A stretch of DNA of 46,781 nt, taken from an archaeon (GTDB lineage: Archaea > Iainarchaeota > Iainarchaeia > Iainarchaeales > Iainarchaeaceae). The stretch covers positions 1-46,781 of the forward strand of contig DASRUN010000017.1 of NCBI GenBank assembly GCA_035655435.1. Reading direction: 5' to 3'. The number at the start of each line of letters is the position of its first letter. The stretch's first letter is position 1. Below the pieces are notes generated by a model that made no database searches, was not told where the DNA came from, and saw only the letters and a list, made by a program, of their open reading frames with translations. This document shows positions 1 to 46,781 of the stretch, one piece after another. Position numbers and translations under genes: made by a program.

Positions 1-161
1 ACATCGGTAACCAAGCAAACCATGGTTCCCTCAGTATAATCAAGTTCGACAAACATTCCCCTATGCATTGTGCCGGAGTAAACAACAAAATCCAAAGCGC
101 TGGGAGAAGGGCTTTCGTGGCCGCTGATAATTGTTCCGATGTCATCGTTTTTTTCTTTCAT
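1..161 (-). CDS. HerA-like (HAS-barrel / DUF87-type) ATPase, N-terminal fragment running off the window
   Basis: Absent from the ORF track because there is no stop in the window. The minus-strand ATG at 161 reads MKEKNDDIGTIISGHESPSPSALDFVVYSGTMHRGMFVELDYTEGTMVCLVTDV..., matching the IGxV...F.V....G.fV......G.v..V pattern of HerA N-terminal barrels. An ATGA start/stop overlap joins it to the upstream gene (158-161). nurA lies upstream on the same strand. Confidence 0.4.
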   Translation of the reverse strand, partial: MKEKNDDIGTIISGHESPSPSALDFVVYSGTMHRGMFVELDYTEGTMVCLVTD

Positions 162-586
162 TTTTTTCGTCTCCTAAAAATAGTTACGCTTGGAAATATC
201 TTTTTCCTTTCTTTTATTTTTTGATATGCAGGATAAACAGTTTCTGCAGAATACCAACCGGCAACACAACAAACAGATACCTTTTTTCCCTCGCCAATTT
301 TTTTATTGGCAATTGATGCTAATTTTTCTGCGAGACCCTGAGTTCTAAAAAGGCCTAATCGAAGAAAATAACTTTTAATGCCGACTTTTGGTCCGACAGA
401 AATAAAGGTTATGCCTCTTTTTTTCCCTTCCTGCAGAATCTGAGGCTCCGGGTGAAAATAAGAAACAACAACATTAACTCCTTTTTCTTGCAATCTATCC
501 AAATCAGCAAAAGTCACAGGAAATCCTGAAGTAAAAAAATCTTGTTCGTGTTCAATAATGTCGTAAGGATACCTTCTTTCAACCAT
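158..586 (-). CDS. PTP/dual-specificity-phosphatase-fold-like protein with a degenerate P-loop (CX5S instead of CX5R)
   Basis: This is ORF 158..661 trimmed to the internal Met (MVERRYPYD...), whose ATG overlaps the upstream stop as ATGGTTGA. The segment GEGKKVSVCCVAGWYSAETVYPAY resembles the VxVHCxAGxxRSxT phosphatase loop, but His is replaced by Cys and Arg by Tyr/Ser. Confidence 0.4.
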   Translation of the reverse strand: MVERRYPYDIIEHEQDFFTSGFPVTFADLDRLQEKGVNVVVSYFHPEPQILQEGKKRGITFISVGPKVGIKSYFLRLGLFRTQGLAEKLASIANKKIGEGKKVSVCCVAGWYSAETVYPAYQKIKERKKIFPSVTIFRRRKK

Positions 587-764
587 TCTTCGCACTCTCC
601 AAAAATTCTTTTCTAAATTTTTCAGTTCCTTCAATCGGAAAAACAATTGTGTTACACGCATTGCATTGTACTCGATTGTCTGCGGTTTCCATAAAATAAA
701 TCGGTTTGATGTTTGTTGAACCGCAACGCGGACAAAAAACCACTATTAGTTTGTTTTCCTGCAT
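579..764 (-). CDS. small zinc-ribbon protein (61 aa)
   Basis: This is ORF 579..803 trimmed to MQENKLIVVFCPRCGS...CNACN...PIEG. It has a CPxCG...CxxC ribbon. Its ATG (764-762) overlaps the stop of the upstream ribbon gene (TGATG). Confidence 0.5.
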   Translation of the reverse strand: MQENKLIVVFCPRCGSTNIKPIYFMETADNRVQCNACNTIVFPIEGTEKFRKEFLESAKNG

Positions 765-880
765 CAAAAAAAACCTTCCATAGGAGTTCCAATAAAACCG
801 CATTTTTTACATTTTTTCTGAGAACCTTTTAGCATCGGCTGATCCTCAAAACTTTTCGAACCGCACTTTGGGCAAATCAT
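764..880 (-). CDS. small zinc-ribbon protein (38 aa), paralogue of 579..764
   Basis: Below the ORF-track cutoff. The minus-strand product is MICPKCGSKSFEDQPMLKGSQKKCKKCGFIGTPMEGFF. An ATGA overlap joins it to the upstream AbrB-like gene stop (877-880). An alternative in-frame ATG lies at 901. Confidence 0.4.
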   Translation of the reverse strand: MICPKCGSKSFEDQPMLKGSQKKCKKCGFIGTPMEGFF

Positions 881-1032
881 AAGTTCACCTTCTTTTTCCA
901 TTCAACATATTTTGATTTTTTTATTAACAAAAAACCTTCCTGAGTTGGTTGTACAATAAGAATAGTTCCAGGTTTCAATTTTTCCTGTCGCCTTAACTCA
1001 GCAGGAAGTGTTATTCTTCCCCTTGTAGACAT
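877..1032 (-). CDS. AbrB/SpoVT (MazE-like) swapped-hairpin domain protein (51 aa)
   Basis: Below the ORF-track cutoff. The minus-strand product is MSTRGRITLPAELRRQEKLKPGTILIVQPTQEGFLLIKKSKYVEWKKKVNL. The GRITLPAELRR..L.PG segment is the classic AbrB-type DNA-binding motif. Confidence 0.5.
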   Translation of the reverse strand: MSTRGRITLPAELRRQEKLKPGTILIVQPTQEGFLLIKKSKYVEWKKKVNL

Positions 1033-1077
1033 TTTTACAACGTACATAGCACCAACTCTAATTTAGTAAGTAAAACC

Positions 1078-2169
1078 TCAAAAAGGCCTGTTATCTCGCC
1101 TCATCTTTAATTTAATCGAATTCCCCAATTTATCCATTATTTTATTGTAAACAATTTCTATTTCATCGGGCTTTAATTTCGCGCGCATATCAGCTTCAAT
1201 GAGAACGGAAGGATATGCATATTCTCTATGAAGAGAACTGAGTGCGAACGCAACAGAAGCAATTTCATCTGCTTTTTCGGAAACATTTCCTTTTGCAATA
1301 AACTCAACCCTCAAAGGACGATCGTATTCTGTGGGCTTGATGTACAAACCGAAAATATTTTCACTCCACTCGGGAGAAAAATCCTGGAGCACCGGATGCT
1401 GTTTTATATTTTTTGTATAATTGAAAACGCACGAACGTTCATTTACCCCAAGAAAATAATCCAAAAAAGCGGAATCGAACATTCCTTCTAATTTCTCCGG
1501 CTCGAGAATTGAATCTTTTGAAAGAATTTGCTCTTGTACAATTTGGCGAAAGCGCGAACCGCGAGAATCCTCAACAGTAGCAATCAAAGTACAATTATTT
1601 TTTTCCGCCAACTCGTAAAGGGATTCAAATTCTTTTATTATTCCAATATAATTATCCGTTAAAGCGGATTCCTTTCTTGGTTTGTCCTGAAACTGCGGAA
1701 CAATCGAACCGTCAATGAACAAATACTTTGGCTTGTGGAGAAGAATCAATTTTTTTGAAGCATTAACTTCCTCTTTCAAACGAAGCAAGGATTTTGATTG
1801 CTCGGCTTCATCTTCCTCCAACGCACTATTACTCAAACGCGGTTCGGGAAATCTGAAAAAGCCGGGATAATAATGTGCGGCTTTTACAATGCCGTTATCA
1901 TACTCAAAACAAACTCCTACAGCGCGAACAAGAACAATATCCAGCGAAGCCAATCGTTTTGCAACAAAACCTGAATCAACTCCCCCTATCAAACCATTCG
2001 GAACCCACTTTCTAACAGGAGAAACCAATTTAGGTTCTTTCAAACCAAAATCAGGGGAAAAAATTTTATTCTTTAAGGGAGAAAGCTTTTGTGAAACCAA
2101 TTGTTTCCTTTTTTCGGAAGAGTGGATTGTTTCCACGGCCGAATTAATCACAAAACCAATATTATTCAT
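1078..2169 (-). CDS. nurA: NurA-family 5'-3' nuclease
   Basis: 363 aa. It carries IGGVDSGFV and LFIDGSIVPQ acidic motifs and a C-terminal YAYPSVLIEADMRAK motif typical of NurA. A HerA-like gene lies downstream on the same strand. Confidence 0.65.
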   Translation of the reverse strand: MNNIGFVINSAVETIHSSEKRKQLVSQKLSPLKNKIFSPDFGLKEPKLVSPVRKWVPNGLIGGVDSGFVAKRLASLDIVLVRAVGVCFEYDNGIVKAAHYYPGFFRFPEPRLSNSALEEDEAEQSKSLLRLKEEVNASKKLILLHKPKYLFIDGSIVPQFQDKPRKESALTDNYIGIIKEFESLYELAEKNNCTLIATVEDSRGSRFRQIVQEQILSKDSILEPEKLEGMFDSAFLDYFLGVNERSCVFNYTKNIKQHPVLQDFSPEWSENIFGLYIKPTEYDRPLRVEFIAKGNVSEKADEIASVAFALSSLHREYAYPSVLIEADMRAKLKPDEIEIVYNKIMDKLGNSIKLKMRRDNRPF

Positions 2170-2190
2170 AATAAAGGAAATGGTTCGAGG

Positions 2191-2224
2191 TTTTTAAATC
2201 AACTTAGGGTTCGGTGCCGGTGCG
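2191..2224 (-). promoter_or_regulatory. nurA promoter: GC box CGCACCGGCACCGA + 12-nt spacer + TATA box TTTAAAAA
   Basis: On the minus strand, positions 2224-2211 read CGCACCGGCACCGA, 2210-2199 read ACCCTAAGTTGA and 2198-2191 read TTTAAAAA. A further 21 nt leads to the nurA ATG at 2169. The radA and vapB promoters have the same architecture. Confidence 0.55.
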
Positions 2225-2315
2225 GAAAAACAAGAGAGTTTTACACATAACGAACTTCATGCAACCACGGATCAACAGCAAAATATAAATAGGCAAATGG
2301 ACTTATTTGTTCATT

Positions 2316-2729
2316 ATGAAAGCAGTTTTTGAAGTGAAAACGGTTGAAGCGGATTGGAAGCCGCCGTTCGCAAAGAACATCACAACAGAAGTTTACACTG
2401 TTTCCCAAAATGAGGAATTTGACAGAATACAGGGAAACGGCAACAATGAAGCCGTATTCAGGCTCCTGACGGTTCAAGGAGACCATGCCAAAATACAGTT
2501 CAGCAAGCTTTTTACACTTAAAGAAAATACAGGAAACGCGGGAAAAGACAAAACCGTTACAATACCAAAGGGACACGAAGAAGTAGTGAGCTACTTGTGG
2601 GGAGAGAAAGGAATAACAAAAAAAATTGTTTTCAAAGGATTTTCAAGCACAGAGTTACCAAGATTCCAGGATTCCGGAATGGAAGAAACAAGAGCACAGA
2701 ATGCTCCAATACCAAACCAATTCGAATAA
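2316..2729 (+). CDS. hypothetical protein
   Basis: This is ORF 2307..2729 trimmed to its first ATG (MKAVFEVKTVEADW...). Its composition looks coding. I recognise no family. Confidence 0.45.
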   Translation: MKAVFEVKTVEADWKPPFAKNITTEVYTVSQNEEFDRIQGNGNNEAVFRLLTVQGDHAKIQFSKLFTLKENTGNAGKDKTVTIPKGHEEVVSYLWGEKGITKKIVFKGFSSTELPRFQDSGMEETRAQNAPIPNQFE

Positions 2730-2737
2730 AATCCATT
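2720..2737. repeat. left copy of the 18-bp perfect direct repeat ATTCGAATAAAATCCATT flanking the HicAB cassette
   Basis: An exact match occurs at 3256-3273. This copy contains the stop codon of the upstream ORF (..CAA TTC GAA TAA). Confidence 0.8.
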
Positions 2738-2739
2738 AA

Positions 2740-2946
2740 TTATTCAAAATCTGATTCATTCAAACCTGTTGCTTTTACAATTGAATTAAGAGTTTTCTTT
2801 GAAATCACTTTGTGATTCGGAACCGTAACAGGGATTTTTTCAGGGTGCCTAAGATGAACATGGCTTCCTTTCTGATTTCTGATATAGTAACCTTTTTTCA
2901 GGCGAATTTTAATTACTTCTCCGCCGGAAATAATAGGCAATTTCAT
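2740..2946 (-). CDS. hicA: HicA-family mRNA interferase toxin
   Basis: 68 aa. The sequence ...KGYYIRNQKGSHVHLRHPEK..VTVPNH..ISKKTLNSIVK is a HicA/YcfA signature. A 4-nt ATGA overlap joins it to hicB. Confidence 0.8.
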   Translation of the reverse strand: MKLPIISGGEVIKIRLKKGYYIRNQKGSHVHLRHPEKIPVTVPNHKVISKKTLNSIVKATGLNESDFE

Positions 2947-3167
2947 AGTTTAACTGCAACAGTGGCAATTTCATTTTCTGATTTTATTATTGGAATGCCG
3001 TCCTCTGCAAGAGATTCCATATGCAATTCAATTGCTTCCCTTATATTTTTCAACGCGTCTTTTTTTGACTTTCCTTGACTTATACAGCCGGGCAAAGAAG
3101 GAACAGTAACGGTAAACCAACCGCTTTGCTTATCTTTTTCTAAAATAACTTTCCAATTCATAGTCAT
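2943..3167 (-). CDS. hicB: HicB-family antitoxin (UPF0150)
   Basis: 74 aa. The sequence ...GWFTVTVPSLPGCISQGKSKKDALKNIREAIELHMESL is typical of the HicB N-domain. It lies upstream of, and overlaps, hicA. Confidence 0.8.
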   Translation of the reverse strand: MTMNWKVILEKDKQSGWFTVTVPSLPGCISQGKSKKDALKNIREAIELHMESLAEDGIPIIKSENEIATVAVKL

Positions 3168-3255
3168 ACAAATAGCGCTTGTTTATACTTATAAATTTGT
3201 CGGCGACGTCTGATTGTATTCCAATAATTTAGATTCCTCGCAGAATCACAAATGT

Positions 3256-3273
3256 ATTCGAATAAAATCCATT
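3256..3273. repeat. right copy of the 18-bp direct repeat ATTCGAATAAAATCCATT
   Basis: An exact match occurs at 2720-2737. This copy abuts the alaX TATA box (TTTAAAATAA, 3272-3281). Confidence 0.8.
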
Positions 3274-3302
3274 TAAAATAATTTACAAATTCAAATCCTT
3301 TA

Positions 3303-4007
3303 ATGACACAAAAACTCTACTTAGATGATTCGTATCTAAAAGAATGCGAAGCTACAATCACACACGCTGAAGGAAAATTTGTCGAACTTGACAAAACAAT
3401 TTTCTATCCACAAGGAGGAGGACAGCCAAGCGATATTGGAAAAATTTTTAGAGGAAAAGAAGAATTCAGAATTATTCACGGAAAAAATAACGGAGAAAAT
3501 GTTTCTTACGAAACAGACAAAGAAGGGCTCAAAGTAGGGGATAAAATCAAATGCATTATTGATTGGGGGCCGCGCTACAAATATATGAGAATGCATACAA
3601 GTGCGCACATAATGGCGCAGATTGTGAATAAGGAACTCGGCGCACTCATAACCGGAAACCAATTGGGATTAGAAGAAACAAGGATGGATTTCAGCGTTCC
3701 GGAATTTGACAAAGAACTATTGAAACGCTTTGAAGGAAAAGCAAACGAAATAATTGAGAAAAATTTGCCGATTTCAATTTCTTACGAAGAAAGAGAAAGC
3801 GCTTTGAAAAGACCGGAATTATTCAGATTGAAAGATGTTCTCCCGAAAAACATTCCAATTCTAAGAATTGTCGCAATAGGAAACTTTGATATTCAAGCGG
3901 ACGGCGGAACGCATGTAAAAACAACAAAAGAAATAGGGAAAATAAAAATCACGGATTTCAAAAACAAAGGAGCGGAAAACAGGAGAATTTACTGGACGCT
4001 TGAATAG
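3303..4007 (+). CDS. alaX: alanyl-tRNA editing protein AlaX (AlaX-M type)
   Basis: 234 aa. It carries the MHTSAHIM (HxxxH) and DGGTHV zinc/editing motifs of the AlaRS second additional domain. Confidence 0.85.
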   Translation: MTQKLYLDDSYLKECEATITHAEGKFVELDKTIFYPQGGGQPSDIGKIFRGKEEFRIIHGKNNGENVSYETDKEGLKVGDKIKCIIDWGPRYKYMRMHTSAHIMAQIVNKELGALITGNQLGLEETRMDFSVPEFDKELLKRFEGKANEIIEKNLPISISYEERESALKRPELFRLKDVLPKNIPILRIVAIGNFDIQADGGTHVKTTKEIGKIKITDFKNKGAENRRIYWTLE

Positions 4008-4008
4008 T

Positions 4009-4042
4009 CGCACCGGCAACGAACTCTCAAAATGTTTAAATA
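4009..4042 (+). promoter_or_regulatory. vapBC promoter: GC box CGCACCGGCAACGA + 12-nt spacer + TATA box TTTAAATA
   Basis: Positions 4009-4022 carry the box, which has one mismatch to the radA and nurA copies. The spacer ACTCTCAAAATG follows at 4023-4034 and the TATA box at 4035-4042. A further 22 nt leads to the vapB ATG at 4065. Confidence 0.55.
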
Positions 4043-4064
4043 TTAGTTATACTAAAGTATAATT

Positions 4065-4277
4065 ATGGCTATTGAGGTTACAATAAAAAAATGGGGAAAT
4101 TCCAAGGGAGCTATCTTCCCGAAAGAGTTTCTGGAAAAACAGGGCATAAAGGAAAATGACACGGTACTTTTAGAAGTGGTTAAGAAGATGAATCTTTCAA
4201 AAGTTTTCGGATCCGCCCCGAAAAGAACCATGTCGGGCCAAAAATTTAAGGACATGGTGAGAAAAGGATGGGACTGA
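4065..4277 (+). CDS. vapB: AbrB/MazE-family antitoxin (VapB-like)
   Basis: 70 aa. The sequence VTIKKWGNSKGAIFPKEFLEKQGIKENDTV is a SpoVT/AbrB motif. It overlaps the downstream PIN gene. Confidence 0.75.
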   Translation: MAIEVTIKKWGNSKGAIFPKEFLEKQGIKENDTVLLEVVKKMNLSKVFGSAPKRTMSGQKFKDMVRKGWD

Positions 4278-4639
4278 AAGCCTATTTCTTTGACACCTAC
4301 GCATTTTTTGAAATAATAAATGCGAACCCAAATTACTCTGCGCATCTGGAAACGGTGGGCACGACAACAAAACTAAACCTCATGGAACTGCATTACGGTC
4401 TCCTTAGAGAATACGGTAAAAAGTTTGCGGACGAAAAATATGATAATCTCGTTAAGAACACATTAGAGGTTGATGATAAAACCATAAAAGAAGCAAACGA
4501 ATTCCGACTAAAACACGCAAAAAAGAAACTCTCCTATATCGACTGTGTCGGATATGTATCCGCGAAAAGACACAACCTAATATTTCTTACCGGGGACAAG
4601 GAATTCAAAAACATGGAAAATGTTGAATTCGTAAAATAA
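4268..4639 (+). CDS. vapC: PIN-domain ribonuclease toxin (VapC-like)
   Basis: 123 aa. It has the N-terminal YFFDTYAFFE acidic Asp, then ...SYIDCVGY... and LTGDKEF, which together are the PIN acidic residues. It is paired with the upstream antitoxin. Confidence 0.75.
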   Translation: MGLKAYFFDTYAFFEIINANPNYSAHLETVGTTTKLNLMELHYGLLREYGKKFADEKYDNLVKNTLEVDDKTIKEANEFRLKHAKKKLSYIDCVGYVSAKRHNLIFLTGDKEFKNMENVEFVK

Positions 4640-4676
4640 AGCAACAAATATATTCTTTGATTGAGTTGAATCTCTA

Positions 4677-5027
4677 ATGGAATACAAACAAGTAATTATT
4701 ATCAGAAAAGACCTTGGAATGGGGGTTGGGAAAACTTCGGCGCAAACAGCACACGCATCGCTTGAGGCTTATGAAAAAGCGGTTCGCGAAAAACCAAATT
4801 GGGTTAGGGAATGGAAAGAATCCGGACAAACAAAAATAGTGGTTAAAGTTAATTCCAAAAAAGAATTGTTGGAAATGTTCGAAAAAACAAAAAAAATATT
4901 TCCAACCTCATTGATAAAAGACGCGGGAAGAACACAAATAGAAGCAGGAGAACCAACCGCTGTTGCAATTGGGCCTGCACCTGAGAACGAGCTTAATAAA
5001 TTCACAAAAGAGCTCAAATTACTATGA
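4677..5027 (+). CDS. pth2: peptidyl-tRNA hydrolase, archaeal/eukaryotic type (Pth2)
   Basis: 116 aa. The segments KQVIIIRKDLGMGVGKTSAQTAHAS, KIVVKV and IKDAGRTQIEAGEPTAVAIGP form a strong Pth2 signature. Confidence 0.9.
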   Translation: MEYKQVIIIRKDLGMGVGKTSAQTAHASLEAYEKAVREKPNWVREWKESGQTKIVVKVNSKKELLEMFEKTKKIFPTSLIKDAGRTQIEAGEPTAVAIGPAPENELNKFTKELKLL

Positions 5028-5034
5028 CAAAATT

Positions 5035-5126
5035 GGGAGTGGTATCGAGCACAAGCGACCTTGCAGAACAAGGTTCTGCGAGTCCTCGTCCACAAAGTGG
5101 ACAAGGAGATAGCACGCTTCACTCCC
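5035..5126 (+). ncRNA. candidate structured RNA (three-way junction), function unknown, strand uncertain
   Basis: This is a GC-rich island in an AT-rich intergenic gap. A closing helix pairs GGGAGTG (5035-5041) with CACTCCC (5120-5126). One internal hairpin pairs 5060-5069 with 5073-5082 (core GCAGAAC-AAG-GTTCTGC). A second internal hairpin pairs 5083-5093 with 5097-5107 (TCCTCGTCCAC-AAA-GTGGACAAGGA, one mismatch). Confidence 0.3.
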
Positions 5127-5139
5127 GCAAGCAGGCGGG

Positions 5140-5367
5140 ATGATGAAACCGGATAAAACAATTTTTTTTGGAATAGCGGCACTTGCGATAATTCTTAGTT
5201 TAGTGTTACTTGCATTTTTTGCAGGATTTCAAAAATCATTTGCGAACGCAAACACAATATCAAATTCAAGCCCTGTAGGATTGATTGCAATAGTGGCAAT
5301 AGTCCTTTTCGGGGGCATATACTTATTCAAGGCAGCGGGGCATATTCTCAAAGGAGTGATAGAATGA
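5140..5367 (+). CDS. small membrane protein (2 predicted TM helices)
   Basis: 75 aa. It has two long hydrophobic stretches (FFGIAALAIILSLVLLAFFAGF and VGLIAIVAIVLFGGIYLF). An ATGA overlap joins it to the downstream GTPase gene. Confidence 0.5.
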   Translation: MMKPDKTIFFGIAALAIILSLVLLAFFAGFQKSFANANTISNSSPVGLIAIVAIVLFGGIYLFKAAGHILKGVIE

Positions 5368-6107
5368 ATTATTGGAATATTGTTAGGAATGTTGTGGAAG
5401 AAGCAGACATAGTGATTGAGATAGTTGACGCGAGGTTTCCACAGCAGAGCAGGAACAATGATCTTGAGAGACTTGCGCACGCAAAAGGAAAAAAAATTCT
5501 CATAATACTAAACAAAAGCGACCTTGTTTCAAGAAAAAAACTTGCGGAAGCAAAAAAAGGATTTGAATACCCGGCAATCTTTGTTTCCACAAAAGACCGC
5601 AAAGGAAAAACAAGGATAAAAAAAACGCTTGGAATGCTATCCGAAAAAAAAGACGTAAAAGTCGCAATCTGTGGCTACCCCAACACGGGGAAAAGTTCCA
5701 TAGCAAACATGCTCAGAGGAAAAAAAAGTTCAAGAACAAGTTCAACTGCGGGATTTACAAAAGGAAAACAAGCAGTAAGATTGAGCTCGAAAATAATGCT
5801 CATAGATACTCCGGGAATAATTCCCTTGAACGAACATGATGAAACACTTATGGTTATGTTATCCGCGAAAAACCCACAACATCTAAAAGATATTGAGGGA
5901 ACAGGCCTTGAAATAGGAAAAATTTTGTTGGAAAACAATAAAGAAAAACTCCTAAAATATTATGAAATAGAGGCAAAAGATGAGGAAGAACTGCTTGAAC
6001 AAATAGCACTAAAAAGGAATAAAATGAGAAAAGGAAACATTCCGGACACTAATTCCGCGGCAATGCTGCTGATAAACGACTTCCAAAAGGGAAAAATAGG
6101 TTTATAA
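5364..6107 (+). CDS. circularly permuted ribosome-biogenesis GTPase (YlqF/YawG family)
   Basis: G4 (NKSDL) precedes G1 (GYPNTGKSS) and G3 (DTPG). This permuted motif order is typical of the family. Confidence 0.8.
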   Translation: MNYWNIVRNVVEEADIVIEIVDARFPQQSRNNDLERLAHAKGKKILIILNKSDLVSRKKLAEAKKGFEYPAIFVSTKDRKGKTRIKKTLGMLSEKKDVKVAICGYPNTGKSSIANMLRGKKSSRTSSTAGFTKGKQAVRLSSKIMLIDTPGIIPLNEHDETLMVMLSAKNPQHLKDIEGTGLEIGKILLENNKEKLLKYYEIEAKDEEELLEQIALKRNKMRKGNIPDTNSAAMLLINDFQKGKIGL

Positions 6108-6132
6108 GAAACGGTTTCCAAAAGAATAGAGA

Positions 6133-6789
6133 ATGATTCCACAGCAGACAAAAAAAATCGTTGGTTACTTCATAGCAATATACATAGCATTTGGATTGCT
6201 GTTAGTGTACTTATTTTTGTTCAACACCGGGCTTGAAATAATCGAGGAATTCAACGAACAAACCGCCTCAAAAGATGTGTACATTTACAACAACACGGAC
6301 CGGATAATAAACAACGTGGAAATAAAAATCCGGGAAAATGAAACGGAAACGGAGTTCGCAAAACTGAAATTCCTAGCGCCAAAAGAAAAAAGACTCCTGG
6401 AACTTCCAACAACAATTTCACAGGCAATAATAATAGCAACAGCGCCTTTTCACGTTACCGTTGAAAAATTAGTTGTCCTCAAAGTGAAAGGACAGAACAC
6501 GGTAAAACTAAGTTTCCCGGAAACAATAGAATTCGGAAAATCGTTCAAATTCACCGTGGACTTATGCAACCAAAACACCGATGACACGCAATACAAAATA
6601 GAGGAAGAACACGAACCCGGATTTTTTTCGGAACCATCGAAAACCGAGGTAACCACAATAGAAGCCACAAAATGCAAAACACTTGAATACACACTAACTC
6701 CCATAGGAAAAGGCGAAACCACAATCTATTTTAATGTGAACTCGGAAAATACTACCGACCAAGTTCAACAAACAATAACGGTTGATTAA
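6133..6789 (+). CDS. hypothetical membrane-anchored protein
   Basis: 218 aa. It has an N-terminal TM helix (IVGYFIAIYIAFGLLLVYLFLF) followed by a beta-rich T/E/K-rich domain. I recognise no family. Confidence 0.5.
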   Translation: MIPQQTKKIVGYFIAIYIAFGLLLVYLFLFNTGLEIIEEFNEQTASKDVYIYNNTDRIINNVEIKIRENETETEFAKLKFLAPKEKRLLELPTTISQAIIIATAPFHVTVEKLVVLKVKGQNTVKLSFPETIEFGKSFKFTVDLCNQNTDDTQYKIEEEHEPGFFSEPSKTEVTTIEATKCKTLEYTLTPIGKGETTIYFNVNSENTTDQVQQTITVD

Positions 6790-6792
6790 CCC

Positions 6793-7449
6793 ATGGCTGA
6801 AAAACAAAACGCAAGCATCATTGATATTATCCAAAAAATGGTGAAAGAAGGGGAAAGCGAAGAAAAAATAGTGAAAACCCTCAAAGACCTTGGAGTGGAT
6901 CAGGAAAAAGCAAAACGCCTCCTATTGCTGGGACAGGCGGATACATTTGCATTATTGAAGGGAGAAATAAAAAAAATTGTCACACAGGAAATGGAAAACC
7001 AAAAACCCGTAATGAGAAAATTTATAGAAGAGGAAGCGGTTGGAGCGGCAGACACATCAAGGCAACAACTCACAAAAGCGGTTATTTCTGATTTAAAAGA
7101 ATACGAAAAAGACATTACGGGGCAAAGTACAACATTCCGCGAACAAATAAAAGACAACATATCCAAAGTTAATGAACTCAATGACAGAGTAAAAGTGAAA
7201 CTAAATGAATTGGGAGAAGCGGTTAGACAGGTTCAGATAGATATGGATGAACTCCATGTGAAAGGAGTCGGAGGAAGAAACAAACTCATAAGCAATGTGC
7301 TAATGGGATTAGGATTGCTGTTTGGATTGGGGGCTGCGTTCTTATTCTTCACAAATTTTGGACAGCCGTTGAGCGTGGACACAATAATAATGTTGGTAAT
7401 TGTTGCACTCATAACAATAACAATGATGTTTGTTGCAACGGTAATATAA
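6793..7449 (+). CDS. hypothetical coiled-coil protein with C-terminal TM helices
   Basis: 218 aa. It has a charged helical N-part and a C-terminal hydrophobic region (LMGLGLLFGLGAAFLFF...IIMLVIVALITITMMFVATVI). Confidence 0.5.
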   Translation: MAEKQNASIIDIIQKMVKEGESEEKIVKTLKDLGVDQEKAKRLLLLGQADTFALLKGEIKKIVTQEMENQKPVMRKFIEEEAVGAADTSRQQLTKAVISDLKEYEKDITGQSTTFREQIKDNISKVNELNDRVKVKLNELGEAVRQVQIDMDELHVKGVGGRNKLISNVLMGLGLLFGLGAAFLFFTNFGQPLSVDTIIMLVIVALITITMMFVATVI

Positions 7450-7491
7450 AAAAAATCGAATTTAAATTTTAGAAAAAGTTTTTTAAAAAAA

Positions 7492-7647
7492 TTATTTCTT
7501 AATGAATGTCCCATCGCCTTGAGTGGAAAACTTATCATATTCTTTTAATGATACAATTGCATTCTCCAAGAGCACCTTATTTCGAAGGCTTTTTTCCTTC
7601 AAATGCAGCCTCTCAAGCTGCGTCATAATATGCTCAAACTCAATCAT
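7492..7647 (-). CDS. possible small helical protein (51 aa)
   Basis: Below the ORF-track cutoff. The minus-strand product is MIEFEHIMTQLERLHLKEKSLRNKVLLENAIVSLKEYDKFSTQGDGTFIKK. It lies just downstream of hjc. Support is weak. Confidence 0.2.
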   Translation of the reverse strand: MIEFEHIMTQLERLHLKEKSLRNKVLLENAIVSLKEYDKFSTQGDGTFIKK

Positions 7648-7680
7648 CAGGACAACCAGTAATATTACATGCGAGAGACT

Positions 7681-8097
7681 TTATAAACTTGAACCTGGAA
7701 GAATACGCGATTGTTCTCCAATAAAAACTTCTAATGGAACTCCGACTTTTTGGACCTTTTCAAAAGAAATTGAATAATTCTTTGCCTTGTTAAATTCCTT
7801 TGGATGGATAAAAAACCAACCTTTGTTAGGATATTTCCATGCAACGAAAACTTCGGCATTTCCAAGTTCCTGCCACTTCAAAAGTTCATCCATTTGTTCT
7901 TCTCTAATGTTCAAATAATCCGCACGCCACGCTTTTGCCTCAATCACAATATTCCGACCTTTTCCCATAATAATCAAATCAGGCATTGGAAGAGAATTTT
8001 TTCCAGAACCGGCAGTTCTAGCAATCGCAAAACCTTTTCCCCAAAAAAGTTTTATGAGTTCACGTTCCGCATTCGCGCCTTTGTTGTAATGAGCCAT
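7681..8097 (-). CDS. hjc: Holliday junction resolvase Hjc
   Basis: 138 aa. It carries KGANAERELIKLFWGKGFAIARTAGSG...PDLIIMGKGRNIVIEAKA, the Hjc catalytic E...PD...E-x-K motif arrangement. Confidence 0.85.
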   Translation of the reverse strand: MAHYNKGANAERELIKLFWGKGFAIARTAGSGKNSLPMPDLIIMGKGRNIVIEAKAWRADYLNIREEQMDELLKWQELGNAEVFVAWKYPNKGWFFIHPKEFNKAKNYSISFEKVQKVGVPLEVFIGEQSRILPGSSL

Positions 8098-8180
8098 GAA
8101 AAAGGATATAAATTTCAGAGTATTTAATTGAATTGTGATGCACAGAAAACAAATAAATAATTCAAAAAGAGGATTATATA

Positions 8181-8651
8181 ATGGCTAAAGAAAAATTCGG
8201 TTTTATAGTATCGGGAAAAAAGAAAAAAGACGGGAACCTGGAAATCCGAGTAAGGATTGACAGCAACAGGCGAACAAAAAAAGGCGAATTCTTTGAGCAT
8301 ATAAAATTCATGCCTGAGATCATAGAAGAGGGTGCGTTTCAGGTTGGACAAACAATTGGAAAGGTAATTTATTCCCACATAGAAACAACAAATGGACCAA
8401 AAATAGGACGCGAAGGAAATTTGATTTATGAAAAAAATGGACAAAGATTAAAACCTATTTTACCTGAACTGAATGAAAGGCTCCATGAACACGCATTGGC
8501 AATTCTCTGCAAACATTATCCGAACGCACAATTGAACTATCTCCCGGGATCAGCAAAAGAGGTGTATGCCAGAGTAAGCAGAATAGCCAGGGATGAAAGA
8601 AGAATGCTGAACATATTGCCAAACATATGGCACAGAAGATACAGGGGATGA
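8181..8651 (+). CDS. hypothetical protein
   Basis: 156 aa with coding-like composition. I recognise no family. Confidence 0.45.
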   Translation: MAKEKFGFIVSGKKKKDGNLEIRVRIDSNRRTKKGEFFEHIKFMPEIIEEGAFQVGQTIGKVIYSHIETTNGPKIGREGNLIYEKNGQRLKPILPELNERLHEHALAILCKHYPNAQLNYLPGSAKEVYARVSRIARDERRMLNILPNIWHRRYRG

Positions 8652-8698
8652 CAAAAATTATTTATAGTTTAAAGCAGAAGTATTTCAGGGGGAATCAA

Positions 8699-8875
8699 AT
8701 GTCAAAAAAACCACAAAACAAAAAAAAGGAAAAATCAGGTTCAATGCCAACTGAAGCTCAGATTGCCAAGGCTGCAAAAGAACTGGAGCAAATGCCGGAA
8801 GGAGCAACTATTGTAAGAAACGGCTTCAAATACGCCTGCACGGAAGACGGGCATATCGTGTTCCAGAAGGAATAA
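8699..8875 (+). CDS. small hypothetical basic protein (58 aa)
   Basis: This is ORF 8627..8875 trimmed to MSKKPQNKKKEK.... A TATA-like TTTATAG lies about 30 nt upstream, and a G-rich SD-like CAGGGGG lies before the ATG. Confidence 0.35.
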   Translation: MSKKPQNKKKEKSGSMPTEAQIAKAAKELEQMPEGATIVRNGFKYACTEDGHIVFQKE

Positions 8876-9012
8876 ACCCTGAAAACCAACCTTAATATAC
8901 ATTACTATTCCATTATGTATTAGCGTCCCAAGGTGGGGCGGATGAATGTTACATTTAACCTGAATTAGGGTTTGAATGGTTTTGCAGTTGTAAAAATTAG
9001 TGATTTTAGATT

Positions 9013-9303
9013 TTGGAACAATCAATAGGAACTCAATTGGATTTGGAAGTCATTCCAAACTCGAAAGAATTCAAAATAGCGGGTTATAACCCGTGGACAA
9101 AAGCCCTGAAAATAAAAGTTCGGGGAAAAGCCCTCAAAGGAGAGGCAAACAAAGAACTTGTAAAAAATCTGGAAAAACTGCTCCAAACAAAAATTAAAAT
9201 TATTGCAGGGGAAAAAAGCAGAAAGAAAAAAGTATTTCTCGAAAAAATTTCGGGAAAAAAAACTGCGGAAATCCTCAAAGAAACCCTAATTCTCGAGAAA
9301 TAA
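9013..9303 (+). CDS. DUF167/YggU-family protein (UPF0235)
   Basis: 96 aa. The sequence LEVIPNSKEFKIAGYNPWTKALKIKVRGKALKGEANKELVKNLEKLL...IIAGEKSRKK fits the v.P.ak...i.g....lki.v.a.p..G.AN.el...l pattern. The start codon is TTG. Confidence 0.6.
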   Translation: MEQSIGTQLDLEVIPNSKEFKIAGYNPWTKALKIKVRGKALKGEANKELVKNLEKLLQTKIKIIAGEKSRKKKVFLEKISGKKTAEILKETLILEK

Positions 9304-9343
9304 AAACACAAAAAGAAGCTGAAAAAAAGGAGATGAAAAATAA

Positions 9344-10867
9344 ATGGCTAAGACATACATTAACACAGTGAAATATGAAATAAAACTGAACTTTGAAATA
9401 GACGGAATCGTGGACAAACCTGATATTATAGGCGCGATCTTCGGACAAAGCGAAGGACTTTTAGGAGACGAAATGGATCTCAAAGAACTTCAAAAAAACG
9501 GAAAAGTAGGGAGAATAGAAATAGAACACACAACAAGCATGGGAAGAACTAAAGGAACTGTAGTTGTTCCTAGTTCGATGGACATGGCTGAAACAAGTTT
9601 GCTCGCAGCAGGAATTGAAAGCGTTGATAAGGTTGGACCGTGCGAATCAAAATTCGAAATTGTGGATATTACAGACACGAGAACGGATAAAAGAGGGGAA
9701 ATAAAAACCAGGGCACAGGAATTGCTCAAAAGAATGATGGACAAATCCAAACCCGACACACAAATGCTGAGCGAGGAACTAAGAGAAAGCGTACGCGCAT
9801 CGGACATAATTGAATACGGCCCGGATAAACTTCCTGCCGGCCCCGGAATAGAAAACGACAAAGAAATAATCATTGTCGAAGGAAGAGCTGATGTTCTCAA
9901 CATGCTCAAAAATCAAATAAGAAATGTAGTTGGAATGAACGGATCAAATATTCCGCCAACAATAATAGAACTGAGCAGACACAAAGAAGTAACCGCATTT
10001 GTTGATGGGGACAGAGGCGGAATACTCAACGCAAGAAAACTCGCACAATTAGTAAACGTTGATTTCATTGCAAAAGCTCCGGACGGAAAAGAGGTCGAGG
10101 AATTAACCAGGAAAGAAATTCTCCAGGCACTCAAAAAGAAAGCGCCAATGGAAGAAGAATTCCAGGAGAGAAAACCGGGATTTGTAAAAGAAGCATATCC
10201 AAGGAGAATGGATTCAAGAGAAAATAATGAAAGAGCTTGGACTCCAAGACCACCAATGGATAGAGGTTATTCCAATAGGCCTCGCGAGAATGGGGAAGAC
10301 TCAAGAAATTATTCGAGAGTGCCAAGAGAAAGAAGCTTTTCGGGAAGACCTCAAAGAGAAGGATCATATTCCAGAGGACCTCCAAGAGAAGGCGGCTATC
10401 AAAGAGGCCCGCCTAGGGATAATGGATATTCACGCGGCCCTCCTAGAGATTCTAGAGGACCAAGAGGATTTTCAAGACCCCCTAGAGAAGGATCGTATTC
10501 TAGACCTGAATCAGAACCGCCTAGAGAAAGGCCAAGAGTGGAAATACCAAAGGAATACGTTCCAAGGGAAAGACCTGTTCTCACACCGGAAGAACAGCAA
10601 ACATACAAACCAATCCTTGAAGAACTTAAAGGAAAAATGAGCGCAAGGCTCCTTGATAGCAAAAATACTGTTGTCAAAGAAATTAAAGTAAAAGATATGG
10701 TTGATGAAATAGCCAAAAGCAAGAAAAAAATCAACGCAGTTGTATTCGACGGAGTAATAACAAAAAGACTTGTTGAAGCAGCGGAAAAAGCAGGCGTTGC
10801 ATATGTTATCGGCGCAAGAAAAGGAAAAATAGAGCCGAACGAAAAAGTGAAATCGGCCGCATTATAA
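9344..10867 (+). CDS. dnaG: archaeal DnaG primase/exosome-associated protein with a TOPRIM domain and a low-complexity insertion
   Basis: It has the archaeal DnaG N-terminus (YEIKLNFEIDGIVDKPDIIGAIFGQSEGLLG). Its TOPRIM motifs are IIIVEGRADVLNM and FVDGDRGG. At 507 aa it is long because of a roughly 125-aa R/P/G/S/Y-rich insertion. Confidence 0.85.
   Translation: MAKTYINTVKYEIKLNFEIDGIVDKPDIIGAIFGQSEGLLGDEMDLKELQKNGKVGRIEIEHTTSMGRTKGTVVVPSSMDMAETSLLAAGIESVDKVGPCESKFEIVDITDTRTDKRGEIKTRAQELLKRMMDKSKPDTQMLSEELRESVRASDIIEYGPDKLPAGPGIENDKEIIIVEGRADVLNMLKNQIRNVVGMNGSNIPPTIIELSRHKEVTAFVDGDRGGILNARKLAQLVNVDFIAKAPDGKEVEELTRKEILQALKKKAPMEEEFQERKPGFVKEAYPRRMDSRENNERAWTPRPPMDRGYSNRPRENGEDSRNYSRVPRERSFSGRPQREGSYSRGPPREGGYQRGPPRDNGYSRGPPRDSRGPRGFSRPPREGSYSRPESEPPRERPRVEIPKEYVPRERPVLTPEEQQTYKPILEELKGKMSARLLDSKNTVVKEIKVKDMVDEIAKSKKKINAVVFDGVITKRLVEAAEKAGVAYVIGARKGKIEPNEKVKSAAL
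10196..10579 (+). repeat. in-frame degenerate tandem repeats encoding the Arg/Pro/Gly/Ser/Tyr-rich linker of DnaG
   Basis: Amino acids ~285-412 read ...RPQREGSYSRGPPREGGYQRGPPRDNGYSRGPPRDSRGPRGFSRPPREGSYSRPESEPPRERPR.... The DNA shows about 33-nt periodicity (GGnCCnCCnAGAGAnGG...). Confidence 0.7.
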
Positions 10868-10916
10868 AAAAATTAAAAATAAAAAAATTGGTCGTCGCGG
10901 AAACGCGGCGGCAAAC

Positions 10917-11432
10917 CTACTTTTTTCTAAAACTTCTTCTAGGAACATCGGGAACTTCGCGAACAGTTTCCTCAATAGGAAGAACAAGTTCCCCGGTTCT
11001 GTACAAAATAAAACCAATGAAAATCGATGCTAACCAAAAAAGAAGAGCTGCAATCGGGGAAAGCAAACCGCTCCAAAATTGGCGCGCGGTCAACCTTGCT
11101 GTGTCCTCTCTAACAACAATTCCGGTTGATTTGTAAAGAGTGTCAGCGCAAACATTGAAATGAGTTCTTTGTTCCAACAAACCTTGTGAAGTATCAGTGT
11201 TCTGAATGCAATCCTCATAATATTTCATATTGTCCCAGGAATCAAACATTGAAGCGGAAGCCTGAATGAACATCAATAAAGCCGCAAAAATAACAAACGA
11301 ACCAATTAGTTTTGGAATGTGAATGTTTTTTCCCGCAACTCTAAAAAAAATAATTCTTCTCAAACAAAAATCACTAAAACTACTAATGGAATTAATTAGT
11401 ATATAAAAGTTGTGCCGAAGCCCAAACAACAA
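10917..11432 (-). CDS. hypothetical membrane protein (start uncertain)
   Basis: It has two TM segments (LIGSFVIFAALLMFI and LLSPIAALLFWLASIFIGFILY). The ORF-track start is a TTG overlapping the divergent gene, so the true start is probably further downstream. Confidence 0.4.
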   Translation of the reverse strand: MLFGLRHNFYILINSISSFSDFCLRRIIFFRVAGKNIHIPKLIGSFVIFAALLMFIQASASMFDSWDNMKYYEDCIQNTDTSQGLLEQRTHFNVCADTLYKSTGIVVREDTARLTARQFWSGLLSPIAALLFWLASIFIGFILYRTGELVLPIEETVREVPDVPRRSFRKK

Positions 11433-11466
11433 ATCTTTTAAACAAGCAAAGCAATTCTACTACAAA

Positions 11467-11724
11467 ATGAAAGAAATAATGAGGAACATTTTCGCGGCAA
11501 TCTTCTACTCGGTAATGGGAGTAATAGCAATATCGCTTTTCATAACCGCATTCATAAACGCGCTCGTGCTTCAAGTGGTTTACGGGAATGTTCCGGCGGC
11601 TTTTTCGCACTATTTCGGAGCACTCCTCGCACTGATTGCCGCAACTTTTGTTGTAATGCGCGCCGAACGATTCCTCGGCCTCCTCGCAAAATCGGGGTTC
11701 GTGGACGAATTGCTCGCAAAATAA
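11467..11724 (+). CDS. small hypothetical membrane protein
   Basis: This is ORF 11410..11724 trimmed to MKEIMRNIFAAIFYSVMGVIAISLFITAF.... It has 2-3 hydrophobic helices. Confidence 0.4.
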   Translation: MKEIMRNIFAAIFYSVMGVIAISLFITAFINALVLQVVYGNVPAAFSHYFGALLALIAATFVVMRAERFLGLLAKSGFVDELLAK

Positions 11725-11824
11725 GCTATTTGGGGGGCTTTATAATCCTTTTTTAACGGACATTGATCAGCGAAATTCTTTTCTTTTTTGGTTCAGCTTT
11801 GAAAGGCTTTTTCTTTTAGTCGAG

Positions 11825-11854
11825 CTTTTCTTTTTGGCCTGTCAAAAAGAAAAG
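11825..11854 (+). other. perfect 12-bp hairpin abutting the tRNA-Val 5' end
   Basis: CTTTTCTTTTTG (11825-11836), loop GCCTGT, then CAAAAAGAAAAG (11843-11854). The tRNA starts at 11858. Confidence 0.6.
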
Positions 11855-11857
11855 GTC

Positions 11858-11930
11858 GGGCTCGTGGTCTAGCGGTTATGACATCTCCTTTACACGGAGG
11901 GAGTCGCAGGTTCGAATCCTGCCGGGCCCA
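11858..11930 (+). tRNA. tRNA-Val (anticodon TAC)
   Basis: Manual cloverleaf. The acceptor pairs GGGCTCG with CGGGCCC. The D arm contains GTCTAGCGGTTATGAC. The anticodon stem pairs TCTCC with GGAGG around the loop TTTACAC. The T arm is GCAGG-TTCGAATC-CTGCC and the discriminator is A. No CCA is encoded. Confidence 0.9.
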
Positions 11931-12056
11931 TTTAGGAGAAACTAGTTAGATCAAACGAAACATGTGCGCTCGAAGACGCACACATCTGGCCGGGGACGTT
12001 TCCCCGAAAGAATAGTTTAAATACACAATTATAATAATTTAATCAAGGCGAAAAAA

Positions 12057-12617
12057 ATGGTTTTGGAAATTATTGGATTGGTTGTAATAATAGGCGCGGT
12101 AATCGTGGCACTATGGTTTTTGCTTGCCTACAACGGTTTTGTACAGCTCAGAAATCGTATTGATAATGCTTGGAGCCAAATAGATGTACAACTCAAGAGA
12201 AGATATGATCTTGTGCCGAACCTAATGGAAACCGTTAAGGGATATGCAAAGCACGAAAAAGAAACATTCAAAATGGTCACAGATGCAAGAGCACAAGCAT
12301 TGAACGCGCAAGGGGTTTCACAACAGGGAAAAGCCGAAAACATGTTGAGCGGAGCACTCAAATCGCTTTTTGCAATCTCGGAAGCATACCCGGCTTTGCT
12401 GGCAAACAAAAATTTTGCAATGCTCCAAGAAGAATTATCCGGAATAGAATCAAAAATAGCATTTTCAAGACAATTTTACAATGATGAAGTACTTAGGTTC
12501 AACACAAAAACGGAAACACTTCCGGATACAATCATAGCGGGAATATTCGGATTCAAAAAAAGGGATTACTTCGGAATCGAAGAACAAGCAAGAGATCCGG
12601 TAAAAGTAAAATTCTAA
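12057..12617 (+). CDS. lemA: LemA-family membrane protein
   Basis: 186 aa. It has an N-terminal TM helix followed by YNGFVQLRNRIDNAWSQIDVQLKRRYDLVPNL...AYPALLANKNF, a LemA signature. Confidence 0.85.
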   Translation: MVLEIIGLVVIIGAVIVALWFLLAYNGFVQLRNRIDNAWSQIDVQLKRRYDLVPNLMETVKGYAKHEKETFKMVTDARAQALNAQGVSQQGKAENMLSGALKSLFAISEAYPALLANKNFAMLQEELSGIESKIAFSRQFYNDEVLRFNTKTETLPDTIIAGIFGFKKRDYFGIEEQARDPVKVKF

Positions 12618-12657
12618 AACAAATTTTTCCAATAACAAATTTTTGGGGTGAAAAACC

Positions 12658-13536
12658 TTGTACGAACAAATAGCCGAAAACAACAGAAACACAATACTCC
12701 TAGTAATCGGATTCTCGATTTTTGTTGTACTACTATCATGGATTTTGGGAGAAATCTGGTTTCAAGGAGGAGGAATCCTCGGAACAATTTTGGGAACAAT
12801 ATTCCTCACAATATTCATACTCATAAACTATTTTTGGGGAGCGAATATAGTTCTTTCAATCAGCGGTGCACGAGAAATAAAAAAAGACGAATATCCTTAT
12901 TTGTTCAATCTTATAGATGGATTATCAATTGCCGCTGGAATTCCAAAACCGAAAGCATATGCAATCAATGATACCGCGCTTAACGCTTTTGCAACGGGAA
13001 GAAACCCGGAAAACGGAGTAATAGTTGTTACAACAGGAATATTGGAAAAACTCAATAGAGAAGAATTGGAAGGAGTAATAGCTCATGAAATGAGCCACAT
13101 AAAAAATTATGACATTCGATTAATGCTCCTCACAAGCACCATGGTGGGCTTGAGCGTTCTCCTGGCAGACATATTATTGAGAAGCTTGCTTTTTGGAGGA
13201 GATAGACGCGGTAAAGGAGCATGGCCGCTTCTTCTATTGGGAATAATACTTGCAATACTAACTCCAATTATTGCAACAATAATGAAACTAGCAATATCAA
13301 GGGAAAGAGAATATCTAGCTGACGCAAGCGGAGTGCAATTAACAAGAAACCCGGATGGATTGATAAACGCGCTCAAAAAACTTGATTCGGACAAAGAAAT
13401 ACTTGAAGCCGCAAACAAAGCAACAGCGCATTTATACATTTCGAACCCCCTCAAAAACAGGAAAGGATTCATGGATTCAATGTTCTCCACACACCCGCCG
13501 ATTTCGGAAAGAGTGAAAAGGCTTGAGGGGATGTAA
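12658..13536 (+). CDS. htpX: M48-family zinc metalloprotease HtpX
   Basis: It carries the HEMSH zinc motif (GVIAHEMSHIKNYD), four TM segments and a downstream REREYLADASG motif. The start codon is TTG. Confidence 0.85.
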   Translation: MYEQIAENNRNTILLVIGFSIFVVLLSWILGEIWFQGGGILGTILGTIFLTIFILINYFWGANIVLSISGAREIKKDEYPYLFNLIDGLSIAAGIPKPKAYAINDTALNAFATGRNPENGVIVVTTGILEKLNREELEGVIAHEMSHIKNYDIRLMLLTSTMVGLSVLLADILLRSLLFGGDRRGKGAWPLLLLGIILAILTPIIATIMKLAISREREYLADASGVQLTRNPDGLINALKKLDSDKEILEAANKATAHLYISNPLKNRKGFMDSMFSTHPPISERVKRLEGM

Positions 13537-13538
13537 AC

Positions 13539-14117
13539 CTAAAATTTGCCTAAAAAATGTAAAAGCACAGTAATATCCATAAATATTAATGTGAAGCCGC
13601 CTGTTATAAGCACGAAAAAAAGAACCATAAGAATACTAATAGTAATAAAATCTAAAATACCGCGAATAGTAACTTTCTTTATATCAACTCTATCAGAGTT
13701 TGCTTTCATTTTAAGTGTCCCGTCAAAAATTGATTTGAACTCCTGAAAGACCTTTGAATTGAGAGTTTTAATGCCCAACATTATAAAGCCCGTGAGCAAA
13801 CCCAAAAACACAAATCCGAAATACTGCTTCGATGTTTCGGCATTTTCAGGAAAAAATAAAAAATAAAGATAAATAAAACCGGCATTTAAAAAATAAAAAA
13901 ACAAACCCTGTTCAAGATTTGAAACCATATTTATAGCTTTTTTAACTGCAAGTCCCAATATACTAAGGATTGTAAGAATCGGCAAATAAAGAAAAAAAAG
14001 TAAAACTGCGACAGGCAAAAAATGGGATTTCTTCAAACTAGTCCAAATGTTGTACAGCATACGAACCAAAGCGGTTAGGTAATTTAATGGCCAAGGAAAG
14101 TTATTGTTTTTTCTCAT
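13539..14117 (-). CDS. hypothetical polytopic membrane protein
   Basis: This is ORF 13539..14210 trimmed to MRKNNNFPWPL..., with a TATA-like ATTTATATT about 30 nt upstream. It has several hydrophobic helices. Confidence 0.4.
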   Translation of the reverse strand: MRKNNNFPWPLNYLTALVRMLYNIWTSLKKSHFLPVAVLLFFLYLPILTILSILGLAVKKAINMVSNLEQGLFFYFLNAGFIYLYFLFFPENAETSKQYFGFVFLGLLTGFIMLGIKTLNSKVFQEFKSIFDGTLKMKANSDRVDIKKVTIRGILDFITISILMVLFFVLITGGFTLIFMDITVLLHFLGKF

Positions 14118-14220
14118 TACAAAACCAATGTTTAATTGCAAATATAAATATGCACAGACAGATAAATGACTTTCCGAAGAGGCAAATAAGCATTTATACA
14201 ATATGAGCATTTACTTCTGA

Positions 14221-15945
14221 ATGAAAAAAAATCAGGCAATACTTTTTGTCGGATTTGTACTGCTACTCAGCACGACCGCTTTTGGAATTGAATTTCGCCC
14301 TGCAACCGTGAAAAACATTGATGTAACAATAACAACTCAGGCATTGGGAAATTTTTCAGGGGAAATTACGAGAGGGGATGAACTTGAAATATTATATCTC
14401 TCGATCCAAAAAGATGAGAGCCAGGAAATTGTTTCCCTGAACGAACACATGGAAATCGGAAATGATACAATAGAAGCGGAACATTTCCAACAAAACGGTT
14501 TAACATACGCAAAATATGTTGTAAAAGATTTGTTGAAATACAAAGATGCTCCGGAGTTTAAAGTTATAAGAGAGGCAAGGGTGAAAAAAGAGGCGAAAAT
14601 TGGCCTGAATGCGGATTACAATCTGAACAATGAAATAAATGAATTTTCTGAATACAAAAAAGAAACGGAGTACATAGAATCGAATGATGTAGAACTCAAA
14701 AGCAAGGCATCACTTGAATTTTCATCGGAATCACAAATAGAATCAATAAGAGAAATAGCGGAATGGGTCAACACGAACATTGAATACGATTTTGACAAAT
14801 ACTATAATGGGGTTTACAGCGCAAAAGAAACATACCAAAACAGAGCAGGGGTGTGCGATGAATTTGCAAACCTAACAGCTGCATTTACGCGCATCAAGGG
14901 AATGCCCACAAAATATGTAACGGGATTAAGCTTTGACGGAGAACGCTTTGGAATGCATGGTTGGCTGGAGGTTTATCTTCCTCAAACAGGCTGGATCGGA
15001 GTTGATTCAACTTATGGAGAAGCTGGTTATTTGGATGCGGCTCACATTACTTTTGCAAAAACAACAGATGCAAATAATGCGGTTGATTTTATTGCAACAA
15101 CAAAAACCAGGAAAACAATACAAGTAAACGCGGAACTTCCGCTTCCTGAAACCGAAATAAATTCTGTTGAATTTTTCCAAAATATACTCGAAGCAGAAAT
15201 AGAAACTCCGGATGCAGTACAATCGGGAGAAAAGTTTGAAGTAAAAGCAAAAATAAAAAATATTTCAAATGAAAATGCAATACTCCCCATAGAACTAAGA
15301 TTCCACGAAGATTTTGGAGAAAATCAAAACAACAGACTGGTTTATTTTGAAGCAGGAGAGGAAAAGGAAATAGTTTGGGGGGCAAGAGCCCCTGAAAAGG
15401 AAATCGAACGCGGTTACTACAATTATGGAATGATGCTTCTCCTTCCCGACGGAAATGTTCTTGGAACAATAAAAATTGTTTCGAACAAAACAAATGTGAA
15501 AGAGGAAGCAGACATCCGAGTTAACGATGTCAGCCCGTTGCTCAATGGAGAGGACCTTGAAATACAAATTGAATTGGAAAATCTTGGGCAAAAAGACGGC
15601 AATGCATTAATAGAAGTTTTTTTTGACGGAAACCCATTGCAGGAAAAAACTGTAGAAGTCAACGCACTTGAAAAAAAAACTGTTTCTTATATTGTGAGAA
15701 GAATACATTCAGGAACTGTAACTGTTAAAATTACCGGCGCGGAAGAAAAAAATTATGAAATAAAAATACCAGAAACACAACAAGGAGAGGTTGTTGCGGA
15801 AGAAATAAATGGAATTGAAACAGAAATGCCTGAAACAGGAGCTTTGGAAATACCGGAGTTCACGCAGCAGGAACTGCTCCAAATGGCGGGAGCGGGGGTA
15901 ATAGCACTCGTTATCATAACGGCGCTGGTTTTCATGCGGAAATGA
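14221..15945 (+). CDS. secreted/anchored transglutaminase-like cysteine protease-fold protein with beta-sandwich repeats and a C-terminal TM anchor
   Basis: It has a signal peptide (MKKNQAILFVGFVLLLSTTAFG). The transglutaminase-core Cys/His/Asp triad is RAGVCDEFANL, HGWLEVY and GVDST. The C-terminal helix is AGAGVIALVIITALVF. Confidence 0.7.
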   Translation: MKKNQAILFVGFVLLLSTTAFGIEFRPATVKNIDVTITTQALGNFSGEITRGDELEILYLSIQKDESQEIVSLNEHMEIGNDTIEAEHFQQNGLTYAKYVVKDLLKYKDAPEFKVIREARVKKEAKIGLNADYNLNNEINEFSEYKKETEYIESNDVELKSKASLEFSSESQIESIREIAEWVNTNIEYDFDKYYNGVYSAKETYQNRAGVCDEFANLTAAFTRIKGMPTKYVTGLSFDGERFGMHGWLEVYLPQTGWIGVDSTYGEAGYLDAAHITFAKTTDANNAVDFIATTKTRKTIQVNAELPLPETEINSVEFFQNILEAEIETPDAVQSGEKFEVKAKIKNISNENAILPIELRFHEDFGENQNNRLVYFEAGEEKEIVWGARAPEKEIERGYYNYGMMLLLPDGNVLGTIKIVSNKTNVKEEADIRVNDVSPLLNGEDLEIQIELENLGQKDGNALIEVFFDGNPLQEKTVEVNALEKKTVSYIVRRIHSGTVTVKITGAEEKNYEIKIPETQQGEVVAEEINGIETEMPETGALEIPEFTQQELLQMAGAGVIALVIITALVFMRK

Positions 15946-15981
15946 ATTTTAAAAAGGTTTGCCAGGGGAAATCATCTTGAA

Positions 15982-16084
15982 GCGAGAGTAGTATAGCGGT
16001 AGTACGCTGCCTTGCCACGGAAATTCTTTAGATTAAGTTTTCTGCAAAAAGGCTGCAGCCCGGGTTCGATTCCCGGCTCTCGCA
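15982..16084 (+). tRNA. tRNA-Gly (anticodon GCC) with a 32-nt canonical-position intron (16018-16049)
   Basis: The acceptor pairs GCGAGAG with CTCTCGC. The D arm is GTAT-AGCGGTA-GTAC. The anticodon stem pairs CTGCC with GGCTG (one U-U mismatch). The anticodon GCC sits at 16014-16016. The T arm is CCGGG-TTCGATT-CCCGG. The intron lies between positions 37 and 38 and shows a recognisable bulge-helix-bulge: central helix TTGC/GCAA with 3-nt bulges CAC and AAA. Confidence 0.8.
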
Positions 16085-16120
16085 TACAAACTTATTTACT
16101 AGAAGAGTTTTATTGTTTAA

Positions 16121-16699
16121 ATGACACGAATTGGCATCCATGCATCTCCTCAAAATAGACACAAAGAAATTCAAATGAAAGGATTAGTTAGACAACCATT
16201 TTGGAGGAGCCAAATACCGGTCAGACAACCAAGAAAATTTAAATGGAAATATGATCCGTTCTCATATGACATAACCGGGAAAACAAAGGAACAAATTGAA
16301 ACAGCAGTATATGAATCACTAAAGGCAGCTAATCTTCACATTACCAAAAGAGGAAGAGGCAGATTCAGATTGGAAAAAATCAAACTGTACTTGGTGGATT
16401 TAGAACAGGCAAATATAAAAACGAGCAAGCTTAAAGCCGCAAAAATTCGAATAGGTTGGAAAAAATCAAGCGCAATAAATATTGGTGAAATTGATGAACA
16501 TACTTTGGAAGCTCCGGCTCATGCACTAAAACAAGTTAACCTTAGCCCTGAAATAATTAATGATATTTTTAAACAAACAAGTAACATGCATTGGTTTGAA
16601 GCTAATAGAAAAATGTCAAAAATAATTACAGAACTGCTTTTGAAGGAATATTTATCAAAAAAAGCAAAAACTAGAGAAATTGGTTCAGCCAGTAGGTGA
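16121..16699 (+). CDS. hypothetical basic protein
   Basis: 192 aa. I recognise no family. A TATA-like CTTATTTA lies about 23 nt upstream. The 3' end overlaps the convergent tmk gene by 29 nt. Confidence 0.4.
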   Translation: MTRIGIHASPQNRHKEIQMKGLVRQPFWRSQIPVRQPRKFKWKYDPFSYDITGKTKEQIETAVYESLKAANLHITKRGRGRFRLEKIKLYLVDLEQANIKTSKLKAAKIRIGWKKSSAINIGEIDEHTLEAPAHALKQVNLSPEIINDIFKQTSNMHWFEANRKMSKIITELLLKEYLSKKAKTREIGSASR

Positions 16700-17282
16700 T
16701 CTGCTTCTTAACTTCCTTAATACTTTTAGAAGCATCAACAATGTGAATATTTTCTTCAGGAAAAATTTCTTTCAAGGAAAGGAAACCGTTTCTCACTTTT
16801 TCCAAAAAATCTTTTTTCTCAAAAGAATCCAATTGCTTTCTTTTTGAAATTCGCTCCAATGCGGTTTTGGCGGGAACATCAAGGATAAAAATCAAATCCG
16901 GAACAGGCATTCCCTCATGTAATTTTTTTATTTTTTCAACAGGAATTCCTTGCAAAGCCTGGTAAACAAAAGTGCTGTACTTGTAGCGGTCGCACAAAAT
17001 TATTTTGTTTTCTTTCAACGCGGGAAGCAATTCTTTCTCAATATGCTCTTTCCGATCCGCAACATACAAATCCAAAAACTGTGGAGCGTTTAACTCAGGT
17101 TTTGGAGAGGTCTTGAGAAGCTCGCGAACTTTTTTCCCGTAAAAACCATTGGTTGGTTCAGCAGTTACAAAAATGTCCTTTTGAGAAACACCATTTTGAA
17201 GAAGAAAACTCTTTGTTTCTTTAATTATTGTTCCTTTGCCGGAACCGTCAATTCCCTCAAAAACAATGAAAAGCGGTTTCAT
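16671..17282 (-). CDS. tmk: thymidylate kinase
   Basis: This is ORF 16671..17324 trimmed to MKPLFIVFEGIDGSGKGT (P-loop). It also carries the DRY motif (LCDRYKYST) and a lid region. Confidence 0.85.
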   Translation of the reverse strand: MKPLFIVFEGIDGSGKGTIIKETKSFLLQNGVSQKDIFVTAEPTNGFYGKKVRELLKTSPKPELNAPQFLDLYVADRKEHIEKELLPALKENKIILCDRYKYSTFVYQALQGIPVEKIKKLHEGMPVPDLIFILDVPAKTALERISKRKQLDSFEKKDFLEKVRNGFLSLKEIFPEENIHIVDASKSIKEVKKQITYWLNQFL

Positions 17283-17382
17283 GAAAGAAAAAAGGCATAA
17301 AACTGTTTTAAAGGCAAACAGCAAAAAGCATGAATTTTAAAGCGTTGCCAAAGAAGAATAAATTAACCGTAATCACAATACA

Positions 17383-17453
17383 GCAGTCGTCGTCTAGTGG
17401 TAGGATCAGAGCCTTCCAAGCTCTTGGCCGGGGTTCAAATCCCCGCGACTGCA
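17383..17453 (+). tRNA. tRNA-Gly (anticodon TCC)
   Basis: The acceptor pairs GCAGTCG with CGACTGC. The D arm is GTCT-AGTGGTA-GGAT. The anticodon stem pairs AGAGC with GCTCT around the loop CTTCCAA. The T arm is CGGGG-TTCAAAT-CCCCG. Confidence 0.9.
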
Positions 17454-17570
17454 TATCCACTCTGCAAGGTTTTGCCTCATTCAATAAATTTAACGGCAAA
17501 AAAGCTTAATAGCAAGAAAGCGATTCTTTTTTTATGACAAGAGTTACACGCTGGTTTTGCAGCGGGAAAG

Positions 17571-18137
17571 GTGAATGATTTGTTTAGAAAAGAATTTGCA
17601 ATAAGAGGCAGACCTGGAGAGGTTGAAATAACACCAAGAAAAACACATGCAAACGATCTCAGATACAAATACAGGAGAAGGCATGGAGAAGAAAACCCCG
17701 CACTAAGAATACGCATTGGAACATCTGAGATTGTAGGAGTGCAAATGAAAGTGAAGGGCGCACATGAAGGCGGAATAATTATTGACGGCTCACATCAAGG
17801 AAAACAATTTTTTGCTAATGGAGAAAAGGTACTGGAAATACATGTCAACACCGTTCATCCGACAGATGCTATCAGGCTTATTGATCTTCTAATAGAGCAT
17901 CTTCCTGAAATAAAAAAAATTGGATTTTCCGGATTGTACGGCTACACGCCGACGCATGCCATTGCACAGGCATTCATAAAAAAAACAAAAGGAAACGTGT
18001 ACGAAGCGGAAGAGGTAATTGTTACGGAAGATGAAAAGGCGAACGCAAAAAGATATTACAAAGCAAGAATTCCGAAACACGGTTTTCCACAAGAGCACTT
18101 GCAAAATGAAGTAATTGGGGTGGCAATCAAATTCTGA
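17571..18137 (+). CDS. hypothetical protein
   Basis: 188 aa. It has a GTG start preceded by an SD-like GGGAAAGG. I recognise no family. Confidence 0.45.
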   Translation: MNDLFRKEFAIRGRPGEVEITPRKTHANDLRYKYRRRHGEENPALRIRIGTSEIVGVQMKVKGAHEGGIIIDGSHQGKQFFANGEKVLEIHVNTVHPTDAIRLIDLLIEHLPEIKKIGFSGLYGYTPTHAIAQAFIKKTKGNVYEAEEVIVTEDEKANAKRYYKARIPKHGFPQEHLQNEVIGVAIKF

Positions 18138-18658
18138 AATTTTTTTTGGAATAAAAATAATTAGACTAAAAATTCTAAAATATTTGGTTGTTGGGTGAGG
18201 GGCTTTGAGCCCCCCAAAAATATCATGCAAAACACCTCCGGTACATGTTTAAAAAAAATAAAATTTTACAAAACAATTCTTTTTCAAACCCCAAAAATCA
18301 CCTTTTCTCCCTACCAACCACTTGGCCGTTTTCAAATCGTATGACAAGGCCTTTTCCCCGACTGGGCAGTCCTCTTTTTTTGTTTCTTGCATTTCTCATT
18401 TTTGCAATCATATAATCAAACTCCAAACACATTGCACCTTGAGAGATTAATATAAATGACGACCAGCAAACCCTGAAAAAGCCACGAAAAACGGGTTTTA
18501 TAGCCAATTTGACAAGGTTTGGACAAAAAAACAAGAGAAATAAAACAAAAATGCGAAAAAACCTAGAATTTTACAAATCATGCCCAAAAATGACCAGAAT
18601 CCTTGAAAATCGCACAAAAATGTAATATTTTTATATGTTTTGTAATGTTTTCAGTATA

Positions 18659-19366
18659 ATGCTAAAAGTTAATGGAAATGGAAACTCACTCTCGGAAGAG
18701 ATAAGGAAAGAAATAGATGTTCTCCCTCACGCAAAAATGTCGCTTGCTGAGGGCATTGTGAACTATTCCGCGCTCGCAAGAAAAATGCTCCCGGACCTTG
18801 AAAAAAAATTCGGAAAAAAACTCAACGAAGAATCAATCATTGTTGCAATCAAAAGATATGCGGATGAATTGGACAAAGATCAGCCCTATGTTTCTTACAT
18901 AGACTCATTTGCACAAGCACAAATAGTCCTTCAGGATAACATGTGCTATAGTCATTTCAAAAAAACAAAAAACGTTGTTGCTAAAGTAGATGAATTATTT
19001 GCAAAAGAAGACTGGAACATGGGCGAAATGCGCGTGTTGATACACGGAGCAGATCAAGTGATGACAATAATGAAAGAGAATAGAATACGAGATCTGTTGG
19101 AAGAATTATCGGATGATGTAATTTATTCTCTCAAAAATAATTCGCTTGTAACAATGACAATGCCGTTTGAATCGTTTGGCGTTTACGGAATCATAGCGGA
19201 AATGACGTCATTGTTGGCAAAAAAAGGAATCAACATAGAATTGCTTAGCAGCCCGCCCGACATACACTTTTTAGTGGATGAAAAAGACGCGGAAAGGGCT
19301 TATTCCGCACTCAGAAAACTCATAAATGATTCCAAAGAAGCACAAAAAGCAGCAAAAGGAAAGTAA
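18659..19366 (+). CDS. ACT-domain-containing regulatory protein (archaeal COG2150-like)
   Basis: This is ORF 18635..19366 trimmed to MLKVNGNG.... A TATA box TTTTTATAT lies about 23 nt upstream. The C-terminal segment GVYGIIAEMTSLLAKKGINIELLSSPPDIHFLVDEKDAERAYSAL looks ACT-like. Confidence 0.55.
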   Translation: MLKVNGNGNSLSEEIRKEIDVLPHAKMSLAEGIVNYSALARKMLPDLEKKFGKKLNEESIIVAIKRYADELDKDQPYVSYIDSFAQAQIVLQDNMCYSHFKKTKNVVAKVDELFAKEDWNMGEMRVLIHGADQVMTIMKENRIRDLLEELSDDVIYSLKNNSLVTMTMPFESFGVYGIIAEMTSLLAKKGINIELLSSPPDIHFLVDEKDAERAYSALRKLINDSKEAQKAAKGK

Positions 19367-19398
19367 TAATAAAATAACAAAGCCCAAAACTATTTCTA

Positions 19399-19707
19399 AT
19401 GAAACACACAAAAATGCAGGAATTGGCTCTCGAAAGAATTTACAGATTATTCGAGCTCGCGGAAAATGAACAAGCGAAAAAACCTGAGAGAAACAAAAGG
19501 TATATTGGAATAGCAATTGAAATCGGAAAAAAAACAAGGGCACGAATTCCGGAAGAACTCAAAACAAAATACTGCAAAAAATGCAAATCATATTTGAACA
19601 AAAAAAATTCAAAAATTTCTGTGAACGGAACACTGATAACGGTTAAATGCTTGGAATGCGGGTTTGAGAGAAAGACCGGGAAAAAAGAGCAAAAACAACG
19701 TTTTTAA
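19399..19707 (+). CDS. rnp4: RNase P protein component 4 (Rpp21/Rpr2 family)
   Basis: It has an N-terminal helical segment (ALERIYRLFELAE...RYIGIAIEIGKKTRARIP). It also has a zinc ribbon (YCKKCKSYL...VKCLECGF). Confidence 0.8.
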   Translation: MKHTKMQELALERIYRLFELAENEQAKKPERNKRYIGIAIEIGKKTRARIPEELKTKYCKKCKSYLNKKNSKISVNGTLITVKCLECGFERKTGKKEQKQRF

Positions 19708-19920
19708 AGGTTTCCAAATCGAGAATAGTAGTAACTTCTAATTTTACAATTAGGAGTTCGCCGCTAAAAACGGCTAGAACATTTGATTTTCGCTCCGCAA
19801 GGAGAAACACGAAATCAAATCCAAAAAAAACAAGGTGAAAATTAAAATGTATTTGAATATTGTGAAAAAACATTACGTGGGACTGAAAGTCGCACACCTC
19901 ACTAGCAGAGGTGTCCGCTA

Positions 19921-20541
19921 ATGGGTATATATGATGTGCCGGCAGACAGACTGATAGAAGCGGTAGCCAACGAGCTGAAAACAAAAATACAACAGCCGGA
20001 ATTCACAAAATACATCAAAACCGGAGCACATAGAGAAAGAGCACCACAAAGAAGCGACTGGTTCTTCATGAGAAACGCAAGCATCCTATACCAGCTCTAC
20101 AGACACGGAGCAACAGGAACAGGAAGCCTTAGAACTTATTACGGGGGGAGAAGAAACCGCGGAGTAAAGCCTGAACACAAAAAAAAGGCAAGCGGAAAAA
20201 TAATCAGAGTATGCCTCCAAAACCTCGAGAAGCAGGGGCTCTTGAAAAAAGACAAAAAAGGAAGAGCGGTAACGGGAAAAGGAGAAAAGCTACTTTACGC
20301 AAAAGCAAAAGAAATTGAAATTATTTTTAAAGAAGAAATAAAGAAACAAGAGGAAGAAAAAGTACAGAGAATGGAAAAAGCAAAACAAAACATTGAAAAA
20401 GCAATGAAAGAAAGAAAAGAAAAAGAAGAAAAATTAAAACAGAAAAAAGAAGCCGAACTAAAGGCAAAAGAAGAAACAAAAGAACAACCAAAAAGCGATG
20501 AAAATGAGCGAAGAGGAAAACCTGAAGCAAAAAAAGCTTGA
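19921..20541 (+). CDS. rps19e: 30S ribosomal protein S19e with a K/E-rich C-terminal extension
   Basis: The sequence YDVPADRLIEAVANELK...PEFTKYIKTGAHRERAPQRSDWFFMRNASILYQLY...GGRRNRGVKPEH is an S19e signature. About 65 extra K/E-rich residues follow. Confidence 0.9.
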   Translation: MGIYDVPADRLIEAVANELKTKIQQPEFTKYIKTGAHRERAPQRSDWFFMRNASILYQLYRHGATGTGSLRTYYGGRRNRGVKPEHKKKASGKIIRVCLQNLEKQGLLKKDKKGRAVTGKGEKLLYAKAKEIEIIFKEEIKKQEEEKVQRMEKAKQNIEKAMKERKEKEEKLKQKKEAELKAKEETKEQPKSDENERRGKPEAKKA

Positions 20542-20824
20542 AGAATTACAAGAAAAAATGAGAAAACAACAGGAGACGCAGCAGCAGGAACTTGAAAGAG
20601 AAAGCCAGATGCAAAGCATGTTGAAACGCTACCTCGATGAGGAAGCAAGACAGCGGCTAAGCAATGTAAGGCTTGTAAACAAAGAACTTTACACAAAAGC
20701 TTTCAAAGCAATAATGATGATGATGCAAAGAGGTTATGTTCAGGGAAAATTGAACGAAGCACAGGTAAAAGAAATTTTGATGAATTTGAAGGAAGATAGA
20801 GAGTTTAAGATTACAAGAAAGTGA
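20498..20824 (+). CDS. PDCD5-family dsDNA-binding protein (MTH1615-like)
   Basis: It carries ...MLKRYLDEEARQRLSNVRLVNKELYTKAFKAIMMMMQRGYVQGKLNEAQVKEIL. It holds the conserved position between rps19e and rpl39e. The exact start (20498 or 20504) is uncertain. Confidence 0.75.
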   Translation: MKMSEEENLKQKKLEELQEKMRKQQETQQQELERESQMQSMLKRYLDEEARQRLSNVRLVNKELYTKAFKAIMMMMQRGYVQGKLNEAQVKEILMNLKEDREFKITRK

Positions 20825-20831
20825 TTTGAAA

Positions 20832-21098
20832 ATGGGAAAAAAAGATCAGGAAGAAAAAGAATTTTTAATCAGCTCCAGAAAATCAATCGGAGCGGGCTTA
20901 ACTAACGCGCCGGTTTGGATACTTCAAAAAGCCGGAAAAAGAATCTGGAACAAACGCGGAAAAAGACACTGGAGACAAACAAAATTAGGATTAGTATTCC
21001 AAAGAAAACAGAAACAACAGGGAAAAATCAGGAACGCCCAAAAATGGAAAAGCGGAAAAAGAGCAAAAACCGCGCTCCACAAAAGAGGCGATAAGTAA
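20832..21098 (+). CDS. rpl39e: 50S ribosomal protein L39e with a basic C-terminal extension
   Basis: It carries ...NAPVWILQKAGKRIWNKRGKRHWRQTKLG, the L39e core. About 35 extra basic residues follow. A TAATG overlap joins it to rpl31e. Confidence 0.8.
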   Translation: MGKKDQEEKEFLISSRKSIGAGLTNAPVWILQKAGKRIWNKRGKRHWRQTKLGLVFQRKQKQQGKIRNAQKWKSGKRAKTALHKRGDK

Positions 21099-21541
21099 TG
21101 AAAGGCGAACAAGCAGAATACACAATAGCACTAAGGAATGCATTCATGTTCCCGCCAAAAAAAAGAATAAGAAAAGCACTTAACGTAATCATCAGATTTG
21201 CGGAAAAACACGCAAGAGCAAAAGAAATCAAAATAAGCACGGAAGTAAACGAATACTTACACGAAAATTCTAAAAATTTGCCGAGAAAAGTTAATGCAAT
21301 TCTACTTAAAGAAGAAAACAAAATAACGGTTTTTTTGCAGGAAGGAACACAATTGAAAACTTATAAGGAAAATAAAGAAAAAACAAAAAAAGAAACCGAG
21401 AAGAAAAAGAAAGAAGAAAAAGGAAAAGAGAAGAAAGAAGACACTGGCGAAGACAAAGAACAGAAAGAAAAGCTTGAAGACAAAAAGGAAAAAGAAAAAG
21501 CCGGACACGCGAGCTCAATAAAAAGAAAAACAAACAAATAA
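21098..21541 (+). CDS. rpl31e: 50S ribosomal protein L31e with a K/E-rich C-terminal extension
   Basis: YTIALRNAFMFPPKKRIRKALNVIIRFAEKHARAKEIKISTEVNEYL is the L31e core. The tail reads KEKTKKETEKKKKEEKGKEKKED.... Confidence 0.85.
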   Translation: MKGEQAEYTIALRNAFMFPPKKRIRKALNVIIRFAEKHARAKEIKISTEVNEYLHENSKNLPRKVNAILLKEENKITVFLQEGTQLKTYKENKEKTKKETEKKKKEEKGKEKKEDTGEDKEQKEKLEDKKEKEKAGHASSIKRKTNK

Positions 21542-21557
21542 AAAAAAGTGATTTTGA

Positions 21558-22223
21558 TTGAATTTTGCAAAGGGCACGGTTAAAAGCAGCCCTTACGTGG
21601 GGGTTTTCGCTTCAACAACAGACGAAATCTGCTTAATACCTCATTCCATACTTCCAAAAGAGCACAAACAGCTCGAAACAGAACTTGACACTAAAACGCT
21701 GAAAGTAAACCTTGGGGGAACTTCTCTGTTAGGAGTACTGGCAAGAGGGATTGGAAAAAAAATTGCAATAACAGGAATAGCGGAAAAACAAGAAATTAAT
21801 ATATTGGAAAAAGAAGGACTTGAGATAATGGTTTTGGAAGATTATAGTTCCGCAGGAAACCTAATTGCAATGAACAAAAACGGCGGAATAGTAAGCCCGC
21901 TTATAGCTGATAAAAACGTTAAAAAATTGGAAACGTTTTTTGACATAAAATTCCACAAAATAGGCATAGCAGGCCTTGATGTGCCCGGATCATGCGTGAC
22001 AGTAACAAATAAAGGCTTTATCTGCCACCCAAATACTAGCGAAGAAGAGTTCACAAAACTCGAAAAAATCTTCAAAGTAAAAGGAATGGCAACAACATCC
22101 AATTACGGAGATTTATTCGTTTCAAACAGTGTAGTAGCAAACACAAAAGGAGTAATAGCCGGAGCAAACACATCCGGAATAGAACTTGGAAAAATAGACG
22201 AAGGATTAAGAGGAGAAGAATAA
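21558..22223 (+). CDS. eif6: translation initiation factor 6 (aIF6)
   Basis: 221 aa showing the pentein repeat pattern (SPYVGVFASTTD, TSLLGVLARG, SSAGNLIAMNKNGGIVSP, GSCVTVTNKGFICHP, LFVSNSVVANTKGVIAG). The start codon is TTG. Confidence 0.85.
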   Translation: MNFAKGTVKSSPYVGVFASTTDEICLIPHSILPKEHKQLETELDTKTLKVNLGGTSLLGVLARGIGKKIAITGIAEKQEINILEKEGLEIMVLEDYSSAGNLIAMNKNGGIVSPLIADKNVKKLETFFDIKFHKIGIAGLDVPGSCVTVTNKGFICHPNTSEEEFTKLEKIFKVKGMATTSNYGDLFVSNSVVANTKGVIAGANTSGIELGKIDEGLRGEE

Positions 22224-22225
22224 AA

Positions 22226-22411
22226 ATGAACGAAAAAACATTTACTATAGGCGGAACATACAAAGAAAAAAGAGGACTGAAAATATTCCTCAAAAAAGTA
22301 AAAGCGGTTAACCAGAACTTTGCCAAAGAAAAAACTTATTCAGAAATAGGATCAAAACACAAAGTGAAAAGAAACCAAGTGAAAATAAAAACAGTTGAAG
22401 AAACAAAGTGA
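22226..22411 (+). CDS. rplX: 50S ribosomal protein LX (L18Ae/L20A family)
   Basis: 61 aa. The sequence FTIGGTYKEKRGLKIFLKKVKAVNQNFAKEKTYSEIGSKHKVKRNQVKIKTVEE fits the LX pattern (...A.E..YS..GS.H.vkR..i.I). It holds the conserved position between eif6 and pfdA. Confidence 0.7.
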   Translation: MNEKTFTIGGTYKEKRGLKIFLKKVKAVNQNFAKEKTYSEIGSKHKVKRNQVKIKTVEETK

Positions 22412-22416
22412 AAAAA

Positions 22417-22857
22417 ATGGCGGAAGAAAAAACCAATGTCAGAATAACCGGAAACCAACTATTGCAAATGGCAAACCAGGAAAGACAAAAGCTCGAGAGT
22501 ATCAACAACAAAGTTCAAACACTCCAGAATTTCAGGCACGAACTTGCAGCAGCAAGAGACTCAATTGAACATCTGGGGAAAACAAAAAAAGGACAAAAAA
22601 TAATGGTTAACCTTGGCGCCGGAATCTATGTTGAAACAACACTCGAAAATACTGAAAAAGCAATTGCATCAATAACCGGAAATGTGTTCAAAGACAAAAC
22701 CTACAAAGAACTAGGGGAAATACTCAACAACAAAATAAAAAACATGGACAAAACCATTTCCAACACAGCCGAACAACAGAGAAAAGCAATTATAAGATTA
22801 AACCAAATAGAACAAGTGCTCGCGGCCGGACGAGAGCACATCCAGCAAAAACAATAA
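22417..22857 (+). CDS. pfdA: prefoldin alpha subunit
   Basis: It shows the coiled coil - beta hairpin - coiled coil layout (…GQKIMVNLGAGIYVETTLENTEKAIASITGNVF…). It holds the conserved position before ftsY. Confidence 0.75.
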   Translation: MAEEKTNVRITGNQLLQMANQERQKLESINNKVQTLQNFRHELAAARDSIEHLGKTKKGQKIMVNLGAGIYVETTLENTEKAIASITGNVFKDKTYKELGEILNNKIKNMDKTISNTAEQQRKAIIRLNQIEQVLAAGREHIQQKQ

Positions 22858-22882
22858 TTCTAGAAAACCAAATATTGCACTT

Positions 22883-24160
22883 ATGTTTGACTTTCTCAAG
22901 AAAAAAATAACTGATTTTACAGACAAACTAAAAGAAAAACTTCAGGAAAAAAAACCTGAAACACAAGAAATTCCTTTGGAAAAAGTTCCTGAAAAACCCG
23001 CGCAGAAACCAATTGAAAAGAAAAAAGCGGAAACAAAAACTCAAAAAATTACTGAAAAAAAAGAAAAGAAGAAAAAAGAGAAAAAATCTGAAGCGAAAGA
23101 AGAAATTGCACTGGAAACTGAAACTCCCGAAGAAATTTCCGAGGAAGTTGTTGAACCGGAACAGGAAGAAATAATTGAAACGGAAGAAACATCTGATGCG
23201 GAAGAGTTTGACACTGCCGGAGAAAAAAAAGAGGCCGAAGAAAAAATAAAAGAAGTTCGCGGAGAAGAAAAAAGAGAACTCAAAGCAAAAGTTGGTTTTT
23301 TCAAAAAAATAACAGGATTTATCGGCGGAAAAATAAAAATATCCGAAAACGAAACAAAAGAATTCTTCGAAGAATTCGAACTAAGTTTATTGGAATCGGA
23401 TGTTGAACAGGAAACCGCGGAAGCAATAGTAAAAGAACTCAAAGAAAGAATTGTGGGAAAAGAAATATCCTCAAAAGAAAATGTTTCTGAATTCCTGAAA
23501 CAAGAAGTTCGAGAATCTTTGAAAACAGTAATGGAAACACAAAAAATCGAATTATTGAAAATGAAACAAAAACCAATCAAAATACTTTTCATAGGACCGA
23601 ACGGAGCGGGAAAAACAACATCCATTGCAAAAATAGCAAAATACTTTTTGAATAATAAAAAAACAGTTATTATTGCGGCGGGAGATACTTTCAGAGCTGC
23701 GGCAATTGAACAATTACAGGAACATGCAGATAAGTTAGGGGTGAAACTTGTAAAGCATAATTATGGAGCCGATCCTGCAGCGGTTGGATTTGATGCGGTA
23801 AAAATGGCGGAAGCGAAAGGAATTGATGTTGTACTTATTGATTCTGCGGGAAGACAGGATACAAACAAAAATCTGCTTGAGGAAATGAAAAAAATCGAGA
23901 GAGTTGTAAAACCGGATTTGAAATTATATGTAGGAGAAGCATACACTGGGCAGGCGCTACTTGAACAGGTCGAGGAATTTGATAAAGCAATTAATTTGGA
24001 TGGATTTGTATTAACAAAAATTGATACTGATACAAAAGGCGGAACAGCAATTTCACTTTTGCACAAATTCAAAAAACCAATTTTATTTGTTGGAACCGGA
24101 CAAAGGTATGAAGATTTGCTTGAATTCAAACCGGAATTTATAATTGATAGGATATTGTGA
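22883..24160 (+). CDS. ftsY: signal recognition particle receptor FtsY
   Basis: It has a K/E-rich A domain followed by an NG domain. The NG-domain motifs are GPNGAGKTTSIAK (G1), DTFRAAA, DSAGR (G3) and TKIDTDTKGG (G4). Confidence 0.9.
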   Translation: MFDFLKKKITDFTDKLKEKLQEKKPETQEIPLEKVPEKPAQKPIEKKKAETKTQKITEKKEKKKKEKKSEAKEEIALETETPEEISEEVVEPEQEEIIETEETSDAEEFDTAGEKKEAEEKIKEVRGEEKRELKAKVGFFKKITGFIGGKIKISENETKEFFEEFELSLLESDVEQETAEAIVKELKERIVGKEISSKENVSEFLKQEVRESLKTVMETQKIELLKMKQKPIKILFIGPNGAGKTTSIAKIAKYFLNNKKTVIIAAGDTFRAAAIEQLQEHADKLGVKLVKHNYGADPAAVGFDAVKMAEAKGIDVVLIDSAGRQDTNKNLLEEMKKIERVVKPDLKLYVGEAYTGQALLEQVEEFDKAINLDGFVLTKIDTDTKGGTAISLLHKFKKPILFVGTGQRYEDLLEFKPEFIIDRIL

Positions 24161-24178
24161 AATCAATTATCTAGCAGT

Positions 24179-24883
24179 TTAATCTGTTTTCTTTCTAATT
24201 GTGAGAGTTCTAAAAGCCAGTAGCCCGCCAATTTGCCATTCAATGTTCTTATATTTACCGAGGAATTTTCCCAATTCAGATTCAATTGCGTAATCCATTA
24301 TTATTATCACGCTTGCTAATCCGCCCGGCTTTAGTATTTCTATTACATTAGAGATTGCTTTTTTTGGTGGAAACAAGGGCGTATGATACACTCCACCAAA
24401 GGTTGATTCTACTAAATGGAAGCTGTTTCTGCCAAATGTTTTTGCCAATTCTTCCGGCACTGCAACTACGTCTGGTTTGTGTGCTTTTTGAATGTCTGTT
24501 GTGACTATTTGCATTTTTACTTTACCTTGTAATTTTCTTTCAAGATCTCTTTTGAACGTGCTTTGTCCTACACCCTCGTTCAATATTCTTATTGTTTCCC
24601 CAGGAAACCGTTTTGACAATCCAATAATTTCATTGACAAAATCTTTTTGATGATGGAAATTAATGTCGTGAAGGTTCCTGTCAGGAGCCACATATTCCAG
24701 AGGTTTGCTTCCCTCAAAACTTTGCTTTCTTTTTTCTATTATTTTTTTTTCTTTAGTTGACAACCTTAATCTTCTTTGTGTTCCAAGGCTTCGAATTACA
24801 CCGGACAGTCTTCCAAGCATATCTAAAGCAATAAAGTCGTTGAAGCTATTTAAGCATTTCCAAGTAATGTGATTGTCACTCAA
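24179..24883 (-). CDS. probable class I SAM-dependent methyltransferase (start uncertain)
   Basis: The segments IRILNEGVGQSTF (motif I-like) and LKPGGLASVIII (post-II/III-like) give weak, motif-level support only. Confidence 0.4.
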   Translation of the reverse strand: MSDNHITWKCLNSFNDFIALDMLGRLSGVIRSLGTQRRLRLSTKEKKIIEKRKQSFEGSKPLEYVAPDRNLHDINFHHQKDFVNEIIGLSKRFPGETIRILNEGVGQSTFKRDLERKLQGKVKMQIVTTDIQKAHKPDVVAVPEELAKTFGRNSFHLVESTFGGVYHTPLFPPKKAISNVIEILKPGGLASVIIIMDYAIESELGKFLGKYKNIEWQIGGLLAFRTLTIRKKTD

Positions 24884-24952
24884 ATTCTAAAGGACAACTC
24901 ATCCTCAAGAAAGCATTTAAAAAGATTTACAATTCCAATCATTAGTGATTTT

Positions 24953-25240
24953 ATGAAAGTTTCAGAATTGAAAGCAAGAGCTCCTGTACCGGAAATAGAA
25001 CTTGAAATCGTTTCCAAGGGAGAAATAAGGAAATGGGCATCCGACAGCGGAGAAGGAACTGTTTGCAATTGTGCAGGAAAAGACAAGACAGGGGAAGTAA
25101 GTGTTTCCCTTTGGAATGCGGATTGCGATAAAGTGGAAGAGGGAGACAAAATTAAGATTACAAACGGTTGGGTAAACGAATACAGGGGACAATTGCAGCT
25201 TTCAGCGGGAAAAAAAGGCTCGCTTGAAGTGCTGAAATAA
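24953..25240 (+). CDS. single OB-fold nucleic-acid-binding protein (small SSB/RPA-like)
   Basis: This is ORF 24869..25240 trimmed to MKVSELKARAPV.... The sequence ...GKDKTGEVSVSLWNADCDKVEEGDKIKITNGWVNEYRGQLQLSAGKKGSLEVL is the typical OB pattern. Confidence 0.6.
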   Translation: MKVSELKARAPVPEIELEIVSKGEIRKWASDSGEGTVCNCAGKDKTGEVSVSLWNADCDKVEEGDKIKITNGWVNEYRGQLQLSAGKKGSLEVLK

Positions 25241-25411
25241 AGAGCTAATTTTTCGAAAACAAACCCTTTATATAGAACTTCAACAGCAATTAATACAGGA
25301 TTGGATTAACCAGCAAATAACTATTTTCTATCGCATAAAACGGGAAACACACCTGTTTGTGGGGTTTGTTGGCATCCGCTTTCCAAAAATAATTCATAGG
25401 GGGAAATACAA

Positions 25412-25780
25412 GTGCAGGAAAGAAGGAATAACAAAAGATTTGGACCTATCCCGGTTAAAGAGGGAGACACCTACGAAGTAGAAATAGAAGGCATTGGCGA
25501 AAAAGGCGACGGAATAGCCAGAGTTAATGGTTATGTAATAATCGTTCCAAACGTCCAAAAAGGCGATAATGTCAAAGTAAAAGTCAACGCGGTCAGAGGA
25601 AAAGTAAGCTTTGGAGAAGTATTAGAAAAAACCGAAAAAGCTTCCGGCAAAGCAAAGAAAAAAGGCAAAGAAGAACCAGCAGAAGAATCGGAAGAAGATT
25701 CAATGGACGAATCTAACGATGACGCGGAAGACGACACGGATGACGAAGATTTTGATGATGAAGAAGAAAAGGAGGAGTAA
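25412..25780 (+). CDS. TRAM-domain protein with a polyacidic C-terminal tail
   Basis: GDTYEVEIEGIGEKGDGIARVNGYVIIVPNVQKGDNVKVKVNAVRGKVSFGEVLE is the TRAM fold signature. The tail is EEPAEESEEDSMDESNDDAEDDTDDEDFDDEEEKEE. A GTG start follows AGGGGG. Confidence 0.75.
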   Translation: MQERRNNKRFGPIPVKEGDTYEVEIEGIGEKGDGIARVNGYVIIVPNVQKGDNVKVKVNAVRGKVSFGEVLEKTEKASGKAKKKGKEEPAEESEEDSMDESNDDAEDDTDDEDFDDEEEKEE

Positions 25781-25783
25781 AAC

Positions 25784-25975
25784 ATGGCTAGTTTGAACGA
25801 ATTGTTGGGAGTAGACTCGAGCGAAGAACTCAGGTTAAAACTCTTGAAAGAAGAACTTAAACTCAGGAAAAAACAGCCTGAAGCATGGACAAAAACAAAG
25901 TACAGGCCGTACGCAAATTTTAGAACAAAAAAGAAAGAAGACGTGCCAATAGCAACAGTCCAGGCAAAAGCATAA
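25784..25975 (+). CDS. small hypothetical basic protein
   Basis: 63 aa, immediately downstream of the TRAM gene. I recognise no family. Confidence 0.35.
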   Translation: MASLNELLGVDSSEELRLKLLKEELKLRKKQPEAWTKTKYRPYANFRTKKKEDVPIATVQAKA

Positions 25976-26081
25976 AATTAAAATTATGGCAGACCACAAG
26001 AGTTTTCGGCATTTGCTACTGGGTCTGCCAGATAGCAAACCACGAAAATTCGCCGAATTACTTTACTGGTTTGCTATAAAC

Positions 26082-26103
26082 GGGGATTTCAATTGAAATC
26101 CTC
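26082..26103. terminator. palindromic hairpin between convergent genes, flanked by T-runs on both strands
   Basis: The sequence is GGGGATTTCAATTGAAATCCTC. It is followed by CTTCTTTTTT on the plus strand and GTTTTTTG on the minus strand. Confidence 0.45.
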
Positions 26104-26117
26104 AAAAAACTTCTTTT

Positions 26118-26726
26118 TTAGTAACGCAAACCTAAAAGTGCGCGATCTTTTGAAAGAGCGGCTTTTATTCTCGAAATTCTACTTTTTACAGTGCCTATTG
26201 GAACTTTAAACTGAGAACTCAATTCCTTTTGTACATTTATAGGATCAATCAAACGCAGATCGAAATAAGCATGAGCAAAAGGAACAAGTTTCGGACTTAC
26301 TCTTTTCTCGATTGCCCTATTTAAAGTTTTCAAAAATTCATGAGTAATAAGCTGAGAGTCCGGCGCAGTTGCAGGAGGTTTTCTCGCAGAATCAAGTTTA
26401 AATGCATCAATATGTGGTTGCGTCCTCTTAGTACTACGAACAAAATTTATGAAGTTGTTTTGCCACATTAATGCAGTGCGCTTGATAATATCAGTTTTTG
26501 TTGCTCCGTTTGGAAATTCTTCACCCAACTTCTCAATTTCTCGGTTTAGTCGCTCTCTAAGCCCTTCCTCAATAACATCAACAGTAATGCCCAATTTTTT
26601 TGCTTCAGGGTGTTTAACAAAATAGGCAGCTAGACCGGGAATTCTTCCCATAGCATATTCGTATATTTCCCACTGATCTTTTAGATGAACCGGCTTTTTT
26701 CCTCGTTTTCTTACAGGTTTCAACAT
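26118..26726 (-). CDS. sigma-70/ECF-like protein (region 4 HTH, possible region 2)
   Basis: The C-terminal FDLRLIDPINVQKELSSQFKVPIGTVKSRISRIKAAL matches the sigma-70 region 4.2 pattern (R.v..L......s..EIA..l.i..GTVKSRl.RA...L). TALMWQNNFINFVRSTKR resembles the region 2.4 WL..IA.N...d..R motif. Confidence 0.5.
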   Translation of the reverse strand: MLKPVRKRGKKPVHLKDQWEIYEYAMGRIPGLAAYFVKHPEAKKLGITVDVIEEGLRERLNREIEKLGEEFPNGATKTDIIKRTALMWQNNFINFVRSTKRTQPHIDAFKLDSARKPPATAPDSQLITHEFLKTLNRAIEKRVSPKLVPFAHAYFDLRLIDPINVQKELSSQFKVPIGTVKSRISRIKAALSKDRALLGLRY

Positions 26727-26839
26727 TAAGGAAAGTATAAACTCCTTCGATTATAAATTTTTCTAAGGAAGTTTTAACGATGAAACTCGAGAATGTTTCT
26801 TTTTTATAATAAAACCACACAACTCTATTAGGGATACTC

Positions 26840-29800
26840 ATGAGCTTGGGAGACAGCCTTAGAAAGGCAATGGAAAAACTCAGGAACAGTTCTTCCATTG
26901 ACAAGGAAACCGTAAAAGAGGCGGTAAAACAAATTCAAAGAGCACTCATTGCGGGAGACGTTGAAATAACTCTCGTAATGAAAATCAGCAAAGAAATAGA
27001 AGAAGAAGCATTCAAAGATTTGCCAAAAGGAATCAACAGAAAAGAACACATAATCAAAATCACTCATGATAAATTAGCCGGAATACTTGGAGGAAAAACC
27101 AAGGTTCCTGAAAAACCGGGAAAAATTTTATTAGTCGGATTATTCGGAAGCGGAAAATGTGTCCACCCTGAAACTATGATCCCAATGCCCGACGGGAAAA
27201 TAACAACAATAAAAGAAATTTACGATAATAATCCGGAAACAGCGTTTACACTTGAAGACGGATATGTAAAGGAACTCGCAAAGCCGTTAGAAGTATTTTC
27301 GTTGGATCCGGTAAGCATGAAAAATACTAAAGGGAAGGTCACGCACATATGGAAACTGAAAAAAGACAAGCCATTGTATAAAATAACTCTTGACAACGGA
27401 AATAACCACCAGGTTACTGTTACACAAGAACACCCTTTTTTTGTACTTGAACACGGAGAAATACACAAGACAAGAGCCGATGAAATTAAAATCGGACAAT
27501 ACATAGCCACACCGAAAAAACTACGAAATACGCATTGCCAAAATGATATCTCTGCCGAGGTCATGAGCATTCTTCTTCCGAATTGGATAATAGTCAACCA
27601 AAATCTTGCAAATCAAGCAAAGAAGATGCTTATTGAAAAATACGGGACTTTAAAAAATGCATTTTCATCGTTTGGAGAGAACTATTCATATATTACTTTT
27701 GTCGCGAACCTAAAAGCCGGAGAATTAAGAGTCAGTACACTAAGAAAACTTGAAAAACTTGAATTTAAATATGAATCTGAAGAGGAGATAACGGTAAAGC
27801 GTTCTGGGAGTGCGGCGAGAAAAGTAAAAATCCCAACACAAATAAACCCTGAGCTCGGGGAGTTTTTGGGTTATGTTTGCGCGGATGGACACATGAGAAA
27901 ACAATATCTAGAGATAGTTAACGAAGATGATGATATAATTAATAGAATAGAAACAATCGGAAAAAATATCTTCGGAATAAATCCAATTACAAAACCGGAC
28001 AACAGGACAGTTGCACTAAGAGATATCAGGTTTTGTTCAGTAATTTTAGCAGAGGTTTTCAACAGGCTTTTTTACATACCATATAACAAAAAAAGCGACA
28101 AAATCAGGGTTCCGAAACAGGTACTTCTTGCTGACGAGCCGACTAGAAAATCTTTCCTTCAGGCATATTTCGACTGTGACGGGTATACGAGAGATGGAAC
28201 GAGAAGTATAGAGTTTTCTACTGCAAGCAGATTCATGGGGGAAGAAATCAGAATAATGCTTTCTGCGTTTGGTTTTGTCCCGGGTTATAGCAGAAAAATT
28301 ATCAACAACAAGACACATTACCGTATTTTCGTAAAATCCAAGGACGTGGAAAAGTTTTACATTAAAATAGGCTCGCGAATAAGATTCAAACATGAAAGAT
28401 TGAGTAAAAGCATTGAAATTGGAAGAGGACAGACTTTTGGAAAGCAAGAAATGTTGCATGTGGGAAAAAAGCTAAAACATTATAGAGAATATATGGGGGC
28501 TACAATTGGAGAAATACAAAAACATGTTCCGTCTTATGGCACATACGAATCAGAAGGGTTGATTTCAAGAAATTCGCTCAGGAAATTCATTAAAGCCATT
28601 AAGACTACAAAAAACAAAAACAACTCGATTCTAAAAGCTACCTTAAACGGCGCCAACTTGAATGAAATCAATAAATTGGTCAATGAGCCACATACCTGGA
28701 CAAACGCGGTGGTTCATAGGCTGTGCCAACAGGACTACTTGGCGTATTCAAATAAGTATTTACAGATAACAGAAAAAGGAAGGAAACTGCTGGAAAAAAA
28801 TGCGGCGTTTGATGAATCCATAGTTCTGCAACTTGAAAAACTTGCAGAATCGGAAATATCCTGGATCAAAGTGAAAAAAATGGAGTTAGTAAACAATGCG
28901 GATTTTGTCTACGACCTTACAGTGGAAAATTATCATAATTTTGTTGCAAACCACACAATAGTGCACAACACCACAACAACAGGAAAACTTGCAAAATGGT
29001 ATTCAAAACGCGGACTCAAAGTAGGAGTAATCGCCGCAGATGTTTACAGACCGGCTGCGTATAAGCAATTGAAAACATTGGCTGAAAATGCAAAGGTCGA
29101 ATTCTATGGAAACGAAAAAGAAAAAAATTCTGTGAAAATAATTAACGAAGGATTAAAAAAACTGGAAAAAAGCGATCTAATTATTTGTGATTCAGCGGGA
29201 AGAAGCGCGCTGGATGAAGAACTTACAAAAGAAATTCGCGCAATAGACAAAGCATTCGGCGCAAAAGAAAAATGGTTAGTAATAGGAGCGGATGTAGGAC
29301 AAGTTGCAAAAAAACAAGCGAACGCATTCCACGAAAGCATTGGAGTTAATGGAGTAATAATAACAAAAATGGATGGATCAGCAAAAGGAGGAGGGGCATT
29401 AACGGCGTGCAACCAAACCGGGGCAAAAGTATACTTTATCGGAACAGGAGAAAAAATAGATGAAATACAGGAATTTGATGCAACCAGATATTTGAGCAGA
29501 GTAATGGGATATGGAGATCTTGAAGCCTTACTTGAAAAAGCAAAAGAAATTCAGGAAGAACAAGGATTCGATGCCGAAGAAATGATGAAAGGAGATTTTA
29601 ATTTAGAAGCATTTTATCAACAAATGAAAGCAACAAGAAAAATAGGAACAATGGACAAAGTAATGGACATGATGGGTTTGAAAACTCAAGTGCCAAAAGA
29701 ATTCGCGCAAATGGGAGAAGAGAAACTCAACAAATACGGTTATTTAATTGATTCAATGACAATGGAAGAAAAAATTGATCCGGAATTAATGAATTCAAGC

Positions 29801-29998
29801 AGAATAGCGAGAATAGCAAAGGGATCGGGAACAACACAGGAAGAAGTAAGGGAACTTTTGAAAAATTATAAAAAAATGAAAAAAATGTTCAAACAATTCA
29901 AAGGACTGGATGAAAAACAATTACAAGACGGAAAAGGAGTTAACATGCAAAAACTCCAGAAAATGTTTGCAAAGAAAAAAAAATTCAAAATAAGATGA
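26840..29998 (+). CDS. srp54: signal recognition particle protein SRP54, interrupted in-frame by an intein
   Basis: It has an N domain, a split P-loop (GLFGSGK / TTTTGKLA), DSAGR, TKMDGSAKGG and a Met-rich M domain (MDKVMDMMGLK). It is 1052 aa in total and 448 aa after removing the intein. Confidence 0.9.
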   Translation: MSLGDSLRKAMEKLRNSSSIDKETVKEAVKQIQRALIAGDVEITLVMKISKEIEEEAFKDLPKGINRKEHIIKITHDKLAGILGGKTKVPEKPGKILLVGLFGSGKCVHPETMIPMPDGKITTIKEIYDNNPETAFTLEDGYVKELAKPLEVFSLDPVSMKNTKGKVTHIWKLKKDKPLYKITLDNGNNHQVTVTQEHPFFVLEHGEIHKTRADEIKIGQYIATPKKLRNTHCQNDISAEVMSILLPNWIIVNQNLANQAKKMLIEKYGTLKNAFSSFGENYSYITFVANLKAGELRVSTLRKLEKLEFKYESEEEITVKRSGSAARKVKIPTQINPELGEFLGYVCADGHMRKQYLEIVNEDDDIINRIETIGKNIFGINPITKPDNRTVALRDIRFCSVILAEVFNRLFYIPYNKKSDKIRVPKQVLLADEPTRKSFLQAYFDCDGYTRDGTRSIEFSTASRFMGEEIRIMLSAFGFVPGYSRKIINNKTHYRIFVKSKDVEKFYIKIGSRIRFKHERLSKSIEIGRGQTFGKQEMLHVGKKLKHYREYMGATIGEIQKHVPSYGTYESEGLISRNSLRKFIKAIKTTKNKNNSILKATLNGANLNEINKLVNEPHTWTNAVVHRLCQQDYLAYSNKYLQITEKGRKLLEKNAAFDESIVLQLEKLAESEISWIKVKKMELVNNADFVYDLTVENYHNFVANHTIVHNTTTTGKLAKWYSKRGLKVGVIAADVYRPAAYKQLKTLAENAKVEFYGNEKEKNSVKIINEGLKKLEKSDLIICDSAGRSALDEELTKEIRAIDKAFGAKEKWLVIGADVGQVAKKQANAFHESIGVNGVIITKMDGSAKGGGALTACNQTGAKVYFIGTGEKIDEIQEFDATRYLSRVMGYGDLEALLEKAKEIQEEQGFDAEEMMKGDFNLEAFYQQMKATRKIGTMDKVMDMMGLKTQVPKEFAQMGEEKLNKYGYLIDSMTMEEKIDPELMNSSRIARIAKGSGTTQEEVRELLKNYKKMKKMFKQFKGLDEKQLQDGKGVNMQKLQKMFAKKKKFKIR
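27158..28969 (+). mobile_element. SRP54 intein (604 aa) with a LAGLIDADG homing-endonuclease domain, inserted in the Walker A P-loop
   Basis: It starts at Cys1 (CVHPETMIPMPDG). Block B is VTVTQEHPFF. The LAGLIDADG motifs are LGYVCADGHM and LQAYFDCDGYT. Blocks F and G are VYDLTVENYHNFVANHTIVHN, followed by Thr at +1. Confidence 0.85.
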
Positions 29999-30002
29999 TA
30001 AT

Positions 30003-30824
30003 ATGGAATTGCTTATTTTTCGAGAAATAGCGGTAATGGCGGCATCATTCATTGCCGGTTATACTGATTTGAAAACCGGTTACATTTACGATTGGATAAC
30101 ATATCCGTTAATTGCATTTGGATTGATTGTGAATATTTTTGAACAAGAATACACGGGAATAATTTTAGGAGCAATAGTTTTTGCTGTTGGGTATGTGCTT
30201 TACTATACAGGAAAATTGGGAGGAGGGGATGTAAAACTTTACACCGGAATTGGACTTGCTCTTCCATTTTTTGCAAATGGAGTTTTTGTGCTAAGCGTAA
30301 TAATTTTATCCGCGCTCGCAGCACTAGTATTTTTGAGCGTTTACTATCTTTCAAAATATTTCCGCAAAGGAATAAATGTTGAATACAATAAAAATGGAAT
30401 AAAAAAAGCAGCGCTGCTTGGAATTGTAATTATTCTGTATCTTTTTTTTCTTAATTCAACACAACTTGTTTCAGAGGCTTTCATAATTGCAATAGGAGTT
30501 CCTTTGCTGCTTGGAATTGTGTTCCTTGCATTTGAACGCGGAATTAGAAAAGAATTTTTTCTCAAAAAAATAAAATTAAGTGAAATGGAAGAAGATGAAT
30601 TGGTTGCATTTGATTTTATGGAGGAACAGGAACTCAAAAAATTCCCCAATAAATTCAAAGGAATAATAGGAAAGGAAGAAGCGGAAGAACTCAAAAAAAA
30701 CGGGGTAAAGGAACTTCTTGTTTATAGAGATTTGCCGAGATTTGGGATCTTTATTTTTGTTGGAGTAATCCTGACAATTTTGTTTCCCGAAATAACACTG
30801 TTTTTCGGGGGCGGATTTTTATGA
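30003..30824 (+). CDS. A24-family prepilin/preflagellin peptidase
   Basis: It is polytopic. The two catalytic Asp motifs are AGYTDLKTGYIYDW and GGGDVKLY. It has an extra C-terminal soluble segment plus a TM helix. Confidence 0.75.
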   Translation: MELLIFREIAVMAASFIAGYTDLKTGYIYDWITYPLIAFGLIVNIFEQEYTGIILGAIVFAVGYVLYYTGKLGGGDVKLYTGIGLALPFFANGVFVLSVIILSALAALVFLSVYYLSKYFRKGINVEYNKNGIKKAALLGIVIILYLFFLNSTQLVSEAFIIAIGVPLLLGIVFLAFERGIRKEFFLKKIKLSEMEEDELVAFDFMEEQELKKFPNKFKGIIGKEEAEELKKNGVKELLVYRDLPRFGIFIFVGVILTILFPEITLFFGGGFL

Positions 30825-31852
30825 ACAAATTCATGAAAATGGCTCTCGAGGTTGCGGAAAAAGGAAGAGGGAAAACAGAGCCTAATCCCCTTGTTGGAGC
30901 GGTTATTGTAAAGGAAGAAAAGGTTATTGCAACCGGATTTCACGCACAATATGGGGGAAAGCACGCCGAAGAAGACGCAATAAAGAAAGCCGGCAGAAAA
31001 GCGAAAGGAGCAGACCTATATGTGACTCTGGAGCCGTGTAATCACTATGGAAAGCGCCCTCCATGCACAAAAACCATACTAAAATCAGGGGTAAAAAGAG
31101 TCTTTATTGCAATGAGAGATCCGAATAAAGGTTCTCTTAATGGAGCGGCGGAACTCAAAAAAAACGGAGTAAAAGTAATAACCGGAATAATGGAAAAAGA
31201 AGCAAAAAAACAGAATAACTTCTACATAACTGGGCTTGGCTCTGAGTTGCAAATAAGCATGAAAATCGCACTCACGGAGAAAGGTTTTATCACATGGGGA
31301 AATGGAAAAAGAAAAATTGTTTCAGGGAAAAACGCGTTTGAATTTACGCAAAAATTGCGGGAGAAAAGCGATGCGATTATAGTGGGAATTAACACCGTTA
31401 TCAAAGATGATCCAAAGCTTTCTGTTCGTGGAAACCCGAATAAGAATCCTGTGAGGGTTGTGCTTGACTCAAAACTTAGGATTCCTAAAAATGCAAAAAT
31501 ATTCTCCGAAAAAGGGGAAACAATAATTTTTTGCACGAACAAAGCTCCGCGAAAAAAAATCACGGAAATTTCAAAAAAAGCAATTGTAATAATTGCCGGG
31601 AAAAAAATAAACATTTACGAAATTGTACACGAACTTTACATGCTTGGATTGCGGAAAATACTTGTAGAACCTGGACAAAGAATTGCAACAAGCTTTTTGG
31701 AAAAAAAATTGTTTGACAAATTATATTTGATTGTATCCCAAAAGAAAATCAAAAAAGGAGTTGTGGGGTTCGGGTTAAAAAAGAAAGTAAGCGTTAAATT
31801 AGTGTCAACAAAAAAACTTGGAAAAGACACTTTAATGGTTTTGGAGAGATAA
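30821..31852 (+). CDS. ribD: bifunctional riboflavin biosynthesis protein RibD (deaminase + reductase), bacterial-type fusion
   Basis: The deaminase zinc motifs are HAEEDAI and PCNHYGKRPPC. The C-terminal RibD_C-like region is IIVGINTVIKDDPKLSVRG...NPVRVVLDSKLRIP. Confidence 0.8.
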   Translation: MNKFMKMALEVAEKGRGKTEPNPLVGAVIVKEEKVIATGFHAQYGGKHAEEDAIKKAGRKAKGADLYVTLEPCNHYGKRPPCTKTILKSGVKRVFIAMRDPNKGSLNGAAELKKNGVKVITGIMEKEAKKQNNFYITGLGSELQISMKIALTEKGFITWGNGKRKIVSGKNAFEFTQKLREKSDAIIVGINTVIKDDPKLSVRGNPNKNPVRVVLDSKLRIPKNAKIFSEKGETIIFCTNKAPRKKITEISKKAIVIIAGKKINIYEIVHELYMLGLRKILVEPGQRIATSFLEKKLFDKLYLIVSQKKIKKGVVGFGLKKKVSVKLVSTKKLGKDTLMVLER

Positions 31853-31855
31853 AAA

Positions 31856-32731
31856 ATGAAAATAGCAGTAACAGGCGCAAACGGAATGGTCGGAGCACTT
31901 CTGGTTAAAAAACTCAAAGAAAAAAAATTTGAAGTAATGGAACTTACACGCGCGAATTGTGATATTACAAATAAAGAAATGACAAAAAAAGCAATTAAAG
32001 GAGCTGATGTTGTTGTACACTGCGCGGCACAATTGGATGAAGATGCCGCGGACATGGAAGAAATCAACGTAAGAGGAACGGAAAATGTTCTTGAAGCTGC
32101 TTCAGCTGCAGGAGCAAAACAATTTGTTTTTTTGAGCAGCATAGCGGCATTTGGAAATACGCTTGGAATAAAGGATGAACAAACAAAACCAAATCCTGAA
32201 ACAAGGTATGAGAAAACAAAATGGGAAGCGGAAAAAAAAGTAATGGAATACCAGGAAGTTTTTCCGATAACAATATTCAGGCCAGCAATAATTGTTGGAA
32301 ATAATTATTATTGGAAAAAAATAATCAAAGTAATAGGAAAAGATTTTCCGCTTATTGGAGATGGAAAAAATAAGTGGCAGCTTGTTTGTTTAGAAGATGT
32401 GGTTGATGCAATAGTGTTCTCAATAAACAACGAAGACTGCTATGGAGAAATATTCATAATTGCGGAAAAAGAAGGAATGACATTGCGAGAGCTTGCAGAG
32501 TTCATAAGAAGCGAACTTGGAATGAAAAAACCTTTGAAAACAATTCCATTCTGGCTTGGTTCAGCAATAGCATTCATTAATGGATTTGTAAAAATAATTC
32601 CGTTGCTCAATCCTGCGTATTTGAAAAGAATGGCGCGCGATAGAAGATATTCAACAAAGAAATTGCAAAAAACAGGTTTTACACCAAAACTTTCGGGCAA
32701 AGAAGGATTGGAAAAAATTATTCACTTATAA
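31856..32731 (+). CDS. NAD-dependent epimerase/dehydratase family protein
   Basis: It has the Rossmann motif MKIAVTGANGMVGALL and the catalytic YxxxK (YEKTKWEAEK). Confidence 0.75.
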   Translation: MKIAVTGANGMVGALLVKKLKEKKFEVMELTRANCDITNKEMTKKAIKGADVVVHCAAQLDEDAADMEEINVRGTENVLEAASAAGAKQFVFLSSIAAFGNTLGIKDEQTKPNPETRYEKTKWEAEKKVMEYQEVFPITIFRPAIIVGNNYYWKKIIKVIGKDFPLIGDGKNKWQLVCLEDVVDAIVFSINNEDCYGEIFIIAEKEGMTLRELAEFIRSELGMKKPLKTIPFWLGSAIAFINGFVKIIPLLNPAYLKRMARDRRYSTKKLQKTGFTPKLSGKEGLEKIIHL

Positions 32732-33505
32732 CTTTTCTTTTCCGGCCTTTGAAACGGCTTTTGCAAGTTTTTCCATTAAAATTTTTGCTTTAGAAAGATT
32801 ATCGGATTCGTCCTCAATCGCAGAACCAACATGAACAATATCAGCGCCGGCTTTAATGCAATCATACGCGTACTTATCATTTTTCACTCCGCCTGCAACC
32901 AAAAGAGGAATATCAATTAATTTTTTTGTATAAGAAATCATTTCCATTGGAGCGGGTTCTGGAGCACCTCCCCCTGATTCTAAAATAGCGAGCTTTGAAC
33001 CCATGTATTCTCCTGCAAGTGCGGTAATGCCTGCAAGATACGGAAGTTCTCTTGGAATTAAATGCGCTCTACCAACCCAGCCCACAGCTCTTCCGGGCTC
33101 AATAACAATATAAGAAGTTGGAATAACTTCTAAACCGGTTCTTTTTAACGGAGCAGCGGCTCCTATTTGCGCGCCGGAAATATAATAAGGATCCAAACTA
33201 TTCAACATGGACATAAAATAAATTGCATCAGCGTGCTTTGAAATCGAAGCAATATTTCCGGGAAATAAAATAACCGGCAAAGAACAATTATCTTTAATTT
33301 GTAAAATAGTTGAATCCAATAATTCTCCTTGTGCGCCGACAGAACCTCCAACCGCAATTGCATCAATTCCGGATTCTTGTGCAACCTTTGCAAGCTTTCC
33401 AGCTACTTTTGCATCCTGATTAGGAGGATCAATGACAGTAAACGCTAAACCCCCTTTCTCCTCAATGCGCTTCAAAATCTGCTTGTAAACCTTTCCTTCC
33501 TTCAT
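32726..33505 (-). CDS. geranylgeranylglyceryl phosphate synthase (PcrB/GGGPS family)
   Basis: It carries FTVIDPPNQ...GIDAIAVGGS, LFPGNIASISKHADAIYFMSMLNS, ILESGGGA and VAGGVKN, which are typical GGGPS TIM-barrel motifs. Confidence 0.8.
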   Translation of the reverse strand: MKEGKVYKQILKRIEEKGGLAFTVIDPPNQDAKVAGKLAKVAQESGIDAIAVGGSVGAQGELLDSTILQIKDNCSLPVILFPGNIASISKHADAIYFMSMLNSLDPYYISGAQIGAAAPLKRTGLEVIPTSYIVIEPGRAVGWVGRAHLIPRELPYLAGITALAGEYMGSKLAILESGGGAPEPAPMEMISYTKKLIDIPLLVAGGVKNDKYAYDCIKAGADIVHVGSAIEDESDNLSKAKILMEKLAKAVSKAGKEKL

Positions 33506-33599
33506 GAAAAATCAACTAATAACTAGAACTCTAAAGGCTATAAAAAGGTTTTTCACGCAACAAATTTATAGTTTAACGTGTTCCATTGTTAAGATTAAA

Positions 33600-34421
33600 A
33601 TGAACACAGGAAAAAACCCCGAAGAACTCACACAGAGAATAGTTTCCAACTCCGGAAAATCAAGAGAAGAAGTTGTACAACTAATTAATATGAAAAAAGA
33701 AAAATTCTCGGGATTACTAACTGATTCTGGGGCGGCTTTCATGATTGCAAAAGAATTGGGAGTTGAACTCGAAGCCGAAAACCGAGAAAATACAAAAATT
33801 TCCGAACTAAAAGAAGGAATGAACAATGTTGATGTAACTGGCCGCATCAAAAAAACTTTTGCGCCAAAAGAATTCGAAAAAAACGGGCGCAAAGGAAAAC
33901 TCCAAAGCCTTCTCCTATGGGATGGGTCGGGAGAAATACGGGCAACGCTTTGGAACAATGATGCGGAAAAATTTAATTCAAAAAAAATGCAAAAAGGAAC
34001 ATGCCTAAAAATTACAAACTGTACAATTGGATCGTACAACGGAACATTACAATTAAACACGAATTATAATAGTTCATTCGAAGAAACTGATTCTATTGAA
34101 ATTCCGAAATTGGATTCCGGACACAAAAGCATAACAGAACTTGATTCAAACATGAATGATGTTTCCGTAAAAGTTAAAATCAAAAAAACCTTTGAGGCAA
34201 AAGAATTTGAAAATGAAAAAGGAAAGGGAAAAGTAATGAACTTTTTTGTAAGCGAAGGCGCGAATGAAATGCGCGCAACCGCTTGGAACGAAATCTGTGA
34301 TTTAGTAGAAGAAATAGGCGAAGGGGAAAATGTAATTATTGAAGGGGCTTACACAAAAGAAGGAAGAAACGGAATAGAATTGCATTTGGGTTGGAGTTCG
34401 AGGATAGTAAAGCAGGATTAA
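33600..34421 (+). CDS. replication protein A-like ssDNA-binding protein with two OB folds
   Basis: This is ORF 33504..34421 trimmed to MNTGKNPEEL..., with a TATA box ATTTATA about 35 nt upstream. The N-terminal FSGLLTDSGAAFMIAKELGV motif is shared by archaeal RPAs. Two OB repeats follow (IRATLWNNDAEKF... and MRATAWNEICDLV...). Confidence 0.7.
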   Translation: MNTGKNPEELTQRIVSNSGKSREEVVQLINMKKEKFSGLLTDSGAAFMIAKELGVELEAENRENTKISELKEGMNNVDVTGRIKKTFAPKEFEKNGRKGKLQSLLLWDGSGEIRATLWNNDAEKFNSKKMQKGTCLKITNCTIGSYNGTLQLNTNYNSSFEETDSIEIPKLDSGHKSITELDSNMNDVSVKVKIKKTFEAKEFENEKGKGKVMNFFVSEGANEMRATAWNEICDLVEEIGEGENVIIEGAYTKEGRNGIELHLGWSSRIVKQD

Positions 34422-34705
34422 TCTGTTTCTTTGACGTGATGAAGTTTTCCTTCCGGTTTTCTTCTTTGGTTTTTTCGCTGATCAAAATCTTGCGGAACTT
34501 TTTCCGGAAGAAGTTTACCAAAATCCTCAATTTGCTTGAGGCGCCTTGTGGAGTAGCCCTTATCTTCTCCTCTTTTATCTTGAGTACTAAATCTTTCTCC
34601 GGGAGCGCGATAATGTCTGCCGTCAGAATCAACACGGGAAAATGCGCTTCCAATTTGATCTGGAAATTTTACAATTGGTTTTCTTTTAGGAAGTTTCAGA
34701 GGCAT
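34418..34705 (-). CDS. hypothetical highly charged/basic protein
   Basis: Three ORFs overlap here. This frame (MPLKLPKRKPIVKFPDQIGSAF...) has the most protein-like composition and a TATA-like TTAAATAC about 25 nt upstream. I recognise no family. Confidence 0.35.
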   Translation of the reverse strand: MPLKLPKRKPIVKFPDQIGSAFSRVDSDGRHYRAPGERFSTQDKRGEDKGYSTRRLKQIEDFGKLLPEKVPQDFDQRKNQRRKPEGKLHHVKETD

Positions 34706-34818
34706 TTAATAATAAAGTATTTTTTGTATTTAATCCTTGGTTTTCGCAAAAGAACAACTAAGTGGCATCGAACGAAGTGAAGATGGCACAGGTCTGACGG
34801 CGGACCTCTCCGCCGTTT

Positions 34819-34852
34819 CGCACCGGCACCGAGGTCTAAAATTATTTATAAA
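34819..34852 (+). promoter_or_regulatory. radA promoter: GC box CGCACCGGCACCGA + 12-nt spacer + TATA box TTTATAAA
   Basis: The box is at 34819-34832, the spacer GGTCTAAAATTA at 34833-34844 and the TATA box at 34845-34852. The radA ATG lies 94 nt further on (34947) and is preceded by an AGGAGGA SD-like element. Confidence 0.55.
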
Positions 34853-34946
34853 GGAAAGAACCATATTATACTAGTTCTCGCGTTCACGGGAAAATTCCAC
34901 AGCCAGGGAATGTTCTCAAACAGGCGCAGAGGCAGGAGGAATTAAA

Positions 34947-35894
34947 ATGGCTAAAAAAATAACAACAATAGAGGATTTGCCGGGCGTAGGACCGCAGGCA
35001 AGCGAAAAACTAATTAGCGCGGGATACAAAACCCTGGAAAATATTGCAGTAGCATCCCCAAAAGAACTAATTGAAATAGCGGGGTTAGGAGAAGGAACTG
35101 CGGATAAAGCAATTAAAGCGGCACGCGACGCCCTTGAAATGGGATATGAAACCGCGGCAGTTCTCGCGGAAAAAAGAAAACTTGTGGGAAAACTCACAAT
35201 GGGAAGCAAAGAAGTTGACACTCTTATTGGAGGGGGAATAGAAACCCAAAGCATTACAGAAATATACGGAAAATTCGCATCAGGAAAAACACAATGGTGC
35301 TTCCAAACCGCTGTAACAGTACAACTCCCAAAAGAACAAGGGGGTTTAGAAGGCGGCTGTCTCTATATTGATTCGGAAAACAGTTTCAGGCCGGAAAGGA
35401 TTTCGGCAATAGCACTAAACCACGGTTTAAACCCGGATGAAGTAATGCAAAACATTTACGTTGCAAGAGCATACAATTCAGATCATCAAATGCTACTTGT
35501 TGACAAGGCAGAAGAAATGGTGAAAGAAAAAAACATTAAATTAGTAATCGTTGATTCTTTGACATCCCAATTCAGATCGGAATTTGTCGGAAGAGGAACG
35601 CTTGCGGAAAGACAACAGAAACTCAACAAACACATGAGGGCGCTACAAAAACTGGCGGAAATGAACAACATAGTTGTATTGGTCACAAACCAAGTAATGG
35701 AAAGACCGGACATAATGTTCGGAGATCCAACAGCCCCTATTGGAGGAAATATTGTGGCACACGCATCCAAAACAAGACTCTACTTGAGGAAAAGCAAGGA
35801 AGATAAAAGAGTTGCAAAACTCGTTGATTCCCCATCACTTCCGGACGGAGAGGCAATTTATAGAGTAACAGAAAACGGAATAGAGGATATTTAA
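34947..35894 (+). CDS. radA: DNA repair and recombination protein RadA
   Basis: It has an N-terminal HhH ([20 protein letters not shown]), a Walker A (GKFASGKTQ) and a Walker B (LVIVDS). Its 315-aa length is archaeal RadA-sized. Confidence 0.95.
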
Positions 35895-35896
35895 GT

Positions 35897-35918
35897 AAAA
35901 AGCCCGCAAGGGCTTTTT
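35897..35918. terminator. bidirectional stem-loop terminator between the convergent radA and pus10 genes
   Basis: The sequence is AAAAAGCCC-GCAA-GGGCTTTTT. It is a GC stem with a GNRA loop, flanked by an A-run and a T-run. Confidence 0.55.
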
Positions 35919-35922
35919 CAAT

Positions 35923-36906
35923 TTATTTTTCAAAAACTATTTCCACAACATCCAATTCAACACACTTACAATCCTTTCCCAAAAATGAAGAAACACTTGG
36001 AGTTGTTCTCTTATTATCCCCAGAAATAAATTCCTTAACATACAAACCGTGCGAAGCAAGAACCTTTATAGCGAAAGTGTTTCCGTCAACAAAAGTTTTC
36101 TCTAAAACACGACCATACTTTGCCCTTTCTTTTTCAACGCGTCTTTTCTGCACACGCTCAGGGGTCAATTGTGCAATATCAAATTGTTTTTTAGGAATCT
36201 TAGACAGATCTTTTGCGGTTATTTTTGATTCACAAACACATTTTGCCAAATAAACTTTTTCAAAAGGAGAATTCTTCAAAAAAACAACCCTTTCTTTCGA
36301 AGAAAATTTTAAATCCCTAACCGAAATTTTTTCTTTAAATGCTTTGTTTGTTTTTTCTTCTAACTTTTTCAAATCCGCTCTGCGCTTTTTTGGTTCAACA
36401 AGTTCAAAAACAAAAGGCCTGCCTTCTCCAAGCATTCTAACATCGACATCTTCTCTCCCCGCACCATGGAACTTTGATTCTTTGGAATCGAAAACCGGAA
36501 AAAACTCTTTCTCAAGAAGCTCCTGCACGGAATCGTCGGAAAGTTTTCCTGTTTGCGAACAAAAATCGCAACCCCTGCCTTTACACTTATAACAATAATA
36601 AAACGTCTGCGCAATTTCCCTTGAAAACTTGTTGTAAAAACCTTCAATAAAAACACTTGAAATCGAGGTTTCTATAAAACCGCGATCGAGTTGAATGAGA
36701 AGATAAATATCATAATTATCCCTGGCGTTCTTTGCGGAAAAATTTTTTTCAATAAATTCAACCAATTGCTTTCTCAAATCGATTTTTGACTCAGGGTTCA
36801 GAGAAGAGACACCTATTTCAAAAAAATCAAATTCAATAGGAGAAATGATTTCGGAAATAGCTTTGGCTACGAATTCAAAAGAATTGTCCGGAAATGGGGT
36901 TTTCAT
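35923..36906 (-). CDS. pus10: tRNA pseudouridine synthase Pus10
   Basis: The zinc motif is CYKCKGRGCDFCSQTG. The catalytic motif is GREDVDVRMLGEGRPFVFE. Confidence 0.85.
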   Translation of the reverse strand: MKTPFPDNSFEFVAKAISEIISPIEFDFFEIGVSSLNPESKIDLRKQLVEFIEKNFSAKNARDNYDIYLLIQLDRGFIETSISSVFIEGFYNKFSREIAQTFYYCYKCKGRGCDFCSQTGKLSDDSVQELLEKEFFPVFDSKESKFHGAGREDVDVRMLGEGRPFVFELVEPKKRRADLKKLEEKTNKAFKEKISVRDLKFSSKERVVFLKNSPFEKVYLAKCVCESKITAKDLSKIPKKQFDIAQLTPERVQKRRVEKERAKYGRVLEKTFVDGNTFAIKVLASHGLYVKEFISGDNKRTTPSVSSFLGKDCKCVELDVVEIVFEK

Positions 36907-36957
36907 CAGAAACTTGGATAGGGATATGGAAAAAAGGGTTTGCTTGGGAAAAGCATG

Positions 36958-37326
36958 TTAATAGTCCTCGGGAGAAATTCCCTGCATTCTAATGCTGCAC
37001 ACCAATTTCGATTTTATGCCTGCTTTTTGGAGCGCGGCAATGAGCTCTTCTGATTCGGCACCCGGATTAAGAATAACCTCTTTCAAACCAATTTTTTTGA
37101 AATCCTCCAACAAAGTCAAAGTAACTTTTGAAGGAATGTAAATTGAAACTAGATCTGGCTTTTCGGGAACATCGTTTATTGAGGAGTAACATTTCACTCC
37201 TTCAATTGCTTTTTCAACAGGATTAATTGGGAAAACTTTCCAACCAAGATCTTTGTAAACGCGGACACATTTGTTGCCGAATTTTTCTTTGTTCGCGGAA
37301 GCTCCAATAATTGCAATTGAACGCAT
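36958..37326 (-). CDS. CoA-binding domain protein (YccU-like)
   Basis: It carries MRSIAIIGASANKEKFGNKCVRVYKDLGWKVFPINP and a small Rossmann-like CoA_binding_2 pattern. Confidence 0.75.
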   Translation of the reverse strand: MRSIAIIGASANKEKFGNKCVRVYKDLGWKVFPINPVEKAIEGVKCYSSINDVPEKPDLVSIYIPSKVTLTLLEDFKKIGLKEVILNPGAESEELIAALQKAGIKSKLVCSIRMQGISPEDY

Positions 37327-37390
37327 ACAAAAAAAATACCATGATTAAATTTTTATTTTGAAAGCATTGAAATTCAAATTCACAATACAA

Positions 37391-38554
37391 TCATTTGCTT
37401 TCCGCAATTGCGCGCGCAACATTTTTCACAACATTTTTGTCAAAAACGTTCGGAAGAATTTTCTCGATTGTTGGATTGCTTATTGTATTCGCGAGCGCAT
37501 AAGCCGCGCGGATTTTCATATTATTTGTAACACGAGAGGCTTTCGAATCGAGGAGCCCCCTGAAAACGCCCGGAAACGCAAGAGCATTGTTCACTTGATT
37601 CGGAAAATCGCTTCTTCCTGTTGCAACAATTTTTGCACCGGCTTTTTTTGCAATATCCGGCATTATTTCAGGAACAGGATTTGCCATCGCAAAAACAATG
37701 GAATCCTTTGCCATTGAACGGATCATTTCTTCGGTAACAATGTTTCCTTTCGAAACCCCGATGAAAACATCCGCGCCTTTCAAAGCATCGGCAAGAGAAC
37801 CCTTCTTATTTTCCCTATTGCTTATTTCGGCAAGCTTCAATTTGTAATCGTCCATATCAGTTCGGCTTTTATGAATAATTCCCTTGCTGTCGCACACAAT
37901 CACATCCCTCACGCTAGTGCACACATTCAAATTGGAATCTCCAAAACAAACTAAAAAATTTGCAATGGCTGTTCCCGCGGCCCCTGCTCCGTTGATTACA
38001 ACCTTTAACCTTGCCAAATCCTTTCCAAGGGCTTTTGCGGAATTAATTAAAGCAGCGAGAACAACAATTGCAGTTCCGTGCTGATCGTCATGCATAACAG
38101 GAATGCCGATATTCTGGAGTTTTTCCTCAACCTCAAAACAGCGCGGAGCACTAATGTCCTCAAGATTTATTCCCCCAAAAACAGGAGAAATATTCTTTAC
38201 AATGAAAACAATTTCATCAACATTCTGTGTTTTCAATGCAATAGGAAACGCATCAACTCCCGCAAATTCCTTCAAAAGAAGTGCCTTTCCTTCCATCACT
38301 GGAAGAGAGGCCTCGGCCCCAATATTACCCAACCCAAGAACGGAGGAACCGTCCGTTACAATTGCAACGGTGTTTCCTTTCATAGTATAATCAAAAACTT
38401 TTTTTGGAGAAGAAGCTATTTCCAAACAAGGTTCTGCGACGCCGGGAGTGTAAAGAAGGGAAAGGTCTTCCATTGTTTTAACCGGAATTTTGGAGTTAAC
38501 GGTTAATTTTCCCCTTAATTTTTCATGTAATTTTAAGGCAGGAGATTTTTCCAT
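37391..38554 (-). CDS. NAD(P)-dependent malic enzyme (short prokaryotic type)
   Basis: It carries LLYTPGVAEPC, GTAVLGLGNIG-like TDGSSVLGLGNIG, FGGINLEDI, HDDQHGTA and INGAGAAG. Confidence 0.9.
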   Translation of the reverse strand: MEKSPALKLHEKLRGKLTVNSKIPVKTMEDLSLLYTPGVAEPCLEIASSPKKVFDYTMKGNTVAIVTDGSSVLGLGNIGAEASLPVMEGKALLLKEFAGVDAFPIALKTQNVDEIVFIVKNISPVFGGINLEDISAPRCFEVEEKLQNIGIPVMHDDQHGTAIVVLAALINSAKALGKDLARLKVVINGAGAAGTAIANFLVCFGDSNLNVCTSVRDVIVCDSKGIIHKSRTDMDDYKLKLAEISNRENKKGSLADALKGADVFIGVSKGNIVTEEMIRSMAKDSIVFAMANPVPEIMPDIAKKAGAKIVATGRSDFPNQVNNALAFPGVFRGLLDSKASRVTNNMKIRAAYALANTISNPTIEKILPNVFDKNVVKNVARAIAESK

Positions 38555-38563
38555 GGAAAATCA

Positions 38564-39487
38564 CTAGTGTTGGTCCATTGCAGAATTATTGTTGATAAAC
38601 TCGTAAGCGGAAAAAGCGGCTATAACACCCTCGGAAGCGCCGGTAATAGCCTGCTTAAAATGCCTGTTCACGACATCGCCCGCGGCATAAACTCCTTGAA
38701 CATTTGTTTTTGACTCAACATCAATTAGTATTTCCTTTTTTTCATCAACCTTAACCCCGATTTTTTCGGCAAGCTCCGAATTCGGAAGAGCGCCTATTTC
38801 AATGAAAACACCGTCAAGCTTGAGCTGTCCGCCTTCCTTGAACTTTATTCCCGTGACAAATTTTTCCCCAAAAATTTCTAAAACATTTTTTTTGAGCATT
38901 AATTCAATGTTTGCTTTTTGCACAACTCTCTCCCCATTAATCGGTTCAGGCCGGATTTTTTCGCCGCGATAAATAATATAAACTTTTTTTGCGTACTCTG
39001 AAAGAAGCAAGGCTTCCTTTGCCGCGGAATCGGAACCTCCTATAACAGCAACAATTTTTCCCTTGAAAAGAGCCGCATCGCAAACCGCGCAATAGCTGAC
39101 GCCCTTGTTTTCAAATTCTTTTTCTCCGGGAACATTAAGTTTTCTTCTCGTTGTTCCTGTTGCAAACAAAATTGTTTTAGCCTCATACTCTTTCCTATCA
39201 CTGGTTTTTACAACAAAACCTAATTTTGATTTTTTGGAAACATCAACAACTTTATCATTCACAATTTTAACATCATTGGCTTTTACATGATCCTGGAGTT
39301 TTTCTCCGAGATCCCAACCGGTTATTGCCTTTTCACCGGGCCAATTTTCAACAATGTGCGTGTTAACTATTGTTCCGCCGATCAATTCTCCGATAACCAA
39401 AGTCTTTAATCTGAAGCGCGCGGCATAAACTGCCGCCGGAAGACCAGCGGAACCGGCGCCGATCACAATGAAATCATATTTATCCAT
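38564..39487 (-). CDS. trxB: thioredoxin-disulfide reductase
   Basis: The FAD motif is VIGAGSAGLPAAVYAAR. The redox-active CAVC is in the GVSYCAVCDA context. The NADPH motif is GGSDSAAKEA. It also carries GVYAAGDV. Confidence 0.9.
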   Translation of the reverse strand: MDKYDFIVIGAGSAGLPAAVYAARFRLKTLVIGELIGGTIVNTHIVENWPGEKAITGWDLGEKLQDHVKANDVKIVNDKVVDVSKKSKLGFVVKTSDRKEYEAKTILFATGTTRRKLNVPGEKEFENKGVSYCAVCDAALFKGKIVAVIGGSDSAAKEALLLSEYAKKVYIIYRGEKIRPEPINGERVVQKANIELMLKKNVLEIFGEKFVTGIKFKEGGQLKLDGVFIEIGALPNSELAEKIGVKVDEKKEILIDVESKTNVQGVYAAGDVVNRHFKQAITGASEGVIAAFSAYEFINNNSAMDQH

Positions 39488-39505
39488 TTTTCACACCCAA
39501 CAAAA

Positions 39506-39739
39506 TTACAATCCCAACGCTTCCTTAAGTGCGGGCTTGTCAAAGCCGACAATTATTTTCCCGTTTATTTCCAAAACAGGAACGCCCAATTGACCTGATT
39601 TTTCAAACATTTCCTGAGCCTTGGATTGATCCGCGGCAACATTAATTTCCTTGTACTCCACATTATTTTCCTTAAAATATGCCTTTGCCAATTTGCAGTA
39701 AGTGCATGTAGGAGTTGTGTATATCGTGACTTTGCCCAA
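39506..39739 (-). CDS. glutaredoxin/NrdH-like small redoxin
   Basis: 77 aa. It reads VTIYTTPTCTYCKLAKAYF with a CxxC motif and carries GVPVLEINGKIIVGFD. The start codon is TTG. Confidence 0.8.
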   Translation of the reverse strand: MGKVTIYTTPTCTYCKLAKAYFKENNVEYKEINVAADQSKAQEMFEKSGQLGVPVLEINGKIIVGFDKPALKEALGL

Positions 39740-39877
39740 TCAAACTCGCCTCACTATTCAAGTGGGTTAAAACATCTATAAAAACTTATGCGGGAATTGG
39801 ATTTTGGTAAAAAAACAAAAAAAAATTAATTAAAATAATAGAAAAAAATTAAAAAAAAGAATTTGAGAACCCGCAAT

Positions 39878-40633
39878 TTAGTTTGCGAGTTCTGCATCAA
39901 TAATCTGTTTGAAAACCGAGTATGGTTGAGCTCCGACAACTTTCTGACCGTTAATGAAGAAAGTTGGAGTTCCTGAAACTCCTGCAGCCTGACCCTCGCT
40001 GAAATCCGCCTGAACTTCCGCCCTATACTTTCCGGATGAAACACAATCATCGAACTGTTGCGTGTTCAAACCGAATTCTTGAGCCCATTGCTTGTAAGAA
40101 GCAGAGCTCATAATGGCTTGATTTGTAAAAATTTTGTCATGGAATTCCTGGAACTTTCCTTGTTCAGCAGCGCATTCCGCAGCTTCAGCAGCGGGTTGTG
40201 CTTCAGGATGGAAGCTCAAGGGAAAATCCCTATAAATTAACTTGACTTTTCCAGTATCAATGTAATCAGTCCTTAACTGCAAAAGAGTGTTTGTGTAAAA
40301 ATTGCCGCAGAATGGACATTGGAAATCCGAAAACTCTACAATTGTTACCGGAGCGTTTGGGTCTCCTTCAATTTTGTCTTCGTTTGCCAAAGCCTCCATG
40401 TCAATTGTTGGGTCCGGTGTTGGAGTTGGCACAACAACGTTTCCTGTGTCTCCTGTATTATCATTGCCGCTTCCAACTATTGGGGAGGGAATGTCCTGAA
40501 TTGCTACAGTCAAACCTGTCAAATTATTATTGACAGAATTTCCCACAAAAAAAACTGTGCCCGACAAAACCAATGCCGAAACAATCAAACTTATTGGCAA
40601 ATAAAATTTTTCATCCAAACCAAAAACCTCCAT
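39878..40633 (-). CDS. membrane-anchored DsbA-family thiol:disulfide oxidoreductase
   Basis: It has an N-terminal TM helix, a G/T/P-rich linker and a thioredoxin fold with FSDFQCPFCGNFY plus the cis-Pro context GTPTFFINGQ. Confidence 0.75.
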   Translation of the reverse strand: MEVFGLDEKFYLPISLIVSALVLSGTVFFVGNSVNNNLTGLTVAIQDIPSPIVGSGNDNTGDTGNVVVPTPTPDPTIDMEALANEDKIEGDPNAPVTIVEFSDFQCPFCGNFYTNTLLQLRTDYIDTGKVKLIYRDFPLSFHPEAQPAAEAAECAAEQGKFQEFHDKIFTNQAIMSSASYKQWAQEFGLNTQQFDDCVSSGKYRAEVQADFSEGQAAGVSGTPTFFINGQKVVGAQPYSVFKQIIDAELAN

Positions 40634-40814
40634 AGTTAACTGGTTAACATTAATTCATTAATATTATTATATTATTGGTGTTAAGCCAATATTTAAAGCT
40701 TTTCCCGTGGGCTAAAAAGGCTTAAAACCCTAATAGAACGGGAAATAACCATAATTGCTAATTATTTATACATTATTATGTATTTATAAAGCTCTGTTTT
40801 TGTTAGGCAAAATA

Positions 40815-41477
40815 TTATGAGAGGGCTTCATTCAGAACCTGTCTCCATTGCTCAATCGTAAGATTCCCCATGCTTTTTCCGTTGACAAAAAAAGTGGGAG
40901 TAGAATTAACTCCTAAAGAATTTCCCAATGCAATATCGGAAGCAACCTTTGAAGAGTATTTTCCGGAATCAATACATTGACCGAATTGTGTTACATCCAA
41001 ACCAAGATCCAAAGCATAGCCCTTCAAATCAGGAATTGCAAGAGTGGGCTGCTTCTGATACATTATATCATGTAGTTCCCAAAACTTTCCCTGTTCATCC
41101 GCACACTCAGAGGCTTCGGCGGCCTTGTATGCGAAAGGATGCGCACTTGAAAGCGGGAACTGCTTAAAAATAAATTTAACCCTTCCCTCATATTCCGGAA
41201 GAATTTGTTCGAGCTGAGTGAACGCAAAACCGCAAGCGGGACATTGGAAATCGCCGAACTCGACAACAGTAACGGAAGCATTTTCATTTCCCTTTGTGTG
41301 GCCGCTTCCAAGAACGCTTGGATCAACAATTGGACCGTTGCCATTATTTGAAAAAAAAGCAAAATAAACAATTCCAATTCCTGCGAGAACCAAAAGAACC
41401 GCAAGCGCAGTGTAGAGAGGATTTCCTTCATCGGATTTTTTCTTATTAGGCGCGTTCATTTCCTTTAACTTGCTCAT
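40815..41477 (-). CDS. membrane-anchored DsbA-family thiol:disulfide oxidoreductase (paralogue)
   Basis: It has an N-terminal TM helix, FGDFQCPACGFAF and STPTFFVNGK. Its architecture parallels 39878..40633. Confidence 0.75.
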   Translation of the reverse strand: MSKLKEMNAPNKKKSDEGNPLYTALAVLLVLAGIGIVYFAFFSNNGNGPIVDPSVLGSGHTKGNENASVTVVEFGDFQCPACGFAFTQLEQILPEYEGRVKFIFKQFPLSSAHPFAYKAAEASECADEQGKFWELHDIMYQKQPTLAIPDLKGYALDLGLDVTQFGQCIDSGKYSSKVASDIALGNSLGVNSTPTFFVNGKSMGNLTIEQWRQVLNEALS

Positions 41478-41513
41478 CCAAGAATTCTTTTTACAAAATG
41501 TTTTAAAACGGAA

Positions 41514-42005
41514 TCATTCGAATTTTCTCAAGAGAGCAATTACTTCTTCACTTCTTGCGCGTATTTTCTTTAGTTCTGAATCATATTTATCTCCGGCTTC
41601 ACTCAACTCGCGTAAAATATTCCGATAACTCTCATTGGCAGTGCCAAAAGCAACTGGGGCACCTAACTGAGAAATTGACATGTCAAACAGTTTTGATCCA
41701 TGACTATAAAGTGACTCCCATTCTCCCAAAAGACGGAGTTCTTCATGTAAATTTTCTTTAGTTTTAAGACGATCTGAACTCTTATTCAAAGCATTAATGC
41801 TTTTTTCTACAGCGTTGGCAAGACCCAATACTTTTCGATTTTCTTCATCAACAAAATCAATTATGGTTTTAGGATCCCGTGACCGCGGAAAACGACGTTC
41901 TAAATCCAATTCTATTTTAGAACCACTATACACAGGGAAAGATTTTCTCCTATTTCTACCTCCAATTCCGCGCAAAAGCCGGTGTAACAGCGCAAACGAA
42001 ACCAT
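41514..42005 (-). CDS. hypothetical helical protein
   Basis: 163 aa and charged/helical. I recognise no family. Confidence 0.4.
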   Translation of the reverse strand: MVSFALLHRLLRGIGGRNRRKSFPVYSGSKIELDLERRFPRSRDPKTIIDFVDEENRKVLGLANAVEKSINALNKSSDRLKTKENLHEELRLLGEWESLYSHGSKLFDMSISQLGAPVAFGTANESYRNILRELSEAGDKYDSELKKIRARSEEVIALLRKFE

Positions 42006-42102
42006 GTAAAAATAAATGTAAACGTACTACTTAAATCTTCCAATATGCAATTTTGGGGTTGAACCATTACCCTTAAAAAGAATGTATTAACAATTGTTAA
42101 TT

Positions 42103-42450
42103 ATGGGACTTACTTTTCCGTGCGAAATCATAAGTTGGCAGGTTCTGCCTGCCGTAAGGCGCGAAATAGCCGAGTATTTGGTTAATGAAAAGAAAATAAC
42201 AAGGAAAGTAACCGCGGCAAAACTTGGCCTTACAGAGGCGGCGGTGTGCCAATATTTGAAGGGAAAAAGAGGCGGCATACACAAATTCAACGAACATGAT
42301 CTCATAAAAATCAGGGAAATGGGAGACATGATGATTACAAACAACAAGGGAATTGAAAGCATGTGTGTTGTTTGCAAAGAATTTGACGCATCACAAGAAG
42401 CACTGGATGCAGCCGGAGTCAAAAGGCTGCCGTTTGAATACAACAGATAG
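42103..42450 (+). CDS. HTH transcriptional regulator with four Cys, upstream of sufCBD
   Basis: This is ORF 42094..42450 trimmed to its ATG. ITRKVTAAKLGLTEAAVCQYLKGKRG is an XRE-like HTH typical of archaeal COG2522-type regulators. A C-terminal CVVC motif is present. It ends 11 nt before sufC. Confidence 0.55.
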   Translation: MGLTFPCEIISWQVLPAVRREIAEYLVNEKKITRKVTAAKLGLTEAAVCQYLKGKRGGIHKFNEHDLIKIREMGDMMITNNKGIESMCVVCKEFDASQEALDAAGVKRLPFEYNR

Positions 42451-42461
42451 GATTGATTTTT

Positions 42462-43232
42462 ATGCAAGGACTTGAAATAAAAAACCTATACGCAAAAACC
42501 GAGGGAAAAGAAATACTCAAAGGAGTAAACCTCGCGGTCAAGCAAGGGGAAATACATGCGATCATGGGTCCTAACGGATCTGGAAAAAGCACGCTCAGCT
42601 CCGTAATAATGGGGTCGCCGAAATACGAAATAACAAATGGGGAAATAAAATTCGACGGAAAAAAAATTTCCGAACTAGAAGCCGATGAAAGGGCAAAATT
42701 AGGATTATTCTTATCATTCCAATACCCGTTTGAAATACAAGGATTAACCTTTTCAAAATTTTTGCACGCGGCATACAAAAACCATTATCCATTAAAACCG
42801 CTCAGCATTGTACAATTCAGAATGCTTCTCAAAGAACAGGGAAAAGAATTAGGAATGACGGATGATTTCATTGACAGAGAATTAAATGTCGGGTTTTCCG
42901 GTGGAGAAAAAAAACGCGCGGAAATACTCCAAATGAAAGTATTGAAACCGAAAATAGCAATACTTGATGAAACCGATTCCGGTCTTGACATTGATTCGTT
43001 GAAACTTGTTTCGGAAGCGGTTAATAGGATGCGCTCGAAAGAATTCGGAGCAATAGTAATAACACACTACAAAAGAATCCTGAATTATTTGAAACCGGAT
43101 TTTGTGCACATAATGAACGACGGAAAAATAATAAAAAGCGGCGGAGCGGAACTCGCAGACCAACTTGAAGAAAAAGGATACTCGGAAATAGTCAAAGAAT
43201 TCGGCGGAAACCTGCTTAGGGTGAAAGAATAA
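42462..43232 (+). CDS. sufC: Fe-S cluster assembly ATPase SufC
   Basis: MQGLEIKNLYA... The Walker A is GPNGSGKST. The ABC signature is FSGGEKKR. The Walker B is ILDETDSGLD. A TAATG overlap joins it to sufB. Confidence 0.95.
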   Translation: MQGLEIKNLYAKTEGKEILKGVNLAVKQGEIHAIMGPNGSGKSTLSSVIMGSPKYEITNGEIKFDGKKISELEADERAKLGLFLSFQYPFEIQGLTFSKFLHAAYKNHYPLKPLSIVQFRMLLKEQGKELGMTDDFIDRELNVGFSGGEKKRAEILQMKVLKPKIAILDETDSGLDIDSLKLVSEAVNRMRSKEFGAIVITHYKRILNYLKPDFVHIMNDGKIIKSGGAELADQLEEKGYSEIVKEFGGNLLRVKE

Positions 43233-45862
43233 TGGATCGGAAAAAAGAAAGGCAACTAACAGAAATAGATTACACCAAATACGATTTCAATTACAAGACT
43301 GATGATTACGAAATCAAATTTGACAAAGGAATAAACGAGGATGTTGTAAGAAGAATTTCAAAACTCAAAAATGAGCCGGAATGGATGCTGGACATAAGAC
43401 TCAAAGCATACAAAGCATTTGTGGAAAAAGAAATGCCAAAATGGGGCGCAGATCTAAGCGAAATACACTTTGATGACATAATCTATTACATGAAAGCTTC
43501 ACAGGACAACAAAAAAAGTTGGGATGATGTTCCAAAAGAAGTCAAGGATACTTTTGATAGATTAGGAATTCCTGAAGCGGAGAAAAAAATGTTAGCAGGA
43601 ATTGGTGCACAATATGATTCGGAAGTAATGTACCACAGTATTCGCGAAGACCTTGAAAAACAAGGAGTTGTTTTCCTTTCAATGGATGAAGGATTAAAAA
43701 AATATCCGGAAATTGTGAAAGAACATTTTACAAAAATAGTCCCTATTAACGACAACAAATTTGCATCATTGAATACAGCTGTTTGGAGCGGGGGATCGTT
43801 TGTATACATTCCAAAAAACATAAAAGTGGATATCCCACTACAGGCATATTTCAGAATCAATGCGGAAAGCTTTGGACAATTTGAAAGAACACTTATAATA
43901 GCGGATGAAGGAAGTCACGTACATTATGTTGAGGGATGTACAGCACCGAGATTCACAACACAATCTTTACATTCCGCGGTTGTTGAGGTAATAGCAAAAC
44001 CCAATGCGCACGTAAGATACACAACCATCCAAAATTGGGCAAACAACATTTACAACCTTGTAACGAAAAGGGCGTTTGCTTATAGAGACGCAACCGTAGA
44101 ATGGGTTGACGGAAATTTGGGCTGTCTGGCACAAGGCAGCACCGTAACAACGCCTGCGGGAATCAGGACTATCGAAACTCTTGATGTTGGCGATAAAGTG
44201 TTGTCTTTCGATGAACAACTTGGAAAATTGTGTTTCCATTCGGTAGTTGCCAAGCGTTTTTCCGGCTACCAAAAAATTCGCCAAGTTTCTGTCGGAGAGC
44301 GCAAGCTGCTTGCAACAGACAATCACCCGTTTTACTCTTATGCATACGACAAGAACAAGCCGCGGAAATTAGGTCGCTACAAGCTTGGCTATGTCAGAGC
44401 GGATCAGTTGACAAAAGCAATTATTCCACGCACTTCGATTGATTACGGGAAACCACACAAACTTGAAGCCCCGGAACTGACCACAAAGTTTTCATCCCAT
44501 AACCAATACAAGCATAATCTCACAGTGATACGCAAACGTTCACAAAAAATGACTCAAACGGAATATACAAACAATGAGATCATGTGGCTATTTGGGTATT
44601 GGATCGGAGACGGGAATATTGAAATGGAGCAGGCAAAAACCAATGGAGTAATACGCTTTGCAAAAGTGGGTTTTTCTACGCCGCGCGAAGATCGAGCCAG
44701 GGGCAAACTCATGAATACGATGGCTGCACTTATCGAAGTTGAACCGACAGAACGCCGGGACGGCGTCCACTTGGCATGGAACAGCAAAGAACTGGCAGAA
44801 TTCTTCCACATTAATGGGTTTAATGGGAAGGCTAAAGATAAACAGGTTCCGGAATGGGTGTGGTCCCTGCCGGAATCACAACGACTGGCTTTTGTTGCGG
44901 GTTATTTGGATGCGGATGGGAACATAAATGATCGTTATTTTTCTATAAAGTCTGTCAATCGCCCTTTGCTGGAAGACATTTCCTCTATCTTGGTAACATT
45001 GGGAATCACATCACGACTGCATACAGAATTCAGCGAACCGAAAACCGTGACTATAATGGGAGTGAAATGCACCGCACACGGGTCACATCGATTGGACTTT
45101 AATATTGATGAACGATTGCCGGAGTTCGTAAGCCCCGCACTTCAAGAAAAAGCGCTTAGTGCACCGGAACATATCTTTCAAACTAAGCGTTTGGTGGGGC
45201 GTTCCAACATCCACCTTGGGAAGAATGTGGAAATTGTTACCGTGAATGTTTCAGCACCATATTCAGAACCGGTTCCTACTTGGGACATTGAAGTTGAAGG
45301 CACCGGCAATTTTGTATCACAGGGTTTTATTGTCCACAACTCCAAAATCACAATGAAATATCCGGCAATCTATTTGATGGAAGAAGGCGCAAAAGGAGAG
45401 GTTTTGAGCATTGCATTGGCCGGAAAAGGACAACACCAGGATGCGGGCGCAAAAATAATACACCTTGCATCAAGAACAACAAGCACAATAACAAGCAAGA
45501 GCATTTCAAAGGATGGGGGAAGAAGCTCTTATAGAGGCCTTATAAAAGTTCCAAGAGGAGCGAAAAATGTCAGAAGCAGCGTAATGTGCGACGCACTAAT
45601 ACTTGATGAGAAAAGCAGGAGCGATACATATCCTTCCGTTGAAATAGACGAACCAACAGCAACAATAGCGCACGAAGCAAAAGTGGGAAAAATTGGAGAT
45701 GACCAAATATTTTATTTGATGTCAAAAGGACTGAGCCAGGCGGAAGCGCTAACACTCATAGTACTGGGATTCATACAACCTTTCACAAAAACACTTCCAT
45801 TAGAATTTTCGGTTGAATTAAACAGGCTAATTGAAATGGAAATGGAAAATTCTGTGGGGTGA
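43232..45862 (+). CDS. sufB: Fe-S cluster assembly protein SufB, interrupted in-frame by an intein
   Basis: Conserved SufB blocks are present (FGQFERTLIIADEGSHVHYVEGCTAP, ...VEWVDGNLG / SKITMKYPAIYL..., HEAKVGKIGDDQIFYLMSKG). It is 876 aa in total and 470 aa without the intein. Confidence 0.9.
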   Translation: MDRKKERQLTEIDYTKYDFNYKTDDYEIKFDKGINEDVVRRISKLKNEPEWMLDIRLKAYKAFVEKEMPKWGADLSEIHFDDIIYYMKASQDNKKSWDDVPKEVKDTFDRLGIPEAEKKMLAGIGAQYDSEVMYHSIREDLEKQGVVFLSMDEGLKKYPEIVKEHFTKIVPINDNKFASLNTAVWSGGSFVYIPKNIKVDIPLQAYFRINAESFGQFERTLIIADEGSHVHYVEGCTAPRFTTQSLHSAVVEVIAKPNAHVRYTTIQNWANNIYNLVTKRAFAYRDATVEWVDGNLGCLAQGSTVTTPAGIRTIETLDVGDKVLSFDEQLGKLCFHSVVAKRFSGYQKIRQVSVGERKLLATDNHPFYSYAYDKNKPRKLGRYKLGYVRADQLTKAIIPRTSIDYGKPHKLEAPELTTKFSSHNQYKHNLTVIRKRSQKMTQTEYTNNEIMWLFGYWIGDGNIEMEQAKTNGVIRFAKVGFSTPREDRARGKLMNTMAALIEVEPTERRDGVHLAWNSKELAEFFHINGFNGKAKDKQVPEWVWSLPESQRLAFVAGYLDADGNINDRYFSIKSVNRPLLEDISSILVTLGITSRLHTEFSEPKTVTIMGVKCTAHGSHRLDFNIDERLPEFVSPALQEKALSAPEHIFQTKRLVGRSNIHLGKNVEIVTVNVSAPYSEPVPTWDIEVEGTGNFVSQGFIVHNSKITMKYPAIYLMEEGAKGEVLSIALAGKGQHQDAGAKIIHLASRTTSTITSKSISKDGGRSSYRGLIKVPRGAKNVRSSVMCDALILDEKSRSDTYPSVEIDEPTATIAHEAKVGKIGDDQIFYLMSKGLSQAEALTLIVLGFIQPFTKTLPLEFSVELNRLIEMEMENSVG
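44123..45340 (+). mobile_element. SufB intein (406 aa) with a LAGLIDADG homing-endonuclease domain
   Basis: It starts at Cys1 (CLAQGSTVTTPAG). Block B is LLATDNHPFY. The LAGLIDADG motifs are LFGYWIGDGNI and VAGYLDADGNI. The terminus is TWDIEVEGTGNFVSQGFIVHN, followed by Ser at +1. Confidence 0.85.
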
Positions 45863-45867
45863 AAGCA

Positions 45868-46781
45868 ATGCAAAAAACAGTTGCGCGCCCCGTAAAAAAA
45901 ACAATCGAACAGTTTAGAGAAGAGAATGAACAAATTTTTAATCAAAAACCAATCAAAAAAAGCAAGTACACAAGCATTGCAAAACTTGATGCGCTACTTG
46001 TGAAAGGAAACGGAAAAGAACCCGTAATAAAAATTGTTTCCGGAAAAGGCGCGGAAATAATTTCTTTTAAAACAGCACTTGAAAAATACAAACAAGAAAT
46101 AGAGCAAATACTTGCAAAAGAAGAAAAACCTAAAGATCAATTTGAAGCATTCATTAACTCGAACTTTGAAACGCCTTTTTTGATTGTTCTCGGGGAGAAA
46201 GCGCACAAACAAGCAATAGAAATCGAGATGAATTTTGAAAATAATAGTGCCACAAAAATTTTCGTAATTTTAAGTGAAGGGATCGAGGCAACGCTTGCGG
46301 AGAAAATAAAAACAAGCGGAAACGCGCTTATAGGAGAAACGATTCTTGTAAAAGATTCTGCAAAATTATCCCATGTTCACATCAATGATTTAGATGAAAA
46401 TACAATAATTTATAGACAGGCAATCCTTGAACGGGATTCAAGTATTGAAAGCGCGGATTTCTGGTCGAAAGGAAAATTAGTGAGGGGAAAATTAACCAAT
46501 GTCCTTGAAGGAAGAGGAAGCAGCGCAAAACAATTCGAAATAGTGTTATCGGAGAAAAAAGACCACTTTGATCTTAATTATACGGCCGTGCATAGAGGAG
46601 AGGATACATTTTCAAATTGCCTCTACAAAGCCGCGCTCAAAGACGAAAGCAGAAATGTTTTTGACGGAATGATACTCATAGAAAAAACAGGCTCCAAAAC
46701 AAACGCGTTTTTACAGTGCAACAGCATGATCTTAGGGGATAAGGCAAGCAGCAACCAGATACCGAGCCTTGAAATAAAAAC
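45868..46781 (+). CDS. sufD: Fe-S cluster assembly protein SufD (partial, runs off the window)
   Basis: Absent from the ORF track because there is no stop in the window. The reading frame is open from the ATG at 45868 to the window end. ...HRGEDTFSNCLYKAALKDESRNVFDGMILIEKTGSKTNAFLQCNSMILGDKASSNQIPSLEIK matches the SufD C-terminal beta-helix signature. Confidence 0.75.
   Translation, partial: MQKTVARPVKKTIEQFREENEQIFNQKPIKKSKYTSIAKLDALLVKGNGKEPVIKIVSGKGAEIISFKTALEKYKQEIEQILAKEEKPKDQFEAFINSNFETPFLIVLGEKAHKQAIEIEMNFENNSATKIFVILSEGIEATLAEKIKTSGNALIGETILVKDSAKLSHVHINDLDENTIIYRQAILERDSSIESADFWSKGKLVRGKLTNVLEGRGSSAKQFEIVLSEKKDHFDLNYTAVHRGEDTFSNCLYKAALKDESRNVFDGMILIEKTGSKTNAFLQCNSMILGDKASSNQIPSLEIK

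Follow-up and report, generated by a model that had tools for sequence, protein, structure and literature searches.

A probable mobile class-1 intein with a LAGLIDADG endonuclease core interrupts the SRP54 P-loop of a DPANN archaeon

The stretch of DNA analysed here (46,781 nt, hereafter the window) belongs to a DPANN (Iainarchaeota/Diapherotrites-like) archaeon and encodes SRP54, with a large in-frame insert, as well as its paralogue FtsY, while an Rfam scan of the whole window returned tRNAs only. The features on which the argument rests are listed below; here and throughout, a slash within a motif marks the intein insertion point.

22883..24160, forward strand: FtsY (SRP receptor), 425 aa, the SRP54 paralogue in the window (Pfam)
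26840..29998, forward strand: SRP54 precursor reading frame with intein, 1052 aa plus stop (open reading frame list, Pfam domains)
26840..27157, forward strand: N-extein, aa 1-106, SRP54 N domain and the Walker A motif as far as ...GLFGSGK (translation, Pfam)
27158..28969, forward strand: intein, 604 aa, from Cys1 to His-Asn (translation, Pfam, AF2/Foldseek, gapless empty-site orthologues)
27158..27517, forward strand: N-terminal part of the Hint domain, intein aa 1-120, with block A Cys1 and block B T89-Q-E-H92 (beta-rich in AF2; aligns with mini-intein, VMA, CDC21 and RadA intein structures)
27518..27841, forward strand: module 1, intein aa 121-228, structured and of helical/beta type, lying between Hint-N and the endonuclease (AF2 pLDDT about 80-95)
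27842..28339, forward strand: LAGLIDADG homing-endonuclease (HEN) core, intein aa 229-394 (Pfam LAGLIDADG_3, TliVMA HEN profile match, Foldseek)
28340..28852, forward strand: helical accessory domain, intein aa 395-565 (AF2; weak Pfam, profile and Foldseek winged-helix matches)
28619..28816, forward strand: winged-helix-like module inside the accessory domain, about intein aa 488-553 (AF2 secondary structure)
[quoted passage not shown]
28970..29998, forward strand: C-extein, 342 aa plus stop, from Thr+1 (TTTTGK...), the remaining G domain and the M domain (translation, Pfam)

The precursor is encoded by a reading frame of 3159 nt without interruption, in which the intein occupies aa 107-710 (1812 nt, in frame) and is placed between Lys106 and the Thr of the SRP54 Walker A motif, so that the translated junctions read ...ILLVGLFGSGK/CVHPETMIPMPDGK... 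at the N-terminal side and ...NFVANHTIVHN/TTTTGKLAKWY... at the C-terminal side. Removal of nt 27158..28969 gives an SRP54 of 448 aa with the junction GLFGSGKTTTTGK, in which the Walker A motif GLFGSGK/TTT is whole again, and the reconstructed empty srp54 site reads TTATTAGTCGGATTATTCGGAAGCGGAAAA/ACCACAACAACAGGAAAACTTGCAAAATGG. The original prediction that the P-loop of SRP54 is split, and that excision of these residues restores a protein of normal length, was thus exact to the base. The N, G and M domains flanking the intein are all recognized by Pfam (SRP54_N, 2.6e-13; SRP54 GTPase, 1e-54; SRP_SPB, 1.7e-25). Because the insert lies inside the P-loop, it is reasonable to suppose that SRP54 function depends on protein splicing.

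The hallmarks that had been read from the sequence (Cys1, TQEH, two LAGLIDADG motifs, a terminal His-Asn and Thr at +1) were all found in translation and alignment, with TQEH at intein aa 89-92, a combination that chance would not remotely account for, and the Hint similarity that had been proposed as a check was borne out by profile searches. Pfam Intein_splicing matched the 1052-aa precursor with an E value of 1.5e-32 (113 bits against a cutoff of 35.8) over model positions 1-155 of 155, and the residues of class-1 splicing (C1, T89..H92, H603-N604 and T+1) are all present. Among 102 intein relatives T89, H92 and D586 are 100% and H593 is 99% conserved; the boundaries of the relatives were set using Cys1 and His-Asn, so conservation of these two features is partly by construction. 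Block B reads T-Q-E-H in the window intein versus T-P-E-H in 20 of 22 aligned relatives. A profile built from 23 members of the family matched more than 20 solved intein structures, including TliVMA (full-sequence E 1.8e-57), PhoCDC21-1, PI-TkoII and PI-PfuI. The AF2 model of the intein (pLDDT 92.8, pTM 0.89) likewise retrieved the TliVMA P-loop intein first in Foldseek (E 1.5e-27, TMt 0.85), with PI-TkoII and PI-PfuI as second and fourth structural matches. The insert is accordingly a class-1 intein by its architecture: it can be excised in frame, has a split Hint fold (blocks A, B, F and G) and carries the catalytic residues.

Nested within the Hint domain is an endonuclease core that Pfam LAGLIDADG_3 recognizes both in the precursor (2.5e-13) and in the intein alone (5.6e-14). 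Motif 1 (LGEFLGYVCADGH, intein aa 231-245) contains the putative catalytic Asp243 and motif 2 (FLQAYFDCDGY, intein aa 333-343) the putative catalytic Asp341. The family profile matches the HEN stretch of the TliVMA intein with an E value of 2e-48, and Foldseek matches comprise, besides this HEN, I-DmoI (TMt about 0.7) and I-Tsp061I (0.66). The AF2 secondary structure of intein aa 229-394 fits the alpha-beta-beta-alpha-beta-beta-alpha pseudo-dimeric fold, and with two helices that each end in an acidic residue and Gly the core is of the two-motif monomeric LAGLIDADG type. Among the 102 relatives, conservation reaches 97% at D243, 96% at D341 and 100% at K312.

Two further regions accompany the core. 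Module 1 is the least conserved part of the intein (mean 19% identity to relatives), and a Pfam scan of aa 118-231 gave no family at threshold, the single sub-threshold match (SNaCT9, E 0.015) being spurious. In TliVMA, Hint-N (to about residue 127) is followed by the HEN (from residue 139), and positions 124-214 of the family profile have no match there. The second region follows the endonuclease, where an additional HTH-like stretch had been noted; this stretch (HRLCQQDYLAYSNKYLQITEKGRKLLEK, intein aa 517-544) corresponds to the predicted third helix, beta-hairpin and following helix of a module whose AF2 secondary structure (H-H-H-E-E-H) fits a three-helix bundle with a beta-hairpin wing. 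The Foldseek matches listed for the accessory-domain model came overwhelmingly from DNA-binding proteins of the winged-helix type (Hpr, MarR family, Sso10a with TMt 0.71, AspA), with a best E value of only 0.016. Pfam HTH_45 was matched below threshold in the window intein (E 0.0016), and 10 of the 21 relatives scanned also gave sub-threshold matches, the best at 5.5e-05; the family profile matched Sso10a weakly (E 1.3e-3). A search of PDB sequences with the accessory region alone (142 aa) returned nothing meaningful, the best match being a polyamine synthase (E 0.017). These weak matches suggest a winged-helix-like, putatively DNA-binding domain. The region that had been singled out is present, but it is not unusual, as accessory HTH-like domains have been described at the corresponding position of the TliVMA and PI-TkoII inteins (PMC8966425). 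We consider it very likely that the srp54 insert is a genuine class-1 Hint-domain mobile intein in which a two-motif, monomeric LAGLIDADG homing endonuclease is nested, together with accessory modules of DNA-binding-like character, its splicing and cleavage activities being those that conserved residues and folds would predict.

Empty sites were identified at three syntenic loci (L081, L082 and L083), each of which encodes an intein-less SRP54 of 448 aa followed, as in the window, by A24 peptidase and RibD; L081 additionally shares FtsY upstream and an epimerase and PcrB downstream. Their srp54 genes are collinear with the spliced exteins of the window over 1347 nt at 76-77% identity and are gapless at the junction, and it is because their products align end to end with the spliced exteins that we regard them as empty sites. 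The 120 closest SRP54 relatives (58-80% identity to the spliced protein) are likewise all of about 448 aa and lack the intein. When SRP54 homologues were checked for insertions at GSGK/TT, as had been suggested, the same intein was found at the identical site (GK/C...HN/TT) in over 100 clusters of database proteins about 1020-1055 aa long; these come from DPANN archaea, among them Micrarchaeota, Nanoarchaeota, Woesearchaeota, Pacearchaeota, Iainarchaeota and others. The intein is patchily distributed across DPANN lineages, and the nearest intein-bearing relative has only 55% protein identity, a divergence at which saturation of synonymous sites is to be expected. That the insert might reflect chimeric assembly, or might fail to splice and have made srp54 a pseudogene, could be entertained since the source organism is uncultured and there is no second srp54 copy for comparison. 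However, the architecture recurs in these independent clusters from many assemblies and sources, the reading frame is open with all splicing residues intact, and the exteins are still 58-80% identical to functional-looking SRP54 proteins; together with the gapless alignment to L081-L083 this effectively refutes a reading that we find scarcely credible. A recent acquisition from a compositionally different donor was also rejected, because the GC content of the intein (37.1%) matches that of the exteins (36.2%).

The FtsY P-loop of the window (GPNGAGK/TTS, junction after nt 23614) is unoccupied, and the ftsY and srp54 sites are identical at 37 of 60 nt. On a further contig (L084) the arrangement is the reverse of that in the window: the intein lies in FtsY, and the SRP54 site is empty. 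Identity between FtsY-hosted and SRP54-hosted inteins is 55-64%, although that between FtsY-type exteins and the SRP54 exteins of the window is only some 27%. The same intein lineage has thus moved between the paralogues SRP54 and FtsY. More distant relatives sit directly after the Walker A Lys in aIF5B/IF2-like GTPases, SMC, MCM, T2SSE-like ATPases and TIP49, and by both its position and its relatedness to TliVMA the window intein belongs with the group of P-loop inteins (Walker A, GK/S or GK/T).

Whether the endonuclease still drives the spread of the family must be weighed against the possibility that the intein splices but its endonuclease is inactive, the HEN and accessory domains being retained for folding or splicing of the Hint domain (HEN-Hint mutualism) and inheritance now being purely vertical. 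Pairwise identities of inteins and exteins are strongly correlated (Spearman 0.78), which prolonged vertical descent with numerous losses would explain as well; the intein is at least 5 points more similar than its host in 119 of 4186 pairs. The intein has the GC content of its host, and inactive HENs are known in archaeal P-loop inteins, for example PhoVMA (PMC8966425). The degenerate HEN of PhoVMA, however, lacks its acidic residues, unlike the window intein, in which both acidic residues and Lys312 are kept, as they are in 96-100% of the 102 relatives. Moreover, nearly all relatives have kept full-length accessory domains (95 of 103 inteins measure 569-605 aa), the family is patchily distributed, the sites of the closest relatives are empty and the intein has jumped between paralogues. 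We therefore regard an inactive endonuclease as rather unlikely, though the most serious of the alternatives to a mobile intein. Evidence for cleavage of the intein-less allele and homing is indirect, consisting of the empty sites at orthologous loci, the patchy distribution and the transfer between paralogues, so that homing may, but need not, be ongoing.

The closest described counterparts are the VMA-b inteins, which sit in the P-loop of V-ATPase subunit A of T. litoralis and P. horikoshii and for which the TliVMA and PhoVMA structures are available (PDB 7qss, 7qsu, 7qst; Beyer & Iwai 2022, PMC8966425). These share with the window intein the NTPase P-loop site, the layout of Hint domain, two-motif LAGLIDADG HEN and accessory domain, a homologous HEN core and an HTH-like accessory domain between HEN and Hint-C. 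They differ in host (an ATPase rather than an SRP-family GTPase) and in size (376-429 aa versus 604 aa), and further in a loop of 28-32 residues between Hint-N and HEN, where the window intein has a structured module of about 100 aa, and in an accessory domain of about 65 aa as against about 170 aa. The same position, after the Lys and before the Ser or Thr, is occupied by the CDC21-1/MCM P-loop inteins (PhoCDC21-1 and PabCDC21-1; PDB 6rpq, 6rpp) and by IF2/aIF5B-like, SMC and VirB11-like inteins, the junctions of such distant inteins reading GDPGVAK/C..HN/SQ, GHVDHGK/C..HN/TT and GPNGCGK/C..HN/SN. The Hint parts of these inteins are recognisably related to that of the window intein (6rpq, E 1.1e-32), but full-length identity is 21-27% among the matches listed, and these inteins form a separate, distantly related lineage with other hosts, some of them bacterial (SMC of Omnitrophota, Planctomycetales and others). 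PI-TkoII and PI-PfuI (PDB 2cw7, 1dq3) are similarly large archaeal inteins (above 450 aa) built of several domains, including accessory ones that bind DNA, yet their hosts (DNA polymerase and ribonucleotide reductase), insertion sites and accessory domains are different. With regard to host family, the nearest parallel comes from the eukaryote Rhizophagus, whose SRP receptor harbours an intein related to an IF-2P intein (Gallot-Lavallee et al. 2023, PMC10710043). Here too the host is an SRP-family GTPase (SR-alpha/FtsY being the paralogue and partner of SRP54), and the same report documents transfer from paralogue to paralogue and from P-loop to P-loop, a pattern like that of SRP54 and FtsY; the likeness is one of host family and transfer pattern, the organism being a eukaryote and the interrupted protein the receptor, not SRP54.

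Our working model is that srp54 would be translated as a 1052-aa precursor that is probably unable to bind GTP properly, because the 604-aa insert parts the P-loop Lys from the Thr. Cys1 would undergo an N-S acyl shift, Thr+1 would then attack the thioester, Asn604 would cyclise with the help of His603 to release the intein, and an O-N shift would yield the 448-aa SRP54 with its P-loop intact. The freed intein, or the precursor, may then cleave intein-less srp54 site-specifically within the P-loop coding sequence, for which the conserved core of the target would be ...GGAAAA/ACNAC..., and repair off the occupied allele would copy the intein in (homing); the winged-helix-like domain and module 1 probably widen the DNA contacts. 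The family may have persisted by vertical descent, loss and occasional lateral or paralogue transfer, from SRP54 to FtsY or the reverse.

A different role would follow if the intein had been co-opted as a conditional splicing switch, responsive to redox or stress, that gates active SRP54 and hence membrane-protein targeting. Insertion into the catalytic P-loop of an essential GTPase, with a precursor expected to be inactive, would suit such a switch, as would the redox-sensitive nucleophile Cys1, and conditional splicing is documented for RadA, DnaB and other P-loop/ATPase inteins (work cited in PMC10.1101/2024.01.08.574615). The sequence nevertheless holds nothing specific to regulation, the closest relatives manage without the intein, which argues against a benefit to the host, and retention of the endonuclease favours selfish maintenance; we therefore think a switch improbable. 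We are equally doubtful of a broader version, in which one P-loop intein lineage, having colonised both SRP GTPase partners (one or the other in each genome seen), would be conditionally spliced and gate co-translational membrane targeting in tiny, host-dependent DPANN cells, and so be not merely parasitic. Set beside these alternatives, a mobile intein is the reading that we prefer.

Described inteins are found mostly in replication, repair and recombination proteins and in a few ATPases. The SRP54/FtsY family carries the P-loop intein theme into the protein-targeting machinery, and does so in reduced DPANN genomes, which seem unlikely to accommodate a selfish element of 1.8 kb within an essential gene. 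The literature searched in full text offered no account of an intein in SRP54 or archaeal FtsY, a result that does not prove its absence elsewhere, and the terms SRP, FtsY and GTPase do not occur in the text of Novikova et al. 2016 (PMC4760082). The suggestion that SRP54 might be an uncatalogued host therefore holds in that no paper naming it was found, but it must be tempered by the more than 100 clusters that are already public and by the eukaryotic SRP-receptor intein (PMC10710043); SRP54 seems to be a previously undescribed host of an element of known kind. The concept of intein function is unchanged by it. What the family offers is a natural archaeal case of paralogue and P-loop-to-P-loop transfer, of which the formal description is recent and from a eukaryote (PMC10710043), and a wealth of diverged large LAGLIDADG enzymes, apparently intact and each equipped with two accessory modules, that may interest meganuclease and intein engineers. 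The public intein-bearing clusters are machine-labelled 'LAGLIDADG family homing endonuclease' or 'signal recognition particle...', and the former label can mask SRP54, an essential marker gene.

The SRP54 gene of the window is one long ORF (26840..29998, + strand; 1052 aa in the ORF listing) in which the translated junctions fall at aa 106/107 (...KILLVGLFGSGK|CVHPETMIPMPDGK...) and aa 710/711 (...NFVANHTIVHN|TTTTGKLAKWY...), so that the intein comprises aa 107-710. On its removal in translation the Walker A motif GLFGSGKTTT is restored and an SRP54 of 448 aa results. The original prediction had placed an intein with Cys1, block B, two LAGLIDADG motifs, a terminal His-Asn and Thr+1 at exactly this position; its coordinates agreed with the ORF listing and our own translation, all of these hallmarks were borne out by translation and Pfam, and the search against intein HMMs that it proposed gave a match to Intein_splicing.

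Features of the SRP54 precursor (Pfam, except the first)
SRP54 intein: nt 27158..28969, + strand, aa 107-710; 604 aa, 1812 nt
SRP54_N: aa 3-79
Intein_splicing: aa 114-710, E 1.5e-32, whole model covered
LAGLIDADG_3: on the precursor, E 2.5e-13
SRP54 GTPase domain: aa 711-889, E 1e-54
SRP_SPB: aa 920-1017

Our working model follows the established class-1 intein pathway. Translation would yield a 1052-aa precursor which is presumably inactive as a GTPase, since the P-loop Lys and Thr would lie 604 residues apart. An N-S acyl shift at Cys1, trans-esterification of the N-extein to the Thr+1 hydroxyl, cyclisation of Asn604 (intein numbering from Cys1) assisted by His603 to release the intein, and an O-N shift would then give the 448-aa SRP54. 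The LAGLIDADG core, with help from the accessory modules, would also act on DNA: srp54 alleles lacking the intein would be cleaved at their P-loop codons, and recombinational repair would copy the intein in. Both splicing and DNA cleavage are thus predicted activities.

An alignment of 23 members of the intein family showed conservation of Cys1, block B T-x-E-H (T-Q-E-H in the window intein, T-P-E-H in 20 of 22 aligned relatives), LAGLIDADG motifs 1 (LAEFLGYVxGDGH) and 2 (FLRAYFDCDGY), block F (VYDLTVEDxHNF) and the terminal VHN. Among solved inteins, the alignment profile matched the Thermococcus litoralis V-ATPase subunit A (TliVMA) intein (1.8e-57; its endonuclease stretch alone, 2e-48), followed by PhoVMA, PhoCDC21-1, PI-TkoII (deposited as PI-PkoII), PI-PfuI and many mini-inteins. 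A confident AlphaFold2 model built from the alignment (mean pLDDT 92.8, pTM 0.89) had the TliVMA intein as its top Foldseek match in the PDB (E 1.5e-27, TMt 0.85, rmsd 4.1), with PI-TkoII, PI-PfuI, PhoVMA and PI-SceI next; the free-standing LAGLIDADG enzymes I-Tsp061I and I-DmoI matched the core.

Parts of the SRP54 intein, from the AlphaFold2 model and alignments (intein numbering)
Hint-N: aa 1-120
Module 1, a structured insert: aa 121-228
LAGLIDADG core: aa 229-394
Accessory domain: aa 395-565
Hint-C: aa 566-604

TliVMA lacks any equivalent of module 1, its Hint-N being linked to the endonuclease by a short loop. Conservation is lowest in module 1 (on average 19% identity to relatives), for which a Pfam scan gave no match at threshold. 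The HTH-like stretch originally noticed after the endonuclease lies within the accessory domain which, modelled alone (aa 395-566; pLDDT 88.7), is helical with an H-H-H-hairpin-H unit at about aa 488-553. Ten of 21 relatives gave a sub-threshold match to Pfam HTH_45 (best E 5.5e-05), the profile reached Sso10a (E 1.3e-3), and winged-helix DNA-binding proteins (Hpr, MarR-family regulators, Sso10a with TMt 0.71, AspA) made up the great majority of the Foldseek matches listed, but at E 0.016 or worse. We therefore call the domain winged-helix-like, with moderate confidence. TliVMA and PI-TkoII carry HTH-like accessory domains in exactly the same place, where they modulate DNA cleavage (Beyer & Iwai, PMC8966425), and such a domain is therefore expected for the class, although that of the SRP54 intein is bigger.

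When the spliced 448-aa SRP54 was used as query, with scoring limited, as in all our homologue searches, to the 8000 candidates sharing most words with the query, the 120 best matches (58-80% identity; 438-484 aa, mostly 446-453 aa) were all intein-free and, where named, came from Diapherotrites or unclassified archaea. The surroundings of two intein-free srp54 genes were examined and three syntenic loci (L081, L082 and L083) compared. All share the gene order SRP54, A24 prepilin peptidase, RibD, and L081 additionally resembles the window in having FtsY upstream and an epimerase and PcrB downstream. Against the spliced exteins of the window, their srp54 genes align collinearly along the full 1347 nt (76-77% identity), without a gap at the junction; judged by this alignment, their sites are empty, and in the window the intein forms a precise insertion of 1812 nt. 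Between FtsY and SRP54 the window holds two ORFs (26118..26726, - strand, 202 aa; 24179..24883, - strand, 234 aa), neither with a Pfam match at E 1e-3; the spacer is variable, as the small ORFs of L081 and L083 are different ones.

With the intein alone as query, under the same limit on scoring, 111 clusters were found, the best match being only 55% identical. About 100 were SRP54 proteins of roughly 1020-1055 aa, all occupied at the identical site (G-x-x-G-x-G-K|C ... H-N|T-T), which answers the original proposal to look for insertions at GSGK|TT. Named sources were Micrarchaeota, Nanoarchaeota, Pacearchaeota, Nanoarchaeia and 'archaeon'. Among the matches listed from species-representative genomes, the intein was present in Iainarchaeum, Micrarchaeota, Woesearchaeota, Pacearchaeota and Nanoarchaeia MAGs, and also, in SRP54 genes, in at least two MAGs (33-34% identity) which their records label Thermoplasmatota/Thermoplasmatales, MAG records being the source of all our taxon labels; these two could be real non-DPANN occurrences or mis-binned contigs of DPANN episymbionts.

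Conservation over 102 relatives was counted on residues independent of the boundary setting, and these counts, like the module 1 identity above and the intein and extein identities of this and the next paragraph, are simple ones on MAFFT alignments, not model-based phylogenies. T89 and H92 (block B), D586 (block F) and K312 were 100% conserved, H593 (block F) 99%, and D243 and D341 (LAGLIDADG motifs 1 and 2) 97 and 96%, whereas the degenerate PhoVMA endonuclease has lost its acidic residues. Length was 569-605 aa in 95 of 103 inteins. Such strong conservation of catalytic residues and length argues that splicing and endonuclease activities are both under selection, or were until recently. Intein and extein pairwise identities were correlated (Spearman 0.78), the intein usually diverging faster, but in 119 of 4186 pairs intein identity exceeded host identity by 5 points or more, and in certain host pairs at 70-80% identity the inteins were only about 33% identical. 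We take this as a sign of mainly vertical inheritance, with losses and, now and then, lateral transfer.

Five intein matches were FtsY-type proteins, without an M domain and with the P-loop G-[IF]-N-G-x-G-K at about residue 190-250, occupied at the same position as in SRP54; the FtsY hosts are other DPANN archaea. Identity between three of the FtsY inteins and inteins hosted by SRP54 is 55-64%, whereas FtsY-type exteins share only about 27% with the SRP54 exteins of the window; from these identities we conclude that the intein has moved between the paralogues. On one contig (L084), and also in L085, the window's pattern is reversed, with FtsY occupied and SRP54 empty.

FtsY and SRP54 genes in the window and in L084
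Window, 22883..24160, + strand: FtsY, 425 aa, 2.7 kb upstream of SRP54; P-loop GPNGAGK|TTS empty
L084, 5316..8315: FtsY, 999 aa, with a 591-aa intein
L084, 11107..12468: SRP54, 453 aa, intein-free, 2.8 kb downstream of FtsY

The paralogous sites have only 33-39 of 60 nt in common around an invariant GGAAAA|AC core, as might be expected if the endonuclease normally tells the two apart. L084 also holds, 3.7 kb upstream of FtsY, a 362-aa ORF (495..1583) whose sole recorded Pfam match is LAGLIDADG_3. In the eukaryote Anaeramoeba, inteins have been described as moving between paralogues and from one P-loop to another, and the same paper reports, from Rhizophagus, an intein in the SRP receptor that is related to an IF-2P intein (PMC10710043).

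More distant relatives (21-27% identity) again follow the Walker A lysine, their hosts being other NTPases: IF2/aIF5B-like GTPases (GHVDHGK|C), SMC-like ATPases, some of them bacterial (GPNGCGK|C...HN|SN), and MCM (GDPGVAK|C), these three hosts being assigned from P-loop motifs, not domain searches, as well as T2SSE/VirB11-like ATPases and TIP49. Full-length relatives in SMC-like hosts (21-26%) came from six bacterial MAGs (L017, L018, L019, L022, L023 and L025; Omnitrophota, Planctomycetales, Pyrinomonadaceae and Limnocylindria) and one of Methanosarcinales (L034), which suggests a single P-loop intein group across archaea and bacteria.

P-loop inteins with a LAGLIDADG endonuclease and an HTH-like accessory domain are already a well-known class. 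A search of full-text literature returned no paper in which SRP54, or FtsY of archaea, is given as host of an intein, and to that extent the original remark that SRP54 was not known as a catalogued host holds; it does not extend to the sequences, which are already in public databases, where the NCBI pipeline names some of these genes 'LAGLIDADG family homing endonuclease' and others 'signal recognition particle receptor subunit alpha'. Because class and sequences were both available, we rate SRP54 as a new host for a known intein class, not as a new class.

SufB, a recognised intein host, is also occupied in the window (43232..45862, + strand, 876 aa) by an intein of 406 aa (about nt 44123..45340), so that there are two inteins in 47 kb. 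Its junctions are VEWVDGNLG|CLAQGSTV ... GFIVHN|SKITMKYP and its LAGLIDADG motifs WLFGYWIGDGN and LAFVAGYLDADGN; in Pfam, SUFBD_core is split, and LAGLIDADG_3 (4.4e-14) and Hint models match. A third tRNA gene (15982..16084, + strand; 52.3 bits by Rfam), absent from the ARAGORN output, is 103 nt long, a length which suggests that it has an intron.

What the first reader, a model, noticed from the sequence alone, without database searches (positions are those of the whole stretch)
34819..34852. Identical GC-rich box (tandem GCACCG hexamers) exactly 12 nt upstream of the TATA boxes of radA, nurA and vapBC: candidate undescribed repair/stress operator
In this strongly AT-rich window the 14-mer CGCACCGGCACCGA occurs at 34819-34832 (+). 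It is followed by a 12-nt spacer (GGTCTAAAATTA) and TTTATAAA (34845-34852) upstream of radA. The same 14-mer occurs on the minus strand at 2224-2211, again followed by a 12-nt spacer (ACCCTAAGTTGA) and TTTAAAAA (2198-2191), 21 nt before the nurA ATG. A one-mismatch copy, CGCACCGGCAACGA (4009-4022, +), is followed by a 12-nt spacer (ACTCTCAAAATG) and TTTAAATA (4035-4042), 22 nt before the vapB ATG. The box is two direct hexamers (GCACCG GCACCG). If transcription starts about 25 nt after the TATA box, the box lies at roughly -45 to -58. That is just upstream of the BRE, where archaeal activators and repressors bind. By eye I found no other full copy in the window; only partial GCACCGGC strings occur inside coding sequence near 37633 and 45298. 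I infer that one DNA-binding factor co-regulates the recombinase RadA, the NurA(-HerA-like) end-resection operon and a VapBC toxin-antitoxin pair. I know of no described archaeal operator with this sequence, but I cannot search to confirm that.
Basis: partly seen in the sequence, partly recalled or inferred. Interest (0 to 1): 0.8.

Follow-up and report, generated by a model that had tools for sequence, protein, structure and literature searches.

The report
DNA-repair promoter box in DPANN archaea
A GC-rich sequence of about 20 bases lies just upstream of the promoters of DNA-repair genes (radA, nurA-herA, hel308, uvrB and others) and of toxin-antitoxin and restriction genes, is conserved across a lineage of small uncultured archaea, and appears to mark an undescribed SOS-like co-regulated gene set whose regulator is unknown.

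Summary
CGCACCGGCA[C/A]CGA occurs three times in the window, each 12 nt before a TATA box, upstream of radA, nurA and vapBC (0.04 copies expected by chance). The window comes from a groundwater MAG of Iainarchaeota (Diapherotrites, DPANN).

The same box, in the same orientation, lies 12-16 nt upstream of a TATA box in many related MAGs of 32-53% GC whose flanking DNA is unrelated. It precedes:
- radA (5 genomes)
- nurA (9, including 4 of 4 orthologues fetched by protein identity alone) and herA
- hel308 (3), uvrB, a Hef-like helicase, and a 3'-5' exonuclease with a PIF1 helicase
- several toxin-antitoxin and restriction-modification cassettes
- a few unknown genes

In 203 kb fetched without reference to the box, the 10-nt core occurs 14 times (0.19 expected). 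All 14 copies are promoter-proximal.

The conserved unit is Y-CGCACCGGCA-N4-NNYCY (about 20 bp, asymmetric, abutting the BRE). It is not two GCACCG hexamers.

Best reading: this is the binding site of one lineage-specific transcription factor, more likely an activator than a repressor, that controls an SOS-like repair and defence regulon. The factor was not identified and induction by damage is untested. I found no description of this element in the literature.

The parts
34818..34837 (+). Box copy 1 (radA): t-CGCACCGGCACCGA-GGTCT. It comprises the 10-nt core CGCACCGGCA, a variable tetranucleotide and the conserved extension.
34845..34852 (+). TATA box TTTATAAA of the radA promoter. The 7 nt before it (AAAATTA) occupy the BRE position.
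   Evidence: column conservation
34947..35894 (+). radA (Rad51/RadA recombinase, 315 aa). The predicted leader is about 70 nt.
   Evidence: PF08423, E 8e-95. radA also follows the box in L052, L063, L088 and L130.
34767..34817 (+). A block of about 50 nt upstream of the radA box. It includes the hairpin GACGGCGGA-CCTC-TCCGCCGTT (34796-34817) and is duplicated upstream of a second box promoter next to orc1-B on another scaffold of the same MAG. Its role is unknown and it is not part of the general motif.
   Evidence: (fold z-score -0.98, not significant)
2206..2225 (-). Box copy 2 (nurA): c-CGCACCGGCACCGA-ACCCT
2191..2198 (-). TATA box TTTAAAAA of the nurA operon promoter, 21 nt before the ATG (a short or absent leader).
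1078..2169 (-). nurA (363 aa), the first gene of the operon.
   Evidence: PF09376. The box lies upstream of nurA in L045, L047, L053, L151, L152, L153 (degenerate) and L154.
1..1047 (-). The rest of the nurA operon inside the window: an AbrB/MazE-like 56-aa gene (1047-877), Zn-ribbon mini-ORFs, a 142-aa gene (586-158) and the first 161 nt of herA (DUF87/HAS-barrel).
   Evidence: In L152, herA has a box of its own.
4008..4027 (+). Box copy 3 (vapBC): t-CGCACCGGCAACGA-ACTCT. The 14-mer starts 2 nt after the alaX-like stop codon (TAG at 4005-4007).
4035..4042 (+). TATA box TTTAAATA of the vapBC promoter, 22 nt before the ATG.
4065..4639 (+). vapB (AbrB/MazE-type, 70 aa) and vapC (PIN, 123 aa).
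   Evidence: Other TA cassettes of different families follow the box in L007, L037, L151 and L152.

Best explanation
The box is the recognition site of a single sequence-specific transcription factor of Iainarchaeota (Diapherotrites, DPANN). It defines a lineage-wide regulon of DNA double-strand-break, fork and excision repair genes: radA, nurA-herA, hel308, hef, uvrB, and a 3'-5' exonuclease with a PIF1 helicase. The regulon also includes toxin-antitoxin, restriction-modification and mobile-element genes.

The site is asymmetric and about 20 bp long: Y-CGCACCGGCA-N4-NNYCY. It always has the same orientation, and its 3' end lies 6-11 nt (usually 7) from the TATA box, so it sits directly against the BRE.

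The mechanism I consider most likely is this. The factor binds there as an oriented unit and helps TFB/TBP assemble on the adjacent BRE/TATA, as an upstream activating sequence does. This switches the set on together, probably in response to DNA damage or replication stress, in the manner of an SOS-like response.

What is shown:
- the element exists;
- it is conserved against diverged flanks;
- it occurs only at promoters, in one orientation;
- its target set is functionally coherent.

What is inferred:
- that a protein binds it;
- that the effect is activation rather than repression;
- that the signal is DNA damage.

The factor itself was not identified.
For: 1. Non-random occurrence. There are 3 copies in the window against 0.04 expected.

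2. Restricted distribution. A scan of 185,579 species genomes for box plus TATA gave 14 hits clustered in 5 archaeal MAGs, one of them named Candidatus Iainarchaeum. The metagenome scan added 9 further distinct sites.

3. Control for chance hits. Among the 109 other hits, 104 lie in stop-free frames of at least 150 aa and only 4 show the NNYCY extension. Among the archaeal hits, 33 of 36 show it.

4. Positions not imposed by the search are conserved. +17 is C in 25 of 25 sites, +18 is T or C in 25 of 25, and +15 is C in 20 of 25. Positions -15 to -3 and the spacer carry about 0-0.3 bit.

5. Unbiased sampling. Four nurA orthologues (59-75% identity) were fetched by protein identity alone, and all four carry the box upstream. 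In 203 kb fetched without reference to the box, the 10-nt core occurs 14 times against 0.19 expected. All 14 copies sit upstream of a gene start outside called genes, in the same orientation, and are followed by a TATA-like element.

6. Targets identified by Pfam: RadA, NurA, HerA (HAS-barrel), Hel308 (archaeal helicase domain 4), UvrB, Hef-like helicase, RNase-H-like exonuclease with PIF1 helicase, Bro-N, PIN/AbrB/ParE-like TA pairs, N4/N6 MTase with MvaI/BcnI REase, and C5 MTase with Vsr.

7. Geometry. The site lies upstream of the BRE in a constant orientation. [quoted passage not shown] From general knowledge, the same is true of Ptr2, TFB-RF1, SurR and TrmBL1.

8. Precedent. Activator-type DNA-damage regulons that also include defence genes exist in bacteria (DdaA, PMC12392091).
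Against: - No binding protein was found and no expression data exist.
- The box promoters have near-consensus TATA boxes, which would also suit a repressor acting on strong promoters.
- Box-to-TATA spacing varies by up to 4-5 bp (with two outliers at 19-20), which is looser than a rigid protein-protein contact would suggest.
- Many targets are TA or RM cassettes and unknown small genes, so the signal could be something other than DNA damage, such as virus attack or general stress.
- Several repair or replication genes in the same loci lack the box: hjc, rad50, the RPA-like gene and the primase-like Toprim gene.
- The site lists from the collection scans were ascertained with an exact 14-mer plus a TATA box. 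They therefore cannot by themselves show promoter bias. That rests on the window and on the loci fetched by protein identity, which are centred on nurA or orc1-B, genes that themselves carry the box.
Confidence: 0.6

Rival explanations
1. Same regulon, opposite sign. The box is an operator for a damage-inactivated repressor, following LexA/DdrO-like logic. Bound next to the BRE, the repressor would prevent TFB from docking.
For: The box promoters have strong, near-consensus TATA boxes and A-rich BRE positions. The extended box ends only about 7 nt from the TATA box, so a bound protein could clash with TFB. SOS-type regulons in bacteria are classically repressor-controlled and also include TA and mobile-element genes.
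Against: From general knowledge, characterised archaeal repressors mostly bind over or downstream of the BRE/TATA or the start site, whereas sites upstream of the BRE go with activation (OxsR example). The strictly constant orientation of an asymmetric site relative to the TATA box is not required for steric repression. I did not look for a LexA-like or DdrO/IrrE-like gene, and none appeared in the loci examined.
Confidence: 0.25
2. The box is bound by an Orc1/Cdc6 paralogue acting as a damage-response regulator, as Orc1-2 does in Sulfolobales. The candidate is 'Orc1-B', which is about 31% identical to the hel308-adjacent Orc1-A.
For: A box promoter lies divergently upstream of orc1-B in 4 genomes (L110/L159, L155, L156 as a variant, L157). 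In L156 and L157 it is only 10-20 nt from the orc1-B TATA box. Orc1-B is conserved throughout the lineage. An asymmetric site of about 20 bp suits a monomeric Orc1-type footprint. The precedent is Orc1-2, which binds a 20-bp consensus containing ANTTTC and activates damage genes (PMC6061795).
Against: Both paralogues match the initiator class best (2qby_A and 2v1u_A, E 1e-53 to 1e-75). They match ORC2, which from memory I take to be the Orc1-2-type structure, far less well (1w5s, E 5e-14 and 6e-19). orc1-B lies next to an RFC-like clamp-loader gene, which is a replication context. At orc1-B the box points away from the gene. No ORB-like repeats resembling the box were found near either orc1 gene. 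Adjacency alone does not show binding.
Confidence: 0.1
3. The box is a promoter-class element read by an alternative basal factor, such as a TFB or TBP paralogue or a TFB3-like cofactor, rather than by a classical regulator.
For: The box has a fixed orientation and lies close to the BRE/TATA. Some archaea use TFB paralogues for stress regulons, and Sulfolobales use TFB3 in the damage response (PMC6061795).
Against: About 7 nt, filled by a normal-looking A-rich BRE, separate the box from the TATA box. As far as I know, basal factors do not read about 20 bp that far upstream. I did not survey TFB or TBP paralogues.
Confidence: 0.07
4. The box is part of a dispersed repeat or a promoter cassette spread by mobile elements such as TA and RM cassettes, with no common regulation. 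Alternatively, it is a chance repeat.
For: Several TA promoters share longer similarity (CCCCTTGAAAGCCTATTTAAATG in L151 and L152). The radA promoter block is duplicated next to orc1-B. Different TA cassettes carrying boxes occupy the same spot after alaX.
Against: At core genes such as radA, nurA and hel308, only the box and the TATA box are conserved among orthologous promoters of genomes with 32-53% GC. No terminal inverted repeats or longer shared flanks were seen. Chance is excluded.
Confidence: 0.03

Closest known systems
Sulfolobales DNA-damage-responsive element (5'-ANTTTC-3' within a 20-bp consensus), bound by Orc1-2 (PMC6061795; PMC5817253)
   Same: It is an archaeal, promoter-proximal, asymmetric element of about 20 bp shared by a damage-related gene set. 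It acts positively, and there is a possible link to an Orc1/Cdc6 gene.
   Different: The sequence is unrelated. The Sulfolobales regulon contains ups, ced and tfb3 rather than the canonical repair genes (radA is not induced; PMC2246294), whereas here the canonical recombination and excision genes carry the box. The local Orc1 paralogues are not of the Orc1-2 type. The lineage is different (DPANN).
Bacterial SOS box / LexA regulon
   Same: The regulon content is similar: the recombinase, uvrB, helicases and nucleases, together with TA modules and mobile-element genes.
   Different: The SOS box is a palindrome that overlaps a sigma-70 promoter and is bound by a self-cleaving repressor dimer. This box is non-palindromic and lies upstream of an archaeal BRE/TATA in a fixed orientation.
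WYL-domain activators of bacterial damage regulons (PafBC, DriD, DdaA; PMC6789036, PMC12340889, PMC12392091)
   Same: They follow activator logic. The motif lies just upstream of the core promoter, and the DdaA regulon joins repair genes to RM and CRISPR defence genes.
   Different: They act on bacterial promoters, and no WYL protein was looked for or seen here. The motif sequences are unrelated.
Archaeal upstream activating sites, for example OxsR's CG-rich motif (PMC9426492), and from general knowledge Ptr2, TFB-RF1, GvpE UAS and Sta1 at a radA paralogue (PMC2175319)
   Same: It is a GC-rich or repeat-containing site directly upstream of the BRE/TATA. It is orientation- and position-dependent and lies in front of stress or repair genes.
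   Different: The sequence differs (OxsR: the semipalindromic CGGnCGnGCG). Those sites control other gene sets in other lineages. The binding factor here is unknown.

Membership tests
LexA SOS box | Palindromic operator (CTGT-N8-ACAG or a lineage variant) overlapping the core promoter | tested here: not met
   The box is asymmetric. Only the central CCGG is self-complementary (read directly from the sequence; logo). It lies upstream of the BRE/TATA and does not overlap it.
LexA SOS box | LexA (S24 peptidase with wHTH) encoded in the genome | not tested
   Whole genomes were not available. None was seen in the annotated loci.
Sulfolobales Orc1-2 damage element | Motif 5'-ANTTTC-3' in the promoter | tested here: not met
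   The conserved box has no ANTTTC. The motif definition is from PMC6061795.
Sulfolobales Orc1-2 damage element | Regulator of the Orc1-2 clade | tested here: not met
   Both local Orc1/Cdc6 paralogues score far better against the Orc1-1-type structures 2qby_A and 2v1u_A than against ORC2 (1w5s). This is a sequence comparison only. No phylogeny was made.
Archaeal upstream activating site (UAS) | Site upstream of and adjacent to the BRE/TATA, in a fixed orientation and at a near-fixed distance | tested here: met
   About 40 sites share the same orientation. The 14-mer ends 12-16 nt before the TATA box (mode 12), leaving about 7 nt for the BRE after the 5-nt extension.
Archaeal upstream activating site (UAS) | A bound factor increases transcription | not testable with these tools
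   This needs EMSA or footprinting and in vitro transcription or reporter assays.
Regulon (shared TF site) | The site is conserved at orthologous promoters while the flanks diverge | tested here: met
   This holds for radA in 5 genomes, nurA in 9 and hel308 in 3. Flanks carry about 0-0.3 bit, whereas non-imposed box positions carry 1-2.25 bits.
Regulon (shared TF site) | Over-representation and promoter bias in sequence not selected for the site | tested here: met
   There are 14 core copies against 0.19 expected in 203 kb, and all are promoter-proximal. Caveat: the loci are centred on nurA or orc1-B.
Antitoxin autoregulatory operator | An operator specific to one TA family, usually palindromic, bound by its own antitoxin | tested here: not met
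   The same box precedes TA pairs of different families (AbrB-PIN, a PIN with an unclassified small upstream ORF, AbrB-SocA/DUF488, ParE-like, DUF5678-Asp protease) as well as non-TA genes.
MITE / dispersed repeat | Terminal inverted repeats, target-site duplication, similarity extending across a unit of 50 bp or more | tested here: not met
   Similarity is limited to the box of about 20 bp plus the TATA box. The only longer shared block is the duplication between the radA and orc1-B promoters.
Known RNA family overlapping the box | Match to an Rfam covariance model | tested here: not met
   There was no match at E up to 10 around the radA copy. The window has only 3 tRNAs.

The most novel reading that the evidence does not exclude
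Iainarchaeota (DPANN) have a true SOS-like transcriptional response. In this reading, one still unidentified, lineage-specific activator bound next to the BRE switches on the canonical recombination, end-resection, fork-repair and excision genes after DNA damage, together with TA, RM and mobile-element genes. This would be the first archaeal regulon of that kind. A bolder version, also not excluded, is that the factor is the second Orc1/Cdc6 paralogue (Orc1-B), recruited independently of the Sulfolobales Orc1-2.
Probability: 0.45. Interest if true: 0.8.

Novelty: new variant of a known kind. Interest (0 to 1): 0.7.

Why it matters
Whether archaea have a coordinated transcriptional response that induces their DNA-repair genes has long been an open question. 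In the best-studied case (Sulfolobales), the canonical repair genes are not induced, and the known regulon serves DNA transfer and cell-cycle arrest.

Here a single conserved promoter element links radA, nurA-herA, hel308, hef, uvrB and nucleases across a whole DPANN lineage. That gives three things:
- a concrete, testable regulon;
- a bait sequence for finding the regulator;
- a list of unknown genes likely to act in repair or defence (a Cys-rich protein of about 500 aa, an acylphosphatase-like protein, a 95-aa protein upstream of hel308, and a short transcript next to orc1-B).

It also suggests that TA and RM cassettes in these reduced genomes are wired into the same signal, as in bacterial SOS and DdaA networks.

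Tried and rejected
- **RNA gene at the radA copy.** Rfam gave no match. The upstream hairpin is not significantly stable (z -0.98).
- **Tandem GCACCG hexamers as the functional repeat.** Rejected. The second hexamer varies in relatives.
- **G-quadruplex on the bottom strand.** Considered from the sequence and rejected, because the common C-to-A variant at position 11 breaks one G-run.
- **AbrB/VapB-type antitoxin as the regulator.** An AbrB-like gene lies inside the nurA-herA operon in three genomes. In the others that position holds only Zn-ribbon mini-ORFs or an unrelated small ORF, and the box precedes TA pairs of unrelated families. Dropped.
- **Orc1/Cdc6 as the regulator.** Kept only as a low-probability rival.
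- **Viruses carrying the box.** The exact pattern gave 0 hits. The relaxed pattern gave 11 hits that are in coding sequence, are terminator hairpins, or have no gene downstream.
- **The 95-aa protein upstream of hel308.** By eye it looked PC4-like, but it has no Pfam or PDB sequence match, so I make no claim.
- **The 202-aa window protein with a sigma-region-4-like C-terminus.** The similarity is only E 0.13, and nothing links it to the box.
- **Literature.** The 12-mer appears only in unrelated papers. Searches on archaeal or DPANN repair regulons found no description.

Full report
**Observation.** CGCACCGGCACCGA lies at 34819-34832 (+) and at 2224-2211 (-). The one-mismatch copy CGCACCGGCAACGA lies at 4009-4022 (+). 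Each is followed by 12 nt and a TTTAWAWA box. Allowing up to two mismatches, these are the only matches in the window, against a mean of 0.04 in shuffles. The downstream genes are RadA, NurA and an AbrB/MazE-PIN (VapBC) pair. The nurA operon runs on through small ORFs into herA, whose first 161 nt are at the window's left edge. The window has 37.9% GC.

**Origin.** The RadA protein is encoded on a 133-kb scaffold of a Rifle groundwater assembly (ANAN16-1_SAMN03842431). The NurA homologues that carry a source name are labelled either generic 'archaeon' MAGs or 'Candidatus Diapherotrites archaeon'. One genome that carries the box is named Candidatus Iainarchaeum. The lineage is Iainarchaeota, in the DPANN group (kingdom Nanobdellati in the current NCBI taxonomy).

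**Distribution.** I scanned one genome for each of 185,579 species for CGCACCGGCAMCGA-N10-14-TTTAWA. This gave 64 loci. Fourteen hits fall in only five archaeal MAGs, with 1-4 hits each. The rest are scattered bacteria. The same kind of scan of JGI metagenomes added nine further distinct archaeal-type sites, plus re-finds of the window and of the MAGs.

As a control, I examined the 109 non-Iainarchaeal hits. Of these, 104 lie inside stop-free frames of at least 150 aa, and only 4 have the downstream NNYCY. Among the archaeal hits, 33 of 36 have it.

**What is conserved.** I aligned 25 distinct sites on the box. The positions the search did not impose are strongly conserved:
- +14: A in 19 of 25
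- +15: C in 20 of 25
- +16: C or T in 24 of 25
- +17: C in 25 of 25
- +18: T or C in 25 of 25
- -1: C or T in 22 of 25

Positions -15 to -3 and the spacer carry about 0-0.3 bit. The TATA box then follows. The genomes range from 32 to 53% GC and share nothing else in these regions. Selection therefore acts on the box itself.

**Unbiased test.** I fetched four NurA orthologues (75, 72, 64 and 59% identity) by protein identity alone. All four have the box upstream of nurA:
- CGCACCGGCAATCC-ACCCT
- CGCACCGGCAATCT-CCTCT
- a decayed TCCAATGGCAATCA-ACCTT, in a genome of 32% GC
- CGCACCGGCAACTT-ACTCC

The constant part is therefore the 10-mer CGCACCGGCA plus the YCY eight bases on. The second 'GCACCG' hexamer of the window's copies is not conserved. 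This rejects the tandem-hexamer reading.

I then counted the 10-mer in 203 kb collected without reference to the box (the window plus eight loci fetched through NurA or Orc1-B). It occurs 14 times against 0.19 expected. All 14 copies sit upstream of a gene start and outside called genes, in the same orientation, and all are followed by NNYCY and a TATA-like element. One caveat applies: these loci are centred on genes that themselves have the box. Box-to-TATA spacing is 12-16 nt (mode 12), with two outliers at 19-20.

**Targets** (Pfam; orthology by clustering):
- radA: window, L052, L063, L088, L130
- nurA: window, L045, L047, L053, L151-L154
- herA with a box of its own: L152
- hel308: L008, L019, L137. 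In L137 it is preceded by a conserved 95-aa gene. In L008 that 95-aa gene has its own variant box.
- uvrB: L068
- a Hef-like helicase: L075
- an RNase-H-like 3'-5' exonuclease: L038 (followed there by a PIF1 helicase) and L122
- a Bro-N protein: L145
- an acylphosphatase-like protein: L130, and by visible N-terminal similarity only L022 and L062
- a Cys-rich protein of about 500 aa with no Pfam or PDB match: L151, L153, L154
- TA cassettes of several unrelated families: window, L007, L037, L151, L152
- two RM systems: L086 and L152
- a LAGLIDADG protein: L066
- with a variant box, a protein in L130 that looks TnpB-like by eye (no family search was run)

A fourth copy in the window's own MAG lies on scaffold_303. 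It points away from the second Orc1/Cdc6 gene (orc1-B) and drives a short conserved transcript. Several repair or replication genes in the same loci lack the box, including hjc, rad50, the RPA-like gene and the Toprim gene. The box is therefore not a general promoter feature.

**Mechanism.** The extended element ends about 7 nt from the TATA box, which places it directly against the BRE. It is asymmetric and always points the same way. In archaea this geometry goes with activators that help TFB/TBP bind. [quoted passage not shown] From general knowledge, the same holds for Ptr2, TFB-RF1, and SurR/TrmBL1 when bound upstream. Characterised repressors, by contrast, mostly bind over or after the TATA box.

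I therefore favour an activator site. I read the gene set as an SOS-like response that also takes in TA and RM genes, as in the bacterial DdaA network (PMC12392091). A repressor remains a serious alternative, because the promoters are strong and the spacing is somewhat loose. That a protein binds, the sign of the effect, and the inducing signal are all inferences.

**Who binds.** This was not resolved. The Orc1/Cdc6 idea has a precedent in Orc1-2 of Sulfolobales (PMC6061795). It gains some support from the conserved position of a box next to orc1-B in four genomes. Against it:
- both paralogues resemble initiator-type Orc1-1 rather than ORC2;
- the box points away from orc1-B;
- no ORB-like repeats were found.

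AbrB-type antitoxins were rejected. No virus carries the box.

**Novelty.** The sequence does not appear in any relevant paper of the searched library. Searches on archaeal or DPANN repair regulons found only the Sulfolobales system and bacterial analogues. The kind of thing, a regulon operator or UAS, is known. This element, its lineage and its content of canonical repair genes appear to be undescribed.

Noticed in passing
window 34767-34817; L110 5850-5899; L159 about 9861-9910 (-): A block of about 50 nt lies upstream of the radA box and includes a 9-bp-stem hairpin (34796-34817). It is duplicated, together with the box and the first bases after the TATA box, next to orc1-B on scaffold_303 of the same MAG. 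This looks like a promoter duplication. The block's role is unknown.
   Followed up: partly
L110 5940-6020 (+); L155 about 9680-9775 (-); L156 about 9800-9900 (-): A box promoter pointing away from orc1-B drives a short conserved transcript (GGCUCAUUGG ... CCCUUAACUCCCAA) with a 10-bp stem. The fold z-score is -2.25, there were no compensatory changes in 3 sequences, and there is no Rfam match. It could be a box-controlled small RNA or a leader.
   Followed up: partly
L151 11473-12969; L153 7058-8542 (-); L154 18015-19541: A conserved Cys-rich protein of about 500 aa (NCxCC motif) has no Pfam or PDB sequence match. It lies near rpb6, S17e and rad50 and follows a box in three genomes. It is a candidate unknown repair protein.
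   Followed up: partly
L137 7998-8282; L008 1301-1591: A conserved gene of about 95 aa (KFSAGxIQVxVW...) lies upstream of hel308 and follows a box in both genomes. By eye it resembles small ssDNA-binding (PC4-like) proteins, but neither Pfam nor a PDB sequence search supports that.
   Followed up: partly
window 26118-26726 (-): A 202-aa protein has a C-terminus weakly resembling ECF sigma-factor region 4 (E 0.13, not significant). It occupies the spot where relatives (L130, L022, L062) have a box-driven acylphosphatase-like gene.
   Followed up: partly
window 26840-29998 and 43232-45862; L008 5088-7424: Inteins with LAGLIDADG domains interrupt SRP54 and SufB in the window. In a relative, one interrupts the Walker A region of Orc1-A.
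   Followed up: no
window 2740-3167 (-) and 4065-4639 (+); L151 1500-2340; L152 5100-7100: The stretch next to the alaX-like gene is a hot spot for TA cassettes of different families (HicAB and VapBC in the window, ParE-like and others in relatives). Several of them have a box promoter of their own.
   Followed up: partly
window 600-1050 (-); L151 7397-7585; L153 11110-11223; L154 11221-11457: Small Zn-ribbon ORFs (CPxCGS...CxxC) lie between nurA and herA in four of the seven operons examined (window, L151, L153, L154). An AbrB-like gene at that position is found in only three genomes.
   Followed up: partly
window 15982-16084 (+): Rfam calls a third tRNA of 103 nt (52 bits) that ARAGORN did not report. 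It is probably an intron-containing tRNA.
   Followed up: no
L130 10706-10719 (+): A one-mismatch box (CGCACCGGCAACCA) with an unusual 19-nt spacing precedes a 403-aa ORF that looks TnpB/IS605-OrfB-like by eye. No family search was run. This is a possible case of a mobile element using the host signal, or it may be chance.
   Followed up: no
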